A stretch of 64,000 nt of DNA from the NCBI GenBank assembly GCA_019115525.1, contig DXDJ01000004.1, forward strand, positions 1,807-65,806, given 5' to 3'. Both the position numbers and the translations under genes were made by a program. Position 1 is the first letter of the stretch. Each line of letters starts with the position of its first letter. The DNA comes from Candidatus Helicobacter avistercoris (GTDB taxonomy: Bacteria; Campylobacterota; Campylobacteria; Campylobacterales; Helicobacteraceae). The notes beneath the pieces were generated by a model that was not told where the DNA came from, did not search any database, and worked only from the letters and a program-made list of their open reading frames with translations. Of this stretch, positions 1 to 64,000 are shown piece by piece.

Positions 1-603
1 GGTTACCATCAAGATTGTAATCCCCTCTTTTTGATTTAATCCTTGCAAGATTTCCATAATCTCAATGCTCCTTTGAGTATCCAAATTCCCAGTAGGCTCA
101 TCAGCAATCAGAAATGCAGGGGAAATTGCCAAAGCTCTAGCAATCGCGACACGCTGTTGTTGCCCTCCACTGAGTTCTGCACTTGTGTGATCTGCCCATT
201 TCTCTAAGCCCACTTTTGCCAAAGACTGCATCGCCAATTCTCTTCGCTCTCTTTTTTTCATTCCCTTATAAATCAGAGGTAATTCCACATTTTCCAAAGC
301 TGTTGTTTTGGCTAAGAGGTTAAAACTCTGGAAAATAAAACCAAAATAATTTCTTCTAAGTCTTGCCTTTTGAGAAAAACTTAACTCGCACACATTTACA
401 CCACAAAAATCATAAACCCCTCCATCTGCCTCATCCAAACAGCCCAAAATATTTGAAAGCGTAGATTTCCCAGAACCGCTTGGCCCCATAAGAGCAATAA
501 AATCTCCTTGGTAAATTTCCAAATCCACCCCTTTTAAAACTTCAAATGCACTCTCCCCCTTTCCATAAGTCTTCCTTATCCCCTTTAAGCTCACAAATCC
601 CAT
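1..603 (-). CDS. ABC transporter ATP-binding protein, MacB/LolD-like (partial, runs off the left edge)
   Basis: Hand translation from ATG at 603: MGFVSLKGIRKTYGKGESAFEVLKGVDL; Walker A GPSGSGKS, signature LSGGQQQRVAIARAL, Walker B ADEPTG. Lies 1 nt downstream of the adaptor gene. Not in the ORF track. Confidence 0.9.
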   Translation of the reverse strand, partial: MGFVSLKGIRKTYGKGESAFEVLKGVDLEIYQGDFIALMGPSGSGKSTLSNILGCLDEADGGVYDFCGVNVCELSFSQKARLRRNYFGFIFQSFNLLAKTTALENVELPLIYKGMKKRERRELAMQSLAKVGLEKWADHTSAELSGGQQQRVAIARALAISPAFLIADEPTGNLDTQRSIEIMEILQGLNQKEGITILMVT

Positions 604-604
604 T

Positions 605-1855
605 TTACTCTTCCCTCATTCCTACAATCACCTCGCTCCCCTCTCCAATCCCCTCAACCTCAACATTTTTCCCATCAGAGATTCCCACCTTGATCATTCT
701 CTGAACTGGATTGCCACCTTGCAAAACCCAAATTTGTTTCTCTTCTCCAGCATTGGTTTGTTTGTCTTTTGGTTTAGTTGTATTTTTGTGTCGTGGAGGC
801 ATTGGTGGGCCAAAAAGCGAGGTGGTTTTCTTCTTGGTTTGAATCTCTTGTTTTTGAGGTTGAAAAAAAAGTGCAGAAACTGGAAGAAGTAAGACATTTT
901 TCTTCTCTGCTACGATAATGTCCGCAGTAGCACTCATCCCTGGACGAAGTGAAAGATCTTTGTTATCCACATTGATTGTTACCTCATAACTTACGATATT
1001 ATCTGTTGTTGTTGAGCCATAATTGACTTTATCAACTTTTGCAAAAAACTTACGATGGGGGTAAGCATCCACACTAAAACTTAGGGGTTGATTTAGAGCA
1101 ATCTTCCCTACATCACTCTCAGCAATCTGCACAACAAGTTTCATCTCTTTTAGATCCTGAGCGACTTTGAAGAGCTCTGGAGCTGAAAAACTAGCAGCCA
1201 CTGTTTGCCCCACATCTACACTGCGAGTAAGCACCACTCCATCAATAGGAGAAGTGATAATCGTGTTATCAAAATCAATCTTAACGCCCTTGATATTTGC
1301 TTCAATCTCGGCAATATTTCCCCTCTTGCTCTCAATCTCAGCTTTTGCGATCTCATAAGCGACTTGAGCAGACTGCACATCTGCATAAGAGGGATATTTC
1401 CCCTTGCTTTGCTTATAGAGCTTTTGCAATCTCTCAAATTGCCATTTTTTATCCTTAAGAGTGGATGTGAGTGAATCAAGTTGAGCTTTTGCACTCTTAA
1501 GCTGAGCCTCATAGCGACTTAGCTCTTGAAGGATTTTCTTATCATCAATCTTTGCTAGAACCTGTCCTTTGCTTACAACATCATTGGTATCCACATCAAT
1601 TTGAGAAATAATCCCAGAAACTTGTGATCCAATCTGAACTTCATTGAGAGGGTTGAGCGTCCCAGTGGCTGAAATAATTGTTGCAATATCGCCTCTTTTA
1701 GGAGTGATTGTTTCATAAGTGATTTTGACTTCTTTGGGTTGGAGATAATAATATGCCCCACCTCCGCACAAAGCCGTAATAACGCACAGAGAACTTAAAA
1801 TCTTCCATAGCTTTCTCTTGGGTTTAAGAGTGCTTATAATCTCATCTTTTTGCAT
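605..1855 (-). CDS. Efflux periplasmic adaptor (MacA/HlyD-like membrane fusion protein)
   Basis: N-terminal TM, lipoyl-like motifs IGSQVSG and SPIDGVVL, coiled-coil hairpin, LRPGMSA; directly upstream of an ABC ATPase. Confidence 0.9.
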   Translation of the reverse strand: MQKDEIISTLKPKRKLWKILSSLCVITALCGGGAYYYLQPKEVKITYETITPKRGDIATIISATGTLNPLNEVQIGSQVSGIISQIDVDTNDVVSKGQVLAKIDDKKILQELSRYEAQLKSAKAQLDSLTSTLKDKKWQFERLQKLYKQSKGKYPSYADVQSAQVAYEIAKAEIESKRGNIAEIEANIKGVKIDFDNTIITSPIDGVVLTRSVDVGQTVAASFSAPELFKVAQDLKEMKLVVQIAESDVGKIALNQPLSFSVDAYPHRKFFAKVDKVNYGSTTTDNIVSYEVTINVDNKDLSLRPGMSATADIIVAEKKNVLLLPVSALFFQPQKQEIQTKKKTTSLFGPPMPPRHKNTTKPKDKQTNAGEEKQIWVLQGGNPVQRMIKVGISDGKNVEVEGIGEGSEVIVGMREE

Positions 1856-1923
1856 TTTCTATCCCTACAATTAAAAATAAAGCTTGAAGTGTAAAAAAGA
1901 AGTATAAAGCCAAAGTAAAATTC

Positions 1924-2310
1924 TTAACTTTTGAGAGACTGAATAAAAGGCATCAAGTTTTGCAATCGAGTATTTAAGTCTTCTATGTCTTCACACCCTT
2001 CAAGGTAGGCAAAAAAATCTTCTTTGAGGTTTTCAAGTTTTTCGAATACTTCAATCGCTCTTCTTCCCTCAAGTGTGAGGGAAGTCCCCCCTCCCCCTAC
2101 TCCCCCATTACTACTCTCAATCAATGGGGTTTTGCCCAATTCGTTGATTTGATTGAGATTATCCCATGCAGCCTTATAGCTCATATGCATTTTTTTTGCG
2201 GCTTTTGAGATAGAACCTTCGCTCTCAATATATTTCAAAAGCTCGATTCTTCCTCTGCCCAAATAGCTTTTCCCCTCTTTTTGAATCCAGATTCTTGATT
2301 GTATTTTCAT
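1924..2310 (-). CDS. Stand-alone ModE-type winged-helix regulator (no TOBE/molybdate-binding domain)
   Basis: GSISKAAKKMHMSYKAAW HTH and GGVGGGGTSLT wing typical of the ModE N-terminal domain. Start moved to ATG 2310, 4 nt after the upstream stop. Confidence 0.8.
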   Translation of the reverse strand: MKIQSRIWIQKEGKSYLGRGRIELLKYIESEGSISKAAKKMHMSYKAAWDNLNQINELGKTPLIESSNGGVGGGGTSLTLEGRRAIEVFEKLENLKEDFFAYLEGCEDIEDLNTRLQNLMPFIQSLKS

Positions 2311-2314
2311 TTCT

Positions 2315-3625
2315 TTAGCCATTGAGCAAGACTGCACCAACAACCCCTGCAATAATCAAAGGAATGTTATAAACAATAAATGTTGGCACACAAGTATCCC
2401 AAATATGGTTGTGTTGTCCATCAGCATTAAGCCCTGAAGTTGGCCCCAAAGTGCTATCACTTGCAGGAGATCCACTATCTCCTAAAGCTCCTGCAATACC
2501 TACAAGCAAAATAATTGAGGGGATGGAGAAATTTAGTGATAGAGCTAGAGGGCAAAAAACTGCTGCAATGATTGGAATAGTTCCAAACGAAGTCCCAATC
2601 CCCATAGTAATCAAAAGCCCCACAACAAGCATAATCAAAGCCGAAATACCATAGCCACCCATAGCTCCTGCAACAGAATTAACTAGTGTTTGAATAGAAC
2701 CACTCTCCTTTAGCACTGCTCCAAACCCTGAGGCAACAAGCATTACAAAAGCAATAAATGCCATCATTGCAAGTCCGCCCTCCATAATCTTATCCACCTT
2801 CTTATACGCAATTCCTCCAGTTGCTATCATAATCAACAATCCCCCCAATGCCCCAAGAGGAAGAGAAGAAGTGAGAACTTGGATTGCAAAAGTTGCAATT
2901 GCACCAAAAAGCACACCATAATCTTGCTTTCTCATCTTCAAATCACAAGCATCAAACTCTCTTTGCTCCATTCGAGTTTGCACATAATCTCTTGGTCTAA
3001 CATACAGCACAAAAACTGCCAAAAATAGCCCCACCACCATCGCTACCCCCCCAATCCACATAACAGAGGTTACATCTGAGAGATTGACGCTTACGCCATT
3101 TTGACTGAGATTGTCCTTGATGATGTTTTGAAAAATCAAACCAAATCCAATAGGCAAGGCAATGTATGGAGCTTGAAGTCCAAAAGAAATTGCACATGCT
3201 ACGGCTCTTCTATCGATTTTGAGTTTATTCATCAAGGCTAAAAGTGGAGGAATGAGGATTGGGATGAAAGCAATATGAACAGGGATGAGATTTTGTGAAA
3301 AGCAAGCAATGAATGCCAAAAAAAGACAGAATAGGATTTTTTTATTACCAATAAATTTTGAAACCCAATGGATTAGGATTTTAGTTAGATTGCTTTGAGA
3401 GATTCCATAAGCAATTGCTCCTAGCAGAATATAACTCAAAGCAGTTTCAAGATTTCCACTCATTCCATTGATAAAAATACTCATTATCTTTGAGAGATCC
3501 ATACCTGAGAGGAGTCCAGCTAATAAAGCACAATAAACAATGGCTAATAAAACATTAAAACGCATTAAACACAATGCAGACATGACTAAAATTGAAATTA
3601 CAACAGGATTTGTCATAATACTCAT
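2315..3625 (-). CDS. Na+/H+ antiporter-family / YuiF-like integral membrane transporter
   Basis: Many hydrophobic helices; motifs NLIPVHIAFIPILIPPLL, GIGTSFGTIPI, DSGSPASDSTLGPTSGLNADGQHNHIWDTCVPTF. Confidence 0.8.
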   Translation of the reverse strand: MSIMTNPVVISILVMSALCLMRFNVLLAIVYCALLAGLLSGMDLSKIMSIFINGMSGNLETALSYILLGAIAYGISQSNLTKILIHWVSKFIGNKKILFCLFLAFIACFSQNLIPVHIAFIPILIPPLLALMNKLKIDRRAVACAISFGLQAPYIALPIGFGLIFQNIIKDNLSQNGVSVNLSDVTSVMWIGGVAMVVGLFLAVFVLYVRPRDYVQTRMEQREFDACDLKMRKQDYGVLFGAIATFAIQVLTSSLPLGALGGLLIMIATGGIAYKKVDKIMEGGLAMMAFIAFVMLVASGFGAVLKESGSIQTLVNSVAGAMGGYGISALIMLVVGLLITMGIGTSFGTIPIIAAVFCPLALSLNFSIPSIILLVGIAGALGDSGSPASDSTLGPTSGLNADGQHNHIWDTCVPTFIVYNIPLIIAGVVGAVLLNG

Positions 3626-3667
3626 TGCCCTCTCCTTTCATCATAGGTTAAGTTTTGGTATTTTTTT

Positions 3668-3676
3668 ATTCTATCA
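3668..3676 (-). promoter_or_regulatory. Extended -10 promoter (TGaTAGAAT) for the transporter-modE-like-macAB unit
   Basis: Minus strand reads TTGATAGAAT about 45 nt upstream of the transporter start. Confidence 0.5.
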
Positions 3677-3755
3677 AAAGGTTTGAGCTTTTTTGAAAAA
3701 ACACAACTTAAGAGTATTCAAAAAGCGAAGAAGACTTTTTGGAATGTTGATAAAC

Positions 3756-4562
3756 TCAATGCGTAAAACCAAAAAAATTGCAAATCTTTTTATACCTTGT
3801 CAAAAATGGGCTAGTTTCTTGTGTTGTGTTTTGATTGAGGGATTTTTTTAGAGAAACAAAAACGATGCTTCCTTCATATCTTGTAGAAAAATCACTAGCG
3901 TATTGCGAAAAAACCTTAACCCATGTTGTTCTTCCATAATCTGAGGGCTTTTTTTTGTTTTGATTTTTTAGATAATTTCCTACTTGACTTAGTCTTGCCC
4001 ACCCATTACAATCAAGATTTGCAACAACTGCCTCTTGTAAAATTTCAATCTCTTTTTTGGGCTCTTCAATCTTTTTGCCCTCTTTACCTACTTTGTTTTT
4101 CTCAATATTTTTTTCTTTGTTTGTAGCAAGTTCATAGAAACGACTAAAAGCATTTCTCAAATCCTCTCGACTTTTTTGCTCACCAAAACCTATGGATTCA
4201 ACTCCTTTTGTTCGGATTTCTTGAGCTAAAGGTGCAAAATCACTATCACTTGTTGCAAGAGCGATACACTCCATTTTCCCCTCATAAAGCGTATGCATCA
4301 CATCAATTGCAATGCGAATATCACTTGAATTGCTTTTGTTTGCATTCCCAGTGATGATATGGATTGGCTCGATTGAATAGCGATTGAGGATTTCATCCCA
4401 TCCTCTCATTGCTTCTTTTCTCCAATCTCCATAAGCTTTTTTTACACACACTTCACCCATCTCATCAAGATGCTTAAAAATATCGCTTAAAAGCTTGTAA
4501 CTTATATTTTCACTATCAATAAAAAGTGCGATTTTTTTTCTTACAGATTGCTCTGCCATCAT
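3756..4562 (-). CDS. NYN (LabA/DUF88, PIN-like) domain protein with C-terminal OST-HTH/LOTUS domain
   Basis: ALFIDSEN, AYGDW, SDIRIAID, TSDSDFAPL, GFGEQK acidic motifs; C-terminal GWARLSQVGNYL...YG. Overlaps the hisS stop by 4 nt. Confidence 0.85.
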   Translation of the reverse strand: MMAEQSVRKKIALFIDSENISYKLLSDIFKHLDEMGEVCVKKAYGDWRKEAMRGWDEILNRYSIEPIHIITGNANKSNSSDIRIAIDVMHTLYEGKMECIALATSDSDFAPLAQEIRTKGVESIGFGEQKSREDLRNAFSRFYELATNKEKNIEKNKVGKEGKKIEEPKKEIEILQEAVVANLDCNGWARLSQVGNYLKNQNKKKPSDYGRTTWVKVFSQYASDFSTRYEGSIVFVSLKKSLNQNTTQETSPFLTRYKKICNFFGFTH

Positions 4563-5866
4563 CCCTCTCCCACTCTTTCAATCACTTCAGCAAATCTAAG
4601 AGATTCCTGATTTCCACTTTGCATATTCTTAAGCGTTACTCTCTCTTCTTTAAACTCATCTTCACCCACTATCAAAACATAGGGGTGGCCTTTGGTATCT
4701 GCGTATGAGAAAGGTTTTTTGAGTTTTGTAATATCAGGATAGATCTCAGTAGCAATCCCCTCATCTCTAAGATTTGAAGCAATTTTTTGCAAATAAGGCA
4801 TATAGCTCTCACTCATTGCTACACACAAAACTCTTGCTCTTGTTTCTTTTTCGCTAAGTTTGCCCAGCTCTTCTAAGGCACTTAGCAAACGATCAAGACC
4901 TACACTAGCCCCCACCCCGCTCATTGGCTCTTTGCAGAAAGTTTGGGTTAGATTATCATATCTTCCACCAGAGCAGACACTGCCAATCCCGCTTAATTCA
5001 TCCAATGTGCTTTCATACACAATCCCCGTGTAATATCCTAAACCTCTAGCAATTGAAAAATTGATTTTGTAGCAATCAAGCCCAACAAAATCCAAAATCT
5101 CACACAATTTTTGCAAATCATCAAGCCCTTTTTGCAAGGATTGATTTTTTTCTTTCAGATAAGAGACTTTTTGTAAAAAATCCCTACTTTTTCCCTCTTG
5201 GGAGAGTGAAATCAAATCCAATAGTGAATGAATGCGTTCTTTTGAGTATCCCAAACTCTCTTCAAGCTCTGCACACACGCCATCCACTCCGATCTTATCT
5301 AGCTTATCTACAATTCTAAGAGTATTATTGACATCAGTAATCCCTAGATATTCACAGATTCCATTTAAAATCAAGCGATGATTAATTGAGATTGTAAATT
5401 TTCCTACTTCAAGTTTTTGCAAAACCTTAGCAATCACTTGGATAATCTCAGCATCACTTGCAATAGAATTAGAACCTACGAAGTCAAAATCACACTGTGT
5501 AAATTCTCTATATCTTCCCTTTTGGGCTCGCTCACCACGAAAAACATTGCCAATTGCATATCGCTTAAAAGGAAGTTGAAGTGCATGGCGATGCTGTGAG
5601 ATAAATCGTGCAAGTGGCAAGGTAAGATCAAATCTCAACGCAACATCCCTACCCCCGTGATCTTTGAAGGCATAAAGCTCTTTTTGAATCTCATCGCTTC
5701 CTTGCTTGAGCAAAATTTCTGCATATTCTAAATGCGGGGTTTCAATAGGATTGAAACCAAAACTATCAAAAACTTCAATGATTTTTTTCAATAAATTGCT
5801 TTTAGCAATTGCTTCTTTGGGCAATCTGTCTTTAAAACCGCTCAAAGTGCGTGGGGTAATCAGCAT
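4559..5866 (-). CDS. hisS: Histidyl-tRNA synthetase
   Basis: PRTLSGFKD, LRFDLTLP, FRGERAQKGRYREFTQCDFD, RGLGYYTG, GGRYDNL. Start set at ATG 5866 (MLITPRT), not at 6004. Confidence 0.97.
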   Translation of the reverse strand: MLITPRTLSGFKDRLPKEAIAKSNLLKKIIEVFDSFGFNPIETPHLEYAEILLKQGSDEIQKELYAFKDHGGRDVALRFDLTLPLARFISQHRHALQLPFKRYAIGNVFRGERAQKGRYREFTQCDFDFVGSNSIASDAEIIQVIAKVLQKLEVGKFTISINHRLILNGICEYLGITDVNNTLRIVDKLDKIGVDGVCAELEESLGYSKERIHSLLDLISLSQEGKSRDFLQKVSYLKEKNQSLQKGLDDLQKLCEILDFVGLDCYKINFSIARGLGYYTGIVYESTLDELSGIGSVCSGGRYDNLTQTFCKEPMSGVGASVGLDRLLSALEELGKLSEKETRARVLCVAMSESYMPYLQKIASNLRDEGIATEIYPDITKLKKPFSYADTKGHPYVLIVGEDEFKEERVTLKNMQSGNQESLRFAEVIERVGEG

Positions 5867-5961
5867 AAACTCTCCAATCTTTAGAAAAATGTTTTCTTCT
5901 TTATAAGGTAAAATTATCGCAAAAAAATTGAGCAAATACACAATAAAATCAAAGGCTAATT

Positions 5962-6951
5962 TTGAAAATCTTACTACGACTTCCCACTTGGCTAGGTGAT
6001 GCAATTATGGCAACACCTACTTTTTATGCACTCAAAAACACCTATCCCCACGCTCATTTTACCCTTGTTGGCTCCAAAGCATCTTTGGGAATCTTTGAGA
6101 GAGAAAATGTCCAAAGGATTGAAGATGAGAGTAAAAAAAGCAAAAATCGCCTCTACTATCTCTATAAACTAGGCAAAAAGCTAGGAGAATTTGATCTAGC
6201 AATGACTCTGCAAAATAATTTCCCCTCAGCTTGGCTTCTTTGGGCAAGTGGCTCTAAGATTCGCATTGGTTATAAGGGCAATGCAAGAAGTTTTTTGCTT
6301 ACTCACCCCCTAGCTCCTCAAAAGCACATTCATCAGGTGCTTCAATACACCCACCTGCTCTCTGCTCTTGAGATTTTCCCCACCCACCCCCAACTCCAGC
6401 TCATCGCCCATCCTCAAAAAAAAGGAAAGCTGACAAGAATTGGAGTGAGTGCTGGAGCAAAATATGGAAGTGCAAAACGCTGGTGTCAATCTTATTTTAT
6501 AGAAGTGATTGCAACCTTGCTTCAAGAGGGCTATGAGGTATTTATGTATGGAGGAAATGAAGAGATAGAAGCAAACAGACAGATTCAAGAAGCTCTAAGA
6601 GCTCTTGTATCTACTCAACACTTGCATAATCTTACGGGAAAAACTTCGATCTCTGAGCTTATTGATAGCATTGCTTCGCTTGATCTCTTTTTGACCAATG
6701 ACAGTGGCCCTATGCATATTGCCTCGGCATTAAGTGTCCCACTTGTAGCTATTTTTGGATCAACAGATTGCAAAGAAACCTCCCCTTTCAACACTCAAGC
6801 TCCTCAAGTGATACTCAACAAACATCTCTCGTGCTCTCCTTGCAAAAAAAGAGAATGTCCCCTCAAACATCATCAGTGCATGAAGCTCATCACTCCAGAT
6901 GAAGTTTTAAATACGATTGATGAGATACTTCAAGCAGAGGCAAGAGAATGA
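5962..6951 (+). CDS. waaF: LPS heptosyltransferase II (GT9)
   Basis: PTWLGDAIM, GAKYGSAKRW, NLTGKTS, TNDSGPMHIA; divergent from hisS. Confidence 0.9.
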   Translation: MKILLRLPTWLGDAIMATPTFYALKNTYPHAHFTLVGSKASLGIFERENVQRIEDESKKSKNRLYYLYKLGKKLGEFDLAMTLQNNFPSAWLLWASGSKIRIGYKGNARSFLLTHPLAPQKHIHQVLQYTHLLSALEIFPTHPQLQLIAHPQKKGKLTRIGVSAGAKYGSAKRWCQSYFIEVIATLLQEGYEVFMYGGNEEIEANRQIQEALRALVSTQHLHNLTGKTSISELIDSIASLDLFLTNDSGPMHIASALSVPLVAIFGSTDCKETSPFNTQAPQVILNKHLSCSPCKKRECPLKHHQCMKLITPDEVLNTIDEILQAEARE

Positions 6952-7031
6952 ATGATCTGTGGATAGAATGTATCTTTTTTGCTCTCATAGCTCTAGCATT
7001 ATTCATCTATCGCTCAAAACTTAAGGACTAA
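6948..7031 (+). CDS. Unannotated 27-aa single-pass membrane protein (MNDLWIECIFFALIALALFIYRSKLKD)
   Basis: ATG overlaps the waaF stop (ATGA at 6948-6951); TAA ends at 7031, 1 nt before the next ATG; one hydrophobic helix and a basic C-terminus. Confidence 0.6.
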   Translation: MNDLWIECIFFALIALALFIYRSKLKD

Positions 7032-7032
7032 A

Positions 7033-10404
<3,372 letters not shown>

Positions 10405-10406
10405 TT

Positions 10407-10415
10407 TGTTATAAT
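10407..10415 (+). promoter_or_regulatory. Extended -10 promoter (TGtTATAAT) of tal
   Basis: TGTTATAAT about 30 nt upstream of GGAG...ATG 10446. Confidence 0.6.
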
Positions 10416-10445
10416 CCTTGGGAAAATATTTTTTGGAGTATTGTA

Positions 10446-11420
10446 ATGAATGAAATCCTAATCAAAAATGGCTTTAGTATTTGGTGTGATTTTGTAGAGA
10501 GAGATTTTCTCAATCATGAGTTTAAAACCCTGATTGCTGAGGGAAAGATTTTGGGAGCAACAAGCAATCCTAGCATTTTTGCATCTGCCTTTAAAACTTC
10601 TCCTATTTATCGTGATCAAATTCACTCCCTTCAAAACAAAAGTGCAAAAGAGATTTATGAAACTCTTGCAATTGAAGATATCAAAACAGCAGCAGTTGCT
10701 CTAAGAAGCCTATGGGAAAAAAACAAAGATAATGGATATATTAGTATTGAGATTGATCCACTTTATTGTGATAATGCCAAAGAGAGTATTGAAGAGGGAA
10801 AAAGACTTTTTGAGAGCATTAGTGAACCAAATGTAATGATTAAGGTTCCTGCCACTTCTGCAGGATATGAAGTCATGGAAGAGCTTTTGGCACAAAACAT
10901 CTCAATCAATGCTACCTTGATCTTCTCTCCATCACAAGCAACAAAATGTCTTGAGTCTTTTAAAAATGCAAGAAATAGAGGAGGTGTGGGCAAGAGTGTG
11001 ATTAGTGTTTTTGTATCAAGGCTTGATCGCTATATTGACTCCTCACTTCCTGCACATCTTCAAGGAAAGCTAGGGATCAATAATGCCAAAATGATTTATA
11101 ACCTTATAGAGGATTTTGGAGATAAACAAACTCGCACACTCTTTGCAAGCACTGGAGTAAAAGGCGATACTCTCTCTCCTAGTTATTATGTAGATTCTCT
11201 ACTCTTGCCTCACTCTATCAATACTGCTCCACTTGAAACAATCAAAGCTTATTTTTCAAACAATGATGTTGAGCTAAAAGATTCTCAAATTGATTTTGAA
11301 AGCTTTGTGCAATCCTTGGAAAATATAGATTTACAAAAAATCTATGACACACTCTTAAGTGATGGGCTTAAGGCTTTTAAAGATAGTTTTACAGATTTGC
11401 TTGCTGTTTTAAAAAAATAA
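10446..11420 (+). CDS. tal: Transaldolase
   Basis: WCDF, GATSNPSIF, ISIEIDP, NVMIKVPAT (Schiff-base Lys), INATLIFS, SVFVSR, LFASTG. Start moved to ATG 10446 (RBS GGAG). Confidence 0.95.
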   Translation: MNEILIKNGFSIWCDFVERDFLNHEFKTLIAEGKILGATSNPSIFASAFKTSPIYRDQIHSLQNKSAKEIYETLAIEDIKTAAVALRSLWEKNKDNGYISIEIDPLYCDNAKESIEEGKRLFESISEPNVMIKVPATSAGYEVMEELLAQNISINATLIFSPSQATKCLESFKNARNRGGVGKSVISVFVSRLDRYIDSSLPAHLQGKLGINNAKMIYNLIEDFGDKQTRTLFASTGVKGDTLSPSYYVDSLLLPHSINTAPLETIKAYFSNNDVELKDSQIDFESFVQSLENIDLQKIYDTLLSDGLKAFKDSFTDLLAVLKK

Positions 11421-11454
11421 AAAAAAGGGGGGGGGGGATTACTCCCCTTATTTT
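11419..11454. terminator. Bidirectional intrinsic terminator containing a G11 homopolymer
   Basis: A8-G11(11427-11437)-ATTAC-TCCCC-TTATTTT between convergent stop codons; stem GGGGA/TCCCC. Confidence 0.7.
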
Positions 11455-12284
11455 GTGATTTTTAGAACTTTGTTTTCTAGCATTGCTGGGATCCAAAGTG
11501 TTTTTTGGGCATAGAAAATATCTGCGCACCCTTTCACTGCTCTAATTGGCAAAGTTTCAACCTTTTGATCGTTTGAAATTTTATAAACTACGCCATTGAG
11601 ATTCTTTCCCCATGAGCTTACAAGAATATTCCCTTGATCATCCTCTGTAATTCCATCAAGAAAACCTTTGGCTTCTGAGAAAATCCGAATCTCTTTGTTT
11701 TGAAGTGAGATTTTCAAAACCACACCCTCAAGTTTGCCATTTGGATCATAAGTTACAACCCATAAATTATTGTCTTTGAGAAGCAAACCATTTGGACCAC
11801 CACCATACTTTGCAACATCAAGTGCCATAAACTCTTTGTAACTTTTTTTATTAACATCAAGAGTATAAATCTTTCCACTTCCTGTATCACTCACATACAA
11901 AGTCTTGCCATCAGTGCTCAAATCATTAAGAAATACGGCATTTTTTATAGGAAGTGCAAAAACCTGCTTAAGAGTTTTAAGATCAAATCCTTTGATTGTA
12001 TCAATATCGCTGACATAGAGCACATTCCCAATCACACTCATTCCCTTAGGAGCATTAAGATTGCCAATCTTATCAAGCACCTTGCCATCTTTGCTCATCT
12101 TGATGATAAAACCATCATTGTCCTTATCAAGTGGTTTTACTTCTTTTCCTAGATTGCTGACAAATACAGCCTCATTTGTTGCATAAACACTCTCTGGGGA
12201 TTGAAACCCTGAGATTTCTTGAGTATTGTAAGCCAGTGCTAGTGAAAGACTCAAAGAGATGCCTAAAAGTGTTTTTTTCATCAT
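11448..12284 (-). CDS. Secreted beta-propeller-like protein (SMP-30/gluconolactonase-like; C. jejuni Cj1041c-like 'periplasmic ATP/GTP-binding protein')
   Basis: Signal peptide; FQSPESV, NAPKGM, FLNDL, GGPNGL, DGI, GCADI repeats; recalled similarity to Cj1041c, which also neighbours an AraC gene. Confidence 0.7.
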   Translation of the reverse strand: MMKKTLLGISLSLSLALAYNTQEISGFQSPESVYATNEAVFVSNLGKEVKPLDKDNDGFIIKMSKDGKVLDKIGNLNAPKGMSVIGNVLYVSDIDTIKGFDLKTLKQVFALPIKNAVFLNDLSTDGKTLYVSDTGSGKIYTLDVNKKSYKEFMALDVAKYGGGPNGLLLKDNNLWVVTYDPNGKLEGVVLKISLQNKEIRIFSEAKGFLDGITEDDQGNILVSSWGKNLNGVVYKISNDQKVETLPIRAVKGCADIFYAQKTLWIPAMLENKVLKITK

Positions 12285-12363
12285 TTATCCTTTATCAAAA
12301 AATTTGCAAGGGGATTATAAAAAAATAATGTATAAAAAAATATAAGCTTTGTGATAAAAAATA

Positions 12364-13185
12364 CTAGTTTTTTGACATTTTTTGAAATTGCTTAGGTGTC
12401 ATTCCATAATAATCTTTAAATCTTTTAATAAACCACGATGGCGATCCAAAATCCAACTCATAGGCTACTTCTTGGATATTCTTTCCTTCAAATTGCAACA
12501 TGAATCGTGCTTTAGAAAGACGCTTTTTATCTATCCATTCTTTTGGAGAAATACCACTTTCTTCTTTGAATTTCTTACTAAAAATACTAGTTTCTAGTTT
12601 TACCTCTTTTGCCATATCTCTTACTTGCAAGAAATTTTTGATTTCTAAGTCTTCCATAAGAGTGTTTTTCCGCTCCAAAATTTTTGCCAAAAAGGAGAGA
12701 AAATCTGCTTGATTTTCTTTTAGAAGGAGCAGAAGTAGCTCTTGAGATTTTAAGTCCAACACTTCCTCGCTTGGCTCTCCCCATAGCTCAAGACTATGTG
12801 CAAACAACTCCAAAGCCCTGCTCTTTTTAAAAGCACAAAACCCTTCTCTCCCCTCTTCTTTTGCATTGCAATATTTTTGTGCAAAGCGTGTTAGGGTATT
12901 TTTTTCAAAGAAAAAAAGTTTAGAGTGATAAATCCCCTCTCTTGCAATATTGCTAAAAGCATAACTTCCCATAGGAACAAAAAGTGCCTCCCCAACTCCA
13001 ATAAAATAACTTTGCTGAGAGTTGTGCATAACCTTTTGTCCTTCTTGAACAAAAATAAGGCAATCTTTTTGGAAATATACAGGGCGATTTAGAGTGTTGT
13101 GATTTTCCAAAAAGTCAATCATCATCATTTGTTTGCATCTGTATGTTTTGTGAGTATGAAGTTCTTGTGGGACAAGTAAGGACAT
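12364..13185 (-). CDS. AraC-family transcriptional regulator (ExsA-like N-terminus)
   Basis: C-terminal double HTH: FSKKFKEESGISPKEWI...IQEVAYELDFGSPSWFIKRFKDYYGMTPKQF. Confidence 0.92.
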   Translation of the reverse strand: MSLLVPQELHTHKTYRCKQMMMIDFLENHNTLNRPVYFQKDCLIFVQEGQKVMHNSQQSYFIGVGEALFVPMGSYAFSNIAREGIYHSKLFFFEKNTLTRFAQKYCNAKEEGREGFCAFKKSRALELFAHSLELWGEPSEEVLDLKSQELLLLLLKENQADFLSFLAKILERKNTLMEDLEIKNFLQVRDMAKEVKLETSIFSKKFKEESGISPKEWIDKKRLSKARFMLQFEGKNIQEVAYELDFGSPSWFIKRFKDYYGMTPKQFQKMSKN

Positions 13186-13195
13186 TTTTTTCTCC

Positions 13196-14146
13196 TTATT
13201 GAAGATCTGTTGTTGGAAGTTTTTTGAGAGATCGTGCAGGGTAACTCATCAAATCGCTTTGTTTAAACCCAAACTCCACTTTGATCCCTACTCCAAGATT
13301 GACATCAAGATTTAATGCACTAAAATCTGCATAAATATAAAAACTACTCCCCTCAAGAAGCTGGGCATTGTAATCAATCCCTATAAACATATCAAACTTC
13401 TGCTTTGGTGTGATCAATGTAGCTATATCATCTACCATCAATTCTCCCCCTGCTCCAACATCATAAAGCATTTTGACTTTGGTTTGAACCTGATGCTTAC
13501 CCAACATCTTGCCTACACTCACACTCCCCAAAAAACTAAAAGGAGCCCATGGCTTCATTACCTCATTTCTACCATTGACAACAGCCTCGCTATCAAGCAA
13601 AATCCCTGTTCCAAAATTAAACTCTGTTTGCAAAAAATATTCATTTGGGAGTGCAAAACGCTTGCCTACACCTAGATCAAAAAGCCAAGTAGCATTGCTA
13701 AATGGCTGTGAATGGTAGGTTTGAAAAAATTGTGCATATCGCATAGAAAATGACGCAAAAATATCATTATCCCATTTCCACAGCATATATCCTCCAAGCC
13801 CAAAGCCATAATTTCCAAGCGAGCCTTGAGAATTGCTTGAATTTAGCATTTCTGCACTTACATCAACACCCAAAAAAATCTTTGAGCCAATCAGTGGAAA
13901 TTCTTTATCAACTCCAATTTGGGGCATAACTCCCATGCAATCATCTTGCTCTCCAATGAAAGTTTTTTTGATTTTTGTATGCACAATTCCCCAAGCTCTC
14001 CACGAAGAAAGCGAAGGATAGTGGATTTGCTCTAAATGCTTTCTTTGTAGATTTTGCTCAATTTCCACATAGCGAGTCTGCATAAAAAGTGGAGATTCTC
14101 CAAAAAGAAAAGATACACTCAGCAAAACACCAAAAAGCCTTTTCAC
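13196..14146 (-). CDS. Outer-membrane autotransporter-type beta-barrel without passenger domain
   Basis: Signal peptide, alternating aromatic/hydrophobic strands (GNYGFGLGGYMLW), terminal strand LGVGIKVEF followed by a short tail. Confidence 0.6.
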   Translation of the reverse strand: MKRLFGVLLSVSFLFGESPLFMQTRYVEIEQNLQRKHLEQIHYPSLSSWRAWGIVHTKIKKTFIGEQDDCMGVMPQIGVDKEFPLIGSKIFLGVDVSAEMLNSSNSQGSLGNYGFGLGGYMLWKWDNDIFASFSMRYAQFFQTYHSQPFSNATWLFDLGVGKRFALPNEYFLQTEFNFGTGILLDSEAVVNGRNEVMKPWAPFSFLGSVSVGKMLGKHQVQTKVKMLYDVGAGGELMVDDIATLITPKQKFDMFIGIDYNAQLLEGSSFYIYADFSALNLDVNLGVGIKVEFGFKQSDLMSYPARSLKKLPTTDLQ

Positions 14147-15186
14147 TGCAAGCCCTCATTTTGCCAATAAGTATTATTAGGGTTTACTTTTAAAGACTGA
14201 GTGGCAACCTTTCCAAAGTAAAATCTTATTCCCAAACTTGCTTGATAAATCACATTAAAATCCCCCAAAAAAGTGCTTTCACTCCTGAAGAAAAATCTTA
14301 AATATTGATTGAGGATAAAATCAGATTCTAAAAACAATCCCACCCTCCAATCACTTTTATTATTCCTCTGCACAAGTTCGCCCAAATCATTAAGCAAGAT
14401 ATCGCCTCCTAAGCGATTGTCATAGCCAATGCTTACTCCCCCCTTAATATCACCTCGATAAATACTATTAAACTCTTTTCCAAACGCAACCCTTGCATCC
14501 AAAGCAAAAGGGACTAAATGTGCAATTCTTCCTGAAAGTCCATTGGGAAAAGAATTGACACTTCTAGGCAAGTATCCTGTGTGAAAACTAAGGCTTGGTT
14601 CCCAAAAAATATAGCTTGGATCAAGTGAATAGATGAGTGCAAACCTCTGCCCAACTTCTGCACCCAAATAGAAATTGTGTGTATCCATTTTATCAACTTG
14701 CATTCCATTAAGACGATAATCAGATGCAAGATAGTAATACTGCAAATTAAGGCTTGCATAAAGTCTATGAGCATTCATATATCCAAAATATGCCCCCAAA
14801 CCATAGCTCTGCAAACTTCCATCAATCCCATCACTCTGAGAATCATCGGTAATAATATCAAGATATCCCCCCATAAAAAATCTTGACTTGCCCACAGAAA
14901 TAGAAGTATCAAGCCCTAAGAGTAAATCATTGTAGCTTTGTGAATTTTTGTTGCTCCCATTGCTAGCATTGAGTTGTAAAAAACCAAAATTCTCACTGAT
15001 CCAAGCTGTGTTATCCAGCTCTTGCTCTCTTAATTCTCCAAGACGAGAAAAGCTTGTGAGTGTATGAGCCTTGTAAATGAGATAGTTTGAACGCAAAAGA
15101 GTTGTGAGAGCATTATAAGAATCTTGATGAGTTTGTGCAAAAGCAAAAAAAGAAAAAAACAAAAAGTAAAAAAGCTTTTTTCTCAA
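14143..15186 (-). CDS. Outer-membrane autotransporter-type beta-barrel without passenger domain
   Basis: Signal peptide, linker helix SFSRLGELR, strands LQSYGLGAYFGY and IYQASLGIRFYFG; overlaps the next gene by 4 nt. Confidence 0.7.
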   Translation of the reverse strand: MRKKLFYFLFFSFFAFAQTHQDSYNALTTLLRSNYLIYKAHTLTSFSRLGELREQELDNTAWISENFGFLQLNASNGSNKNSQSYNDLLLGLDTSISVGKSRFFMGGYLDIITDDSQSDGIDGSLQSYGLGAYFGYMNAHRLYASLNLQYYYLASDYRLNGMQVDKMDTHNFYLGAEVGQRFALIYSLDPSYIFWEPSLSFHTGYLPRSVNSFPNGLSGRIAHLVPFALDARVAFGKEFNSIYRGDIKGGVSIGYDNRLGGDILLNDLGELVQRNNKSDWRVGLFLESDFILNQYLRFFFRSESTFLGDFNVIYQASLGIRFYFGKVATQSLKVNPNNTYWQNEGLQ

Positions 15187-15259
15187 AATGTTTTCCTTTA
15201 TAAAAAAATTATTATGCTAAGCTGTATAATTCTAGCCAATTTTATTCCAAGGAACGACT

Positions 15260-16594
15260 ATGAACTATCGCTTAAAACGCTATATTACTTATTTTGTTAT
15301 TACTCTTGTTGTTGTAGCTCTTCCATTTATCCATATCAATGATGGACAAATTTTTCTCCTCTCATTTGATAAAAAACAGTTTCATCTCTTGGGAATGGTC
15401 TTTAATATGCAAGAGCTTTATGTGTTGCCATTTTTGGTCATTTTGTTGTTTGTAGGCATCTTTTTTGCAACAACCCTTATGGGGAGATTATGGTGTGGTT
15501 GGGGTTGCCCTCAAACAATCTTTCGTGTGATTTATCGTGATTTGATTGAAGGTGTAGTTTTTGGCCTTACAAATACTTCAAACCGACAAAAAACCCCTGA
15601 TCTTAGCACTTTGGGTGCAAAAATAAAAAAATTCCTCTCAATCTTGATTATCTCTATTTTTACTTATAGTGCAAGTGCGGTTTTGCTCTTTTATTTTGTG
15701 CCTCCTTATGATTTCTTCTCTTATCTCTCAAATCCATCAGAACATTTAGTTTTGCTTGGCTTTTGGCTTGGTATTGGAACATTTTTTACTTTTGATATTG
15801 TATGGCTTAAGGAAAATTTTTGTATCTATATTTGCCCTTATTGCCGAGTACAAAGCGCATTGTATGATGATGATACACAAACTGTCATCTACAATCAAAA
15901 GCGTGGAGGGGCAATCTATCAAGATAATGGTGAGAAATTCCATCAATCTCTTAGATTTAGAGATGCAAATGCCCAATGTGTTGAGTGTCAAAAATGCGTC
16001 AAAGTCTGCCCTACTCACATTGATATTAGAGCTGGAATGCAACTTGAGTGTATCAACTGTCTTGAATGCTCAGATGCATGCTCAAAAGTAATGGCAGCCA
16101 AAAACCTCCCCTCACTCATTGAGTGGACAAGCACAAATGCAATTCAAACAAACTCAAAAGTTCGACTCTTGCGTACAAAAACTATTGGCTATATGCTTAT
16201 CATTTCAGCATGCATAGCCCTAGCAATTTTTATGGGTGGCAAAAGAGATGATATTTTGCTCAACATCACACGCACAAGCTCTTTGTATACAATTCATGAA
16301 AATGGAAGTGTGAGCAATGAGTATGTTCTACTTGTAGAAAACACTACTCAAAAGCCCCTTAATCTCCTTTTGCAAATACAAGACAATGAGAATCTAAAAA
16401 TCTTAAGACCTAAAAATGCCATATATGTGGATGCAAAAGAAAAAAGAAGAGTGGTTTTCATCCTTGATTATGAAGGAAAACTTGAGCTAAAAAATCAAGA
16501 CAAATCTATCCCTTTTAAGCTCAAGCTCTACTCAGAACAAAACCCTGCACTCTCAATCACAAAAGAAAGCGTCTTTATCTACCCTCACCAATAG
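15260..16594 (+). CDS. ccoG: Cytochrome c oxidase accessory protein CcoG/FixG
   Basis: GRLWCGWGCPQT, FCIYICPY, CVECQKCVKVCPTHIDIR, LECINCLECSDAC 4Fe-4S motifs; C-terminal Ig-like domain. Confidence 0.93.
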   Translation: MNYRLKRYITYFVITLVVVALPFIHINDGQIFLLSFDKKQFHLLGMVFNMQELYVLPFLVILLFVGIFFATTLMGRLWCGWGCPQTIFRVIYRDLIEGVVFGLTNTSNRQKTPDLSTLGAKIKKFLSILIISIFTYSASAVLLFYFVPPYDFFSYLSNPSEHLVLLGFWLGIGTFFTFDIVWLKENFCIYICPYCRVQSALYDDDTQTVIYNQKRGGAIYQDNGEKFHQSLRFRDANAQCVECQKCVKVCPTHIDIRAGMQLECINCLECSDACSKVMAAKNLPSLIEWTSTNAIQTNSKVRLLRTKTIGYMLIISACIALAIFMGGKRDDILLNITRTSSLYTIHENGSVSNEYVLLVENTTQKPLNLLLQIQDNENLKILRPKNAIYVDAKEKRRVVFILDYEGKLELKNQDKSIPFKLKLYSEQNPALSITKESVFIYPHQ

Positions 16595-16602
16595 GAGAAA
16601 AT

Positions 16603-17439
16603 ATGAGAGCATTACTCCTTCTCTCTTTTTTCTTCCTCTCCCTTTATTCAAGGGAGATGTGGTTATTACAACAATTTGATCCTCAAGTCATTCAAGCTCG
16701 CCCGCAATCCTTTGTATATAGTGAAAAACTCGATGGTGTCAGAGCTTTTTGGGATGGTAAAAATCTTTATAGTAAAGGTGGAAAACTCCTAACTCCCCCA
16801 AGCTTTTTTACCCAAAACTTTCCTCCTTTTGCAATTGAGGGGGAATTGTGGAGTAAGAGGGGGGATTTTGAAAACATTGTCTCAATCCTTAAAAGCACAA
16901 AAAAGAAAGAAAAATGGAGAGAATTGAAATTCTATATCTTTGAGGTGCCAAATCAGCAAGGCGGGATTCTAAAACGGCTTGAGGTGCTAGAAGCCTATCT
17001 TGCCTCTCAACCAGCTCCATTTATTTCTATCATTCCCCAACTTCCGCTCAATACTCTTCAAGCATTGCAAGACGCTCTTAGCGCAATCACTCAAGCAGGG
17101 GGAGAGGGAGTTGTTGTGAGAGAAAAAGATGCTCCATATTACACAGGAAGAAACAAAAAAGCCATGAAACTCAAACTTTATGAAGATAGGGAATGCAAAA
17201 TCACTTCCTATGTCCAAGGCAAAGGAAAATTTGAGAATCTAGTGGGATCAATTATATGTCTTGATGGGGATGTAGAATTTAAAATTGGAAGTGGAATGAG
17301 CGAGGATTTTAGAAAAAATCCTCCAAAAGTTGGCACAATTATCACTTACAAGTATTTTGGCTTAAACAAAAACAAACTGCCAAAATTTCCTGTCTTTCTT
17401 AGAATTCGTAGTGATGAAAGTTTAAATTCAAAGGAGTAA
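16603..17439 (+). CDS. Minimal ATP-dependent DNA ligase with N-terminal signal peptide (Lig E type)
   Basis: SEKLDGVRAFWDG (motif I), EGELW, GGEGVVVR, KLK, OB domain FKIGSG and PKFPVFLRIR; hydrophobic leader MRALLLLSFFFLSLYS. Confidence 0.9.
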   Translation: MRALLLLSFFFLSLYSREMWLLQQFDPQVIQARPQSFVYSEKLDGVRAFWDGKNLYSKGGKLLTPPSFFTQNFPPFAIEGELWSKRGDFENIVSILKSTKKKEKWRELKFYIFEVPNQQGGILKRLEVLEAYLASQPAPFISIIPQLPLNTLQALQDALSAITQAGGEGVVVREKDAPYYTGRNKKAMKLKLYEDRECKITSYVQGKGKFENLVGSIICLDGDVEFKIGSGMSEDFRKNPPKVGTIITYKYFGLNKNKLPKFPVFLRIRSDESLNSKE

Positions 17440-17441
17440 AA

Positions 17442-18389
17442 ATGAAAAGATTTGCTGTGGTCGGAGTTGGAGGATATGTTGCTCCAAGACATCTTAGGGC
17501 AATAAAAGAATGTGGTGGAAATGTTTTGTGTGCGATTGATAAGCACGATAGTGTCGGAGTGATGGATAGCTATTTTCCTCATACGCATTTTTTTACGGAG
17601 TTTGAGCGTTTTGATCGCCATATTGACAAACTTCATCGTCAAGGAAAAGGGATAGAATACTTTAGTATTTGCTCTCCAAATTACCTTCATGATTCACACA
17701 TTCGTTATGCTCTAAGAAACGGTGCTGATGCAATTTGTGAAAAACCCCTAGTATTAAACCCCTGGAATCTTCAAGCACTTCTTGAACTTGAAAAAGAGAG
17801 TGGGAAGAAAGTCTATAATATCCTTCAGCTCAGACTTCACCCCAAAATCATTGCACTCAAACAAAGCGTAGAGCAAGAGTTGAAAGCCAATCCCAATCAT
17901 ATCTATGAGATTGATCTAAGCTATATTACAAGCCGTGGAAATTGGTATTTTACAAGCTGGAAGGGAGATAAGGCAAAGAGTGGAGGGATAGCAAGCAATA
18001 TTGGTATCCACTTTTTTGATATGTTACTTTGGATTTTTGGAAAAGCTCAAAGAAGTGAATTATATTTTGAAAGCGAAAAAACAATGGTGGGCTATCTTGA
18101 GCTTGAACACGCAAGAGTGAAGTGGTTTTTGAGTGTGGATGCCACTACGCTTCCTCAAGAAGTCAAAGAAGCAGGCAAGCCAACATACAGAAGTCTAAAA
18201 ATCAATGATGAAGAGTTTGAGTTTAGCGAAGGCTTTACAGATTTACATACCCTAAGCTATCAAGATATTTTAAATGGTGGAGGATTTAGTGCCATTGAGG
18301 CTCAACCCTCGATTGAACTAGTTTATTCACTCAGAAATGCTCCACTTTCTCCAAAAGATCCACTCACAGCACATCCATTTCTCAAATGA
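17442..18389 (+). CDS. wbpB: Gfo/Idh/MocA oxidoreductase, UDP-GlcNAcA 3-dehydrogenase (WbpB/WlbA-like)
   Basis: [59 protein letters not shown]. Confidence 0.85.
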
Positions 18390-18949
18390 GTATCTTTATC
18401 CACGAAAGCTCCCTAATTGATGAGGGAGTGCATATCGGAGAAGGTAGTAAAATATGGCACTTCTGTCATATCCTTCACTCAAGCACCTTGGGAGAGAATT
18501 GTAATATTGGGCAAAACTGTGTTATTGGCCCTAATGCAAAAATAGGCAATAATGTAAAAATCCAAAACAATGTCAGTGTATATGAAGGGGTTGAGTGTCA
18601 AGATGATGTCTTTATAGGGCCTAGTGTAGTTTTTACCAATGTTCTCAATCCTAGAAGCTTCATTCCAAGAAAAGATGAATTCAAGCCAACTTTACTTAAG
18701 AGAGGTTGCTCTATTGGGGCAAATGCTACTTTGGTGTGCGGGGTGAGTATTGGCGAGTTTGCCCTCATAGGTGCTGGAAGTGTAATTACCAAAAATATCC
18801 CTCCTCATGCCTTAGTTGTTGGAAATCCTGCAAGAATTATTGGATGGGTAGATAAAGCAGGGATGAGAATGGAATTTAACAATGGAATAGCTATCGATAG
18901 TTACGATGGAAGCATCCATTATCTCAAAGATTTTGAGAATCCAAAGTAA
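18386..18949 (+). CDS. wbpD: Hexapeptide-repeat N-acetyltransferase (WbpD/WlbB-like)
   Basis: [43 protein letters not shown]. Confidence 0.85.
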
Positions 18950-18970
18950 GAAAAATAAGATTAATTAAAA

Positions 18971-18979
18971 TGCTATAAT
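18971..18979 (+). promoter_or_regulatory. Extended -10 promoter (TGcTATAAT)
   Basis: TGCTATAAT about 40 nt upstream of AGGAG...ATG 19020. Confidence 0.6.
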
Positions 18980-19019
18980 TTTCTAGTTATTCACAAAGAA
19001 TATTGTACAAGGAGAAAAA

Positions 19020-20624
19020 ATGTCGTATTATGATGCCATTGTAATTGGTTCTGGACTTGGTGGACTAACCTGTGCAGCAACGCTTAGCAAAAAAGGGAAA
19101 AAAGTCTTAGTCCTAGAGCAACACAATCTCATCGGTGGTTGCTCAACCTGCTTTCCACGAAAAGGCGCAATGATTGATGCAGGATTGCACGAGATGGATT
19201 TTGGGGATAGAAGCGTAGATCAAAAACATCGCATTTTTGATTATATTGGTCTATGGGATAAAGTTGAATTCATCAAACTTCCAAGTGCATGGACAATCAA
19301 AGTTGGAGATAAAGACTATCATATCCCTCATGGCAATACTGCACAAGCTCTAAAAAAAATGTTTCCGCACGAGGCTAAGGGTATTGATAAATACTTCAAA
19401 AAAATCAAACTTCAAGCAAGAAAGGCTTATAAATTCCCCTTTGATATGGGATTCTTTGAGTTTTTTGTTGCACCTATTACAACAATCCCTTATCACCTCT
19501 ACAATCTTTTAGTCAATAAAAGTACGGGTTCTTCTCTTGATGAATGCATCAAAGATTCTCAATTAAAGAGAATCCTTAATATTAATATTGTCTACTATCA
19601 TCATGACCCATATAAGTTTATTTGGAGTTACCACGCAATTCCACAGCACAACTATTATATACAAGGAATGTATGTCAAAGGTGGATCACAAGCTTTATCC
19701 GATGGGATCGCAAGCATTGTTACAGATAATGGTGGAGAAGTTAGGGCAAAAGCTGATGTTACTGATATTTTACTTGATGGAAACAAAGCTATTGGGGTGA
19801 GATATCTTGATAAAAAAACCAAAGAAAATGTTGAAGTATATGCAGATAAAATTATTGCAAACTGCGATCCTGCAACTGTTTATCATAGTCTTTTGCCTCA
19901 AGATAGAGACTATAGCAAAGATCTCAATCTAACAAAAAACAATGAAATAACAACATCACTTATTTCAATTTATATGGTTTTTGATAAAAATCCTTGCGAA
20001 ATCCATCCAAATATGGATTACAGCACATTTATTGTCAATCCAAAAAATTTCCAAAAAGATTTCAAAGATTCGGATTGTTACAATACCGATTTTAAAGACA
20101 TAGACTTTGTGTTTGTAAATTATTCTAAAGTTGATAGTGGACTAAGCGATCGTGAAGATAGACATGTAGGAGTAATTACGACTTTTGGAAAGTATGAGGA
20201 TTGGGATGGACTTGATAAAGAGGCATATAAAGCCAAAAAAGCAGAAGTTCAAAAAATTCTCGAAGATCGATTGGAGGAAGCATTTCCTGGAATTATGCAA
20301 CACTGCATCCATTCAGAGCTTGCAACCCCCAAGACAATCCAAAGATATATCAAAACACGCAAAGGAACTCCTTATGGATACGATCAAAACAAAGAAACAT
20401 TCTTTGGTCGTGAGCGCTGGAAAAGCTATAGCGTAAAAAATCTCTACTTTGCTTCAGCATTCTGCAATCCTGGTGGAGGTTTCACAGGGGCAATAATGTC
20501 AGGATATCGCACAGGTAGAAAGATCCTTGACCCATATGCATTGCCTAGAAAACTAGTTTTTGCTGCACTTTTTGGAACAGCCCTAAGTGAAGGAATTAAA
20601 TTTATCATCAAAGCTCTTGCCTAA
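19020..20624 (+). CDS. FAD-dependent oxidoreductase, phytoene desaturase / retinol saturase family
   Basis: VIGSGLGGL FAD motif, LEQHNLIGGC, GGSQALSD, ATPKTIQRY...GTPYG, GGGFTGAIMSG; hydrophobic C-terminal helix. Confidence 0.8.
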   Translation: MSYYDAIVIGSGLGGLTCAATLSKKGKKVLVLEQHNLIGGCSTCFPRKGAMIDAGLHEMDFGDRSVDQKHRIFDYIGLWDKVEFIKLPSAWTIKVGDKDYHIPHGNTAQALKKMFPHEAKGIDKYFKKIKLQARKAYKFPFDMGFFEFFVAPITTIPYHLYNLLVNKSTGSSLDECIKDSQLKRILNINIVYYHHDPYKFIWSYHAIPQHNYYIQGMYVKGGSQALSDGIASIVTDNGGEVRAKADVTDILLDGNKAIGVRYLDKKTKENVEVYADKIIANCDPATVYHSLLPQDRDYSKDLNLTKNNEITTSLISIYMVFDKNPCEIHPNMDYSTFIVNPKNFQKDFKDSDCYNTDFKDIDFVFVNYSKVDSGLSDREDRHVGVITTFGKYEDWDGLDKEAYKAKKAEVQKILEDRLEEAFPGIMQHCIHSELATPKTIQRYIKTRKGTPYGYDQNKETFFGRERWKSYSVKNLYFASAFCNPGGGFTGAIMSGYRTGRKILDPYALPRKLVFAALFGTALSEGIKFIIKALA

Positions 20625-20753
20625 CCAAGGCAGAGCTTCTCTCTGCAAATACCCACTCTTTTATTGTGAATTACTTTTCTATCCTATAGCTATTAACAGA
20701 TTTACAAGATGAATAAACAATGATTTATCAAAAAAGGAGATTAGCTTGGAACT

Positions 20754-20830
<77 letters not shown>

Positions 20831-20860
20831 ATAAGTAAAATTGAAGATTTTAAAAGAAGT

Positions 20861-20935
20861 TGGCTGGGGTAAAAGGATTCGAACCTCTGAATGGCTGGAC
20901 CAAAACCAGCTGCCTTACCGCTTGGCGATACCCCA
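20861..20935 (-). tRNA. tRNA-Gln (TTG)
   Basis: TGGGGTATCGCCAAGCGGTAAGGC-AGCTGGTTTTGGTCCAGCC...GGTTCGAATCC...CCAGCCA. Confidence 0.96.
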
Positions 20936-20948
20936 ATGAAAAAGCGTG

Positions 20949-20977
20949 ATTATAAAGATTTTTTTCTCACTTGTCAA
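20949..20977 (-). promoter_or_regulatory. Consensus sigma70/80 promoter for tRNA-Gln/tRNA-fMet
   Basis: Minus strand TTGACA-N17-TATAAT, with the -10 box ending 13 nt upstream of tRNA-Gln. Confidence 0.85.
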
Positions 20978-21004
20978 GAGAAAAATGAAAAAAATTAAAA
21001 TTTT

Positions 21005-21102
21005 TGGCGAGAAGGTGAGAGAATCGAACTCCCCAGCAACTAGACACCTAGCCACTCTATGGGTTTGAAGCCCAAGGCGAACACCAGAATCGCTTACCCT
21101 CC
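21005..21102 (-). tRNA. selC: tRNA-Sec (TCA)
   Basis: 98 nt; anticodon loop CTTCAAA, 9-bp variable arm AGTGGCTAG/CTAGTTGCT, T-loop TTCGATT, G73-CCA; divergent from selA. Confidence 0.93.
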
Positions 21103-21113
21103 AAAAAATGAGC

Positions 21114-21123
21114 TAGAATTATA
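21114..21123. promoter_or_regulatory. Overlapping divergent -10 boxes (TAGAAT plus strand / TATAAT minus strand) for selA and selC
   Basis: TAGAATTATA in the 50-bp selC-selA gap. Confidence 0.45.
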
Positions 21124-21152
21124 TATCACAATTTTATTTTTTGGAGAATTCC

Positions 21153-22514
21153 GTGAAAGAATTATTACAAACCCTACCTAAAGTCGATGAGCTCCTTAGA
21201 GATCCCCTCTTCTCTCACACGCAAAGCAAAATACTCAAACCCCTCATCCAAAGATCCCTTCAAAACCTAAGAGAGAAAATCCTCTCAAAAACCTTGACTT
21301 CTTTTAATCTTGATAAGTTTAAGCAAGAGCTACTCTCTATCTATGAGAAAAACACTCAAAGCACGATTAAGCCCCTAGTGAATGCCACAGGTGTGGTGCT
21401 TCAAACCAATCTTGGCAGAAGCCTATTTTCAAAAGAAATCTTAGATGAAGTTTTTCCACTTCTAATGCATTACAACAACCTAGAATACGATATCAAAGAG
21501 GGAAAAAGAGGAGAGCGTTACACCCATATCAAGCACTTGCTTTGCACACTTTTGGGCTGTGAAGATGCAATCGTAGTCAATAACAATGCAAGTGCGGTTT
21601 TACTTGTACTTAGTACTTTTGGGAGAGATAAAGAAGTCATCATCTCACGCGGTGAGCTTGTAGAAATCGGTGGTGCGTTTAGAATCCCTGAGGTGATGAA
21701 GCTCTCAGGAAGCAAACTTGTAGAGGTTGGCACCACAAACAAAACTCATCTAAGCGATTATGAGGAAGCCATCAGTGAGGAAACCTCAATGATAATGAAA
21801 GCACATCAAAGCAATTTCAAGCAAATTGGCTTTACCTCAAGCGTGGAGTTCTCTGCCCTCACTGCTTTGGCAAAGAAACGAGGGATTATCGACTACTACG
21901 ATCTAGGAAGTGGGTATATGCAAGGATTGAACACAAATGAAGAGCCAAGTATTTTAGAGCTTTGCAAAGCCTCCCCTTCACTTCTTAGCTTTAGTGGAGA
22001 TAAACTCTTTGGAGGGCCTCAAGCTGGGGTGATTGTAGGTAGAGCAGAGTTGATTGCAAAACTCAAAAAAAATCACTTGCTTAGAGCCTTAAGGGTGGAT
22101 AAATTTACCACTCTTGCCCTTGAAGCCACTCTTAGAGCCTATCTCAACAATGAACTAGAAAAAATCCCAACACTCAAAATGCTCAATCTCACAAGTGAGG
22201 AGATTTTGCAAAAGGCAAAAGATTTGCACGCACTCATCCAATCAATCCCAAATCTTGAGTGTCAAATCATCGCTCTAAATTCTCTAGCTGGTGGGGGAAG
22301 TCTGCCTCAAACACCATTTAAATCCCATGGACTCTCTATCCATTTCCCCACACTCAAAGCCTCCAATCTAGAGAAAGCCCTAAGAGAGAGGGGGATCATC
22401 ACAAGAATCAACCAAGAGAGAGTATGTCTAGATTTACGCTGTATAGATCAAAGCGAATACACTCAAATCTATAACGCACTTCAACAAATTAGCGAGGTTA
22501 GCAATGCCAAATAA
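21153..22514 (+). CDS. selA: L-seryl-tRNA(Sec) selenium transferase
   Basis: NATGVVLQTNLGR, VVNNNASAV, SRGELVEIGG, FSGDKLFGGPQAG (PLP Lys). Start set at GTG 21153 after RBS GGAGA. Confidence 0.96.
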   Translation: MKELLQTLPKVDELLRDPLFSHTQSKILKPLIQRSLQNLREKILSKTLTSFNLDKFKQELLSIYEKNTQSTIKPLVNATGVVLQTNLGRSLFSKEILDEVFPLLMHYNNLEYDIKEGKRGERYTHIKHLLCTLLGCEDAIVVNNNASAVLLVLSTFGRDKEVIISRGELVEIGGAFRIPEVMKLSGSKLVEVGTTNKTHLSDYEEAISEETSMIMKAHQSNFKQIGFTSSVEFSALTALAKKRGIIDYYDLGSGYMQGLNTNEEPSILELCKASPSLLSFSGDKLFGGPQAGVIVGRAELIAKLKKNHLLRALRVDKFTTLALEATLRAYLNNELEKIPTLKMLNLTSEEILQKAKDLHALIQSIPNLECQIIALNSLAGGGSLPQTPFKSHGLSIHFPTLKASNLEKALRERGIITRINQERVCLDLRCIDQSEYTQIYNALQQISEVSNAK

Positions 22515-24342
22515 TGATATTTTAGTCGGACTTGCAGGGCATATAGACCATGGGAAAACTTCTTTTATCAAGGCTCTAAATGGCTTTGATGGGGATGAGA
22601 GAGAAGAGGAGAAGCAAAGAGGGATTACGCTAGATATTAGCTTCTCAAACCTCAAACTCCCCAATCGAAATATCGCATTTATTGATGTACCAGGACACGA
22701 AAAACTCATCAAAAATATGATAGCAGGGGCTTTTGGGGTGGATGTAATGTGCCTGATTGTGGCAAGTGATGATGGATTGATGCCTCAAAGCATCGAGCAT
22801 ATCCAAATCGCTAATTTTTTGGGAATCAAAAAATGCTTTTGTGTGATTAGCAAAAGCGATAAAAGCTCAGAGGCAAGAATGCAAGAAGTGCAAAAGCAGA
22901 TTGAGGATTTCTTCTCTCCCTTGCAAATCAAACTTGAAGTAATTTTTCCTTTTAGCGCCTTTAGCCAAGAGAGAGATAAAGAGCCAATTTTGCAATACCT
23001 CAATACCCTAGAGAAACCCAAAAGAGAGGATATTGGATTTTTTAGATACTACATTGATAGAGCCTTCTCCATTAGTGGTGCGGGATGTGTGGTGAGTGGA
23101 AGCTCTTTGAGTGGAGAAGTAACAAAAGGAGATAAACTTTTTGTCTATGATTTGAGCAAAGAAGTAAGCGTGCGAGGATTGAAGATTCACTCTGACTTTG
23201 CTACCTCTGCCCTCCCCTCTCATCGTGTCGCACTCAACCTCTCAGGAGTGAGTGCCAATGAGCTAAAGCGAGGAATGCTCATTGCCAAAAAGGGCTATCT
23301 AAGAGGATTTGATAGTTTGGAAGTTTTGCTTTTTGGTTTTAGCTCACTGCCAAAATACGCTACCTTGCACATCGGAGCAAAAAAAGTCAATGTCAAAATC
23401 ACGCTTTTGCATAGTTTAGAAGAAGGCAAGGCTTTTGCCAACCTCTCTTGTGAGGAAAAAATCTACTCTATCTTTGAAGAAGCCTTTATCCTCAGATCTG
23501 ACAATCAAACTCTCTGCGGTGGGAAAATCCTCGCACCAATCACAGATCCAATCAAAAAGATTCAAAAAATCCAATTGCTTTTTGCTCTTTTAAAAAAAGA
23601 TTTTCATCAAGCCTTCTCTCTTCTCACTCTAGCTCACCCTAGAGGATTTGGGCTGATTTCAAGCACACAGCGTTTTGCTCTTAGCCATACTCAAAGCATT
23701 GCTATTGCAAAAGAGCTAAAGGATGTATATTTTGATGAGAAAAATCTTGTGCTTTACTCTCACAAAACCACTCTTGCACTCCAAGAGAGCATTCTTAACA
23801 CTTTTGCTAAAAATCCCAATGCCCTCCTCTCTGCCTCAAGTCTAAAACTCAAAAATCCTTGGGCAAGTGAGCCATATTTGCAAAGCATATTAGACACTCT
23901 TTTAAAGCATGGGAAGATTGAGCTAAAAAATGGACTTTATGTTAGCAAAGAGAGCAAAGTCAAAAATCACGCTGATTTTTTGGTGGATAAACTCTATGAG
24001 ATTTTGCTCTCCCAATCCCACTCCCCCCAAGCACCTTATAATATCTATGAGTCTTTAAATATCGATAGAAAAAGCGGAGATAATGCACTCAAAAGGCTTT
24101 GTGCTTCTTCAAAAGTTATAAGACTTGAGCACAATCTCTTCATCACTTCAAAAGCCCTCAATGAGATCTTAGTCCTAATGCGAGGAGTAATAGAAAAAGA
24201 GGGCTATGTCGATGTAGGCAATCTCAAAGAAGTTTTGCCTCTCTCTCGCAAATACCTCATTGCGTATTTAGACTATTTAGATAGCTTTGAGGATATTGCA
24301 AAAGAGGGAATGAAGCGAATCTACAAACACCAAAGGAGATAA
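22504..24342 (+). CDS. selB: Selenocysteine-specific elongation factor
   Basis: GHIDHGKT, RGITLD, FIDVPGHE, IDRAFSISGAGCVVSG, C-terminal winged helices ending SRKYLIAYLDYLD. Confidence 0.95.
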   Translation: MPNNDILVGLAGHIDHGKTSFIKALNGFDGDEREEEKQRGITLDISFSNLKLPNRNIAFIDVPGHEKLIKNMIAGAFGVDVMCLIVASDDGLMPQSIEHIQIANFLGIKKCFCVISKSDKSSEARMQEVQKQIEDFFSPLQIKLEVIFPFSAFSQERDKEPILQYLNTLEKPKREDIGFFRYYIDRAFSISGAGCVVSGSSLSGEVTKGDKLFVYDLSKEVSVRGLKIHSDFATSALPSHRVALNLSGVSANELKRGMLIAKKGYLRGFDSLEVLLFGFSSLPKYATLHIGAKKVNVKITLLHSLEEGKAFANLSCEEKIYSIFEEAFILRSDNQTLCGGKILAPITDPIKKIQKIQLLFALLKKDFHQAFSLLTLAHPRGFGLISSTQRFALSHTQSIAIAKELKDVYFDEKNLVLYSHKTTLALQESILNTFAKNPNALLSASSLKLKNPWASEPYLQSILDTLLKHGKIELKNGLYVSKESKVKNHADFLVDKLYEILLSQSHSPQAPYNIYESLNIDRKSGDNALKRLCASSKVIRLEHNLFITSKALNEILVLMRGVIEKEGYVDVGNLKEVLPLSRKYLIAYLDYLDSFEDIAKEGMKRIYKHQRR

Positions 24343-24343
24343 A

Positions 24344-25345
24344 ATGAAACTTGATGTCTTACAAAACCCCAACCTTGAAGATAATGCCTTTTTGCTCTCT
24401 TCAAGCACCCAAAACATCCCCCCAATCTCTCAAAATATCTTCAAACGCAACCAAAGAGAACTTGAGAGTTTGAGTGAATATTTTGGTGGAGAGAGTGGAG
24501 GAAATTTTTCTTTTTTAAGTGGAGCATTTTTGGAGCTTTTTCTCTCACTGCATACTTGCGGACACAAAATTGCCTTAGCTCTAAGCAATCACCAGCAAGC
24601 CTATGATGCCTATAAATTGATTAAAAACTTCATCCCCATTACCCCCATCCTTCCCTCTACTCAAAGTGGAATCATTGAGAGTATTGAAGAATTTAACCAA
24701 TGCGATGTGTTTATCATCCCTCTAGTCAATCAAGATTTACTCACACTCAATCCCATAGAAAAGTTTATGAAGCAAAGAGAGGATGCAATTTTTATCATCG
24801 ATATAAGCTATGGAGTGCGTTTTTCCCTTACTCCAAAACTCACTTCCAAAACAATCTTTTTGTGCGAAGCTGAGAGCTTTGGCTTTCTTAGAGGCAATGG
24901 GGTGTTCCTCTCTTACAAAGAATATCTCCCCTACTTCCCACGCACTCGCTATGTAGATCATCTCTATGTCAAATTACTAGAGAGGATCAAATCCTGCTCT
25001 ATTCCTTTAAAAGATCACAAAGAAGAGTTTTTCTCTCTCTTTCAAGATAGCAATATCTCTCTTTTTGCCCCACTCTCAAATTCACTCACCAACACCCTAG
25101 CCTTAAGGTTTAAAGGGATCAAAGCTAGGAATCTTTTGCAAAGCTTGGTGCTTGAAGATGTTGAGGCAATCAATGGACAAGAATGCCTTTTTGGATTTTT
25201 CTCTCCTTCATTTGTTTTGCAAGAAATGGGATATAGTGAGCTTGAAGCAAGAGAATTGCTTAGTGTGAGTTTCACTCACTTTGATCCTAAGATTGCAAAA
25301 ATCTTAGAAAAACACTACATACAACTCAAAACTTTGGAGATATAA
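24344..25345 (+). CDS. Degenerate IscS/NifS-like (class V aminotransferase fold) protein
   Basis: C-terminal EAINGQECLFGFFSPSFVLQEMGY aligns by eye with IscS [24 protein letters not shown]; the PLP motif SGHK appears as EAES. Confidence 0.65.
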   Translation: MKLDVLQNPNLEDNAFLLSSSTQNIPPISQNIFKRNQRELESLSEYFGGESGGNFSFLSGAFLELFLSLHTCGHKIALALSNHQQAYDAYKLIKNFIPITPILPSTQSGIIESIEEFNQCDVFIIPLVNQDLLTLNPIEKFMKQREDAIFIIDISYGVRFSLTPKLTSKTIFLCEAESFGFLRGNGVFLSYKEYLPYFPRTRYVDHLYVKLLERIKSCSIPLKDHKEEFFSLFQDSNISLFAPLSNSLTNTLALRFKGIKARNLLQSLVLEDVEAINGQECLFGFFSPSFVLQEMGYSELEARELLSVSFTHFDPKIAKILEKHYIQLKTLEI

Positions 25346-25347
25346 CA

Positions 25348-26604
25348 ATGATTAGTCTAAAACAAGCCTATGAAATTCTTTTTTCACAATCTCTTCAACT
25401 TCAGATAGAAGAAGTTAATGCCTTTGAATCTTTAGGAAGGGTTTTGGCAGAGGATATACTCGCCACTATCAATCTTCCTGCTTTTAGCAATTCTGCCATG
25501 GATGGCTATGTAGTCAGCGAGATAAAAGAGAGCTACAAGATCACTCACACAATCCTAGCTGGAGAAATCCCACCTCACTCAATCCCTCAAGGAGAATGCT
25601 ACAAGATTATGACTGGAGCCAAAGTCCCTAACAATGCTTTGGCTGTGATTCCATTTGAAAACGCAAATTTGCAGGGAGAGAAAATGAGTCCTGCTATGAA
25701 AGTAAAGAGTGGAGCAAATATCAAACTTGAGGGAGAAGAATACAAAAAAGGTGAGATCTTACTCAGAGCTGGAGAGAAGCTAACTTATAGACATCTCTCG
25801 CTGATTGCCTCAACTGGGATTACTACGCTTAAGGTTTTTTTACCACTTAAGATTGGGATTTACTCAAGTGGAGATGAAGTGGTGGAGCTTGGAGAGATGA
25901 TAGGAGAGCAACAAATCTACAATATCAACGCCCTAGCCTACCACTCAACTCTAAGAACTTATGGTTTTTCTCCAAAATATCAAGGCATTATCCGCGATGA
26001 TTTGCAAAGCATTCAAAAAGAAATTGAGAATTTTAAGAATTTTGATGTCATCTTTACAAGTGGGGGTGCCAGTGTGGGAGAGGCTGATTTTTTTGAACAA
26101 GCTCTGATTTTGGCAGGAGCTGAGATTTTGTTTCATGGGATCAATCTCAAACCTGGTCGCCCAATGCTAGTAGCAAAACTCAATCAAACCTATATTTTCT
26201 CTCTTCCAGGGAATCCCCTAAGCGGACTTCTAAATCTCATCACTCTAGCCATCCCCACTCTCTACAAACTCAGTGGCTCAACAGCCTACTCCCCTACTCC
26301 TACAAAAGCAAAAAACAAAACTTCTTTTGTACTCAAAAGTGGTAGAAGCAATATGATTTTGGGAAGTTTTGATGGAGAATACTTTGAGGCTTATAGGGGT
26401 GGAAAATACGGCTCAGGTGCGATTTTGCCTATCAAGGAAAGCAATGCGATTGCTATCTTTGATGAGTGTCACTCAAATGTTGAGGAAAATGAGATCATAC
26501 AGATTTTGCCACTGCCTTTTTCTCTTAGTGAGAGCAAAGATTCTTATGAGTGGATCAATTTTTGGGATGAGTCCTTTGAAATAAAGAGTAAAATAACGAT
26601 TTAG
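25348..26604 (+). CDS. moeA: Molybdopterin molybdotransferase
   Basis: SAMDGY, IMTGAKVP, SSGDEV, TSGGASVGEADF, LPGNP. Confidence 0.93.
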   Translation: MISLKQAYEILFSQSLQLQIEEVNAFESLGRVLAEDILATINLPAFSNSAMDGYVVSEIKESYKITHTILAGEIPPHSIPQGECYKIMTGAKVPNNALAVIPFENANLQGEKMSPAMKVKSGANIKLEGEEYKKGEILLRAGEKLTYRHLSLIASTGITTLKVFLPLKIGIYSSGDEVVELGEMIGEQQIYNINALAYHSTLRTYGFSPKYQGIIRDDLQSIQKEIENFKNFDVIFTSGGASVGEADFFEQALILAGAEILFHGINLKPGRPMLVAKLNQTYIFSLPGNPLSGLLNLITLAIPTLYKLSGSTAYSPTPTKAKNKTSFVLKSGRSNMILGSFDGEYFEAYRGGKYGSGAILPIKESNAIAIFDECHSNVEENEIIQILPLPFSLSESKDSYEWINFWDESFEIKSKITI

Positions 26605-26627
26605 AAAAATCAATTTGTGAAGGAGAA

Positions 26628-27740
26628 ATGATGAAAAAGTTTAAAATCGCTTTAGCCTTAGCAACAGCATTAACTTCAGTTCAAGCCCTTGAATTTGGCA
26701 CAATGGGTAGCCAAGCTTTTGGTATGGGTGGCGTAGGTGTTGCAATCAAGCATTCTCCTTGGGGACTTTACTATAATCCTGCGCTAATGGCTGCTGATGA
26801 TGGATTTAAGGTGGGATTGTATGTTGGATTCCAATCAAAGAGTGATAACTTCTTTGATCTTTTTGATATCAACAAAAACGACCCAAGCGCCTTGCTTCAA
26901 TCAAAACTAGAAGAGCTTACAAAAAACAGCAGTATCAAGCTCACAAACCAAGACGGTGCAGTTATTCAGCTTCCTGATTTTGGAATCGGTGTTTTGGCTA
27001 CAGGTGCATTTATCAATGCAGGTGCAAGTGGTTCTGCAAGATTAGAAAATGTAACTGCAAACAATCTTAAAGATGCAAAACTCACTACAGACTATTCAGT
27101 TTATACACTTCTTGAAATCCCTGTAGGCTATGCACTTGAGTTTGAAACAGTGGCAGGAGATTTTAGTATTGGTGTAACAGGAAAATATATGAATCTCTCT
27201 GCGACAAATGGAAGCTTTGCTATCCAAAACGGAACAAATGTCAGCGATGCTTTCAAAAATATGATGAAGTTTGATATCGGTGGTGGAGATTCAAACTTTG
27301 GTTTGGATTTGGGATTGAGCTATGAGATTGCAGACTGCTTCACAATGGGTGTTGTCGGAAAATACCTCAACTCTCCAACTTTCAATACAAAAAATGGAAG
27401 CTACACCATTGCTCCACAAGCTCGTGCTGGTGTCGCTCTTGATTTAGACTGGTTTATGCTTGGAATGGATGTCGATGCGACAGCCAACAAAGACCTTAGC
27501 AATGAAAATTTCAAAACTCAAATGATTGGACTAGGAACTGCGTTTGATTTTGAGTGGATCGCATTGCGTGGAGGTATCGCAACAGACTTACAACATACTG
27601 ATGATATGATTTTCTCACTCGGTCTTGGTATTACATTCCTTGATATTGGTGTGCAGTTTGGTAAAAAAACAAGCCCACTTAATGGAATCCAAATGCCTGA
27701 TTATTTTGCTCTCCAAGTGGGTGCAGGATTCTCATTCTAA
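26628..27740 (+). CDS. TraF-like (FadL-related) outer-membrane beta-barrel
   Basis: Signal peptide, FGMGGVGVA...YYNPAL N-terminal motif, alternating strands, C-terminal Phe (GAGFSF). Confidence 0.65.
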   Translation: MMKKFKIALALATALTSVQALEFGTMGSQAFGMGGVGVAIKHSPWGLYYNPALMAADDGFKVGLYVGFQSKSDNFFDLFDINKNDPSALLQSKLEELTKNSSIKLTNQDGAVIQLPDFGIGVLATGAFINAGASGSARLENVTANNLKDAKLTTDYSVYTLLEIPVGYALEFETVAGDFSIGVTGKYMNLSATNGSFAIQNGTNVSDAFKNMMKFDIGGGDSNFGLDLGLSYEIADCFTMGVVGKYLNSPTFNTKNGSYTIAPQARAGVALDLDWFMLGMDVDATANKDLSNENFKTQMIGLGTAFDFEWIALRGGIATDLQHTDDMIFSLGLGITFLDIGVQFGKKTSPLNGIQMPDYFALQVGAGFSF

Positions 27741-27748
27741 ATCCTCCT

Positions 27749-27779
27749 TCCCTCTTTTGAGGGATTTTCTTCTTTTTTT
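27749..27779 (+). terminator. Intrinsic terminator after the selA...traF-like unit
   Basis: TCCCTC-TTTT-GAGGGA followed by TTTTCTTCTTTTTT. Confidence 0.7.
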
Positions 27780-27976
27780 ATAATTTATTCAAATTAATCC
27801 GATCATCATTTAAATCGCTTACACTCAAGAACTACAAATAATCAACCTCTTCCCCACAAAAAAACTTGAAATAACTTTATTTTTTCGGAATACTTGCAAA
27901 AATATAAGAAAGGACACTTTTTGTCCTTTGATTCAATATATCATCTTGTCCACATTTCAAAAACAAGGAGCAAAAA

Positions 27977-28567
27977 ATGTTTCAATCATTGCAAAATCAC
28001 CTACAACTCTCCCACGCCAAAGAGATGGGATACCACAATGAGGAGAAGTTCGCACAAGCACTCAATGCTTTCAAATCCAAAAACACGCTCATAGAGTGGT
28101 TTGATAGTCGTTTTTATGACTTGGTGCATTTCCCACAGAGCTTCTATCTCAAAGCCTCAGAAGTCTTAGGAATGGATGAGAGCAAGACAAGAGGGGAGAT
28201 GGATGAGGCAACCAAACACATCGAGGATAGGGAAAACTATGGCAAAAATGTCTTTATCCATACACAAATCACGTTTGATGAGCTCAAAGCCAAAGGGGCT
28301 AATGTCTTTGCATTGATGGGAGCAAAGAATCAAAAAACTCTGCATATCCAAGATATTGAATGCTTTGTCTTAAAACCTCAAAAAGAAGTTCTAAAAATCT
28401 ATGGGGAAATGATCCAAGAGCACTACAAAGCCAACAATGGAGAAATCCCACAGCTAGGCAAAATCTTGGGCTACTCTGTGAAAATTTGGGGCAAAGAGTT
28501 TCACTTCTCCCCACAAGGTGAAGTGGTAGAAAAGCTTGAGAGTGCAGAATCCCCTACCCTCAACTAA
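27977..28567 (+). CDS. Hypothetical protein (196 aa)
   Basis: Clean ORF with AAGGAG RBS; no motif recognised with confidence. Confidence 0.75.
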   Translation: MFQSLQNHLQLSHAKEMGYHNEEKFAQALNAFKSKNTLIEWFDSRFYDLVHFPQSFYLKASEVLGMDESKTRGEMDEATKHIEDRENYGKNVFIHTQITFDELKAKGANVFALMGAKNQKTLHIQDIECFVLKPQKEVLKIYGEMIQEHYKANNGEIPQLGKILGYSVKIWGKEFHFSPQGEVVEKLESAESPTLN

Positions 28568-28585
28568 AAGATTCTAGGAGCAAAA

Positions 28586-29299
28586 ATGAGGAAAATCTAT
28601 CGCCCAAAGAAAAAATATCATCTCAAACAGCTCTGCCACAATCCAAAAATTCATCTAAGCGAGATTGACACCTCGCTCATCGTGGATATGTCTGGACTTT
28701 TTGAAGGGTTTGATGGGAGCAGTGAGGAGAAAAGTCGCAATTTTGATGGGATAGAAACTTGGGAGATGGACAATGTGTGTAACCTCTCAAATATGTTCTA
28801 TGAAAGCAATTTCAATCACCCCATAGAATCTTGGAGCGTTGGCAATGCTAGGAATATGGCAGGGATGTTTTCTCACACCCCTTTCAACCAACCCCTCAAC
28901 TCTTGGAATGTCAGCAGTGTAGAAAATATGTGCCACTTCTTTGCTTCCTCAGCTTTCAATCAGCCTCTGCACTCTTGGGATGTCAGCAGTGTGCGTGATA
29001 TGTATGCGATGTTTAGAGGCTCTGAGTTTGATCAGTCTTTGAGCTCTTGGGATGTCAGTAGTGTAGAAAATATGGATGAGATGTTTGCCAATAGTAAGTT
29101 TAACCACTCTCTTGATTCTTGGAAACTCCTAGCAATGAGAGAAAAACCCAAAGATATGTTCCTAAACTCCGCTTTTCAAGGGAGTTTAGAGTTTTTCTCG
29201 ACCATTACTCCAAAGCAATATCAAACCTGCTATCTTGAAAAGAAATGGAGTAAAAAACTCCATAGTCTTTTTTATAAAAATATGAAAAGGATTCTATAA
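28586..29299 (+). CDS. BspA/DUF285-type leucine-rich-repeat protein
   Basis: 24-aa repeats W(D/N)VSSVxxMxxMFxxSxFNQxLxS; AGGAG RBS; no signal peptide evident. Confidence 0.85.
   Translation: MRKIYRPKKKYHLKQLCHNPKIHLSEIDTSLIVDMSGLFEGFDGSSEEKSRNFDGIETWEMDNVCNLSNMFYESNFNHPIESWSVGNARNMAGMFSHTPFNQPLNSWNVSSVENMCHFFASSAFNQPLHSWDVSSVRDMYAMFRGSEFDQSLSSWDVSSVENMDEMFANSKFNHSLDSWKLLAMREKPKDMFLNSAFQGSLEFFSTITPKQYQTCYLEKKWSKKLHSLFYKNMKRIL
28760..29122 (+). repeat. Five intragenic 72-bp tandem repeats (DUF285 units)
   Basis: Trp codons at 28760, 28832, 28904, 28976, 29048 and 29120; near-identical TCTTGG(A/G)ATGTCAG(C/T)AGTGT in three units. Confidence 0.9.
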
Positions 29300-29301
29300 C
29301 C

Positions 29302-29670
29302 CTATTGCAAAATTCCCTTATTGGCAATCTTATCCCCTAAGCAATCCAGGGTCTTTCTAAACCCTCTATACAAAGTGCGGAAATGCTGATCCCATTGGGA
29401 TGGGGGATTTAGCAATCCTCTTTCATTGATTTTCCAAAACCTCTCTTTTATCTTGGATATTGTGGCTGTTTTTTCATCTCCCCCACATTCTTTGTAATAC
29501 TCAAGAATACTTTGCATTTTTGCTATCACAGCTTTTGCCTCTTGGCTTTTTTCACTTGGATTCCCAAGAGCCAAAAAACACTCTATCTCTCTATACAAAA
29601 CAACATCTCTCCTAGACATCAATCCATATATCCAACAATCATTTTGAAACTCTTTTGCATTGTAATTCAT
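29302..29670 (-). CDS. Hypothetical protein (122 aa)
   Basis: ORF with GAGGAG RBS; converges on the DUF285 gene with a 2-nt gap. Confidence 0.65.
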   Translation of the reverse strand: MNYNAKEFQNDCWIYGLMSRRDVVLYREIECFLALGNPSEKSQEAKAVIAKMQSILEYYKECGGDEKTATISKIKERFWKINERGLLNPPSQWDQHFRTLYRGFRKTLDCLGDKIANKGILQ

Positions 29671-29682
29671 TCCAAACTCCTC

Positions 29683-29710
29683 TTGATAGAATCTTTAAAG
29701 ATTTTATCAA
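29683..29710. promoter_or_regulatory. 28-bp near-perfect palindrome carrying an extended -10 on each strand
   Basis: TTGATAGAATCTTT|AAAGATTTTATCAA, one mismatch, no loop. Confidence 0.6.
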
Positions 29711-29717
29711 AATAGAC

Positions 29718-29741
29718 TTTGTGAAATCAAGTCAAAATGAG
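29718..29741 (+). repeat. Left copy of a 24-bp imperfect direct repeat flanking the R-M gene
   Basis: TTTGTGAAATCAAGTCAAAATGAG; 21/24 identical to 32285-32308 with exact core AAATCAAGTCAAAA. Confidence 0.8.
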
Positions 29742-29759
29742 GGGAAAATATCTTTGATT

Positions 29760-32234
29760 TTATTCTTTTAGAAACCCATACTCATAAATTTTTGGTTTTA
29801 GTTTTTTTGCCAAAGTATTGAGAGAATCAGCAAGCTCAGCCATAAGATCCTTGTAATGAGTATCTTTGGCTTGGTGTGTTTTATTCATTTCGCCTTTTGC
29901 ATTTCTTCCTTGAAAAAATTCCTTGATATCATAAAAAGAAGCATTAACATTGTAGGGCTTGGTACTGAAATCTTGGGAATGATAATATGCAAATACTTTT
30001 CTTCCTGCATCAAATACCATTTTTGCTTCATAGCTAAAGTTCAATTTCTCACTTTTACCCTTATTTTCAAATAGAGAATCATGCCTTCCCTCAAGTTTTA
30101 CTTTACCACCGATAAAACGAGTCATAAAATCACTTTCAAACGCACTCTTTGCTCCAATTTCTGATTCTGTAAATGGGATAAAGTGATTTGTTCCATTTTG
30201 ACTTGAGATTTTATTTTGTCCGTGAAAGAGTGCAAAAGCCAAGCAATCACTTTGAAATTCTTTATCCTCTTCCCATAAAGAATTTGGAATATAAAATTGA
30301 TCTCTATCATTTATCCAAGTTGCATCTATTGCGTGGCGGATTGCAAGATACATACTCATCGGAATAATATTTTGCTTAGTAATTCGTGTAAAAAGATGTT
30401 TTTTTATATCATTGTCTGTTAGCTTATTTGCAAAAAAGACACCTTGATTATTTTGGAAATCTGAACCAATCATTCTTAAAAATGCAAGGCTATCGTTATT
30501 TTTATCATAAAAATTTCTTAGCCACCTTACCATTGTATTTTGCTGTTCGCTTGAATCTGCATAAAAATTTTTAGATTCTAAATAACGATTTGTTTCATCA
30601 AATACCCCAAGTGTAACTTTTTCTATCTTGACTTTCTGTTTTGTGTCCCAAATCAAAAAACCAATAGGAAATCTACCATTGACATTATCAAAAGTATATG
30701 AGGGAGAAATAAAACCATTTAATAATTTAGCTTTAAAGATTTTTCTAAAAGTTTCTGATTGCTGTGCATTGATATATTTTAGCTTTGAAAAACTTGCCAA
30801 AATGCAACCACTAATCTCTTGGTAAATTCTCATAAAAAATTGAGCAAATAATTCTTTTCTTGCCCCACCCAATTCAGTCTGATATTTAATTGCCATTCTT
30901 GTGTCTGCCACTGCCTTTTTATTCTGTCCTGTTCCACTACGAGTAGAAGTTGTGCTTACCTCTGCATAGGGCGGGTTGATATAAATCACAAGCTTTTGCC
31001 TCTTTTTCTCATCTTTGAGAATCTCTTGCAAAGCTTTTGGGACTTTTGATTCTATAAGGACATTGCCCCTTTCATCAACTTTATCAAAAAACTCATCATT
31101 GAGAAAATCAAACTGAAAAATATGATTTTCAAAGAGATTTGCTCCCTTTTTGATTCTCTCTTTGATGACATCGACATCGGCTTGATCGAGGGTGGAGCAA
31201 AAAACATTTCTAGGGTTGGTTAGTCCTGCGAGGAGATTGCCCGTCCCTCCCGCACAATCCCACACATAATACTCCTCTTGCCAATCCTCTCCCAAAGCTT
31301 TGGCTAGGTATTCTTGGGATTTTTGCACCCAAATTTTGGGAGTGAAAAACGCCCCCTTGCGTTCTCTGACATCTTGAGCCACTAGCAAATCACGCCTTGC
31401 GATGATATAGTCCCAAAACTCCTCTCTTGGAGGGCGTTTATACACACTCCAAAACTCTTGATGAGCTTTTTGATTGTCTTTGAAGTTGGCGATTTCATTG
31501 CTTTGAGTGCCTAAGAGAGTGAGCTTTTTGTTAAATTCGTAATGTGAGCCCTTAAGGATTGTATAAAGTTTGTCTGTGATTGTGGAGTTTTGCTCTGAAA
31601 GTAAGTCTGCAAGATAGAAATCTGCATCGAGGATTCCCACCTGCTTGGCTCTATCCCAATCGATGTTAATAGTATCTTTGACTACCTCTACCCACTTGAA
31701 ATACACGCTTACAAAGTTATTTTTGTCTATTTCGTATTGATTGATTTCATCGGTTGTGAGATTTTGGGCGATGAAGTTTTTGAGCTCATCGCTTTGCTTC
31801 TCATAGGAGAAAAGGATTTTTTCTTTTTCAAGTATGGGCTTGAGCTGAGCGAGGAGAAAGAGGAACTGAGGGGTTTTGTGATTGCTTGGCGTGACACTCC
31901 AATCAATGTCATTTTGATAAAACACCTCTTGGATACTTGCATAAGGCAGAAATGCAAATTTCTCTGCGTCAAATGCTCCTAGAAACTTTGGGGTTTGCTG
32001 TGTGTTGTATTTTTCTTTCTTTATTGTAAAAATAAGCTGAATAAATGATTCAAGAATACACGAATCTTGCCCTTTTTTGGCTTCAGCCCATAGGAGATTG
32101 ACTTCGCCTAAGATTCCGAGATTTTGTGTGATCCAGAAGTCGATTTTGTCGCCAAAGTAGTTGAATTTCTTGAAATAAAGATCTTTTATCTTGCTTTTGA
32201 GTTTTTCTTCTGTGAGGGTAAGAAGCTCTTGCAT
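29760..32234 (-). CDS. Type IIG-like fused restriction endonuclease / N6-adenine methyltransferase
   Basis: N-terminal D...LLWAEAK PD-(D/E)xK-like motif; GAFFTP (X), WDCAGGTGNL (I), INPPY (IV); C-terminal specificity region. Confidence 0.8.
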   Translation of the reverse strand: MQELLTLTEEKLKSKIKDLYFKKFNYFGDKIDFWITQNLGILGEVNLLWAEAKKGQDSCILESFIQLIFTIKKEKYNTQQTPKFLGAFDAEKFAFLPYASIQEVFYQNDIDWSVTPSNHKTPQFLFLLAQLKPILEKEKILFSYEKQSDELKNFIAQNLTTDEINQYEIDKNNFVSVYFKWVEVVKDTINIDWDRAKQVGILDADFYLADLLSEQNSTITDKLYTILKGSHYEFNKKLTLLGTQSNEIANFKDNQKAHQEFWSVYKRPPREEFWDYIIARRDLLVAQDVRERKGAFFTPKIWVQKSQEYLAKALGEDWQEEYYVWDCAGGTGNLLAGLTNPRNVFCSTLDQADVDVIKERIKKGANLFENHIFQFDFLNDEFFDKVDERGNVLIESKVPKALQEILKDEKKRQKLVIYINPPYAEVSTTSTRSGTGQNKKAVADTRMAIKYQTELGGARKELFAQFFMRIYQEISGCILASFSKLKYINAQQSETFRKIFKAKLLNGFISPSYTFDNVNGRFPIGFLIWDTKQKVKIEKVTLGVFDETNRYLESKNFYADSSEQQNTMVRWLRNFYDKNNDSLAFLRMIGSDFQNNQGVFFANKLTDNDIKKHLFTRITKQNIIPMSMYLAIRHAIDATWINDRDQFYIPNSLWEEDKEFQSDCLAFALFHGQNKISSQNGTNHFIPFTESEIGAKSAFESDFMTRFIGGKVKLEGRHDSLFENKGKSEKLNFSYEAKMVFDAGRKVFAYYHSQDFSTKPYNVNASFYDIKEFFQGRNAKGEMNKTHQAKDTHYKDLMAELADSLNTLAKKLKPKIYEYGFLKE

Positions 32235-32284
32235 TGAAATATCCTTGTGTTGAATTGAAAAATAATGATTATATCAATAGGGGT

Positions 32285-32308
32285 TTTGCAAAATCAAGTC
32301 AAAAAGAG
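32285..32308 (+). repeat. Right copy of the 24-bp imperfect direct repeat flanking the R-M gene
   Basis: TTTGCAAAATCAAGTCAAAAAGAG. Confidence 0.8.
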
Positions 32309-32318
32309 AAAAATATCA

Positions 32319-33068
32319 CTAGCACTCCACTTTTCTCTTCCACTCCCTCAGCTCCCTCTCTCTACTCTGCCAATCAGGCATTTTCTCACTCATCATTGCA
32401 TAAAATTTCTTATCGTGGTTATAGTGGAAGAAATGGATCATCTCATGCAATGCCACATACTCAATCATCCTTCTTGGCATTTTGATCAGCGAGAGATTGA
32501 GATTGATATAGCCTTTTTTGGGGTTGAGAGAACCCCAGCGAGAAGTCATCTTTTTGATTGAGAGATGAGAGATTTTCACACCCATTTCCCTTTCCCACTC
32601 AGCCAAAACCTCCGCATAGACTTTATAGGCTTCAGCCTTTTGCCACTTCTGTATCGCTTCTTTGATATGCTCCTCACTCTTTGCCTCCACCTCTAGCATA
32701 CCCTCTTGTAAGCTCACTTTTGCCCTAGCTGAGAGAGAAAAACAAATCTGCTTTTTCTCTCCTAGATGATAGATTGTCCCTCCATTTTTATAGCTCTCCT
32801 CACTTTTTTGTGGGATAGTGTTAAGTCTTGAGCGTATCCACTCCTCTCTTTTTCTCACAACGCTTTCTATCTCATCTACACTCACGCCATAAGGGGAGCT
32901 GATATGCAGATGAGTGGGGGATTTGATCCTCAAGATGATGTTTTTGATATTTTTGTATTCAAGTGTGATTTTGGTTTCAGGTAGAAAGAAAAGGTTTTGA
33001 ATCTCTTTTACTCTTTTTGCCCTCCTACTCTTGCCCCCTCCACCCCCTAGCCACTCCCAAAACCCCAA
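32319..33068 (-). CDS. M48/SprT-like (YgjP, DUF45) zinc metalloprotease; start uncertain
   Basis: KMTSRWGS, LNLSL, YVALHEMIHF (HExxH), HDKKFY. Confidence 0.85.
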   Translation of the reverse strand: MGFWEWLGGGGGKSRRAKRVKEIQNLFFLPETKITLEYKNIKNIILRIKSPTHLHISSPYGVSVDEIESVVRKREEWIRSRLNTIPQKSEESYKNGGTIYHLGEKKQICFSLSARAKVSLQEGMLEVEAKSEEHIKEAIQKWQKAEAYKVYAEVLAEWEREMGVKISHLSIKKMTSRWGSLNPKKGYINLNLSLIKMPRRMIEYVALHEMIHFFHYNHDKKFYAMMSEKMPDWQSRERELREWKRKVEC

Positions 33069-33074
33069 ATCCCC

Positions 33075-33416
33075 CTACTCCATTTCAAGATGAAGCAAAG
33101 TCATCTCTTCACCATCAAGGATTTTTACCTCACTGCTTTGGCATTTTTGGCATTGCACAAGATGTTGATCTACCTCACTCACTGCTCCACACTCTTTGCA
33201 CTCCAGCACCAAAGGTTGCACGACATACTCTATTTTGGCATCCTCTAGCACACTGCCGACCTTAAAGGTTTCTAACGCCCTTTGAAATAGTCCTAGCTCG
33301 ATTCCGCTAAGGATTCCCACTTTTACCTTTGCTTCTAGCACCCTTTGACACTCATTTTCTCGCACATAATCCCCACAAAGCTCGATGAAGGATTGCACCA
33401 CTGAATACTCATGCAT
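33075..33416 (-). CDS. hypA: Hydrogenase maturation nickel metallochaperone
   Basis: MHEYS, CKEC and CQKC zinc motifs, GEEMTL; ATG overlaps the hypE stop. Confidence 0.95.
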   Translation of the reverse strand: MHEYSVVQSFIELCGDYVRENECQRVLEAKVKVGILSGIELGLFQRALETFKVGSVLEDAKIEYVVQPLVLECKECGAVSEVDQHLVQCQKCQSSEVKILDGEEMTLLHLEME

Positions 33417-34420
33417 TAGCAAATCCTTGGCAATATCTCACCGCTTGGCATATCCAAAAATCTCTTTGTCCCATAGCTTGAGCAAAGCACCACTTTCCCC
33501 TCATACTCTTTATCCACTTTGCCTATGGCTCTTGCTTCCACGCTCAAAGGATTGCAATGCAGAAGCTCTAGCACTCTCTCTGTCTCACTTTGTGGCACTG
33601 CCATGACAAATGTCCCCTCATTAGCTAACGCATACGCCTCAAGTCCCAAGAACTCGCAGATTCCTTGCACTTCACTTGAGATAGGGATGTTTTCTTCTTC
33701 AAGCTGAATGCAAACTTTTGAAGCCTTCGCCCACTCATTTAGCACAGCAGAAAGCCCCCCTCTTGTGGCATCTCTAAGGGCTTTGATTTTCACTCCGCTC
33801 TTAAACACACTCTCAAGCACTTGCCACAAAGACGCACAATCCGAGCTTAGAGATGAAACTAGCTCGATCCCCTCTCTTTGGGCGAAAATACTTGCTCCAT
33901 GTTTTCCGATACTATTGGATACGATGATGACATCGCCATCGCTCAGATTGTTTGCTGAGATTCCCTCATAGATGACTTCCCCAATCCCTGCGGTGTTGAT
34001 ATACACGCCATCAGCTTGTCCTTTGGCGACGACTTTTGTATCTCCTGTGATGATTTTCACACCATTTTTTTCACACTCTTTTGCCATAGAAGTAGCGATT
34101 TGCTCTAGTTTTTCCACCTCAAAGCCCTCTTCGATGATAAAAGAAGCACTCAAATACTTTGGCTTTGCTCCCATCATTACCAAATCATTGCAAGTCCCAC
34201 AAATGCTAAGCTTTCCGATATCTCCACCATTGAAAAACAGCGGAGAGATTGTAAAAGAATCTGTGCTAAATGCAAGTTTTCCGCTTGCTTCAAAGACTGA
34301 AGCATCATTGCTCTGCTCTAAGATTTCATTTTTAAAATGCTTGTAGAAAATCCTCTCAATCAAAGCATTGTTCTCACTTGCACCATTCCCGCAAGCAAGA
34401 GTAATTTTCTCAAACTTCAT
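33416..34420 (-). CDS. hypE: Hydrogenase maturation protein HypE
   Basis: FSTDSF, GGDIGKLSICGTCND, RDATRGG, C-terminal LPRIC. Confidence 0.97.
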   Translation of the reverse strand: MKFEKITLACGNGASENNALIERIFYKHFKNEILEQSNDASVFEASGKLAFSTDSFTISPLFFNGGDIGKLSICGTCNDLVMMGAKPKYLSASFIIEEGFEVEKLEQIATSMAKECEKNGVKIITGDTKVVAKGQADGVYINTAGIGEVIYEGISANNLSDGDVIIVSNSIGKHGASIFAQREGIELVSSLSSDCASLWQVLESVFKSGVKIKALRDATRGGLSAVLNEWAKASKVCIQLEEENIPISSEVQGICEFLGLEAYALANEGTFVMAVPQSETERVLELLHCNPLSVEARAIGKVDKEYEGKVVLCSSYGTKRFLDMPSGEILPRIC

Positions 34421-34429
34421 CTCTCTCTC

Positions 34430-35548
34430 CTAAAGTAAATTTCCATATCTAAAGTAAGCATTACAAACCCCCTCACCGCTTACCATACAGCTTCCAATAG
34501 GTGAAGTGGGTGTGCAAGCCTTGCCAAAGAGTTTGCACTCTGTAGGTTTTGCACTTCCACAAATGATTTTTGGACAGATACACCCCTTAGGCTCTGGCAC
34601 TTTCTCTTTTGGCAAAATATCTGCATGTATCACTTCTGCATCATACTCTTTGAACTCATCTTTGAGCTTAAGTGCAGAGTGAGGGATCTCTCCAATCCCT
34701 CTCCACTCAAAGCTCTCTCTGCTCTCAAAAAATCTTTTCATTTTTTCTTGAGCTAAGACATTGCCCTCAGGTGTTACAGAGCGAGTGTATTGATTTTCTA
34801 GCTTTGCCTCACCCTTTTGCACTTGAGAGAGGATCATTGATAATCCCTCTAGCACATCCACAGGCTCAAATCCAGCTACAACTGTTGGGCGAGAAAAATC
34901 TCTGGGAAACTCTTCATAAATCTTGCTTCCAGTAATCACTGAAACATGCGAGGGAGCGATGAAAGCATCGATTTGCACCTCAGGGATATTGAGAACTGCT
35001 CTCATTGGTGGTGGGACTAAAACATGGTTGATATGGAAATAAATATTTTTTATCCCCTCTTCTATCACTCGCTCTAGGAGTGCTGAAGTCATTGGCGTTG
35101 TAGTTTCAAAACCAATAGCAAAATAGACGATTTTTTTGTTTGGGTTCTCTTTTGCAATCTTGACGAGATCCAGTGGGCTATACACAAATCTCACATCCGC
35201 ACCATTGGCTCTCTCTTGAGCTAGTGAGCCACTTGAGCTTGGCACCCTGATCATATCTCCTAGTGTTGCTAAAATCACATCTTTTTGCTTTGCGAGTGCT
35301 ATGGCGTGATTGATGCGTGATTTGCTCATCACACACACAGGACAACCTGGCCCATGGATAAACTCAAAAACCTCGCTAACAAGCTGATTGATCCCATACT
35401 TCATAATACTATGGGTATGCCCTCCACACACTTCCATAACGCGGATTTTTTTATCCAAACCTTTGGCTTGCGCTTTGATTTTCTCACTCCAAGCCAAGAT
35501 ACTTTTTGGATCTCTAAAGCCTTGATACAAATCTTTTAGACTAAGCAT
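34430..35548 (-). CDS. hypD: Hydrogenase maturation protein HypD
   Basis: MEVCGGHTH, HGPGCPVC, GFETT, PSHVS, GSCMVSGEGVC. Confidence 0.97.
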   Translation of the reverse strand: MLSLKDLYQGFRDPKSILAWSEKIKAQAKGLDKKIRVMEVCGGHTHSIMKYGINQLVSEVFEFIHGPGCPVCVMSKSRINHAIALAKQKDVILATLGDMIRVPSSSGSLAQERANGADVRFVYSPLDLVKIAKENPNKKIVYFAIGFETTTPMTSALLERVIEEGIKNIYFHINHVLVPPPMRAVLNIPEVQIDAFIAPSHVSVITGSKIYEEFPRDFSRPTVVAGFEPVDVLEGLSMILSQVQKGEAKLENQYTRSVTPEGNVLAQEKMKRFFESRESFEWRGIGEIPHSALKLKDEFKEYDAEVIHADILPKEKVPEPKGCICPKIICGSAKPTECKLFGKACTPTSPIGSCMVSGEGVCNAYFRYGNLL

Positions 35549-35786
35549 TCTCTTCCTCTTGCATAGAATCTACGATTTGTTTATACAGCTCTAGGGATTC
35601 TAGGGCGTGTTCTTTGGAGATTTTATTCATCGCATAGCCAATATGGATAAGCACATAATCCCCTACTTCAATCTCTTCTTGCAAAATATCTAAGCTCACT
35701 TCTCGCTGAGTTCCCATAGTATCAACGATGCAAGTTTTTTCTTTTTTATTGATTGACACCACTTGTGATGGGATAGATAGACACAT
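35541..35786 (-). CDS. hypC: Hydrogenase maturation chaperone HypC
   Basis: MCLSIP (start moved to 35786), GDYVLIHIGYA. Confidence 0.95.
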   Translation of the reverse strand: MCLSIPSQVVSINKKEKTCIVDTMGTQREVSLDILQEEIEVGDYVLIHIGYAMNKISKEHALESLELYKQIVDSMQEEENA

Positions 35787-36451
35787 TATTTTCTCCTCTT
35801 TGAATTGATCCAAGCAATTAGCTCATCAAACCCCTCACCGCTTTTGCTTGAGAGTTTGATCATCTCTACTTTTGGATTGAGTTTTTTGGCTCTTTGCAAT
35901 ACCAAATCTGGCTCAAAGTCAAAATACTCAATCAAATCACACTTGCTCACAAGCACCAAATCCGCTTCTTTGAACATTACGGGATATTTCTCAACCTTAT
36001 CATCCCCCTCAGTTACGGAGAGCAAAACAATATTGTAATGTGTGCCCACATCATAGCTTGCAGGGCAAACAAGGTTTCCAATATTTTCTACAAAGCACAC
36101 ATCAATTCCCTCAAAGCTCATTTGTGAGAGTGCATTAGAAATCATAAACGCATCCAAATGACATGCACTACCTGTTTGGATCTGAACAGCCTCAATGCCT
36201 TTATTTCTTAGCTTATTGGCATCATTCTCGGTTTCCAAATCTCCCTCTACAACATTAAAAGCAAAGGGTTTTTTAAGTGCAAGTTGCTCCAAAGTTGTAG
36301 TCTTGCCACTACCAGGAGAACTCATAAGGTTTAGCCCTAAAATCCCTTTGCTATCGAAAAATTCACGGATCTTCATCGCTTCCTTGTCATTCTTACTCAA
36401 AACTTTCTCTACCAAATCAAGTGATTTTTTAAGTTGCGGATTATTCTGCAT
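35786..36451 (-). CDS. hypB: Hydrogenase nickel-insertion GTPase
   Basis: SSPGSGKTT, EGD, TGSACHLDA, ENIGNLVCPA, KYP. Confidence 0.96.
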   Translation of the reverse strand: MQNNPQLKKSLDLVEKVLSKNDKEAMKIREFFDSKGILGLNLMSSPGSGKTTTLEQLALKKPFAFNVVEGDLETENDANKLRNKGIEAVQIQTGSACHLDAFMISNALSQMSFEGIDVCFVENIGNLVCPASYDVGTHYNIVLLSVTEGDDKVEKYPVMFKEADLVLVSKCDLIEYFDFEPDLVLQRAKKLNPKVEMIKLSSKSGEGFDELIAWINSKRRK

Positions 36452-36453
36452 TT

Positions 36454-38658
36454 TTACTCCTTCAAAAGATAATACATTTGCCCTAGAGAGAGGCTATTGT
36501 CATTGGGTGGAATCTTGTTGCCAATATAGCAAGTTTTTCCACTTTTTCTTAACTTTTCCAAAACTTTTGCACTCAAAATATTATTACAAAATACTCCTCC
36601 ACAAAGTATGATTTTATGTTTGCTCTGCATTCCTAGAGTGCAGATGACTTCAACCAAAGTGTTGATAAACTTTGAGGCGATTTCTTGCTTTGATTGTTTT
36701 TTGTAGTCTTTTAGAATGCTTAAGAAATCTAGCTCTATCTCATTTTTTGTGATAGCAAAACCATAGTGATCATAGCCCTCAGCATAGAGATTTTGAAGCC
36801 ATACCCCACTCTCCCCCTCATAGCTTTGCACTTCCAATCCACACATAAAAGCCACCATATCAAACAATCTCCCCACACTTGAAGTGAGTGGTGAGTTGAG
36901 GGATTTTTGGTGCATTTGATAAAGCGTGGCGATCTCTTGAGGAGTTTTGTTGCACTCTAGCTTTTGCACTTCTTCTAAAGGGAAATAATCAAAGGCTATG
37001 GAGAGGAAGTTTCTTGCAATATCTTTGGTTGCCACCTCACCTCCTAAAAGCTTAAAATACCTAAAATGTGCCACTCTCTCAAACCTTTCTTTGTTTGCCT
37101 CTAGCACCTCTCCTCCCCAAATCGCTCCATCTTCTCCATATCCAGTCCCATCAAAGCAAAAGCTTAAAATCTTCTCACTTATCCCATATTCAAAGCACAC
37201 ACTCAGAGTATGAGCGAAATGGTGCTGGAGCTGGACTAGCTCTGCTCCCATCTCTTCTGCCAAATCCTTGGCAATTTTACTGCTCTCATAATTTGGATGC
37301 AAATCACAGGCAATTTGTTCAAACTTTTTGATCCCGTAGAGTTCTTGAAATTTTTTGATTGAAGCTCTAAAGCGTGAAATGCTTTCAAGATTGTCCAAAT
37401 CCCCAATATAAGGGGAGAGAATCACCATATCCTCAAATGCAATACTAAAATTTGCCTTTTGATTACCTCCAAGAGAGAGGAGCGGATTTTGTAGTTTGTA
37501 GGGCAGTCTAAAACTGCTAGGTGCGTATCCTCGAGCATTTCTTAGCACTATCTCTTCTTGAGTGCTTAAAACTTGCACTATCGAATCTTCTATTGGATTG
37601 TTAATCTCTCTTTGATGAGAGAGTGAAAGCGTGGTGATATAGGCAAGCTTGCTTAAATCTTCTCTTTTGTAGATGATTGGCTCACCCTTTGGATTGGCAG
37701 AGGTTACAACAAGAGGAGAGTACAAAAAAGAAAACAAAAGCTCATAAATTGGCGTATAGGGAAGCATAACCCCATAAGTTTGAAGATTTGGGGCAATGCC
37801 TTTTAGATATTGCTTTGCTTTGAGTAAAACAATGGGGGCTTTGGGAGAGAGCAGAATTTCTTCTTCTTTGGGGGTGAGAAAAGCAATCTCTCTTACCTGC
37901 TCTAGATTTTTGCACATCAGAGCAAAAGGTTTGCTTGGACGATTTTTTAGCTCTCTTAGCTTTTGGATTGTTTTCTCATTGCTTGCATCACAAACCAAAT
38001 GAAATCCTCCAATCCCTTCAATCAACAAAATCTCACCCTCTCTGAGACTCAAAGCCATATCTTTGAAAATCTCTACACAATCAGCCACAACCTCTCCCCT
38101 CCAATATATCTTAGGCGAACACGCTGGACAAGATATAGGCTGAGCATGAAAAAAACGACTGCGTGGGTTGGTGTATTGCTCCTTGCATTTCTCACACATC
38201 TCAAACTCAGCCATAGAGGTGCGTTCTCTATCATAAGGCAGAGCTTTGATCACGCTGTATCGTGGGCCACAATTTGTGCAGTTTATCAGTGGATAAAAGT
38301 AGCGAGGATTATCTTTTGCAAAAAGCTCTTTTCTGCAATTCTCACAGATTCCAAGCTCAAGGACTGGGGGGATGAGATAGTGATTTGCCTCCTCGCTTTG
38401 TAAGATCTCAAATCCCTCATAAGGCTGACTGTTAATTTTGGAGTAGTCTATCTTTTGGATTTGAGCGACTTTTGGGGCTTTTTGAGGTAGGGTTCTTAAA
38501 AACTCTTCACACCTCTCTCCTTGAACAAGCACTTCAACTCCTAAGGAATTGTTTTTGACATAGCCACAGAGATTGAGAGAATGAGCAAGATTACTAACAA
38601 AGGGGCGAAATCCAACGCCTTGGATGATTCCTTGGATTTGGATTTTGAGAGTTTTCAT
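36454..38658 (-). CDS. hypF: Carbamoyltransferase HypF
   Basis: VQ-type GVGFRPF acylphosphatase domain, CTNCGPRY and C..C zinc fingers, QHHFAH, DGTGYGEDG, PPND. Confidence 0.96.
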   Translation of the reverse strand: MKTLKIQIQGIIQGVGFRPFVSNLAHSLNLCGYVKNNSLGVEVLVQGERCEEFLRTLPQKAPKVAQIQKIDYSKINSQPYEGFEILQSEEANHYLIPPVLELGICENCRKELFAKDNPRYFYPLINCTNCGPRYSVIKALPYDRERTSMAEFEMCEKCKEQYTNPRSRFFHAQPISCPACSPKIYWRGEVVADCVEIFKDMALSLREGEILLIEGIGGFHLVCDASNEKTIQKLRELKNRPSKPFALMCKNLEQVREIAFLTPKEEEILLSPKAPIVLLKAKQYLKGIAPNLQTYGVMLPYTPIYELLFSFLYSPLVVTSANPKGEPIIYKREDLSKLAYITTLSLSHQREINNPIEDSIVQVLSTQEEIVLRNARGYAPSSFRLPYKLQNPLLSLGGNQKANFSIAFEDMVILSPYIGDLDNLESISRFRASIKKFQELYGIKKFEQIACDLHPNYESSKIAKDLAEEMGAELVQLQHHFAHTLSVCFEYGISEKILSFCFDGTGYGEDGAIWGGEVLEANKERFERVAHFRYFKLLGGEVATKDIARNFLSIAFDYFPLEEVQKLECNKTPQEIATLYQMHQKSLNSPLTSSVGRLFDMVAFMCGLEVQSYEGESGVWLQNLYAEGYDHYGFAITKNEIELDFLSILKDYKKQSKQEIASKFINTLVEVICTLGMQSKHKIILCGGVFCNNILSAKVLEKLRKSGKTCYIGNKIPPNDNSLSLGQMYYLLKE

Positions 38659-40175
38659 CTGTTATAAAGAAGTGGGAATTTTTTGTTGCGATAGATTGGA
38701 GTTTGGCGATTGTTGAAGTAAAAAAAGTCGCCTATCATTTTGCTAGAGAAAAAATCTCCACACACACAAATCCCCTCAATCTCCACTAGATTTCTTAGAG
38801 CTAAATAGAGCTTTGAGGGCAAGTGCGTAAAGCTCTCAACATATCCTAGTGCGATCACTTCATTCTCTACTCCTGCCATCTTAAAACTCATTCCACAAGC
38901 AATGCACTTAGCAAGATTAAACTTCTGCAAGATCACAGAATCTTTTTCAAATACATAATCAATGCTCACGCCTCTTTTATCAAGATTTCTTCGAGCAATT
39001 TCAAAAGGATTTTCTCCAAGATCCAAAACAACCTTAGCTATCTCCCAAACCCCATAAATTCCTTGAGGAAATGTCTCAAAGCTAACATTCTTGCTCAAAG
39101 CTTTGGGGTAAGTCTTTGAAAAATTCTCAATCAAGCGTTGAGAATTTTCATCCAAAGCCTTAATCTCTTCAAGCAAAGCAAACAAATCCTTAGGAAGTGC
39201 AAAACTCATCACTTCATTAAACCATTGTGTTTGAGAGTTATAAAGAGAGATCTTATCCCCACCCTCAAAAGAAAAATAAAAATTCAAAACATTTTTTTGT
39301 TCCAAATCATTCTCGGCAATAATCGTGGATAAAAAAGCTTTATCAGGACTATGCATGGAGTTGAATTTTTCTATCAGTTTTTCAGGAGTGGTATGTGTGT
39401 GCAAAAGTGCAAAATGCTCATTTTCATACACAACAATCTCATCACACTCTTGAATTATCTCTTCTAAAATATATCTCCTCTCCCCCTCTGTTGCACCATA
39501 AACAAAACTCACCCCCCTGTTTTTAAGAATCTCAAAAAGATCATAGAGGATCTTATCTTGTGCTAATGATACTTTTACAATCTCCTCACTCTCCCCATAT
39601 CCCTTCACCCTAACAATAGGACGCTCATAACTTGCAAGAGCTTTTAATTCTTTGTGTGTAGGAGTGCAAACCTCCAAAATCCTATGCACATCTAGCACAT
39701 AGATTCTCTGGCTAGGTGTAAGGCTTAGGATATGTTCTCCACTTGGCACTCTAACAGCAATGCTCTTGCCCATCAACAAATCATTTGCAATTTGCTCTAA
39801 TATCGCTTGAGGGATGTGAGTGATTTCTTGAAGACAAACCCCACATCTATCCTCTTTGCTCTCAAGACACTCTGGGCAAAAATGTGCCGTGGGTTTAATA
39901 GGTGTGATTTGCATCATTTGCGGGAAGTCTTGAGTTTCAAAACTTCTTGAATCAATTTCATCAAGATAAATGCTCTGAGGGATTTTGACTGAAAGCGCTT
40001 CAACAATTTTTTCCAATCTCTCCACTTCATCACACTCAATCCAAAGTCGCAAATCCCCTTCTTCCTTTTGAAAAATAGTGTATTTGAGATGATCAAATTG
40101 CTTGAGGATGTTTTGCAAAAAAAAGCCAAGAGTCTCCCCAAAACCTCGATGTTCAAAACTTAATTCAAAGATCAT
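38655..40175 (-). CDS. hydE: Campylobacterota hydrogenase accessory protein HydE
   Basis: 506 aa between hydD and hypF; FCPEC...CGVC; assignment mainly by position. Confidence 0.7.
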   Translation of the reverse strand: MIFELSFEHRGFGETLGFFLQNILKQFDHLKYTIFQKEEGDLRLWIECDEVERLEKIVEALSVKIPQSIYLDEIDSRSFETQDFPQMMQITPIKPTAHFCPECLESKEDRCGVCLQEITHIPQAILEQIANDLLMGKSIAVRVPSGEHILSLTPSQRIYVLDVHRILEVCTPTHKELKALASYERPIVRVKGYGESEEIVKVSLAQDKILYDLFEILKNRGVSFVYGATEGERRYILEEIIQECDEIVVYENEHFALLHTHTTPEKLIEKFNSMHSPDKAFLSTIIAENDLEQKNVLNFYFSFEGGDKISLYNSQTQWFNEVMSFALPKDLFALLEEIKALDENSQRLIENFSKTYPKALSKNVSFETFPQGIYGVWEIAKVVLDLGENPFEIARRNLDKRGVSIDYVFEKDSVILQKFNLAKCIACGMSFKMAGVENEVIALGYVESFTHLPSKLYLALRNLVEIEGICVCGDFFSSKMIGDFFYFNNRQTPIYRNKKFPLLYNR

Positions 40176-40731
40176 TTTGTTTCATATCTCTCTTAAATGA
40201 AATTCTTGCAATCTCTTGAATACTCACAGAAGGATTTTCTATAATCTGACATTTTGGATCAAGCTCTAAGATATAGTTTTTAAGCACTTTCTCCATCGTA
40301 TCAACAGCATTTTTCATTTCATTTGAAAGCTCAAATGTCGAATCAGATTCTATTCTTGTAGGGATCACTCCAATAATCTTAATTGAAGGTATATCTCCAT
40401 GAGTTCGCATCATCTCCATTGTTTGCAGTGTTTCAACCTCATGAGCACTACCCTGCCAGCTAATTTGCTTGGGCATATTCTCAAAATCAAAGAAAAAAAC
40501 ATCTCCAAACTTGCCATCTTCACTCTCAATACAGTCAACTAAAATCACTTTGTCATATTCCACAATAATAGGGATAAGTAGGTGGGCCAAAGTCCCACCA
40601 TCGATAATAGTAATGGTATTCCCCTCTGAGGGAGAAAAAGTGTATTTCTCATCAATATAGTGGGCAAAATGTGCCCCAATCCCTTCATCTCCGAAGAGAA
40701 TATTTCCAATTCCTAAAATCAAAATCTTCAA
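40165..40731 (-). CDS. hydD: Hydrogenase maturation protease
   Basis: ILGIGNILFGDEGIG, IDGGT, SAHE. Confidence 0.93.
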   Translation of the reverse strand: MKILILGIGNILFGDEGIGAHFAHYIDEKYTFSPSEGNTITIIDGGTLAHLLIPIIVEYDKVILVDCIESEDGKFGDVFFFDFENMPKQISWQGSAHEVETLQTMEMMRTHGDIPSIKIIGVIPTRIESDSTFELSNEMKNAVDTMEKVLKNYILELDPKCQIIENPSVSIQEIARISFKRDMKQNDL

Positions 40732-41360
40732 GAGTGTGCCTTTTTATAGCTATTTTTATAAAGGTATTTCATTGATGCCATATAGATATGAATTGGCAAG
40801 AAAATGAGGAATACCCAAGTAAGCATATGGTGAATCCATCTTACATTTGCAATCCCACCCATCAAGCTCTCAATAGGTCTAAAAAGTGGATACACAACAC
40901 TCATCATCCCATTGTGATAGCAGTGCATAAAAAGCACAAAACCAGTGATAATAATCCCATAAAGGGCGATATACACACCAAGATAAGCTACAAATTGCAA
41001 TGGATTATAAAGCCCATTGTCTTTGACTTTTCCACCCAAAGTAAGATAGAAAATGATTCTTGAAGTCCATTGTTTTGCACTCAAGACATCTGCAAAAGAT
41101 CTTCTCTCAATCTCAGCTCCCTTGCTAAAAAAGAAAAGATAAGTCTTAAATAGTGTTGCACCTAAGAGAATCATTCCTAGCAATACATGCCAAAATCTCA
41201 TTTCAGCTTGCAAAAAATTTACAGGTGCTGTGAGATTGGCATCAGGCATAATAAATGGTTGAGCGATATAAAAACCGCTCACCACCAAAACAACCATACA
41301 GATAAATCTAATCCAATGCGTTACCCAAAAAGATAAGGGCAAATCGTGATGACCTTTCAT
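40728..41360 (-). CDS. hydC: [NiFe]-hydrogenase b-type cytochrome subunit
   Basis: HW, FWH, YNPLQ, IHH...IHIYM heme-ligand His pattern. Confidence 0.92.
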   Translation of the reverse strand: MKGHHDLPLSFWVTHWIRFICMVVLVVSGFYIAQPFIMPDANLTAPVNFLQAEMRFWHVLLGMILLGATLFKTYLFFFSKGAEIERRSFADVLSAKQWTSRIIFYLTLGGKVKDNGLYNPLQFVAYLGVYIALYGIIITGFVLFMHCYHNGMMSVVYPLFRPIESLMGGIANVRWIHHMLTWVFLIFLPIHIYMASMKYLYKNSYKKAHS

Positions 41361-41381
41361 TTGTTTCTCCTTTTTAAGGAA

Positions 41382-43106
41382 TTAGGCAAGGTATTTTGGA
41401 TCGATTTTGTATTCGCCCAATTTATTGCCTTTAGTATCCATTACATGCACCGCACAAGCAATACAAGGATCATAGCTGTGGATATTTCTAATGATCTCTA
41501 GTGGCTTAGTGATATTCTCAAGCTTCATACCAATGAGGTTAGCCTCATAAGGTCCTTTTTGTCCTTTTGCATCAATCGGTCCTGCATTCCAAGTTGAAGG
41601 AACAACTGCTTGATAGTTTTCTACTACACCATTTTTGATTCTTACCCAGTGGCTAAGCATACCTCTTGGCACCTCTCCAATGTAGCGTCCTTTGTATTCT
41701 TTTTTAGCATCGATTGATACAGGAGTATAAGTGCTCTCATCTTTTTTGAGGTTTTCAATCAAAGAGTTGAATGTTTCCATTCCATGCTCTGCGATGAGTT
41801 TAGTTTGAAGCATTCTTGCTGCTGTTCTTCCTAGAGTGGTGAAAAGAACTGTTGCAGGGACTCCTGCTTCTTTGAGGAAGTCATCAACAACTTTTTTGAT
41901 TCTCTTATTACCTTGAGCGTATCCTACAAGCATACAAGCCAATGGTCCAACTTCAAATGGTTTAGAATCATATCGTGGAGATTTAATCCAGCTGTATTTT
42001 CCTTTCTCATTGATGCTTGGTGTTTCAACACTCTTGCCCTCACCATTGATTGTTTGCTTAGCAACAAATCCTGTGTAGTTTGGATCAGTTTGCCCATCGT
42101 ATGGGTGAAGTGGCTTATCTTCTTTATACCAAGAGTGAGTACACTCTTCCATGATCAAGCTCTCATCAATCTCAAATGCTTTTGTAAGATCTTTATTGAG
42201 AATATAACCAGCATTGAAGAGATTTTCAGTTGCATTAAGTGCGATTCCATCTCCTGCAATGAAGTTTGGCACAGATACAGTTTGAGTTACACTCGCCTCT
42301 GCTCCAAACATCTTAGCAGCCATCAACACATCAGGATAGTAAGCTCTCTCAATAAATTCTTTTACATGCTCAAAGCGAGTTTTCCACTCAGCAAGACGGC
42401 TAGGATCTAGCAAATCTCTCACACAAGTTACGCCACCAACGACAAGACTTTGTGGGTGTGGTTGCTTACCACCAAGGATAGCCATAAGTTTTGCACCATC
42501 TCTTTGAACCTCAATACATTTAAGATAGTGAGAGAGTGCAATAAGATTTTGCTCAGGAGTTAGGCGATAAGTTTTATTACCCCAATAACCATTTGCAAAG
42601 ATTCCAAGCTGTCCGCCATCAACCATTTTTTGAACTTTCTCTTGAGCAAGTCTTAGATCAGTTTCACCTGCTGCATAAGGATTTTTGCTGTATTTGTAAG
42701 CTTCTTGCTCAGCTTTTTTTGGATCAGCTTTAAGTGCAGAGATGACATCCACCCAATCAAGTCCATGCAAAAGATAGAAGTGAACGATATGATCCTGCAA
42801 GAAAAGTGCTTGAGCAATCATAGATCTTACATATCTAGCATTAAGTGGGATTGTTACACCCAAAGCATTCTCAACTGCTTCAACTCCAGCTCGATAGTGA
42901 GAAGAGGTGCAAACACCGCAGATTCTTTGAACAATCAAGCCTACATCTCTAGGATCTCTTCCCTTAACAATCACTTCAAGTCCTCTCCAAAGTGTTGAAG
43001 AAGAAAAAGCGTTTTTAATCACATTGTTTTCATCAACTTCAACCTCAACTCTTAAGTGTCCTTCAATTCTTGTAATTGGATCGATTACTACTCTTTTATT
43101 AGCCAT
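41382..43106 (-). CDS. hydB: [NiFe]-hydrogenase large subunit
   Basis: DPITRIEGH, QRICGVC, C-terminal DPCIACAVH plus cleavable tail. Confidence 0.98.
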   Translation of the reverse strand: MANKRVVIDPITRIEGHLRVEVEVDENNVIKNAFSSSTLWRGLEVIVKGRDPRDVGLIVQRICGVCTSSHYRAGVEAVENALGVTIPLNARYVRSMIAQALFLQDHIVHFYLLHGLDWVDVISALKADPKKAEQEAYKYSKNPYAAGETDLRLAQEKVQKMVDGGQLGIFANGYWGNKTYRLTPEQNLIALSHYLKCIEVQRDGAKLMAILGGKQPHPQSLVVGGVTCVRDLLDPSRLAEWKTRFEHVKEFIERAYYPDVLMAAKMFGAEASVTQTVSVPNFIAGDGIALNATENLFNAGYILNKDLTKAFEIDESLIMEECTHSWYKEDKPLHPYDGQTDPNYTGFVAKQTINGEGKSVETPSINEKGKYSWIKSPRYDSKPFEVGPLACMLVGYAQGNKRIKKVVDDFLKEAGVPATVLFTTLGRTAARMLQTKLIAEHGMETFNSLIENLKKDESTYTPVSIDAKKEYKGRYIGEVPRGMLSHWVRIKNGVVENYQAVVPSTWNAGPIDAKGQKGPYEANLIGMKLENITKPLEIIRNIHSYDPCIACAVHVMDTKGNKLGEYKIDPKYLA

Positions 43107-43108
43107 TT

Positions 43109-44266
43109 TTACTCTCCTTTAGTATTTGCATCTTTAATTTTCATAATTGTTGCATGTGCAGCAATTCCAATCGCAGTCGCACTCAAAACCCCAATACCAA
43201 TCTTATCGGCTGTTGCATCTGCACCATTTCCACCAAATACGCTTTGGAATTTGCGATCAGCAAGAGGTTTTTCATAAGGCGCCATTGTATCCCAGAAGTT
43301 TGGTTCGCTACAACCAATACATCCATGTCCTGCTTGGATTGGCCAAGAAACACCGCTATTGAATTTACTTACAGAACAATTATTGAAAGTATAAGGTCCT
43401 TTGCACCCTACTTTGTAAAGACAATATCCCTTTTTTGCACCCTCATCACCAAAGCTCTCTACAAATTCACCTGCATCAAATCTTCCTCTTCTCTCACACA
43501 TATCATGGATTCTTTGTCCATAAGCCCAAGTAGGACGATTGAATGCATCAAGCACAGGGAGATTTCCAAAAAGAACAAAATACATCAAAGTTCCTACGAT
43601 ATTTCTCTCACTTGGAGGACATCCTGGCACATTGATCACTGTTTTGTTGCTTACAGCACTCAAAGCTTTTGCGTTGGTTGGATTTGGATAAGCTGCTTGC
43701 ACACCTCCAAAACTTGAACATGTTCCAATAGCAAATACAGCCGCACTCTTAGCAATTACTTCTTTTGCAAGTTCTTTTCCTGTTTTTGCCTCAGGTCCGA
43801 TTGTCAAAAACTTCCCATCATTTCCAAATGGGATTCCACCCTCAACCATAAGGATATACTTCCCTGCATATCTCTTCATTGCCTGATGCAAAGATAGCTC
43901 TGCTTGCCACCCAGAAGGTGCCATCAAAGTTTCGTGATACTCTAGAGAGATATAATCAAAAATCAAAGCATCAATACTTGGAAACTCTGATCGTGTCAAA
44001 CTCTCACTACATCCTGTACATTCCGCCATATTGAGCCAAATCACAGGCAATCTATCACTAAGCTCAGCTGCTTTTGCAACAAGAGGAGTATATGCTGGAG
44101 AGAGGGCAAGCATTGCTGTCATGCTCCCAGCCCATTTCATAAAATCTCTTCTTGTAATCCCCTTTTCTTCAAGCATTGAAGCAATCGAGGAACCCTCTTT
44201 CATTGCAGGCATTTTTTCAAGTTGTTCTAAACGCCTTTGCAATTTCTGCATTTCTTTATTTCCCAT
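43109..44266 (-). CDS. hydA: [NiFe]-hydrogenase small subunit (Tat substrate)
   Basis: TRRDFMK Tat motif, ECTGCSES, Fe-S Cys motifs, C-terminal anchor helix. Confidence 0.97.
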   Translation of the reverse strand: MGNKEMQKLQRRLEQLEKMPAMKEGSSIASMLEEKGITRRDFMKWAGSMTAMLALSPAYTPLVAKAAELSDRLPVIWLNMAECTGCSESLTRSEFPSIDALIFDYISLEYHETLMAPSGWQAELSLHQAMKRYAGKYILMVEGGIPFGNDGKFLTIGPEAKTGKELAKEVIAKSAAVFAIGTCSSFGGVQAAYPNPTNAKALSAVSNKTVINVPGCPPSERNIVGTLMYFVLFGNLPVLDAFNRPTWAYGQRIHDMCERRGRFDAGEFVESFGDEGAKKGYCLYKVGCKGPYTFNNCSVSKFNSGVSWPIQAGHGCIGCSEPNFWDTMAPYEKPLADRKFQSVFGGNGADATADKIGIGVLSATAIGIAAHATIMKIKDANTKGE

Positions 44267-44335
44267 ATTATTTCCTCCTAAAAAGTATTGACTAAAAAGC
44301 CCATACGATTGATTTTAGTGGAAAATTTTTTGAAT

Positions 44336-44360
44336 TATCATTTTTGGTATGTATTTAATA
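44336..44360 (-). promoter_or_regulatory. Possible NikR-type operator upstream of hydA
   Basis: Minus strand TATTAAA-N11-AATGATA versus recalled H. pylori NikR consensus TATWATT-N11-AATWATA (11/14); the AT-rich background weakens it. Confidence 0.3.
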
Positions 44361-44391
44361 ATCTTTTTTACAAAAATGTGTAGAATAGTAA

Positions 44392-45999
44392 CTATTTTAT
44401 TAACAAAATTCTTTTACGTAGAGATAAAATCATCGCTGGTGAAACAGAAAGCTCATCCACTCCAAGCCCAATTAGCTCTTCACAAACCTTTAAATCGCCA
44501 GCAAGTTCTCCACAAACACCAATCCAGCAATTGTTTTGATGTCCAGCATCAACAACCATTTTGATAAGTTTGAAAATTGCAGGATGATAAGGATTTGCAA
44601 ATCGCTCGAGTTTAGGGTTTTGTCGATCAAGTGCTAGAGTGTATTGGGTAAGATCGTTGGTTCCAATACTAAAAAAATCTACTTCTTTTGCCAAATCTTG
44701 TGCAATCAGTGCAGAAGCCGGAGTTTCTATCATTACTCCAAGCTCAAGATTTTCATCATACTCAAGCCCTTGCTCCTTTAGCTCATTTTGCACTTCTTGA
44801 AGGATCGTCTTGATCTCTTGCACTTCCCAAAGAGAGGTAATCATAGGAAACATTACAGCAAGTTTGCCATACACACTTGCCTTGCATAATGCTCTAAGCT
44901 GGGTTTTGAAAATTTCTTTTCTATCAAGACAGATTCGGATTGCACGATAGCCAAGTGCTGGGTTTTCTTCAAAATCCAAATCAAAATAATCAATCTTCTT
45001 ATCCGCACCAATATCAAGAGTTCTTATCACCACCTTTTTACCCCCCATAAGCTCCAAGACTTCTTTGTAAGCCTCAAATTGCTCATCCTCGCTAGGATAA
45101 GTATTTTTCTGCAAATACAAAAACTCACTTCTAAAAAGCCCTATGCCCTCAGCATCATTTTGCAAAGCACTCTTTGCATCTTCAAGATTTCCAATATTGG
45201 CATAAAGCATAATTTTTTTGCCACTTTGAGTGAGAGTGGGTTTGCCAATGTAGGCTTGAAGCTCTTCTTGCTCTTTTGCTTTTCTTTCTTGAATCTCTGT
45301 GAATTCTTTTAGTAACTGCTCACTTGGATTGACATAGAGCTTCCCACTCTCGCTATCCAAAATTGCGACTTCTCCATCAACACTCTCATCATAATGCATT
45401 TGGATACATGCTGGAATCCCCATCGTTCTAGCCAGAATTGCTGTGTGAGAATTGTTTGAGCCATAGCGAGTAACAAGTGCTAGGAAGCAAGAACGATCAA
45501 GTTGAAGAGTTTGACTGGGAGAAAGATCATCAGCCAAAATGATGCTAGGTTCTTTAATCTCTCTCTCAACCACACCACTTAAGATTTTTAAAACTCGATT
45601 GCTAATATCTAGGATATCTGCACTTCGCTCTTTCATATACTCATCATCCATTTGGGCAAAAAGAGTTGAGAAATACTCTCTTGCCTCAAGGAGAGCATGA
45701 GATGCGCTCTGACCTTGAGCAATCTTCTCTTCAATAAACTCATTGTAGTCAAGATCCTCAAGCATCATTGCATGCACTTCAAAGATCATTGCCTCTTCTT
45801 CGCCAATCTCTTTTAGAGCTTTTTGATGAAGTGCATTGATTTCTTCTATCGCTTTTGCTTTGGAATTTTGAAATCTTTCAAGTTCTTCTGCGGGGGTAAG
45901 GACATCTTGGTTTTGCTCTTGAGGTAAATTCTCCTTCACTAGAGCAATCTTGCCAATTGCAATCCCACCAACAACGCACTTTCCTTGATAGACTTTCAT
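44392..45999 (-). CDS. ptsI: PTS Enzyme I (PEP-protein phosphotransferase)
   Basis: GSNNSHTAILAR (phospho-His), GIGLFRSEFL, IRTLDIGADK, ENPALGYRAIR, IGTNDLTQY, CGELAG. Start set at ATG 45999 after AGGAG. Confidence 0.97.
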   Translation of the reverse strand: MKVYQGKCVVGGIAIGKIALVKENLPQEQNQDVLTPAEELERFQNSKAKAIEEINALHQKALKEIGEEEAMIFEVHAMMLEDLDYNEFIEEKIAQGQSASHALLEAREYFSTLFAQMDDEYMKERSADILDISNRVLKILSGVVEREIKEPSIILADDLSPSQTLQLDRSCFLALVTRYGSNNSHTAILARTMGIPACIQMHYDESVDGEVAILDSESGKLYVNPSEQLLKEFTEIQERKAKEQEELQAYIGKPTLTQSGKKIMLYANIGNLEDAKSALQNDAEGIGLFRSEFLYLQKNTYPSEDEQFEAYKEVLELMGGKKVVIRTLDIGADKKIDYFDLDFEENPALGYRAIRICLDRKEIFKTQLRALCKASVYGKLAVMFPMITSLWEVQEIKTILQEVQNELKEQGLEYDENLELGVMIETPASALIAQDLAKEVDFFSIGTNDLTQYTLALDRQNPKLERFANPYHPAIFKLIKMVVDAGHQNNCWIGVCGELAGDLKVCEELIGLGVDELSVSPAMILSLRKRILLIK

Positions 46000-46007
46000 T
46001 CTCACTC

Positions 46008-46265
46008 CTATAAATTTTCTTTCAAAAACTCTACCAACGCCTCATAAGCACTGCTCTCATCCTCACCTTCAATAATGAAGTCAAGCTCTTCTCCACTTTT
46101 GGCTCCCAAACTCATTACAGCCAAGATTCTCTTCGCATCTGCTTGCTTACCTTTGTTGCTAAGTGTGATTTTTGAGCTAAACTCTCCTGCTTTTTTTACT
46201 AGCACTCCAGCAGGTCGTGCGTGAATCCCTTGAGGATCCTTGATAATATGCTTAATCTCTTTCAT
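46008..46265 (-). CDS. ptsH: PTS phosphocarrier HPr
   Basis: GIHARPA with His15; GEDE motif; residue 46 is Arg. Confidence 0.96.
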   Translation of the reverse strand: MKEIKHIIKDPQGIHARPAGVLVKKAGEFSSKITLSNKGKQADAKRILAVMSLGAKSGEELDFIIEGEDESSAYEALVEFLKENL

Positions 46266-48149
46266 TTATTTCTCCTTTTTCCAAATTCCTAAAATTACTG
46301 CACCCACGATACTTCCTATCACCAAAGAGAGGCAGTAGTAAAGCACATTTTGCACCACTGGGAAAACAAAAATCCCACCATGAGGTGCCATAAGCCCGCA
46401 TCCAAAAAACATAGACAATCCCCCTGCAATCCCTGAGCCAATCATACAAGATCCAAGCACTCTGAGTGGATCGCTTGCAGCAAATGGGATCGCTCCCTCA
46501 GTGATGAATGAAAGTCCCATTACATAGTTTGTAACCCCACTCTTCTGCTCTGCAGGAGTAAATTTGCTTTTGAAAAATGTTGTTGCAAGAGCGATGACAA
46601 GTGGAGGCACCATTCCTCCAATCATCACCGCAGCCATCACATCGTAATTTCCTGAAGCAATAGAGGCTACACCAAAAACATAAGCTGCCTTATTGATTGG
46701 CCCACCCAAATCTGTTGCCATCATCACACCAAGCAAGATTCCAAGCAAGACTTTCCACTCTCCATTCATGGAGTTCAATCCCTCATTTACAAAAGTATTG
46801 ATCGCACCCACTGGTGGCTCGACAACATAAGTCATCACAAGCGCAACGCCTAAGATTCCAAGCAGCGGATAAAGCAAAATTGGCTTCATCCCATCTAGAC
46901 TTTGAGGCAAAGAAGTCAATGCTCTCTTAAGTCCTAGCACAATATAGCCTGCCAAAAATCCTGCCAAAATCGCTCCCAAAAATCCAGAACTTCCAGCCTT
47001 AGCAATCGCTCCACCCACAAATCCCACAACCAATGCTGGACGATCAGCAATACTCATTGCAATAAATCCTGAAAGAATTGGAAGCATAAAGCTAAATGCC
47101 ATCCCTCCAATCCCCATAAAGAATTTTGCAATCTCGCTATTGCTTCCAAATGCTTTTTTTACCCCATCACTTGCATTAAGCAAATCTACATAATAGCCAT
47201 CAATCAAAAAAGAAAGTGCGATTAAAAGCCCGCCACCCACAACAAAAGGAAGCATATAAGAAACGCCATTCATTAGATGCTTATAAAGTGAGTGTCCCAA
47301 AGAAACTTTGGCCTCCTCTTCTTCTCTAAGCTCTTGAAAGTCTTGTGCTCCTTGATAGATGGGCGCATTTTGAGCCTCATTGATAAGCTCTTGAGGTCTA
47401 GAGATTCCCTCTGCCACTTTGACAAAAAGCACTCTTTTGCCTTTAAATCTCTCTAGTGGTACTTGAGTATCAGCAGCGATAATGACACACTCAGCATTTG
47501 CAATATCTTCGCTGCTTAGCTCGTTTTTTGCACCACTTGAGCCTCGTGTTTCTACTTTGATCACTACTCCCATCTCTTGAGCTTTGCTCTCTAGGGCTTG
47601 AGCTGCCATATAAGTGTGAGCAATCCCTGTTGGACACGCAGTAACTGCCAAAACTTTTGCATTCTCAACCTGCTTTTTTTCACTCTTTTGCACACCTTGA
47701 GCCTCATCAATGATTTGAGAAAACTCCTCTGCACTTTTGGCTTTGAGAAGATTGGCTACAAAATCTCCTTGCATAAGCAAAGTAGAAAGCTGACTTAAAA
47801 TTTCCAAATGTGCTTCATTTTTACCCTCAGGTGCAGCGATCATAAAAAGTAATCTAACTTTTTCACCATCTAGAGAATCAAACTCCACTCCATCAGGAAA
47901 AACCATCGCACTCAAAGTTGCACTCTTTACACTTGAGCTTTTAGCATGCGGGATTGCAATCCCCTCACCAATCCCTGTGCTTCCTTCTTCTTCTCGTTTT
48001 AGCACTGCTTGCATATAGCTTTGAGAATCTAAGAGATTCCCACTTTTGCTCATTAGCTCAACACCTTGAGCAATCGCCTCGCTTTTGGTATCTGCTTTTG
48101 CATTTAAACAAATGCATTCTGCTTGTAGCAAGTCAGTGATTTTATTCAT
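46266..48149 (-). CDS. fruA: PTS fructose-family EIIABC permease
   Basis: IIA GIAIPHAK, IIB TACPTGIAHTYMA, IIC HLMNGVSYMLPFVVGGG, DLGGPINKAA, ITEGAIPFA. Confidence 0.95.
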   Translation of the reverse strand: MNKITDLLQAECICLNAKADTKSEAIAQGVELMSKSGNLLDSQSYMQAVLKREEEGSTGIGEGIAIPHAKSSSVKSATLSAMVFPDGVEFDSLDGEKVRLLFMIAAPEGKNEAHLEILSQLSTLLMQGDFVANLLKAKSAEEFSQIIDEAQGVQKSEKKQVENAKVLAVTACPTGIAHTYMAAQALESKAQEMGVVIKVETRGSSGAKNELSSEDIANAECVIIAADTQVPLERFKGKRVLFVKVAEGISRPQELINEAQNAPIYQGAQDFQELREEEEAKVSLGHSLYKHLMNGVSYMLPFVVGGGLLIALSFLIDGYYVDLLNASDGVKKAFGSNSEIAKFFMGIGGMAFSFMLPILSGFIAMSIADRPALVVGFVGGAIAKAGSSGFLGAILAGFLAGYIVLGLKRALTSLPQSLDGMKPILLYPLLGILGVALVMTYVVEPPVGAINTFVNEGLNSMNGEWKVLLGILLGVMMATDLGGPINKAAYVFGVASIASGNYDVMAAVMIGGMVPPLVIALATTFFKSKFTPAEQKSGVTNYVMGLSFITEGAIPFAASDPLRVLGSCMIGSGIAGGLSMFFGCGLMAPHGGIFVFPVVQNVLYYCLSLVIGSIVGAVILGIWKKEK

Positions 48150-49054
48150 TTTTCCTCCTTAAGTTGATTGAGTAGATCCTCAACTTTATCTAAAGTTCCA
48201 AATCCTCTAGAATACGCACTTGCACTCCCACTTGCCACTGAGTAATAAAACGCCTCTTTGAGATTTTGATTTTTGATAAACCCTGCAATAAATCCTGCCA
48301 CCATACTATCTCCTGCCCCCACAGAATTGACAAGCTCCCCCTTTGGGACACTAAGACTATATACTTCACCATCTTCTCCCAAAAAGACTGCACCATCTCC
48401 TCCTAGAGATACCAAAATATTTCTTGCTCCCATTTCTTGAAGCTTTTTGCAATCACCCAATATCTCATCAAGAGAGTAAATTTTGTGATGAAAAATTGCC
48501 TCAAGTTCGGATTTGTTGGGCTTAATCAAAAAGGGGCGATAAGGAAGTGCCAATGTCAAAGCTTCTCCAGTCGTATCAAGGGCAACAAGTGCGTGAGAGC
48601 ATTGTTTCATAGCCTGAGCATAAAAATTCTTAGGCATTCCTTGGGCAAGTGAGCCAGAGAGAATGAGAATATCCTCTCTGCTTACTCCCTCAAGCAAGTG
48701 GAGCAAGGTTTCAATCTCATCTTGAGTAGGGATTGCTCCATTGGCGTTGATTTCACTCTCTTCTTTGGAATGAATCTTAACATTGATACGCGTATAGCCA
48801 TTTTTCAAAAAAACAAAACGGGAGTTGATATTGGCTTTTTCCAATTGTCTTGAGATCTCCTCTCCGCTAAAACCTGCCAAAAATCCTAAAGCTTGATTGG
48901 GGATTTCAAGATTGTTGAGCATGATAGAAACATTGATCCCCTTTCCTCCTACAACCAAGCTTTCACTTTTTGAGCGATTGGTTTCCCCTAGCAAAAAAGC
49001 ATCAAGTTCAAGATAATAATCCAATGCAGGATTGAGAGTTAGTGTATAGACCAC
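48146..49054 (-). CDS. fruK: 1-phosphofructokinase (PfkB family)
   Basis: YTLTLNPALDY, GGKGINVS, TRINVK, IKPNKSEL, NSVGAGDSMVAGF; 4-nt overlap with fruA. Confidence 0.93.
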   Translation of the reverse strand: MVYTLTLNPALDYYLELDAFLLGETNRSKSESLVVGGKGINVSIMLNNLEIPNQALGFLAGFSGEEISRQLEKANINSRFVFLKNGYTRINVKIHSKEESEINANGAIPTQDEIETLLHLLEGVSREDILILSGSLAQGMPKNFYAQAMKQCSHALVALDTTGEALTLALPYRPFLIKPNKSELEAIFHHKIYSLDEILGDCKKLQEMGARNILVSLGGDGAVFLGEDGEVYSLSVPKGELVNSVGAGDSMVAGFIAGFIKNQNLKEAFYYSVASGSASAYSRGFGTLDKVEDLLNQLKEEK

Positions 49055-49116
49055 AACAACTGCCTTACTTTAAAATCAAAACTCTGAATTCTAATCAAAA
49101 AAACCATAAAAACCCC

Positions 49117-49305
49117 TTAAAAAGCTTTTTTGTCTTTGAGTTTTGCCTCAATTCTATCAAGACGCTGACTCATTCCTGCTGTTGCATCAATTTGATTGAG
49201 TAAAACATAGAGTGTAAAAAGTGCAATAAAAAAACTCAATAGCAAACAAACAATTGATATTTTCAATATCTTTTTTGGCAAATCTTCCATTTTATTCTCC
49301 TGCAA
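49117..49305 (-). CDS. Small single-pass membrane protein (hypothetical)
   Basis: 62 aa, one TM helix followed by LLNQIDATA and a short coiled coil. Confidence 0.65.
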   Translation of the reverse strand: MQENKMEDLPKKILKISIVCLLLSFFIALFTLYVLLNQIDATAGMSQRLDRIEAKLKDKKAF

Positions 49306-50068
49306 TTATTGAAGTGGCTTGAAGCAAATTTTCTCTCCACATACTATCAAAGGGATTAATTTCGATAAGTTTGAGATTGGGCTTGGATACAAGATGTAAA
49401 ACTTGTTTTTTTAGGTTAAAGGGAGTGATCAAAACAAAACTTAACTTCTCTTCTTTAAAGATCTTTAGTTCTTGAGGATTGGATATATCTAAAGCTTGAA
49501 GAGAAAAATCTTTAGCATAATCTTCCCAAGTGTTTTGGAAAACACCAAAGCTCTTTTTTGCATTAGGTAGAGCAAATTTTGTTTTAATCTGATTTTCAAG
49601 CTCTTTTAATTCTTTTAAAAAAGCTTCTAAATTTTCTTTATAAATTTTTGCATTTTTAATATCAATCGCTCTTAAAACATAGGTAATCTTTTTGGCATAT
49701 TTTTTTGCACTGGACAAAGAGAGCCAAGAGTAGCAAATTTTTTCTTTGCAATGAGGTGAGGAGAGATCAAGGATGCGCAAACTAGGATTTGCATTTGCAA
49801 AACGTTTAATCCATTTCCGCTCAAAAGGGATTCCAATCGCAATATAAGCATTGAGATTTTTAATCATTTTGACTTGTTCAATACTTGGCTCATATAATCG
49901 TGGATTACGTGATTGAGGAACGATTGTTACAACCTCTACAAACTCTCCTCCAATTTTTTTAAGAAAGTATTCTTCTACTGCAATACTCACGCCGACTTTG
50001 ACTTTAAAATTATCCTCCACTGCCAATAAGAAGATACATAGAGTAAAAAATACAAAAAGCTTTTTCAC
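49292..50068 (-). CDS. Metal ABC transporter substrate-binding protein (ZnuA/TroA family)
   Basis: Signal peptide, KIGGEFVEV, PRLYEPS, GIPFERKW, WLS; metal-ligand His residues look degenerate. Confidence 0.75.
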   Translation of the reverse strand: MKKLFVFFTLCIFLLAVEDNFKVKVGVSIAVEEYFLKKIGGEFVEVVTIVPQSRNPRLYEPSIEQVKMIKNLNAYIAIGIPFERKWIKRFANANPSLRILDLSSPHCKEKICYSWLSLSSAKKYAKKITYVLRAIDIKNAKIYKENLEAFLKELKELENQIKTKFALPNAKKSFGVFQNTWEDYAKDFSLQALDISNPQELKIFKEEKLSFVLITPFNLKKQVLHLVSKPNLKLIEINPFDSMWRENLLQATSIIAGE

Positions 50069-51420
50069 TGCTTTTCTTCTCCAATATCTCTCATAAGGGT
50101 ATATAAATCATTCACAAGTAGCACTCTCTCTCCTAGGGTCTTTCCTCTTCCCCAAATCCCATTATATTCATTGGCTGGCTGGAGCGTTGTGATTACAACT
50201 CCACCCAAACGATACTCTTCCTTCCCCCAAATATCTCCTGCTTGAACACTCCACGCACTATGAGCTACAATCGCTCTTCCTTTTTTATCTCTCCCCAAAT
50301 AAAGCATAATATGCCCTTTAAGATACAAAACACTTCCAAAAGGCGTGGCATTGGAAAATAAAACTTTTTCTTTTTGAGATGATATTAGAGTATCAAGCTT
50401 GATCTGCCGAGTTCCTAAGTTTCCTTGTGCATAGGAATTGCGTGGCAAATATAGAGCAAAATTGGAGAAAATATCTCTAATAAAGGCTGAGCAATCTCTC
50501 TCCTCATACATCCCTCCCCATCCATACTGGCGTCCAATGAGAGCATTGATATATTCTGCTACTTTTTTTTGTGAAAAAATTACAGGGAAAGAATCAAAGG
50601 CTTGAGGATCAATGCGTGTTTTCTCAATCCTGAGTTTTCCATCACTTTGTCGCTTAAAAATCCAAATCTTGTCTTTATCTGCGAGTGCAAAAAGTTTTCC
50701 AATCCTAGCTTGGGTTATATAATCCCCTCTCCAATCTGTGATGATCATTTCATCATTTTTAGGCATCACAAAGTCTTTGATGGATGCAAGCTCTTTGGCT
50801 TGTTTTGCAGTTACGAAAGCCAAATGACTTACATCAACCCAGCCATAAACAAACTCTGTTTGAATGTGTGCAAATCGTTTGCTTTTATCAAAATGTGTCA
50901 CCAAAACTGGGGTGCCATAAAAAATCATTGAGTTTTGCCAACGATCAAAAGGAAAGCCTGTTGGTTTTGAGAATCTAGGATGGACACTTGGCACAGCCCT
51001 TACATCGCTATCTTTTATCACAATTGCCATTTGAGCACTGCTAGGATAAAGGGGGATTTGCATATCTTGTAAAATCTTTTGTGTCATTTTTGGATCAAGG
51101 GGTTTTAGATTTTCTCCATATCCTAGATTTTTTTCTAGAGAACTTTTGATCCAAAAAACTTCAGCAACGTTTGGATTGGGTGTCATTCCTAAAAATGGAG
51201 CAAAAAATTTTTTTAGATAATTCTCTTTGAGATTACGCATTTCTTCACTGCTAAGGCGTGAAACTTTTTTTTGAGGCAGATACTCCAGCGCATCCTGAGA
51301 CATCAAAAGATCCGCGATAGGTTTCTTTTTTTCTTGTGAATTATTTGAGCAACCCCAAAAAAACAAACAAATCAAAAAGAGATTAATAAAATTTCTCATA
51401 CCCTTCCTTAGAAAATCCAA
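50065..51420 (-). CDS. SH3 + NlpC/P60 peptidoglycan hydrolase lipoprotein
   Basis: Lipobox FFWGC, YPFD-like FPFDRWQNS, YGWGG...RDCSAF, LPRNS, GHIMLYLG. Confidence 0.88.
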   Translation of the reverse strand: MDFLRKGMRNFINLFLICLFFWGCSNNSQEKKKPIADLLMSQDALEYLPQKKVSRLSSEEMRNLKENYLKKFFAPFLGMTPNPNVAEVFWIKSSLEKNLGYGENLKPLDPKMTQKILQDMQIPLYPSSAQMAIVIKDSDVRAVPSVHPRFSKPTGFPFDRWQNSMIFYGTPVLVTHFDKSKRFAHIQTEFVYGWVDVSHLAFVTAKQAKELASIKDFVMPKNDEMIITDWRGDYITQARIGKLFALADKDKIWIFKRQSDGKLRIEKTRIDPQAFDSFPVIFSQKKVAEYINALIGRQYGWGGMYEERDCSAFIRDIFSNFALYLPRNSYAQGNLGTRQIKLDTLISSQKEKVLFSNATPFGSVLYLKGHIMLYLGRDKKGRAIVAHSAWSVQAGDIWGKEEYRLGGVVITTLQPANEYNGIWGRGKTLGERVLLVNDLYTLMRDIGEEKQ

Positions 51421-51721
51421 ACTCCAAAATATCTTGATCGATCAAAATAGGACGCTTGATCAAAGTTGGATTCTCGCTCATCAAAGCAATCAGTTCATTT
51501 TCATTCATTTTTTGGATATCAGGACTCATGGCACGATAGGTGATTCCTTTTTTGTTCAAAACTTTATCCATTCCTTTTTGTTTCACCCACTCTGCAATCA
51601 TTTTTGTGCTAGGAGGATTTTTTTTGTAATCAACAAAATTATATTCAATATGACGACTATTTAAAAACACCAATACTTTTTTCACACTTTGACAATTCTT
51701 AATGCCCCAAACTTCAACCAT
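51383..51721 (-). CDS. ArsC/Spx-family protein
   Basis: WGIKNCQSVKK, NKKGITYR, PTLIKRPIL. Confidence 0.88.
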   Translation of the reverse strand: MVEVWGIKNCQSVKKVLVFLNSRHIEYNFVDYKKNPPSTKMIAEWVKQKGMDKVLNKKGITYRAMSPDIQKMNENELIALMSENPTLIKRPILIDQDILEFGFSKEGYEKFY

Positions 51722-51731
51722 TTTCCGATCC

Positions 51732-52166
51732 TTAAAGTGTTTTTAGCAAATTTACAGTGCATTCTTTAATCATTGCATACACTCGCTCAAATCCTTCCAT
51801 CCCTACATAATAGTAAGGATCGGGCACATCCTCTCCATCAAAACCAAAATCTCCTAGCTTTTTGATCTTTTCTCTCTCAAATCCAAGAGAGAGTAAATCT
51901 TGAAAATTTTGAGAATCCATACACACAATTAAGTCAAAATCATTATCCTTTGGATAGCGTATTGGCCGACTTACAATCCCCTCCAAAGAAACTCCATATT
52001 TTTTAGCCACAGCCAAACTTCCCTTGCATGGCCTCTCTCCTTGATGATAGCCACTAAGTCCTGCAGAATCAAAAGAATGGCTTCTATCCAAATCTCTTGC
52101 AATTCCCTCAGCCAAAGGCGAACGGCAAATATTACCTAAGCAAACAAAAAGAATGCGTTTGCTCAC
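51732..52166 (-). CDS. Low-molecular-weight protein-tyrosine phosphatase
   Basis: VCLGNICRS P-loop, DSAG, DVPDPYY. Confidence 0.93.
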   Translation of the reverse strand: MSKRILFVCLGNICRSPLAEGIARDLDRSHSFDSAGLSGYHQGERPCKGSLAVAKKYGVSLEGIVSRPIRYPKDNDFDLIVCMDSQNFQDLLSLGFEREKIKKLGDFGFDGEDVPDPYYYVGMEGFERVYAMIKECTVNLLKTL

Positions 52167-54010
52167 AGAGCTTCCTTAATAGATTGCACAAGTTTGGGAA
52201 TACTTAGCCCCAAACTCTCTTCAATCAAAGCTGTTTTTCCATGAGGAATAAACTCATCTTGGATTTCAAAAGTTTTTAGCTCTACTCCCCCTATCCCCTC
52301 TTGTGCAATAAACTCCAGCAATGCACTTCCTACCCCTCCAAGCCTATAACTATCACTAAAGACAAAAACCTTAGAGTATTGCTTGAAAAGTTTTTTCAAC
52401 CCCTCACGATCTAAGGGCTTAATAAACCTCAAATCCACAACACCTACTTCTATCCCCTCTTTTTGCAATTCCTCTGCAACCCTATATGCTCTTCCCACAC
52501 CATTTCCATAACCAATCAAAACCCCCCTCTCCCCCTCTCTTAAAACTTCAAGTTTTCCAAGTTCAAAATCCCTAGCCTCAACCTCCCCCTCATTCATGAC
52601 AAATTCTCCTCTAGGGTAGCGAAAGGCACTAGGAGAATCACAATGAGAATAAGCAAACTTCACAGCCTTTCTCAAGGTTACCAAATCTCGTGGGGCAAAA
52701 AGGATCATATTTGGAATACTTCTAAGATAAGCAATATCCAAAAGTCCTTGATGAGTTTCTCCATCTTCTCCCACTATTCCAGCTCGATCAATTGCAAATC
52801 TTACAGGAGAGCTCATAATCCCTACATCATGCACAATGCTATCATAGGCTCTTTGCAAAAATGTCGAATAGATTGCCACAAAGGGTTTAAATCCCTTTTG
52901 AGCAAGTGCAGAGCAAGAAGTAACTCCATGAGCTTCAGCTATGGCCACATCCCAAAAGCGTTGCGGATATGCTTCCATAAGTGCATTCATCCCTGTTCCA
53001 CTAGGCATTGCAGCAGTAATCCCCACAACACTCTCATCTGTACTTGCAAGCTCTTTGAGTGTTTCTCCAAAAATCTGAGTGGGTGAGATTGAGGAGCTTT
53101 TTTTTAGACTTTCTCCACTTTGCAAATCAAAAGGAGAAACTCCATGCCATTTTTCAAACTGCCCCTCTGCAATTTTATATCCTTTGCCTTTTGTCGTTTG
53201 AGCATGAATAAGCACTGGAGCTTTCATCTCTTTTGCTTTTTTGAGAGTAGAGATAATTTCTTCAAGATTATGTCCATCAATAGGGCCAATATAATTCAAT
53301 CCCAATTCTTCAAACAAAATCCCAGGAGTAATGAGCTTAAAAGATTCTTCAAACTTTCTTGCCATATAAGTTGCACTATCAGGCATCTTTTTGAGAATCT
53401 TTTTTATCCCACCTTTTACTCCTTGACAAAAGGGTGAAGCAATGGCTTGAGAAAGATAGCGAGAGATCGCACCAATGGGTTTGCTAATACTCATTTCATT
53501 GTCATTAAGAATGATAATCATTGGGTATTTTCTCTCCCCTAGTTCATTGAGTGCCTCATACACTAGACCAGAGCTCATTGCCCCATCACCGATCAAAACC
53601 ACAGGAAGAGTATCTTGCTTTTGCAATGAAAAAGCCTTGGCTACCCCTACTCCAGCAGAAATAGCGGTAGAACTATGCCCAGCAATAAAAAAATCCGAAG
53701 AAGATTCTTTGGGGTTGGGGAATCCGCTTAATCCGCCAAAACTTCTTAGACTTTCAAACTCTTCCCAGCGTCCAGTAAGGAGTTTGTGAGCGTAAGCTTG
53801 ATGTCCTACATCAAAAATAAAAGGATTGCTAAGATGATCAAAAACTTGATGCATCCCCACGATCAAATCCACAGCTCCTAGTGCAGAGCTAAGATGTCCT
53901 CCATTGCGAGACACAACATCCAAAATCCTCTCTCTTAGAGCTTGAGCGATATTTGCGAGTTCTGAGAAATTTTCATTTCCTCTCACTTCTTCATATCCAA
54001 AACCCATCAA
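52163..54010 (-). CDS. dxs: 1-deoxy-D-xylulose-5-phosphate synthase
   Basis: GGHLSS, DVGHQAYAHK, GHSSTA, GDGA...ND TPP motif, DRAGIVGEDGETHQG. Confidence 0.98.
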   Translation of the reverse strand: MMGFGYEEVRGNENFSELANIAQALRERILDVVSRNGGHLSSALGAVDLIVGMHQVFDHLSNPFIFDVGHQAYAHKLLTGRWEEFESLRSFGGLSGFPNPKESSSDFFIAGHSSTAISAGVGVAKAFSLQKQDTLPVVLIGDGAMSSGLVYEALNELGERKYPMIIILNDNEMSISKPIGAISRYLSQAIASPFCQGVKGGIKKILKKMPDSATYMARKFEESFKLITPGILFEELGLNYIGPIDGHNLEEIISTLKKAKEMKAPVLIHAQTTKGKGYKIAEGQFEKWHGVSPFDLQSGESLKKSSSISPTQIFGETLKELASTDESVVGITAAMPSGTGMNALMEAYPQRFWDVAIAEAHGVTSCSALAQKGFKPFVAIYSTFLQRAYDSIVHDVGIMSSPVRFAIDRAGIVGEDGETHQGLLDIAYLRSIPNMILFAPRDLVTLRKAVKFAYSHCDSPSAFRYPRGEFVMNEGEVEARDFELGKLEVLREGERGVLIGYGNGVGRAYRVAEELQKEGIEVGVVDLRFIKPLDREGLKKLFKQYSKVFVFSDSYRLGGVGSALLEFIAQEGIGGVELKTFEIQDEFIPHGKTALIEESLGLSIPKLVQSIKEAL

Positions 54011-54792
54011 AGACCTTTTTCTTCTAAAATATTGCGTTTGAGATTTTTATATCTTGAGAGGATAGTTCCATCAAAATTTCCCTTTGGACTTGAGATGACT
54101 ACTCCCCCTCGTGAAATTAGCGTATCTGCCTCAAAATGGATTTTTTGAATCTGCGGAAGCTTTTCTTGTAGATAAGGCAAATCTAGTGGATTTGCCTTAA
54201 GGACAATCTCATTGCTATCTGCAATAGGAGCAAGAAGCTCCTTTGCGATCTCACAAGCAATCTTGGCACTCTCTTCTTGCACTTCCTTAACTATCACTTC
54301 CTTTGCCAAATCCAATGCAATTGCACTCAACTCACCCTCTAAATTTTTGACACTCTCATAAGATTGGTTTAGAGCTTCATTGAGATTTTGGATTGCAAGA
54401 ACAAGGGCTTGTTTTTGACTTTCAATCTGGGATTGTAGCTCTTCTCGGGCTTTTTTCTCCCCTTCTAAGACTCCCTGCTCATAAGCACCTTTTTTGCTCT
54501 CTTCAAGCAAAGCTTGAGAATCTCCACTATGCATGGCTTGAATTTGTGATTGCAAAGCCTCAAGAGTGCTTTCTAATTTTTTATTACCTTGCAAAATTTC
54601 TGCAAGTGTTTCTTGAAAAGCTACAAGATCACTGTCTGCAACTGAGGGTATCTCTGCACTTGGAGTGTATATCCCGCTCTCCTCTATAGAAGGGGCAATC
54701 TGTGCTTCCAAAGCTTTGTCCATACTTCTAAACTCATATTTTTTTATCGTATGCTTTTCGTGATCGGTTTGTGTGATGAAATTATTGTCCAT
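54007..54792 (-). CDS. fliH: Flagellar export protein FliH
   Basis: GxxxG/A repeats (AYEQGVLEG), ANPLD, RGGVVI...GNFDG; follows fliG. Confidence 0.9.
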   Translation of the reverse strand: MDNNFITQTDHEKHTIKKYEFRSMDKALEAQIAPSIEESGIYTPSAEIPSVADSDLVAFQETLAEILQGNKKLESTLEALQSQIQAMHSGDSQALLEESKKGAYEQGVLEGEKKAREELQSQIESQKQALVLAIQNLNEALNQSYESVKNLEGELSAIALDLAKEVIVKEVQEESAKIACEIAKELLAPIADSNEIVLKANPLDLPYLQEKLPQIQKIHFEADTLISRGGVVISSPKGNFDGTILSRYKNLKRNILEEKGL

Positions 54793-55823
54793 TATTCAAC
54801 TACCTCGTCTCCATCTCCAATTTGAATGAGTCCTTGCTCGGCTAGAGCTTGAACCATCTCTGCGATTTTTCTTTGTGCAGCTTCAACATCTTTGAGTTTT
54901 ACAGCACCCAAGAATTGCATCTCTTCAATAAACTGCTCTGCAGCTCTTTGAGACATATTGGATGTGAATTTTTCTTTGAGCTCATCTGTTGAAGTCTTAA
55001 GAGCAAGAGTGAGATCTTTTTTATCCACAACCTTAAGAATCTCTCGGATTGCTGTATTATCAAGATTGATAATATCATTGAATGTAAACATCATTTCTTT
55101 GATCACGCTTGCCAAAGATTTATCCACTTTTTCAATGTGTTCAATCGTAGTAACTGCAGCTTTTTGACCCAATTTATTAAAGATTTCAGCAACAGTTCTT
55201 GGACCACCAGCCTCGATTTTATAGCTTGTAAGAGCCTCAAGCCTACTCTCAAGAACCGTTGAAACTCTTTTAACGATATTTGGAGAAATATCTCCTAGAT
55301 TTGCCATTCTAATTGCGATTTCAGCCTTAACATCATCAGGAAAATAAGAGAGTGTTTGAGCTGCACTTCCTGCCTCCATGTGAGCCAAAATCAAAGCCAC
55401 AGTTTGAGGATGTTCATTGATGATGAAGTTTGCAAGTTGCTGAGGTTTGACTTTTGCAAGATAACTAAAGTTTTGAGAAGTTTGCATCGTCTTGCTGAGT
55501 TTGTCAATAATTCTTTTTGCTTCATCATGTCCCAAAGCCTTTGTAAGTATCTCTCTTGCATAATCAAAACCACCAGTGCTAATGTATTGATTGCTTTGTA
55601 GGATTGCATAAAACTCTTCTAGCACAGCTGCACCCACAGCCCTATCCGTTCCATTCATAAGGGCAATATGCCGAGTTACTTCAGTTACTGCTTCAGTATC
55701 AAGATAATGCAAAATATCACTTGTTATATCTTCTCCCATTTGCAAAAGTAAAATTGCAATTTTTTCAGACATTGAGAGATCATCAAATTGTGCTTTTTGT
55801 CGTGCTGTAAGATTGGATGCCAT
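54792..55823 (-). CDS. fliG: Flagellar motor switch protein FliG
   Basis: GGFDYA, EHPQTVALILAH, KEMMFTF, LALK, SQRA. Confidence 0.97.
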   Translation of the reverse strand: MASNLTARQKAQFDDLSMSEKIAILLLQMGEDITSDILHYLDTEAVTEVTRHIALMNGTDRAVGAAVLEEFYAILQSNQYISTGGFDYAREILTKALGHDEAKRIIDKLSKTMQTSQNFSYLAKVKPQQLANFIINEHPQTVALILAHMEAGSAAQTLSYFPDDVKAEIAIRMANLGDISPNIVKRVSTVLESRLEALTSYKIEAGGPRTVAEIFNKLGQKAAVTTIEHIEKVDKSLASVIKEMMFTFNDIINLDNTAIREILKVVDKKDLTLALKTSTDELKEKFTSNMSQRAAEQFIEEMQFLGAVKLKDVEAAQRKIAEMVQALAEQGLIQIGDGDEVVE

Positions 55824-55833
55824 GGCTTACTCC

Positions 55834-57561
55834 TTATCCTTCATCTTTTTCTTGTTTTTGCATTCCGCCCTCAAGTCCTAGTTCATCACTGATAAGGCGT
55901 TGGAAGAGAGCTGCAATCTCTTGAGGCTTCTCAGAAATCATATCTCTCATTCTCTCTACTAAGACATCATATTTAATATCATCTTCATTGAGCAGATTCT
56001 CTCCGCCAAGTTGTTCCTCAATTCTTTTTCTTGTTTCACTTAGCTTGCTATCTGTCCCCTTAACTTCATCATCACCAAGAGCAGAGCCAATATCTGTATC
56101 TTCATCTTCTTGATTTGAGAGCATTCTCTCCACAAATGGAGTGATGACTTTTTTGTAAAACACATAAGCAATCAAAAGCACAATGAGATATTTTAAGATT
56201 GGGATAAATGGATTTGTGTATTTCTTGATATCACCCACAATACTATCCCATTTATCTTTGGGTTTAAAGACTTGTGTCGCACTATTAAGCTCAAAATTAC
56301 TTACAGAAATTTCATCACCCCTCTCTTTGTCAAACCCCACAGCTTGGCGTGCAAGTGCATTGATCTTGTCCATACTTTCTTGCGAGAGTGGGAAGTATTT
56401 TAGTTTCTCAACCCCACCTTCCTCAACTTGCTCATAGCTTCCATCAACAACAACAGCAACGCTCAAACGCTTCAAAACTCCAAACTCCCCTTTAATCTCG
56501 CTAACAGTTTTGCCTACTTCATAGTTTGTTGTGTTTGTAGATTTTTCATATTTTTCTCCCCCTTGAGAATCAAGTCCTTGCACCGGACCTATGTTGCTTA
56601 CAACACCTGGCACACCGCCTACTTCTTTGGGTCTAAGTCCCTCACGCTTTTCTTCTAGACTCTGTTCGCTTCGCACGACATTGTTGGGATCAAAGCTCTC
56701 TTGAGTGCTTTTGGTTTGACGAAAATCAAATTCAGCCGTTACCTTGGCTACAACACGATCTTTTCCTCCTACAATTGGAGAAAGGATGTTGATGATCTTT
56801 TCTTCAAGAGTTTTTTCGTAATTATTTTTGTATTTCATCTGCATATTGATGATTTTGGCGAGTTCTCTTGAGGTAGCCTCTTCGGTGTTTTCCCCCAATG
56901 TCTCTCCATTCTCATCAACAATCTTTACATTTTCTGGAGTTAGTTTAGTCACTGCGGCTGATACAAGATTTTTAATCCCCAAAACCTGCGTAGGAGAGAG
57001 AACCATATTTTCTTTGATTTTGACAACAACAGAAGCTGTTGGTGGCGTAGCCTTGCTCACAAAGACACTATCTTTTGGTAGGGCAATATGCACTTGTGCC
57101 TCTTCAATAGGAGTAAGAGATTGGATCGTTCGTGCAAGCTCTCCCTCTGTGGCTCTTAAGAATTTAATCTTTTGATCAAAATCTGTCGCCCCAAAATCTT
57201 TTGTATCAAAGATTTCAAACCCAATCTTAGAGCTTTTTGGCAATCCCTTACTAGCCAATGCGATTCTTTGCTCATACACCTGAGCCTTTGGAACCAAAAT
57301 CGTGTCTTCTTTTGGCAATTCATAAGGAATGTTGTTTTGCTGGAGATGTTGAACAATCAAGGCACTATCACTTGGATCAACCCCCTCAAAAAGCACCGCA
57401 TAGCCAGCAGTTGTATCCGCTCCTTTGTTAGTAGAAAACACAATCAAATAAGCCAAAAATGCAACAACAGCAAAAATACTTCCTAGGATAACGATTTTTT
57501 GCTTCTTGTTAATCTTGTCGTAAAAGTCTCTAATTTGCTTAATTAACGCCCCTATATCCAA
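55834..57561 (-). CDS. fliF: Flagellar MS-ring protein FliF
   Basis: GFEIFD..DFGATDFDQ, EGELARTI, VHIALPK, PTASV, PGVVSN, NYEV, RLSVAVVVDG. Confidence 0.97.
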   Translation of the reverse strand: MDIGALIKQIRDFYDKINKKQKIVILGSIFAVVAFLAYLIVFSTNKGADTTAGYAVLFEGVDPSDSALIVQHLQQNNIPYELPKEDTILVPKAQVYEQRIALASKGLPKSSKIGFEIFDTKDFGATDFDQKIKFLRATEGELARTIQSLTPIEEAQVHIALPKDSVFVSKATPPTASVVVKIKENMVLSPTQVLGIKNLVSAAVTKLTPENVKIVDENGETLGENTEEATSRELAKIINMQMKYKNNYEKTLEEKIINILSPIVGGKDRVVAKVTAEFDFRQTKSTQESFDPNNVVRSEQSLEEKREGLRPKEVGGVPGVVSNIGPVQGLDSQGGEKYEKSTNTTNYEVGKTVSEIKGEFGVLKRLSVAVVVDGSYEQVEEGGVEKLKYFPLSQESMDKINALARQAVGFDKERGDEISVSNFELNSATQVFKPKDKWDSIVGDIKKYTNPFIPILKYLIVLLIAYVFYKKVITPFVERMLSNQEDEDTDIGSALGDDEVKGTDSKLSETRKRIEEQLGGENLLNEDDIKYDVLVERMRDMISEKPQEIAALFQRLISDELGLEGGMQKQEKDEG

Positions 57562-57645
57562 TACAAAACCCTTTTCAAATAATATACAAGCTAAAAAATG
57601 TTTATTTTATCCAAAAAACCTCTAGTGATATGAAAAATTCAGCTT

Positions 57646-57654
57646 TGCTATAAT
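57646..57654 (+). promoter_or_regulatory. Extended -10 promoter (TGcTATAAT) of PMM/PGM
   Basis: TGCTATAAT about 36 nt upstream of ATG 57691. Confidence 0.55.
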
Positions 57655-57690
57655 ATGTTCTAAATGATTTTCACCTTGAAGGATGTTTAG

Positions 57691-59076
57691 ATGAATTTTG
57701 ATCATATTTTTAGAGAATACGATATTCGAGGGATTTTCCAGCAAGATCTCAATCAAGAAATCGTCTATAAAATCGGCTACACTCTAGCTAGTGTGCTAAA
57801 AAGCAGGGGGGAAGAGAGTATCAATATCGGCTATGATGCACGCACCCACTCTCCTATCCTCTTCTCTTGGCTCAAAGATGGACTACAAGCTCAAGGAATC
57901 AAAGTCTATAATATGGGGCTTATCCCTACACCTGTGGCATATTTCTCCATATTTTGCGGAAATTATGCCAATAGCTCAGTGATGATTACAGGTTCGCACA
58001 ATCCTGCACAATACAATGGCTTTAAAATCACTCTAGCCAAAGAGCCTTTCTATGGCAAAGATATTCAAGCCCTAAAAGAGCAAATCTACTCTTTGCAAGT
58101 CTCTCATACCCCCCAAAATCAAGAAGTGCAAAATATCGATGTCTTAAGCCAATACATTGCCTATCTCACAGAGCATTTCTCATCTCTAAAAAACTTCCCC
58201 TACCCTATCGCTGTTGATTGCGGAAATGGTGTAGCAGGAGTAGCACTAGAACCGATCTTAAAAAATCTCAATATCACCTACACCCCTCTTTTTGTCGATC
58301 CTGATGGCACTTTCCCCAATCATCACCCAGATCCAAGTGAAGAAAAAAATCTCCAAGATGTCAAAAGAGTTATGAGAGAGCAAAACATTCCTATTGCTCT
58401 AGCCTTTGATGGAGATGCTGATAGAATCGCACTTCTTAGTAGTAATCACAGCTACAAAGGCGATGAGCTTGCCATCCTCTTTGCAAGAGCCATTGCAAAA
58501 GAAATTGCACCCAAAAAACCTATCATCATCGGAGAAGTTAAATGCTCTGCTGTAATGTATGATGAGTGCAATAAGATTGGAAGCTCTGTGATGTATAAAA
58601 CTGGACATAGCAATCTCAAAGTTAAGCTCAAAGAACTTAATGCCTCACTGGCAGCAGAAATGAGTGGGCATATCTTCTTCAATGATCGCTATTTTGGCTA
58701 TGATGATGCTATTTATGCAGGACTTAGAGCACTAGAGTTATTTTTGCACTCAAGTATAGAAGAAATTGAAAACTCCATTCTCTCTTTGCCAAAGGTGTAT
58801 TCCACAGATGAAGAGAAAATCCCTACTGATGAAGCACTCAAGTTTGCTCTTATCTCAAAACTTCAAAATTCCCTCAGCAATCCACCAGCGACTTTCCCCA
58901 AAATCCTAGATGTGATTAGTATTGATGGAGTAAGGATTATTTTTGAGAAAGGTTGGGGGTTGGTTAGAGCAAGCAATACAACTCCTGTGCTTGTTACAAG
59001 ATTTGAAGCTCAAAGCCAAGAGCTTCTAGAGCTATACAAGAAAGAGACTTTAGCTTTGCTAGATTCTCTAAAATAA
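57691..59076 (+). CDS. Phosphomannomutase/phosphoglucomutase (AlgC type)
   Basis: FREYDIRG, ITGSHNP (phospho-Ser), PNHHPDP, FDGDADR, AEMSGHIFF, LVRASNT. Confidence 0.96.
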   Translation: MNFDHIFREYDIRGIFQQDLNQEIVYKIGYTLASVLKSRGEESINIGYDARTHSPILFSWLKDGLQAQGIKVYNMGLIPTPVAYFSIFCGNYANSSVMITGSHNPAQYNGFKITLAKEPFYGKDIQALKEQIYSLQVSHTPQNQEVQNIDVLSQYIAYLTEHFSSLKNFPYPIAVDCGNGVAGVALEPILKNLNITYTPLFVDPDGTFPNHHPDPSEEKNLQDVKRVMREQNIPIALAFDGDADRIALLSSNHSYKGDELAILFARAIAKEIAPKKPIIIGEVKCSAVMYDECNKIGSSVMYKTGHSNLKVKLKELNASLAAEMSGHIFFNDRYFGYDDAIYAGLRALELFLHSSIEEIENSILSLPKVYSTDEEKIPTDEALKFALISKLQNSLSNPPATFPKILDVISIDGVRIIFEKGWGLVRASNTTPVLVTRFEAQSQELLELYKKETLALLDSLK

Positions 59077-59077
59077 A

Positions 59078-59092
59078 GAGGGATTACCCCTC
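59078..59092. terminator. Short GC hairpin between convergent genes
   Basis: GAGGG-ATTAC-CCCTC; T-rich run follows on the minus strand; same GGGATTAC core as the 11427-11447 hairpin. Confidence 0.45.
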
Positions 59093-59920
59093 AATCTTTG
59101 AAAGTATCTTCTCCCCAAAGCTAAATCTAGCTCCGATATTGATAAGATAGACCTGCATAAAGCGAGGCATTTACTCCCTTTCCTTGAGTAAATTGTTTAA
59201 AGTCGTAACCCACCGTAGTTCCCACTCTTGCTCTTAGCATCATCAAAGACTTTGCTTTGGCATCAAGATAAAAATCTCCTGCGACTTGAGTGAGATCAGA
59301 ATCTGAGTAATACCCAAAGGAGAGTTCAGCTTGAGGAGCGATACTCCACTCTTTGTTTCCTCCAAGAGAGAAGACATAACCCTCTTCTTCAGAGAGCTGG
59401 AAGGCATAGTTATTGACATTTAGACTTTCACTTACTCCATTGTTTGTAAGATTGAAATCACTCATCAAATAAGAATTTAGCAATGCTATCGCTATATAGC
59501 CCACGTCCAAAGTCATTGCTAAGCTGTCCATTGAAAATTCTTCCCCACGCTCCTTGAGAGTAGGGATTGTTTCTTAGATCCCCCATTCTTTTGTTTAGTG
59601 AGTTGAAGTTTGCAATGAATAGATCATAGTTAAGTGCAAAGACCGAGGAGGTTACTTCTTGAGTAACAGGGGCAACTCCTACATCTTGAGCAGATTTGAG
59701 GAAGTAGGTGGTGTAGGTGTTGTTATTAGGATTAGAATCAATGATTCCTTGATCGTTTGTAAAAACTTTTTCAAAGGAGGTTTCCACAGAGTTAAATCCT
59801 ATGGTTACACTTGTAGGATTGAGCTCAACTTTGGAATCTTTTGCAACTGAGGCAATGGCGATATTACCCTCAGTTTTTACATCTCCACCCTTGTATGAGA
59901 GAGAGGAGAGGTTTGCATAC
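59084..59920 (-). pseudogene. Degraded Helicobacter-type autotransporter remnant
   Basis: Linker NSLNKRMGDLRNNPYSQGAWGRIFNG; frameshift near 59470 (SIAKF to SYLMSDF); second frame jump near 59140 to the terminal strand INIGARFSFGE; no N-terminus; barrel segments missing. Confidence 0.85.
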
Positions 59921-59921
59921 T

Positions 59922-60068
59922 TTATTTCTAGCAAATACCATTGCACTAAGCTACTTCTATATCAAAGGAACGCAAAAAAGCATTATGGCTGAGATGCCTG
60001 CACTTACTCCATCTCAAGCTCCATCTGCACCAACAGCACCAACTATCCCAACACAAAAGGCTAAATAA
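59922..60068 (+). pseudogene. secG: 3' remnant of preprotein translocase subunit SecG
   Basis: LFLANTIALSYFYIK plus Pro-rich tail matches the recalled H. pylori SecG TM2 end (LFVINTIALGYFYNK); sits at the secG position before frr-pyrE-RDD; 5' part absent. Confidence 0.75.
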
Positions 60069-60625
60069 TGTTAAATGAAATTTATAATCAAACCAAAACC
60101 TCAATGACAAAAACAATCGATTCTCTAAAGCGTGATTTCTCAACCCTTAGAAGCGGAAAGGTTTCTATCTCGATTTTGGATAACATCAGAGTAGATTACT
60201 ATGGCACACCTACACCACTCAATCAAGTCGGTTCTGTGATTGCCACGGATGCAACAACAATCGTGGTAACTCCATGGGAAAAAACACTTCTTAAAGAAAT
60301 TGAAAAATCAATCCAAGAGGCGAATATCGGTGTCAATCCTAACAATGATGGAGAAGTGATCAAACTCTTTTTCCCTCCAATGACTCAAGAGCAAAGAAAA
60401 GAAGTTGCAAAAGAAGCCAAAGCTATGGGTGAGAAAGCAAAAGTAGGCATTAGAAATGTTCGTCAAGATATCAATAATGCAATCAAAAAACTAGAAAAAG
60501 ACAAAAAAATCACCGAGGACATCAGTAAAAAAGGGCAGGATGAAATCCAAAAATACACCGATGAATTTGTCAAAAAAATTGATGAAATGGTTAAAGCCAA
60601 AGAAGAAGAGGTAATGAAAATCTAA
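60068..60625 (+). CDS. frr: Ribosome recycling factor
   Basis: [30 protein letters not shown]. Confidence 0.98.
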
Positions 60626-60636
60626 AAGGAGAAACA

Positions 60637-61248
60637 ATGGATATCAAAAAATACTACACTGACTGCAATGCCTTGCTTGAAGGGCATTTTCTCCTCAGTA
60701 GTGGGAATCACTCTCCCTACTATCTCCAATCTGCAAAAGTTTTAGAAAATCCAAAAATCGCCCAAGAGCTTGCGGAAGCTTTGGCAAAACAGATTAAAGA
60801 TTATGGGTTAGAGGTTGATTGTGTTTGCTCTCCTGCTCTTGGAGGGATTCTGGCAGGATATGAACTTGCTAGAGCCTTAGGTGTGAGATTTATTTTCACT
60901 GAGAGAGTTGAGGGGAAAATGACACTTAGAAGGGGATTTGAAGTTTTCAAAGGAGAGAGAGTTTTTGTCTGTGAGGATATCATCACCACTGGTGGAAGTG
61001 CTTTAGAATCTGCTTCTTGCGTGGAGGCTTTGGGGGCTAGTATTGTAGGCTTTGGAGGACTAGCTAATCGAGGATTTTGTAAGCGTGTAGGCTCAAGCCT
61101 TGAAGCCAAACCTGAGGGCAAACTACCTTCAAATATTCCCCTGTTTGCACTAGAAGACTTTGTGTTTGATATTTATGCAGCAGAGAGCTGTCCGCTATGC
61201 AAAGAGGGAAAAACTCCTGCAATAAAACCGGGGAGTCGAGGAAACTAA
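60637..61248 (+). CDS. pyrE: Orotate phosphoribosyltransferase
   Basis: [32 protein letters not shown] motif. Confidence 0.96.
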
Positions 61249-61697
61249 TGGGGAAAAAGCACAAAACCCCTACCCCCTCCAAACAAAAAAACCAAAAATC
61301 TCAAAACTATTTTTTCTTGCGATTTAAAGCTTTTGTGATTGATCTCTTTATGATTTACACCCCAATTCTTTATATCGTAACCTATTTCATCTTAGGGAGC
61401 AAGGAGGCTCTATGGGCAAATCAAGGGGCAGTTCTATCTTGCTGGGCGTTGTATGGAGGGATTGATTCACTTCTTTGCTCTACTCTCTCTCAAACTCCGG
61501 GGATGAGGGCTCAAGAGCTAATCTTAGTCGACAAAGAAGGGCAAAAAGTAGGATTTTTTAGGTGTTTTATTCGATTTTTCTCTTGGCTTGTGAGTTTGGG
61601 GCTTGTATTTGGATTCGTATTTCCGTTTTTTAGAAAAGACAAAATGAGTTTTCAAGATTGGTTGTGCCAAACAAAAATAGAGAAAAAAACTCAGTGA
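61248..61697 (+). CDS. RDD-family membrane protein
   Basis: RFKAFVIDLF, QTPGMRA, QDWLCQT; start set at the ATG overlapping the pyrE stop. Confidence 0.88.
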   Translation: MGKKHKTPTPSKQKNQKSQNYFFLRFKAFVIDLFMIYTPILYIVTYFILGSKEALWANQGAVLSCWALYGGIDSLLCSTLSQTPGMRAQELILVDKEGQKVGFFRCFIRFFSWLVSLGLVFGFVFPFFRKDKMSFQDWLCQTKIEKKTQ

Positions 61698-61701
61698 TTT
61701 A

Positions 61702-61725
61702 AGGGCATTTTTGCCCTCTTTTTTT
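61702..61725 (+). terminator. Intrinsic terminator after RDD
   Basis: AGGGCA-TTTT-TGCCCT followed by C and a T-run. Confidence 0.75.
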
Positions 61726-61786
61726 GCTTCTTTTTGAAATTTAAGATAGAATTATGCGTTTATCAAAATTTTAGTGAGGTTAAGAA

Positions 61787-62464
61787 ATGGAAGGAAGAGT
61801 TTTTACCTTTGCTGGTTTAATCAATCACAATCACGATTTTATTATTGGTTTTTACACAATTGTTGTTGCACTTCTTGTGGTGATATTTGCTAGACTTGCA
61901 ACAAATAATATGAAAATCATTCCCACTGGGATTCAAAATGTATATGAGTTTTTGCTTAGCGGGATTTTAGATGTTGCAAGCGATGTTGTTAGTCGTGAAG
62001 TTGCAATCAAATATCTCCCTCTTGCTGGAACAATCGCTCTTTTTGTCTTTTTTTCCAATGCTATTGGGATTATCCCTGGATTTGAATCTCCCACTTCAAG
62101 TTGGAGCTTTACTCTTGTTTTGGCTTTAGTCGTGTTTTTTTACTATCACTATGAAGGAATTAAAGCAAAAGGTGTTGTGCATTATTTTGCACATTTTATG
62201 GGGCCAATGAAAGCTCTAGCTCCTTTAATGCTTCCGATCGAGATTATCTCACACATTTCAAGGATTATCTCTCTTTCTTTCCGTCTATTTGGAAATATTA
62301 AGGGAGATGATATGTTCTTGCTTGTAATGCTTATGCTTGCTCCATGGGTTGCACCACTCCCAGCTTTTGCAATCCTCACACTTATGGCATTCCTACAAGC
62401 ATTTGTTTTTATGATTCTTACTTATGTTTATATTGCTGGAGCAATTATGGATGAGGAGCATTAA
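61787..62464 (+). CDS. atpB: F0F1 ATP synthase subunit a (stand-alone)
   Basis: [37 protein letters not shown] (essential Arg), [13 protein letters not shown]. Confidence 0.97.
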
Positions 62465-62927
62465 GCTCACTCTTCCAATCTTCCAAAACTTCATTAATCT
62501 CACAAATACTCAGATGACTTTGAAACCCATATATCTCTTTTCTTTGCATATAGAGCTTTTCAAAATCTTTGCTCAAAGGACGCTTTTCCCTCTCTAGTGC
62601 TGTTAGTCTTACCCTGATCAATTCTAATGGAGTATCAAGATAATATACTCTACCTAATTGCTTTATATTGTTTTGTAAAACAAATCCTCCCCCGCAATCA
62701 ATAATATGAGTTTGTTTCAAATCCAAAATTGCATCAAAAGCTTTTTGTTCCCAAAGTCTAAATTCACTTTCACCATATAGGTCAAAAATATCAGAGATAC
62801 TTTTTTGTACCTGTTGAGTAATCCACATATCAGTGGAAAAAATGGGGAGATTCAAGGATTGGGAGAGAAGAGAGGCAAGAGTGCTTTTCCCACTTGCCAT
62901 AAATCCAATAAGCACGAGATGCTTCAT
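62445..62927 (-). CDS. aroK: Shikimate kinase
   Basis: [22 protein letters not shown]. Confidence 0.92.
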
Positions 62928-63532
62928 TTTAAAATGATGATATACCCTTTTTCATCTTGCTCGATATTGTAGCCATATTGCCCATCAAGAGTGAGAGTTA
63001 CACGATAAAAATCTTGGTGTGTTCCCAAAGAGATATTGCTAAAAAATCTTCCTTTAAGATTGAGATTTTGATTGACAATTTTCTCTGTTCTTTTCAAATC
63101 GATAATGATTCTAAAAGGCTTAGGCAGAACAAAATTTTGCAAGATTTTATAAGGAGAATAGATTTTGATCACTTTACCTGTAACAATAAATTCAAAATCT
63201 CCCATTGTATAGCTTATGGGTTTTTTTTCTTCCAAAACACTTTTATCCCCTATTTGAGAAATAGTGATTGGATAATGCCAGTCTATATCTCGATCGATTT
63301 TTATACTTTTCTCATCAATAGAACCATCTATTTTTTGGTAGATAAACTTGATTTCTTTTAGAACTCTTGTTGTTGTAGGAAGTTCTATATCAAGACTTTC
63401 TAGAGGTTGGCTTACTTCACCCTCAACACTCTGCGGACTTTTTTTGGGTGTGAGTTTTAATTCAAATGGATCTTCTCTTGCAGATAGCAAACACAAAATC
63501 AAAGCACTTATACAAACTACTCTTTTCATCAT
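62924..63532 (-). CDS. AMIN-domain periplasmic protein
   Basis: Signal peptide AREDPF, IDWH, PFRIIIDL, HQDFYRVTLTLDG. Confidence 0.85.
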   Translation of the reverse strand: MMKRVVCISALILCLLSAREDPFELKLTPKKSPQSVEGEVSQPLESLDIELPTTTRVLKEIKFIYQKIDGSIDEKSIKIDRDIDWHYPITISQIGDKSVLEEKKPISYTMGDFEFIVTGKVIKIYSPYKILQNFVLPKPFRIIIDLKRTEKIVNQNLNLKGRFFSNISLGTHQDFYRVTLTLDGQYGYNIEQDEKGYIIILK

Positions 63533-63804
63533 CTCTCCTCTTTGGTTGGCTCCAATCCCTTAAGTTCAAAAATAATCTTTTGCAATTCCACATTTTTGTT
63601 TTCAAGATCGCTTACTTCTTTTTGAAGTGTCCTCTTTTCGTTTTTTAAACCCTTATAAACCTCATAAGAGTTTGTCCCCCACAAAATCGTAAAAATGTAA
63701 TACAAAAGGAATCCCAAACAAACCACACCTACTAAAATATATAGATGCTTTTTTGAGAATCTCTCCTCATTTTGAGAAAAAACTTCTTCTAGCTCCTCTC
63801 GCAT
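63529..63804 (-). CDS. Septum formation initiator (FtsB/DivIC-like)
   Basis: One TM followed by a coiled coil (LQKEVSDLENKNVELQK); downstream of eno. Confidence 0.75.
   Translation of the reverse strand: MREELEEVFSQNEERFSKKHLYILVGVVCLGFLLYYIFTILWGTNSYEVYKGLKNEKRTLQKEVSDLENKNVELQKIIFELKGLEPTKEER

Positions 63805-64000
<196 letters not shown>

Follow-up and report, generated by a model that had tools for sequence, protein, structure and literature searches.

A self-sufficient fructose PTS operon, probably gained as a block from gut Clostridia, in one clade of intestinal Helicobacter

How does a genus that is regarded as unable to use sugars come to hold a complete operon for sugar uptake, and what might the operon do there? 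The question is raised by a locus of Candidatus Helicobacter avistercoris, lying in a window of 64,000 nucleotides (the whole stretch of DNA that was analysed). According to Mannion et al. 2018 (PMC6247508), PFK is missing from all Helicobacter, enterohepatic Helicobacter species can neither take up nor metabolize simple sugars, and clade 8 of that study, which is the clade considered here, is without five of the eight TCA enzymes; a PTS is not mentioned there. The PTS genes are already automatically annotated in NCBI for four named species, and in the literature we found neither a paper discussing these Helicobacter genes nor growth data on fructose. The locus most likely represents a self-sufficient fructose PTS with a 1-phosphofructokinase, gained once as a block from gut Clostridia (Lachnospiraceae-like), inherited vertically thereafter and absent from two nested species. 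On paper, the operon, which one small set of intestinal Helicobacter species carries, lets fructose join glycolysis beyond two steps that the host lacks.

The operon occupies positions 44392-49054 of the window on the minus strand, with four intact genes in the order fruK-fruA-ptsH-ptsI. The gene fruK (48146-49054) encodes a 1-phosphofructokinase of the PfkB family, 302 aa long from a GTG start, and its stop is overlapped over 4 bases by the start of fruA. The latter (46266-48149) encodes a fructose-specific PTS EIIABC of 627 aa and abuts ptsH (46008-46265), which encodes the HPr phosphocarrier of 85 aa. A spacing of 8 bases leads to ptsI (44392-45999), encoding Enzyme I (EI), 535 aa from the ATG at 45999. 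The ptsI reading frame opens at an in-frame GTG at 46005 (44392-46005), adding 2 residues; public gene calls use the ATG, and residues are numbered here on the 535-aa form. Upstream, the left border of the insertion site is a DUF5408 small membrane-protein gene (49117-49290; PF17402), which a region of 62 bases (49055-49116) separates from fruK. Downstream, 125 bases (44267-44391) lie between the ptsI stop and the right border, hyaA (43109-44266), the NiFe-hydrogenase small subunit, recognized by synteny and by PF01058 and PF14720, both matched by the identical gene of locus L155; all of these are on the minus strand as well. Neither a regulator gene nor a convincing sigma-70-like promoter is present in the 62-base region 5' of fruK, where a promoter scan returned sites no more frequently than in shuffled sequence. 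A terminator-like hairpin is absent from the region between ptsI and hyaA, and hyaA carries its own ribosome-binding site, TAGGAGG.

The encoded proteins bear the residues needed for phosphoryl transfer. EI scores 595.2 bits on TIGR01417 (cut-off 341.7), contains the three EI domains (HPr-binding N domain, mobile His domain and PEP-binding C domain; PF05524, PF00391 and PF02896), and matches the solved EIs 2hro, 2wqd and 2hwg over its full length (E 1e-131 to 1e-139); its phospho-accepting His185 (GSNNSHTAIL) and catalytic Cys496 (GVCGE) are invariant in the EI alignment. HPr (PF00381; TIGR01003, 92.6 bits against a cut-off of 47.9) has its active-site His15 in a GIHARPA motif. Position 46 is Arg in place of the regulatory Ser46, likewise in the HPrs of Clostridia cassettes, which suggests a catalytic HPr only, not a substrate of HprK; no HprK/CcpA-type context was seen in the host. 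FruA comprises IIA (residues ~7-149), IIB (~168-257) and IIC (~283-625) domains (PF00359, PF02302, PF02378), with phosphorylation sites at IIA His68 (GIAIPH) and IIB Cys172 (TACPTG). It exceeds the fructose subfamily cut-offs for IIA (TIGR00848, 120.5 bits versus 103.5), IIB (TIGR00829, 110.1 versus 76.85) and IIC (TIGR01427, 406.1 versus 157.55), and fails the enterobacterial FruA IIB'BC equivalog NF007984 (456.5 bits versus 793), its own architecture being IIABC. FruK passes the 1-phosphofructokinase equivalog TIGR03828 narrowly (300.5 bits versus 292), as well as PF00294, and carries the PfkB signature motifs GGKG36 and GAGD246. Among solved structures, the fructose 1-phosphate kinases 2abq (the best, E 8.5e-68) and 2jg5 come nearest to it. 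A preference for fructose-1-phosphate over tagatose-6-P or fructose-6-P is predicted from the linkage to fruA and from lower scores on the LacC and PfkB-2 models. Since FruK passes narrowly and FruA matches fructose models at the subfamily level, the substrate specificity of the system is predicted rather than certain. The original prediction had described four tightly coupled genes with intact catalytic residues between a hydrogenase gene and a small membrane-protein gene. Each part of this description agrees with the analysis: the ORFs lie exactly where it had placed them, with gaps of -4, 0 and 8 bases, all phosphoryl-transfer residues of EI, HPr, IIA and IIB and the PfkB motifs are in place, and the flanking genes are hyaA and the DUF5408 gene.

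The gene content of the host suggests what such a system would accomplish. Across seven species of the genus, PFK, Pyk, PEPCK and PEPcase are found in none, and aldolase (FBA) is present in all; the genus also has every enzyme from triose phosphate to PEP, and in the window genome we confirmed Fba, TpiA, two GapA, Pgk, GpmI, Eno and AckA. Because these four enzymes are missing and aldolase and lower glycolysis are kept, fructose should enter at fructose-1,6-bisphosphate. If the operon is expressed, PEP would phosphorylate EI at His185, and the phosphoryl group would be relayed to HPr His15, to FruA IIA His68 and to IIB Cys172, and from there to fructose crossing IIC, yielding fructose-1-phosphate and pyruvate. 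FruK, using ATP, would then convert fructose-1-phosphate to fructose-1,6-bisphosphate, which the class II aldolase, TpiA, GapA, Pgk, GpmI and Eno would carry to PEP, for a predicted net yield per fructose of 1 pyruvate, 1 PEP, 1 ATP and 2 NADH. Given the gaps in the host pathway, the operon is predicted to bypass the PFK step, and EI to be the only canonical PEP-to-pyruvate conversion. Flux along this route, like the fate of the second PEP, is read from gene content, in which that PEP has no canonical sink; only reversal of PpsA or biosynthesis remains.

The same gene content lends itself to another reading, in which the intact operon would serve mainly as a PEP-to-pyruvate valve, as a regulatory phosphorelay, or in the import of some other substrate, a ketose or a hexitol-like compound (for instance mannosylglycerate or a further sugar of the Fru family). 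The genus is without Pyk, PEPCK and PEPcase, and therefore any PTS flux would give the otherwise missing PEP-to-pyruvate step; moreover, FruA scores about as well on the MngA (mannosylglycerate) IIABC model, at 452.5 bits, as on the FruA IIBC model, at 456.5, both below their cut-offs, and no fruR is present. However, in all five species, as in the donor cassettes, fruA is translationally coupled to the gene of a 1-phosphofructokinase that passes its equivalog model; FruA clears the fructose-specific subfamily model for each of its IIA, IIB and IIC domains, and a valve would still require a sugar acceptor. A main role outside fructose catabolism is, in our judgement, unlikely.

Is the operon truly part of this genome, and is it complete in itself? 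The window comes from a draft genome in 80 contigs, a circumstance in which a contaminant or a chimeric join has to be considered, and the original prediction had itself named a contig chimera as an outcome that would count against it. Yet the operon is embedded ~45 kb deep in a contig of 71 kb, with genuine Helicobacter genes on either side, its codon usage is host-like, and both of its junctions recur in four other species genomes (G001, G002, G004 and the closed 1.59-Mb chromosome of G003) and in an independent Logan metagenome contig. With identical junctions in four further species and a separate metagenome, we reject an assembly artefact, which is hardly conceivable. A tblastn search with every PTS part found this locus as the only PTS of the window genome, in keeping with the claim of a complete stand-alone operon; the only other hit is PpsA, a distant relative of EI.

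The distribution of EI shows how isolated this possession is. We surveyed 173 Helicobacteraceae species genomes and 401 sampled Campylobacterota, counting as true EI a score over the TIGR01417 cut-off. Within the genus-level clade to which the window belongs, true EI occurs in five of the seven species (H. brantae, an H. cholecystus-like species, H. enhydrae, H. kayseriensis and the window species), and it occurs in none of the 166 Helicobacteraceae species genomes outside that clade, that is, in 5/173 species genomes and one of 14 genera; among the sampled Campylobacterota the count is 6/401. This survey, proposed along with the original prediction, thus finds that PTS orthologues are not widespread in Helicobacteraceae. 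The statement that Campylobacterota lack a PTS holds in so far as a PTS is rare there, and is too broad at the level of the phylum, where a few other genomes carry fused PTS proteins. One of them, G455, encodes a proteobacterial-type fused IIA-HPr-EI with fruK and a split fruA; an IIA(Glc)-HPr-EI fusion occurs in another, and an HPr-EI fusion of ~606 aa in one family. These scattered proteins could be taken as remnants of a PTS ancestral to Campylobacterota or Helicobacteraceae and lost nearly everywhere else. Such an ancestry is very improbable and fails on the present data: the other EIs belong to fused proteins (IIA-HPr-EI or HPr-EI), share just 37-40% identity and branch apart from the Bacillota and Helicobacter sequences, EI is absent from the 166 other Helicobacteraceae species genomes, and the Helicobacter clade nests among Clostridia with the same gene order.

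Where, then, did the operon come from? Outside Helicobacter, EI (55-58%) and FruA (60-62%) find their best matches in Lachnospiraceae and other Clostridia, and FruK (48-54%) in Clostridium/Eubacteriales (Clostridium rather than Lachnospiraceae). With outgroup sequences picked by similarity to the query, the Helicobacter EIs are monophyletic among Bacillota (SH-aLRT 99), and a concatenate of the four genes places the Helicobacter clade (100/100) inside Bacillota/Clostridia. The exact order fruK-fruA(IIABC)-ptsH-ptsI occurs in 16 of the 80 Clostridia loci fetched. Lachnospiraceae-type cassettes (such as those of Coprococcus hominis, Roseburia and Anaerocolumna) share the four genes in the same order, the one-polypeptide EIIABC, an EI that is short (~535-550 aa) and an HPr bearing His15 and Arg/Lys46, and their sequences come closer than any others from outside Helicobacter (EI 50-58%, FruA 47-61%, HPr 48-65% and FruK 42-49% identical). 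They differ in having a DeoR-family fruR directly 5' of fruK (six of seven Clostridia loci checked), whereas the Helicobacter operons have none, and no DeoR/FruR homologue was found anywhere in the window genome; the Helicobacter operon is also host-adapted in composition, in a host without another PTS, PFK or Pyk. A patchy distribution is thus combined with nearest relatives and an identical gene order in a distant phylum, the pattern by which a laterally gained block is recognized. The Firmicute origin and single-block transfer of the original prediction are both borne out by these protein matches, trees and gene orders. A donor among gut Clostridia, Lachnospiraceae-like, is largely supported, the exact donor being left broad by the weakly supported sister group of the Helicobacter clade, by the Clostridium matches of FruK and by the similarity-based choice of outgroups. 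The recipient would have been the ancestor from which one enterohepatic clade descends (H. cholecystus, H. brantae, H. enhydrae, H. kayseriensis and the window species), with the DUF5408 gene and the hydrogenase operon on the two sides of the point of entry; the DeoR repressor fruR of the donor apparently either stayed behind or was lost.

All five Helicobacter operons lie at this one site, the DUF5408 gene bordering fruK in G000, G001, G002, G003 and G004 (in G004 as an ORF found by eye). The species tree from RpoBC, ((G001,(G000,G002)),(G003,(G006,(G004,G005)))), nests the PTS-negative G005 and G006 within the clade; there the DUF5408 gene directly precedes hyaA, and the empty sites hold no PTS gene remnants. 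Operon GC3 and codon-usage z-scores range from -0.6 to +1.0 relative to the host genome (within ~1 SD), without the deviant composition of a recent island, and dN is far below dS (dN/dS 0.05-0.27), with dS above 1 and saturated. Host-like codon usage and saturated synonymous sites therefore point to an old transfer, as had been proposed, and the site common to five species and the tree compatibility agree. Composition, together with flanks in which ORFs and family profiles of the window reveal no mobility genes, fits an old acquisition, since ameliorated, and not a recent island. After its gain, the operon would have descended vertically under purifying selection and been lost from the two nested species, a history that calls for two clean losses.

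Helicobacter is naturally competent and recombines freely, and the operon might instead have entered one lineage and spread within the genus by homologous recombination via its conserved flanks, or have been sorted as a presence/absence polymorphism never fixed in G005 and G006. The clean empty sites would suit such a history, as would the placement of G003 and G004, on which the trees differ: the PTS concatenate, its internal topology otherwise compatible with the species tree, sets G004 outside a group of G003 and G000-G002 (83/87), in the RpoBC tree G003 joins the G004 group (84/81), and both placements are weakly supported. Against it, PTS divergence between subclades (EI 56-59%, FruA 68%) equals that of flanking genes (NlpC/P60 55-58%, dxs 68-70%), so that any transfer within the genus would date back roughly as far as the species splits, and the origin outside the phylum is identical either way. 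We consider this history rather unlikely, and the operon appears to have been inherited vertically within the clade, with secondary absences.

Known systems offer further comparison. Enterobacterial fruBKA (FruB diphosphoryl transfer protein, FruK, FruA IIB'BC), working with general ptsHI, performs the same chemistry, fructose to fructose-1-phosphate followed by 1-phosphofructokinase, and its FruA is homologous in IIB and IIC to that of Helicobacter, at the sub-threshold NF007984 score given above. In Helicobacter, IIA is fused to IIBC, whereas the enterobacterial IIA sits on the HPr-like FPr; EI and HPr are encoded inside the sugar operon, unlike in the enterobacterial fructose PTS. The fused FruB (IIA-HPr-EI), FruK and FruA of G455 also pack EI and HPr functions with fructose genes, and would therefore form a self-contained fructose PTS in a phylum mostly without one. 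There, however, a single 827-aa polypeptide carries EI, HPr and IIA, with IIB and IIC separate, and EI is only ~40% identical and phylogenetically remote; the G455 system is of independent origin. Accessory sugar islands are described in 'asaccharolytic' Campylobacter (PMC6247508), namely a fucose locus and, in some C. jejuni/coli strains, an Entner-Doudoroff glucose locus. As in Helicobacter, a laterally gained block there provides a route for sugar use in a lineage described as incapable of it; those islands employ permeases and non-PTS pathways and vary among strains, whereas the Helicobacter operon pairs a PTS with FruK, is fixed across several species and would enter glycolysis at fructose-1,6-bisphosphate.

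The PTS operon consists of four successive minus-strand genes, which an ORF listing of window 40000-53000 recovered at the same coordinates as the original prediction (44392-49054). In order of reading these are fruK (48146-49054), fruA (46266-48149), ptsH (46008-46265) and ptsI (44392-46005). Pfam and NCBIfam profile searches assigned the four proteins to their families unambiguously. The 302-aa FruK passes the TIGR03828 1-phosphofructokinase equivalog model (300.5 bits, cut-off 292), the 627-aa FruA carries EIIA_2, IIB and EIIC domains and passes all three fructose subfamily models, the 85-aa HPr belongs to TIGR01003, and Enzyme I (EI), encoded by ptsI, scores 595 bits against the TIGR01417 cut-off of 341.7, with its three domains present. 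From the ATG at 45999, the start in public gene calls, ptsI gives a 535-aa product. The genes are closely packed, with a 4-base overlap between fruK and fruA, abutting fruA and ptsH, and an 8-base gap between ptsH and ptsI. The phosphoryl-relay residues are complete (His and Cys of EI, His15 of HPr, His68 of IIA and Cys172 of IIB), FruK has both the GGKG and GAGD motifs, and the best PDB matches are solved EIs for EI and fructose-1-phosphate kinases for FruK. The ORF listing, family models and residues all agree with the claim of four tightly coupled genes with intact catalytic residues, and the hydrogenase gene and small membrane protein said to flank them were found, the first as hyaA, for the small subunit of an NiFe hydrogenase, on the downstream side and the second as DUF5408 on the upstream side. 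The predicted substrate is fructose, judging by the subfamily models and the linkage to fruK. No second copy of any PTS component was found in the 1.48-Mb genome, where PEP synthase is the sole distant relative of EI. A scan for promoter and terminator consensus sites found them no more numerous than in shuffled sequence, with nothing convincing 5' of fruK or after ptsI.

Helicobacter and Campylobacter serve as textbook cases of bacteria that lack both a PTS and a complete glycolysis. Whole-genome searches with an EI model, a survey proposed with the original prediction, detected true EI in 6 genomes of an even sample of 401 Campylobacterota, and a PTS is not widespread in Helicobacteraceae. 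True EI occurs in five of the seven species of the window's GTDB genus and in 5/173 Helicobacteraceae species, and is therefore confined to one of the 14 genera of the family. The expectation that Campylobacterota lack a PTS is too broad for the phylum as a whole, and two carriers outside Helicobacter have PTS of other kinds. One (G444) encodes an IIA(Glc)-HPr-EI fusion (L031:10093-12633), and the other (G455) an IIA(Fru)-HPr-EI fusion adjoining fruK, with separate IIB and IIC (L032:7363-12218). These fused multiphosphoryl-transfer proteins are independent, proteobacterial-type PTS acquisitions. A fusion of HPr and EI of about 606 aa, devoid of the EI N-terminal domain, is widespread in one other family of Campylobacterota (f3), as shown by L021:916-2736 (genome G357) and similar matches in 11 genomes of that family; at 286-321 bits it falls under the EI cut-off, and a DhaM/PtsA-like role in phosphotransfer is possible. 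Many metagenome-derived FruA sequences share 97-99% identity with that of the window and represent the same species, and others, at 64-93%, represent further members of the clade. This abundance indicates that the PTS-carrying Helicobacter group is common in public metagenomes.

The closest relatives of the operon are found among gut Clostridia. BLASTp and phylogeny, as suggested for each protein at the outset, gave Clostridia matches and a Helicobacter clade placed among Bacillota. The best matches outside Helicobacter for EI (55-58%) and FruA (60-62%) come from Lachnospiraceae and other gut Clostridia, and those for FruK (48-54%) from Clostridium, Eubacteriales and Veillonella. In the species-genome collection, all 80 EI loci among the matches listed have a Clostridia-like EI, although a few of them lie in bins labelled otherwise. 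An 87-sequence EI tree placed the Helicobacter clade (SH-aLRT 99) among Bacillota, with other Campylobacterota EIs far outside. Of those 80 listed loci, 16 have the exact order fruK-fruA(IIABC)-ptsH-ptsI, which indicates that the module was pre-assembled in the donor group. This preformed order, together with the grouping of the five Helicobacter operons as one clade (100/100) in a four-protein concatenate tree, upholds the proposal of a single-block transfer. The suspected Firmicute-like character of EI and HPr is likewise borne out, as EI nests in Bacillota with Clostridia as its best matches and the HPrs of the Clostridia cassette are the nearest to that of Helicobacter from outside the genus (48-65% identity). 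The donor belonged to the Clostridia and was probably Lachnospiraceae-like, as judged from an EI tree in which the sister group of the Helicobacter clade is weakly supported and the outgroups were picked by similarity to the query.

The Clostridia cassette differs from the Helicobacter operon in its regulator. A DeoR-family fruR lies directly upstream of fruK in six of the seven Clostridia loci checked, whereas the Helicobacter operon is without fruR; no DeoR/FruR homologue was found in the window genome or adjoining the operon in the other helicobacters. The presence of Arg46 in HPr, in place of the regulatory Ser46, was considered as a post-transfer adaptation and rejected; the HPrs of the Clostridia cassette already carry Arg or Lys there, so that Arg46 was inherited. 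Upstream of fruR-fruK, some Lachnospiraceae cassettes contain an additional gene for a kinase of the PfkB family (L042:644-1552, L074:894-1799). Five Lachnospiraceae-like EI loci lie in bins labelled Paludibacteraceae (L047), Prevotella (L064), Muribaculum (L085), Fretibacterium (L112) and Spirochaetia (L113), L064 bearing a complete fruK-fruA-ptsH-ptsI cassette, and they reflect either binning errors or additional lateral transfers of the module.

Within the genus, the operon occupies a conserved site. Searches of 20-kb regions with tblastn gave a common order of dxs, LMW-PTP, ArsC, NlpC/P60, a ZnuA-like gene, DUF5408, fruK-fruA-ptsH-ptsI and hyaABCD in the window genome (G000), H. brantae (G001), the H. 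cholecystus-like species (G002) and H. kayseriensis (G004). In H. enhydrae (G003) the upstream side is the same and the downstream side is rearranged; its locus (G003:C1:68000-87900) shows no hydrogenase operon after ptsI, and its fruA-ptsH spacing is unlike that of the other species. Identical junctions in an independent metagenome contig from a 97%-identical strain, together with the same junctions in other species, exclude a contig chimera. A 506-aa minus-strand ORF stands behind hyaD (window 38655-40175) and is tentatively labelled hypF; conserved counterparts with 47-67% identity follow the hydrogenase genes of G001, G002, G004 and the PTS-negative G005.

In the two PTS-negative species (G005, G006) hyaA comes directly after DUF5408 with a spacer of about 200 bases, and neither tblastn nor short-word blastn detected remnants of PTS genes in these empty sites. 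Both are nested inside the genus (support 100/100) in a tree built on about 2,900 RpoBC columns, ((G001,(G000,G002)),(G003,(G006,(G004,G005)))), which pairs G005 with the PTS-positive G004 (95/96). The concatenate tree of the operon proteins fits this topology, save for the weakly supported placement of G003 versus G004. Divergence between subclades is similar for the operon (EI 56-59%, FruA 68%) and its flanks (NlpC/P60 55-58%, dxs 68-70%). All four genes match the genome's long ORFs in GC, GC3 and codon usage to within about 1 SD, dS between species exceeds 1, and dN is 0.07-0.49; host-like composition, saturated dS and a site shared across species all agree with the old acquisition that had been suggested. 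On the simplest account, the operon was gained once, in ancient times, at the base of the genus or close to it, was then passed on vertically for a long period while purifying selection acted on it, and is secondarily absent from two species. For the history inside the genus, presence/absence polymorphism or recombination through the flanks could also account for the pattern, and either would explain the clean empty sites as well. The hydrogenase operon directly after DUF5408 is an arrangement peculiar to this genus, which puts the PTS at a rearrangement junction. The junction was tried as an outgroup polarity marker and set aside; being genus-specific, it cannot alone separate insertion from deletion. 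In other Helicobacteraceae genera (L164, L165 and L166, compared with window 43109-51420), DUF5408 follows the ZnuA-like gene at a distance of 1.6-3 kb, and hyaA is absent within 15 kb of it.

The habitats of H. cholecystus, H. brantae, H. enhydrae and H. kayseriensis include bile, bird guts and sea otters. None of the seven genomes of the genus yielded a 6-phosphofructokinase (PFK), pyruvate kinase, PEP carboxykinase or PEP carboxylase. All seven have a class II fructose-bisphosphate aldolase, and the window genome has Fba, TpiA, two GapA, Pgk, GpmI, Eno, AckA and PpsA (PEP synthase). From this set of missing and present enzymes, we infer that the operon should feed fructose into the lower pathway. 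Fructose would enter the cell as fructose-1-phosphate, with PEP consumed and pyruvate formed, and FruK would convert this phosphate to fructose-1,6-bisphosphate; entry at this point skips the missing PFK. Gluconeogenic enzymes working in reverse could then yield two PEP. One would be recycled through EI, the only canonical route from PEP to pyruvate in these genomes, and the other could be consumed by PpsA reversal or biosynthesis, PpsA being the only sink found, with PEP carboxykinase and PEP carboxylase absent.

The carrier genus is equivalent to clade 8 in the main comparative analysis of Helicobacter (Mannion et al. 2018, PMC6247508), which describes enterohepatic species as unable to take up or metabolise simple sugars, reports clade 8 as lacking five of eight TCA enzymes, and makes no mention of a PTS. 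A full-text literature search found no paper describing a Helicobacter fructose PTS. In four described species the NCBI pipeline has already given these proteins names, and the PTS itself is a Fru-family system of the ordinary kind. What appears undescribed in the searched literature is its confinement to a single Helicobacter clade, its block origin from Clostridia and its fit to two missing glycolytic steps. The clade may be saccharolytic and fructose-dependent, with PTS and FruK as a working PFK-bypassing entry, EI in place of pyruvate kinase, and a gain that accompanied or even permitted the loss of most of the TCA cycle and a niche shift; we hold this tentatively, at slightly below an even chance. 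If true, it would overturn the published view of enterohepatic helicobacters, to which an intact, selected and self-contained fructose PTS with FruK across a species group is a concrete, testable counter-example. Besides bypassing PFK, the operon is predicted to supply the missing PEP-to-pyruvate step. It also represents a clear instance of an entire pathway module passing from gut Clostridia into Campylobacterota and being long kept without its regulator. It makes the question of whether Helicobacter includes saccharolytic species clear and easy to test by experiment, and the practical outcome would be improved culture media and metabolic models for fastidious species. The PTS-negative species of the genus have no canonical catabolic enzyme joining PEP to pyruvate or oxaloacetate, with PEP synthase present. 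In the window genome, the enolase gene (G000:C28:65614-66894) shares a contig with the operon at a distance of about 15 kb, beginning near window 63808 and extending beyond the window end.

Follow-up and report, generated by a model that had tools for sequence, protein, structure and literature searches.

On the minus strand of the window (the whole 64,000-nucleotide stretch of DNA analysed here), fruK, fruA, ptsH and ptsI form a tight operon at 44392-49054, in which every catalytic residue is intact (Table 1). The window belongs to a 99.7% complete Helicobacter genome of 1.48 Mb from the H. cholecystus/H. enhydrae clade. The initial annotation had covered positions 46266-49054, which hold fruK and fruA alone; both are minus-strand open reading frames exactly as it had described them, and ptsH and ptsI lie directly downstream.

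Table 1. Features of the four-gene cassette and its surroundings, in window coordinates.
Feature	Position	Strand	Details and basis
ptsI-hydS spacer, downstream cassette boundary and hydrogenase leader	44267..44391	(-)	125 bp; alignment
ptsI, Enzyme I (PEP:protein phosphotransferase)	44392..46005	(-)	537 aa; TIGR01417, three PEP-utilizer domains
ptsH, HPr	46008..46265	(-)	85 aa; TIGR01003; His15 present, Arg at position 46
fruA, fructose-family PTS permease, fused EIIA-EIIB-EIIC	46266..48149	(-)	627 aa; TIGR01427, TIGR00848, TIGR00829, Pfam
fruK, 1-phosphofructokinase	48146..49054	(-)	302 aa; GTG start; stop overlaps fruA start; TIGR03828
Leader upstream of fruK, upstream cassette boundary	49055..49116	(-)	62 bp; direct sequence reading
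Small membrane ORF, DUF5408	49117..49290	(-)	57 aa; between znuA and fruK
eno 3' end (enolase)	63805..64000	(-)	SHRSGESE motif; 424-codon ORF at C28:65611-66894

A -10-like hexamer, TAGAAT (49093-49088), and the ribosome-binding site AAGG (49066-49063) can be read directly from the fruK leader. Since a consensus promoter scan of the leader returns no minus-strand match, the fruK promoter is putative only. Gene prediction on an identical metagenome contig recovers the DUF5408 ORF beyond it, with a match to PF17402, and the ORF also adjoins znuA in two congeners that have no cassette at this site (G136 and G137); it is a host gene at the edge of the cassette and shows where the insertion lies. 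At the other end, the 3' part of the ptsI-hydS spacer aligns with the hydS leader of cassette-free genomes, and no terminator-like site was found in this spacer. Neither the neighbourhood of the operon nor a genome-wide search for DeoR-type proteins (FruR) yielded a fructose-responsive regulator. The enolase gene, which the initial annotation had placed in the window, is there in part: the full gene of 424 codons runs from 63805 to 65088, and its last ~65 codons alone lie inside.

Identity of the four proteins

FruK passes the 1-phosphofructokinase equivalog TIGR03828 narrowly, with 300.5 bits for a cut-off of 292, and the copies of four relatives score 297-323 bits on the same model. Scores on the models for tagatose-6-phosphate kinase (LacC; 137.9 bits, cut-off 409.55) and 6-phosphofructokinase II (PfkB-2; 105.5 bits, cut-off 353) are far below threshold. 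The closest solved structures are the fructose-1-phosphate (F1P) kinases 2abq (8.5e-68) and 2jg5, with which FruK can be aligned end to end, while E. coli PfkB comes in at 4.8e-24. The catalytic motifs of the ribokinase fold (GG, NxxE, and GxGD with its catalytic Asp) are present as GGKGIN, PNKSE and GAGDS. GGKGIN, PNxxE and GAGDS are common to the cassette copies, with AGKGIN as a variant in one genome (G135). FruK is thus predicted to prefer F1P over fructose-6-phosphate (F6P) and tagatose-6-phosphate.

FruA scores 406.1 bits on the fructose-family EIIC model TIGR01427 (cut-off 157.55), 120.5 bits on TIGR00848 (cut-off 103.5) and 110.1 bits on TIGR00829 (cut-off 76.85), and contains the Pfam domains PTS_EIIA_2, PTS_IIB and PTS_EIIC. 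Its phosphorylatable residues, His68 of EIIA (in GIAIPH) and Cys172 of EIIB (in CPTGIAHT), are kept in five genomes, and the EIIC motif ITEGAIPF is present. FruA is predicted to import fructose and to release it as F1P. It is improbable that the true substrate is another sugar (mannose, a ketose, mannosylglycerate or similar) whose phosphate the kinase would use. The TIGR01427 family does take in permeases for further substrates, FruA also matches the MngA model (452 bits, under its cut-off of 763), and FruK stands barely above its own threshold. However, the kinase fits 1-phosphofructokinase far better than the two other kinase models, its nearest structures are F1P kinases, and the coupling of fruK to fruA is a hallmark of fructose operons. 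Moreover, the genome has no mannose-6-phosphate isomerase and the cassette no further sugar-specific gene.

HPr scores 92.6 bits on TIGR01003 (cut-off 47.9), and its GIHARP motif (His15) and KR(I/M)L context are the same in all five genomes. Position 46 is Arg in every one of the five, whereas Firmicute-type carbon catabolite control depends on a Ser46, the site used by HPr kinase. Enzyme I reaches 595.2 bits on TIGR01417 (cut-off 341.7), with the domains PF05524, PF00391 and PF02896 and the motifs SHTAILAR (His186), GTNDLTQY and CGELAG, the PEP-binding Cys motif. PpsA is its sole paralog in the genome, and no further PTS components were found elsewhere in it.

The cassette is closest in kind to the Firmicute fruR-fruK-fruA and ptsH-ptsI genes (Bacillus, Clostridium and Lachnospiraceae type): FruK belongs with the F1P kinases, FruA combines EIIA, EIIB and EIIC in a single chain, and HPr and Enzyme I exist as separate polypeptides. 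Unlike the Firmicute operon, it has no FruR/DeoR repressor, its ptsH-ptsI pair is joined to fruK-fruA in one operon, and its host lacks both 6-phosphofructokinase (PFK) and pyruvate kinase.

Distribution and origin of the cassette

FruK is found above cut-off in five of 173 Helicobacteraceae genomes, all of one genus, and a fructose EIIC in five of the 401 genomes from the phylum. In all five carriers the cassette occupies the identical site, with znuA on one side and the hydrogenase operon on the other, and this site is cleanly empty in G136 and G137. Cassette proteins are 48-84% identical across the five species, within the divergence range of the flanking core genes, and cassette-free species are nested among the carriers in a Dxs tree. 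Helicobacter copies form one clade in both the Enzyme I and FruK trees, with Clostridia nearest; outside Helicobacter, the closest sequences come from Clostridium and Lachnospiraceae (50-62% identity). By identity, the Enzyme I and FruK of one sub-clade (clade B) are no nearer to the window copies than clostridial ones are, and independent acquisitions in two sub-clades were considered for that reason. They are rejected by the single Helicobacter clade in both trees and by the identical insertion site. A plasmid origin is likewise rejected, with zero megablast matches in PLSDB.

This distribution, the shared site and the trees fit one old transfer followed by losses, and the source is probably gut Clostridia. 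A single acquisition from a Clostridia-like donor would date to the ancestor of the H. cholecystus/H. enhydrae clade, with vertical inheritance of the cassette since then and its clean loss from two species. These two losses, the lack of a regulator or clear promoter, and the report that the clade is asaccharolytic (PMC6247508) could also suggest a silent or decaying relic, or a purely regulatory role like that of PTS-Ntr, with zero carbon flux. Such a reading is hardly credible: the four ORFs are intact and their catalytic residues kept across five species whose copies have drifted to 48-58% identity, a regulatory PTS needs neither a full EIIC permease nor a metabolic kinase, and many near-identical copies of the cassette occur in metagenome assemblies.

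Central metabolism and the second PEP

HMM searches of the genome for PFK (PF00365), pyruvate kinase (PF00224) and pyruvate phosphate dikinase (PPDK) found none of them, the only PPDK matches being partial ones to PtsI and PpsA. A second, PfkB-type 6-phosphofructokinase was also sought and rejected, the sole PfkB-family member besides FruK being HldE. Pck (with an ATP-type query), Ppc, MgsA, glucokinase (glk), zwf, edd and eda were not found by tblastn with E. coli queries, which establishes absences less sensitively than HMMs do. The initial annotation had supposed a lineage without PFK and pyruvate kinase, and each is indeed missing from 171 of the 173 Helicobacteraceae genomes, in agreement with PMC6311853 and PMC6247508. 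The class II aldolase is present (NF004493; 587.5 bits, cut-off 558) and, like TPI, two GAPDHs and iPGM, is above curated cut-offs. PGK was recovered by tblastn; its match to a bifunctional model covers the PGK half and stays under that model's cut-off. Enolase was identified by motif and ORF. FBPase, PpsA (1229 bits) and PGI also exceed their cut-offs, and the genome further carries Tkt and a Tal-like gene. Pyruvate sinks comprise POR, FrdAB, a two-subunit fumarase, Pta-AckA and a malic enzyme that stays under its model's cut-off. The genome search that the initial annotation had proposed thus comes out in its favour: no pfkA or pyk, and fba, fbp and ppsA all present. An encoded PfkA or a missing aldolase, the objections to it that can be checked in silico, were not found.

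The sequences themselves show gene content, intact motifs, synteny, distribution and trees, whereas substrate, transport, expression and flux are inferred. Enzyme I would take a phosphoryl group from PEP, releasing pyruvate, and the group would be relayed from His15 of HPr to His68 of EIIA and then to Cys172 of EIIB. EIIC would bring fructose in as F1P, which FruK would convert with ATP to fructose-1,6-bisphosphate (FBP). The FBP would join the reversible gluconeogenic trunk that the cell has already kept (class II aldolase, TPI, GAPDH, PGK, iPGM and enolase), and the route would skip the 6-phosphofructokinase step missing from the family. Since the trunk from aldolase to enolase is present, the path from fructose through F1P and FBP to PEP is genomically complete, and the suggestion that FruK and the PTS bypass the missing PfkA is supported. 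Because the cassette would feed sugar in below the missing step, this supposedly non-sugar-using Helicobacter clade can probably use fructose. Pyruvate could then be turned by POR and Pta-AckA into acetate and ATP or, alternatively, be converted to succinate by malic enzyme, fumarase and fumarate reductase.

Each fructose gives two PEP, and the PTS consumes one of them, so the bypass of pyruvate kinase is half closed. The initial annotation had called it partial, and rightly: the PTS is recognised as one way from PEP to pyruvate (PMC8100219), and for the other PEP no enzyme was found. The genome searches turned up no dedicated enzyme for converting PEP to pyruvate other than Enzyme I, so that pyruvate formation is tied to uptake at 1:1. 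Beyond PpsA reversal or biosynthetic drains, they revealed no sink for the second PEP. A methylglyoxal bypass for the second triose is rejected (no mgsA by tblastn), as are a malate shunt via Pck or Ppc, neither being found by tblastn (Pck queried as the ATP type), and a PPDK route. A serine bypass from 3-phosphoglycerate to pyruvate is rejected too: SdaA is present, but the search recovered no SerC, and the gene resembling SerA encodes a D-2-hydroxyacid dehydrogenase. With the known enzymes, one fructose gives one pyruvate and 0.5 hexose-phosphate (through FBPase), and about half of the fructose carbon is able to reach pyruvate. A purely catabolic role is limited, because the second PEP has no outlet among the enzymes found.

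This balance makes a mixed physiological role the most likely. Fructose would supply hexose-phosphate, triose-phosphate and PEP precursors, sparing PpsA-driven gluconeogenesis, and would also cover part of the energy needs. We favour, with good confidence, a working fructose-specific PTS that has its own general components and a 1-phosphofructokinase in one operon, was acquired once from a Clostridia-like source, and serves this mixed role. It is unlikely that the cassette is essentially anabolic, with little or no energy use, sparing gluconeogenesis and providing no glycolytic bypass. Here FBP, F6P (by FBPase), glucose-6-phosphate (by PGI), pentoses (by Tkt/Tal) and PEP would go to the cell wall, LPS and nucleotides of a metabolically reduced lineage. 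Given that PEP is turned into pyruvate by the PTS alone, half of the carbon is indeed bound to leave as hexose phosphate or PEP, for which FBPase, PGI, Tkt and the Tal-like gene are at hand. PpsA-based gluconeogenesis is costly, and most of the citric acid cycle has disappeared from the clade, along with many biosynthetic routes (our genome search; PMC6247508). Yet one pyruvate per imported fructose is inevitable, and since POR and Pta-AckA can convert it to ATP, some energy gain is unavoidable. The anabolic and mixed readings differ in emphasis and are compatible with each other.

A truly saccharolytic clade, in which fructose would sustain both growth and energy metabolism, is a more tentative proposition than the mixed role. 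The PTS would be the sole PEP-to-pyruvate step, coupled 1:1 to uptake, and the second PEP would pass through a reversed PEP synthase, or else half of the carbon would be forced out to hexose phosphate. Reversal of PpsA, as in Thermococcales, would be the sole remaining option for turning the second PEP into pyruvate here, PpsA being present and pyruvate kinase and PPDK absent. Its precedent is in archaea alone, with AMP from ADP-dependent sugar kinases, and the PpsA reaction strongly favours PEP formation (PMC8100219).

Two other systems invite comparison with the cassette. In Pseudomonas putida fruBKA, fructose is likewise the only PTS sugar and passes through F1P to FBP. Its entry point also lies below a missing PFK step, as P. 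putida lacks 6-phosphofructokinase, and there too FBPase can route part of the fructose carbon upward. The PTS-Fru of P. putida is described in PMC3312210. In architecture it differs from the cassette, having an EIIA-HPr-EI fusion and an EIIBC, a type seen in an unrelated genome (G455) and not in the window. P. putida further possesses pyruvate kinase and an Entner-Doudoroff pathway, neither of which exists in the present genome. The loci of supposedly asaccharolytic Campylobacter for L-fucose (PMC6247508; PMC10746189) and for Entner-Doudoroff glucose use are similarly patchy, horizontally acquired sugar modules in a phylum without PFK. By contrast, the module here uses a PTS and not a permease, takes another sugar, enters at FBP, and is fixed at one chromosomal site across the whole clade.

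Probable fructose use in a family regarded as non-sugar-using

Helicobacteraceae are treated as having neither a sugar PTS nor usable glycolysis. According to a 2018 genus-wide survey (PMC6247508), all Helicobacter lack functional glycolysis and the enterohepatic species appear asaccharolytic; it contains no mention of a PTS, and PTS terms are absent from those of its supplements that we examined. Fructose was perhaps never among the sugars tried when the clade received this label. Nothing specific on a PTS or fructose use in Helicobacter was found in the literature searched, within which the initial claim of a saccharolytic route new for the lineage holds; the genes themselves are already named by RefSeq in H. 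cholecystus and H. enhydrae.

The mechanism itself is textbook. As far as the searched literature shows, no sugar PTS had been reported for the family before. This one would also add a third type to the sugar modules acquired in Campylobacterota, where Campylobacter has those for fucose and for Entner-Doudoroff glucose use. With H. cholecystus and H. enhydrae as named carriers and cassette-free congeners as natural controls, the prediction is directly testable. The carriers would also offer a clear natural example of cells in which nothing but the PTS is dedicated to turning PEP into pyruvate, and the fate of the second PEP, including a possible bacterial reversal of PpsA, therefore becomes answerable. 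Finally, culture media for these fastidious carriers could benefit from added fructose, and its use could help explain their gut and bile niches.

Layout and products of the operon

The fructose PTS genes noted in the initial annotation are confirmed as four genes, fruK, fruA, ptsH and ptsI, which form a single operon at window 44392-49054; the span first proposed (46266-49054) placed fruK and fruA correctly but left out ptsH and ptsI, and so covered only the first half. The fruA start overlaps the fruK stop, ptsH begins at the very next base after the fruA stop, ptsI starts three bases after the ptsH stop, and no terminator-like sites were found between the four genes. As read from the sequence, the 62-bp leader holds a TAGAAT hexamer and an AAGG ribosome-binding site, and no promoter is called there by a consensus scan. 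No FruR adjoins the operon, and no DeoR-type protein was found in the whole genome. The upstream DUF5408 ORF also remains at the empty site in congeners that lack the cassette.

Coordinates of the operon and of other loci discussed (G, genome; C, contig; L, extracted locus)
Feature	Location	Strand	Description
fruK	window 49054-48146	minus	302 aa
fruA	window 48149-46266	minus	627 aa
ptsH	window 46265-46008	minus	85 aa
ptsI	window 46005-44392	minus	537 aa
DUF5408 ORF	window 49117-49290	minus	57-aa membrane ORF between znuA and fruK
two neighbouring tRNA genes	window 20757-20935	minus	Rfam RF00005, 63 and 58 bits
gap, pgi, pgk	G000:C72:11484-15021		window's genome; cluster on one strand
second GAPDH paralogue	G000:C51:808-1797		window's genome
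PFK	G169:C14:10323-11138 (L050)		bona fide (both 300-322 bits)
PFK	G172:C1:992920-993738 (L049)		same genus as G169
pyruvate kinase	G001:C24:70742-71710 (L051)
pyruvate kinase	G111:C11:7180-8076 (L052)
G455 fructose operon	L104 (G455:C30:106000-122000) 7363-12218	minus	proteobacterial type

The products are typical examples of FruK, FruA, HPr and EI. FruK scores 300.5 bits against the 1-phosphofructokinase model TIGR03828 (cut-off 292), as against 137.9 bits (cut-off 409.55) for tagatose-6-P kinase and 105.5 bits (cut-off 353) for 6-PFK-II. Its full length can be aligned with solved F1P kinases from Bacillus halodurans (2abq, 8.5e-68) and from Staphylococcus aureus (2jg5), and E. coli 6-PFK-2 reaches just 4.8e-24. 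FruA belongs to the fructose family and joins EIIA, EIIB and EIIC in one polypeptide (TIGR01427, 406.1 bits, cut-off 157.55), accompanied by HPr (TIGR01003, 92.6 bits, cut-off 47.9) and Enzyme I (TIGR01417, 595.2 bits, cut-off 341.7). The full set of catalytic residues is present: His186 (SHTAILAR) and CGELAG in EI, His15 in HPr, His68 (IAIPH) in EIIA, Cys172 (CPTGIAHT) in EIIB, ITEGAIPF in EIIC, and GGKGIN, PNKSE and GAGDS in FruK. Firmicute HPr has a regulatory serine at position 46. Here the residue is arginine in all five species (window 46008-46265 and the orthologues in L040-L043), which suggests that the transferred PTS has lost HPr-kinase control or never had it.

Distribution and descent of the cassette

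FruK exceeds the equivalog cut-off in five of the 173 family genomes; these five all belong to the window's GTDB genus, in which two other genomes have no FruK. The nearest named proteins are those of Helicobacter cholecystus (FruK 83%, FruA 82%, EI 77%) and H. enhydrae, and the exact FruK also turns up in Logan, on contigs of SRR21289061 and SRR21289001. A dozen metagenome-derived sequences (P0006-P0014, P0037) fall within the Helicobacter clade of the FruK tree and match none of the five genomes; the cassette probably occurs in more uncultured species of the clade. Of the 401 phylum genomes sampled, five have a fructose EIIC, four of them in the window's genus and the fifth, G455, in another family. 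The G455 operon is built differently, with an EIIA-HPr-EI fusion, FruK, and separate IIB and IIC, which points to an independent acquisition and so to at least two entries of fructose PTS genes into the phylum. G455 is a 3.5-Mb Campylobacterales genome; its fusion has 827 aa, its FruK scores 312 bits, and a TetR-like gene lies upstream.

In all five carriers the cassette occupies one site, in the order dxs, LMW phosphatase, arsC/spx, nlpC, znuA, small ORF, fruK-fruA-ptsH-ptsI, hydS-hydL, except that in the H. enhydrae-like G134 the phosphatase gene is absent from this position and no hydrogenase follows. The two congeners without the cassette have these neighbours directly side by side, the small ORF running into the hydS leader, and no repeats or remnants are visible at either empty site. 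Elsewhere in the genus a NiFe hydrogenase small subunit lies directly downstream of the cassette site. In G134 (a single 1.59-Mb contig) it has no match at E <= 1e-30 in the whole genome, and the uptake hydrogenase seems to have been lost from this species.

In a maximum-likelihood tree of Dxs the genus is monophyletic (100/99) and the cassette-free species are nested among carriers, G135 (with the cassette) being sister to G136 (without; 99/93). All Helicobacter copies form one clade in the EI tree (SH-aLRT 100) and in the FruK tree (SH-aLRT 99), and the order within it resembles the species tree, both being quick searches in which the two rows of clade B, a second cassette-carrying sub-clade, are long branches. 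The nearest FruK outside Helicobacter is from Clostridium (50-53%), and the nearest FruA (60-62%) and EI (55-58%) are from Lachnospiraceae, Roseburia and Blautia. In Firmicutes, too, the layout is one of a fused EIIABC beside HPr and EI as separate proteins. The simplest history is a single ancient transfer out of a Clostridia-like donor, after which the cassette passed down vertically and was cleanly lost twice. Gaining it three times at the identical site would take as many events, but this is disfavoured by the copies being monophyletic. The cassette proteins are 77-86% identical to those of G133 (neighbour proteins 66-93%) and 48-73% to those of G135 (neighbours 41-84%), a divergence close to that of the flanking core proteins. 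The catalytic residues are all kept despite it, which indicates purifying selection on the cassette.

Fructose entry and the second PEP

The initial annotation started from a lineage without PFK, and an H. pylori also without pyruvate kinase. This premise stands: each enzyme occurs in two of the 173 Helicobacteraceae genomes, and neither was found within the window's genus. By these searches, none of the four genomes concerned has both. Both genes are missing from H. pylori 26695 (PMC6311853). According to PMC6247508, the absence of PFK leaves every Helicobacter without a functional glycolysis, and enterohepatic species are apparently asaccharolytic. The latter study nowhere mentions a PTS. 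The cassette genes are already named in RefSeq for H. cholecystus and H. enhydrae, so their presence is public; the literature searched yielded no account of what they mean for metabolism.

The window's genome (1.476 Mb, 80 contigs, 99.7% complete; the window lies on contig C28) was inventoried by whole-genome HMM searches, then by tblastn with E. coli K-12 proteins, key matches being compared with NCBIfam cut-offs. The HMM searches found no PFK-family gene, pyruvate kinase or PPDK in the whole genome, and one class II aldolase. The PfkB family comprises only FruK and the 461-aa HldE, and a hidden PfkB-type 6-phosphofructokinase is therefore ruled out. Enzymes are present from FBP to PEP (class II FBA, TPI, two GAPDHs, PGK, iPGM, enolase), for gluconeogenesis and hexose-P (class 1 FBPase, PEP synthase, PGI, transketolase) and as pyruvate sinks (POR, a Pta-like acyltransferase, AckA, malic enzyme, FrdAB, a two-subunit Fe-S fumarase), together with a D-2-hydroxyacid dehydrogenase and SdaA. 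Thus, among the genes singled out at the outset, fba, fbp and ppsA are present, and pfkA and pyk absent. FBA, TPI, both GAPDHs, PGI, FBPase, PpsA and iPGM exceed curated cut-offs; for PGK the match is to one half of a bifunctional model, the PGK half, under that model's cut-off; malic enzyme falls far under the cut-off of a model that expects a 764-residue two-domain protein; and the identification of enolase is based on a 424-codon ORF together with the signature motif. The two GAPDHs of H. pylori are reported to split glycolytic and gluconeogenic duty, and the pair found here may be divided likewise. At E <= 0.01, tblastn found no pfkA, pykA/pykF, pck, ppc, mgsA, glk, zwf, edd, eda, glpX, gpmA, manA, mdh, gltA, acnB, icd or serC. 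The citric acid cycle is reduced to a reductive branch of malic enzyme, fumarase and FrdAB (contigs C20, C48, C69, C77); the missing gltA, acnB, icd and mdh are consistent with the report that clade 8 (H. brantae, H. cholecystus, H. pametensis, H. enhydrae) is missing five of eight cycle enzymes (PMC6247508).

Phosphoryl groups would pass from PEP through EI, HPr, EIIA and EIIB to fructose, FruK would convert the resulting F1P to FBP, and the reversible trunk would lead from FBP to PEP. Given this inventory, the path from fructose through F1P, FBP and two triose-P to two PEP is genomically complete, and no other recognisable hexose entry was found in the genome. That a PTS can serve to turn PEP into pyruvate is accepted (PMC8100219). 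Per fructose, two PEP would be made and one spent on uptake, so that the bypass of Pyk was aptly called partial. With Pyk, PPDK, Pck, Ppc, methylglyoxal synthase and an intact serine route all missing from the genome, the second PEP could leave only by biosynthesis or by reversed PpsA, a reaction in which PEP formation is strongly favoured and which is glycolytic only in Thermococcus (PMC8100219). Our own steady-state balance, which assumes the PTS as sole PEP outlet, gives 1 pyruvate, 0.5 F6P (via FBPase) and 1 NADH per fructose, with zero net ATP to pyruvate (-1 at FruK, +1 at PGK) and 1 extra ATP if pyruvate passes through POR and Pta-AckA.

In Pseudomonas putida, which is not known to have a PFK, and in others, fructose likewise enters below that step by a fructose PTS and 1-PFK. 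The PTS-Fru of P. putida is described in PMC3312210. The novelty here lies in the lineage of the host, in ptsHI and fruKA sharing one operon that has no regulator, and in a background without any pyruvate kinase. The proposed fructose bypass of PfkA and, in part, of Pyk is supported at the genome level, with the stoichiometric caveat that no dedicated route was found for the second PEP. Its most probable role would be a mixed one, supplying precursors and so sparing PpsA-driven gluconeogenesis, while yielding some energy.
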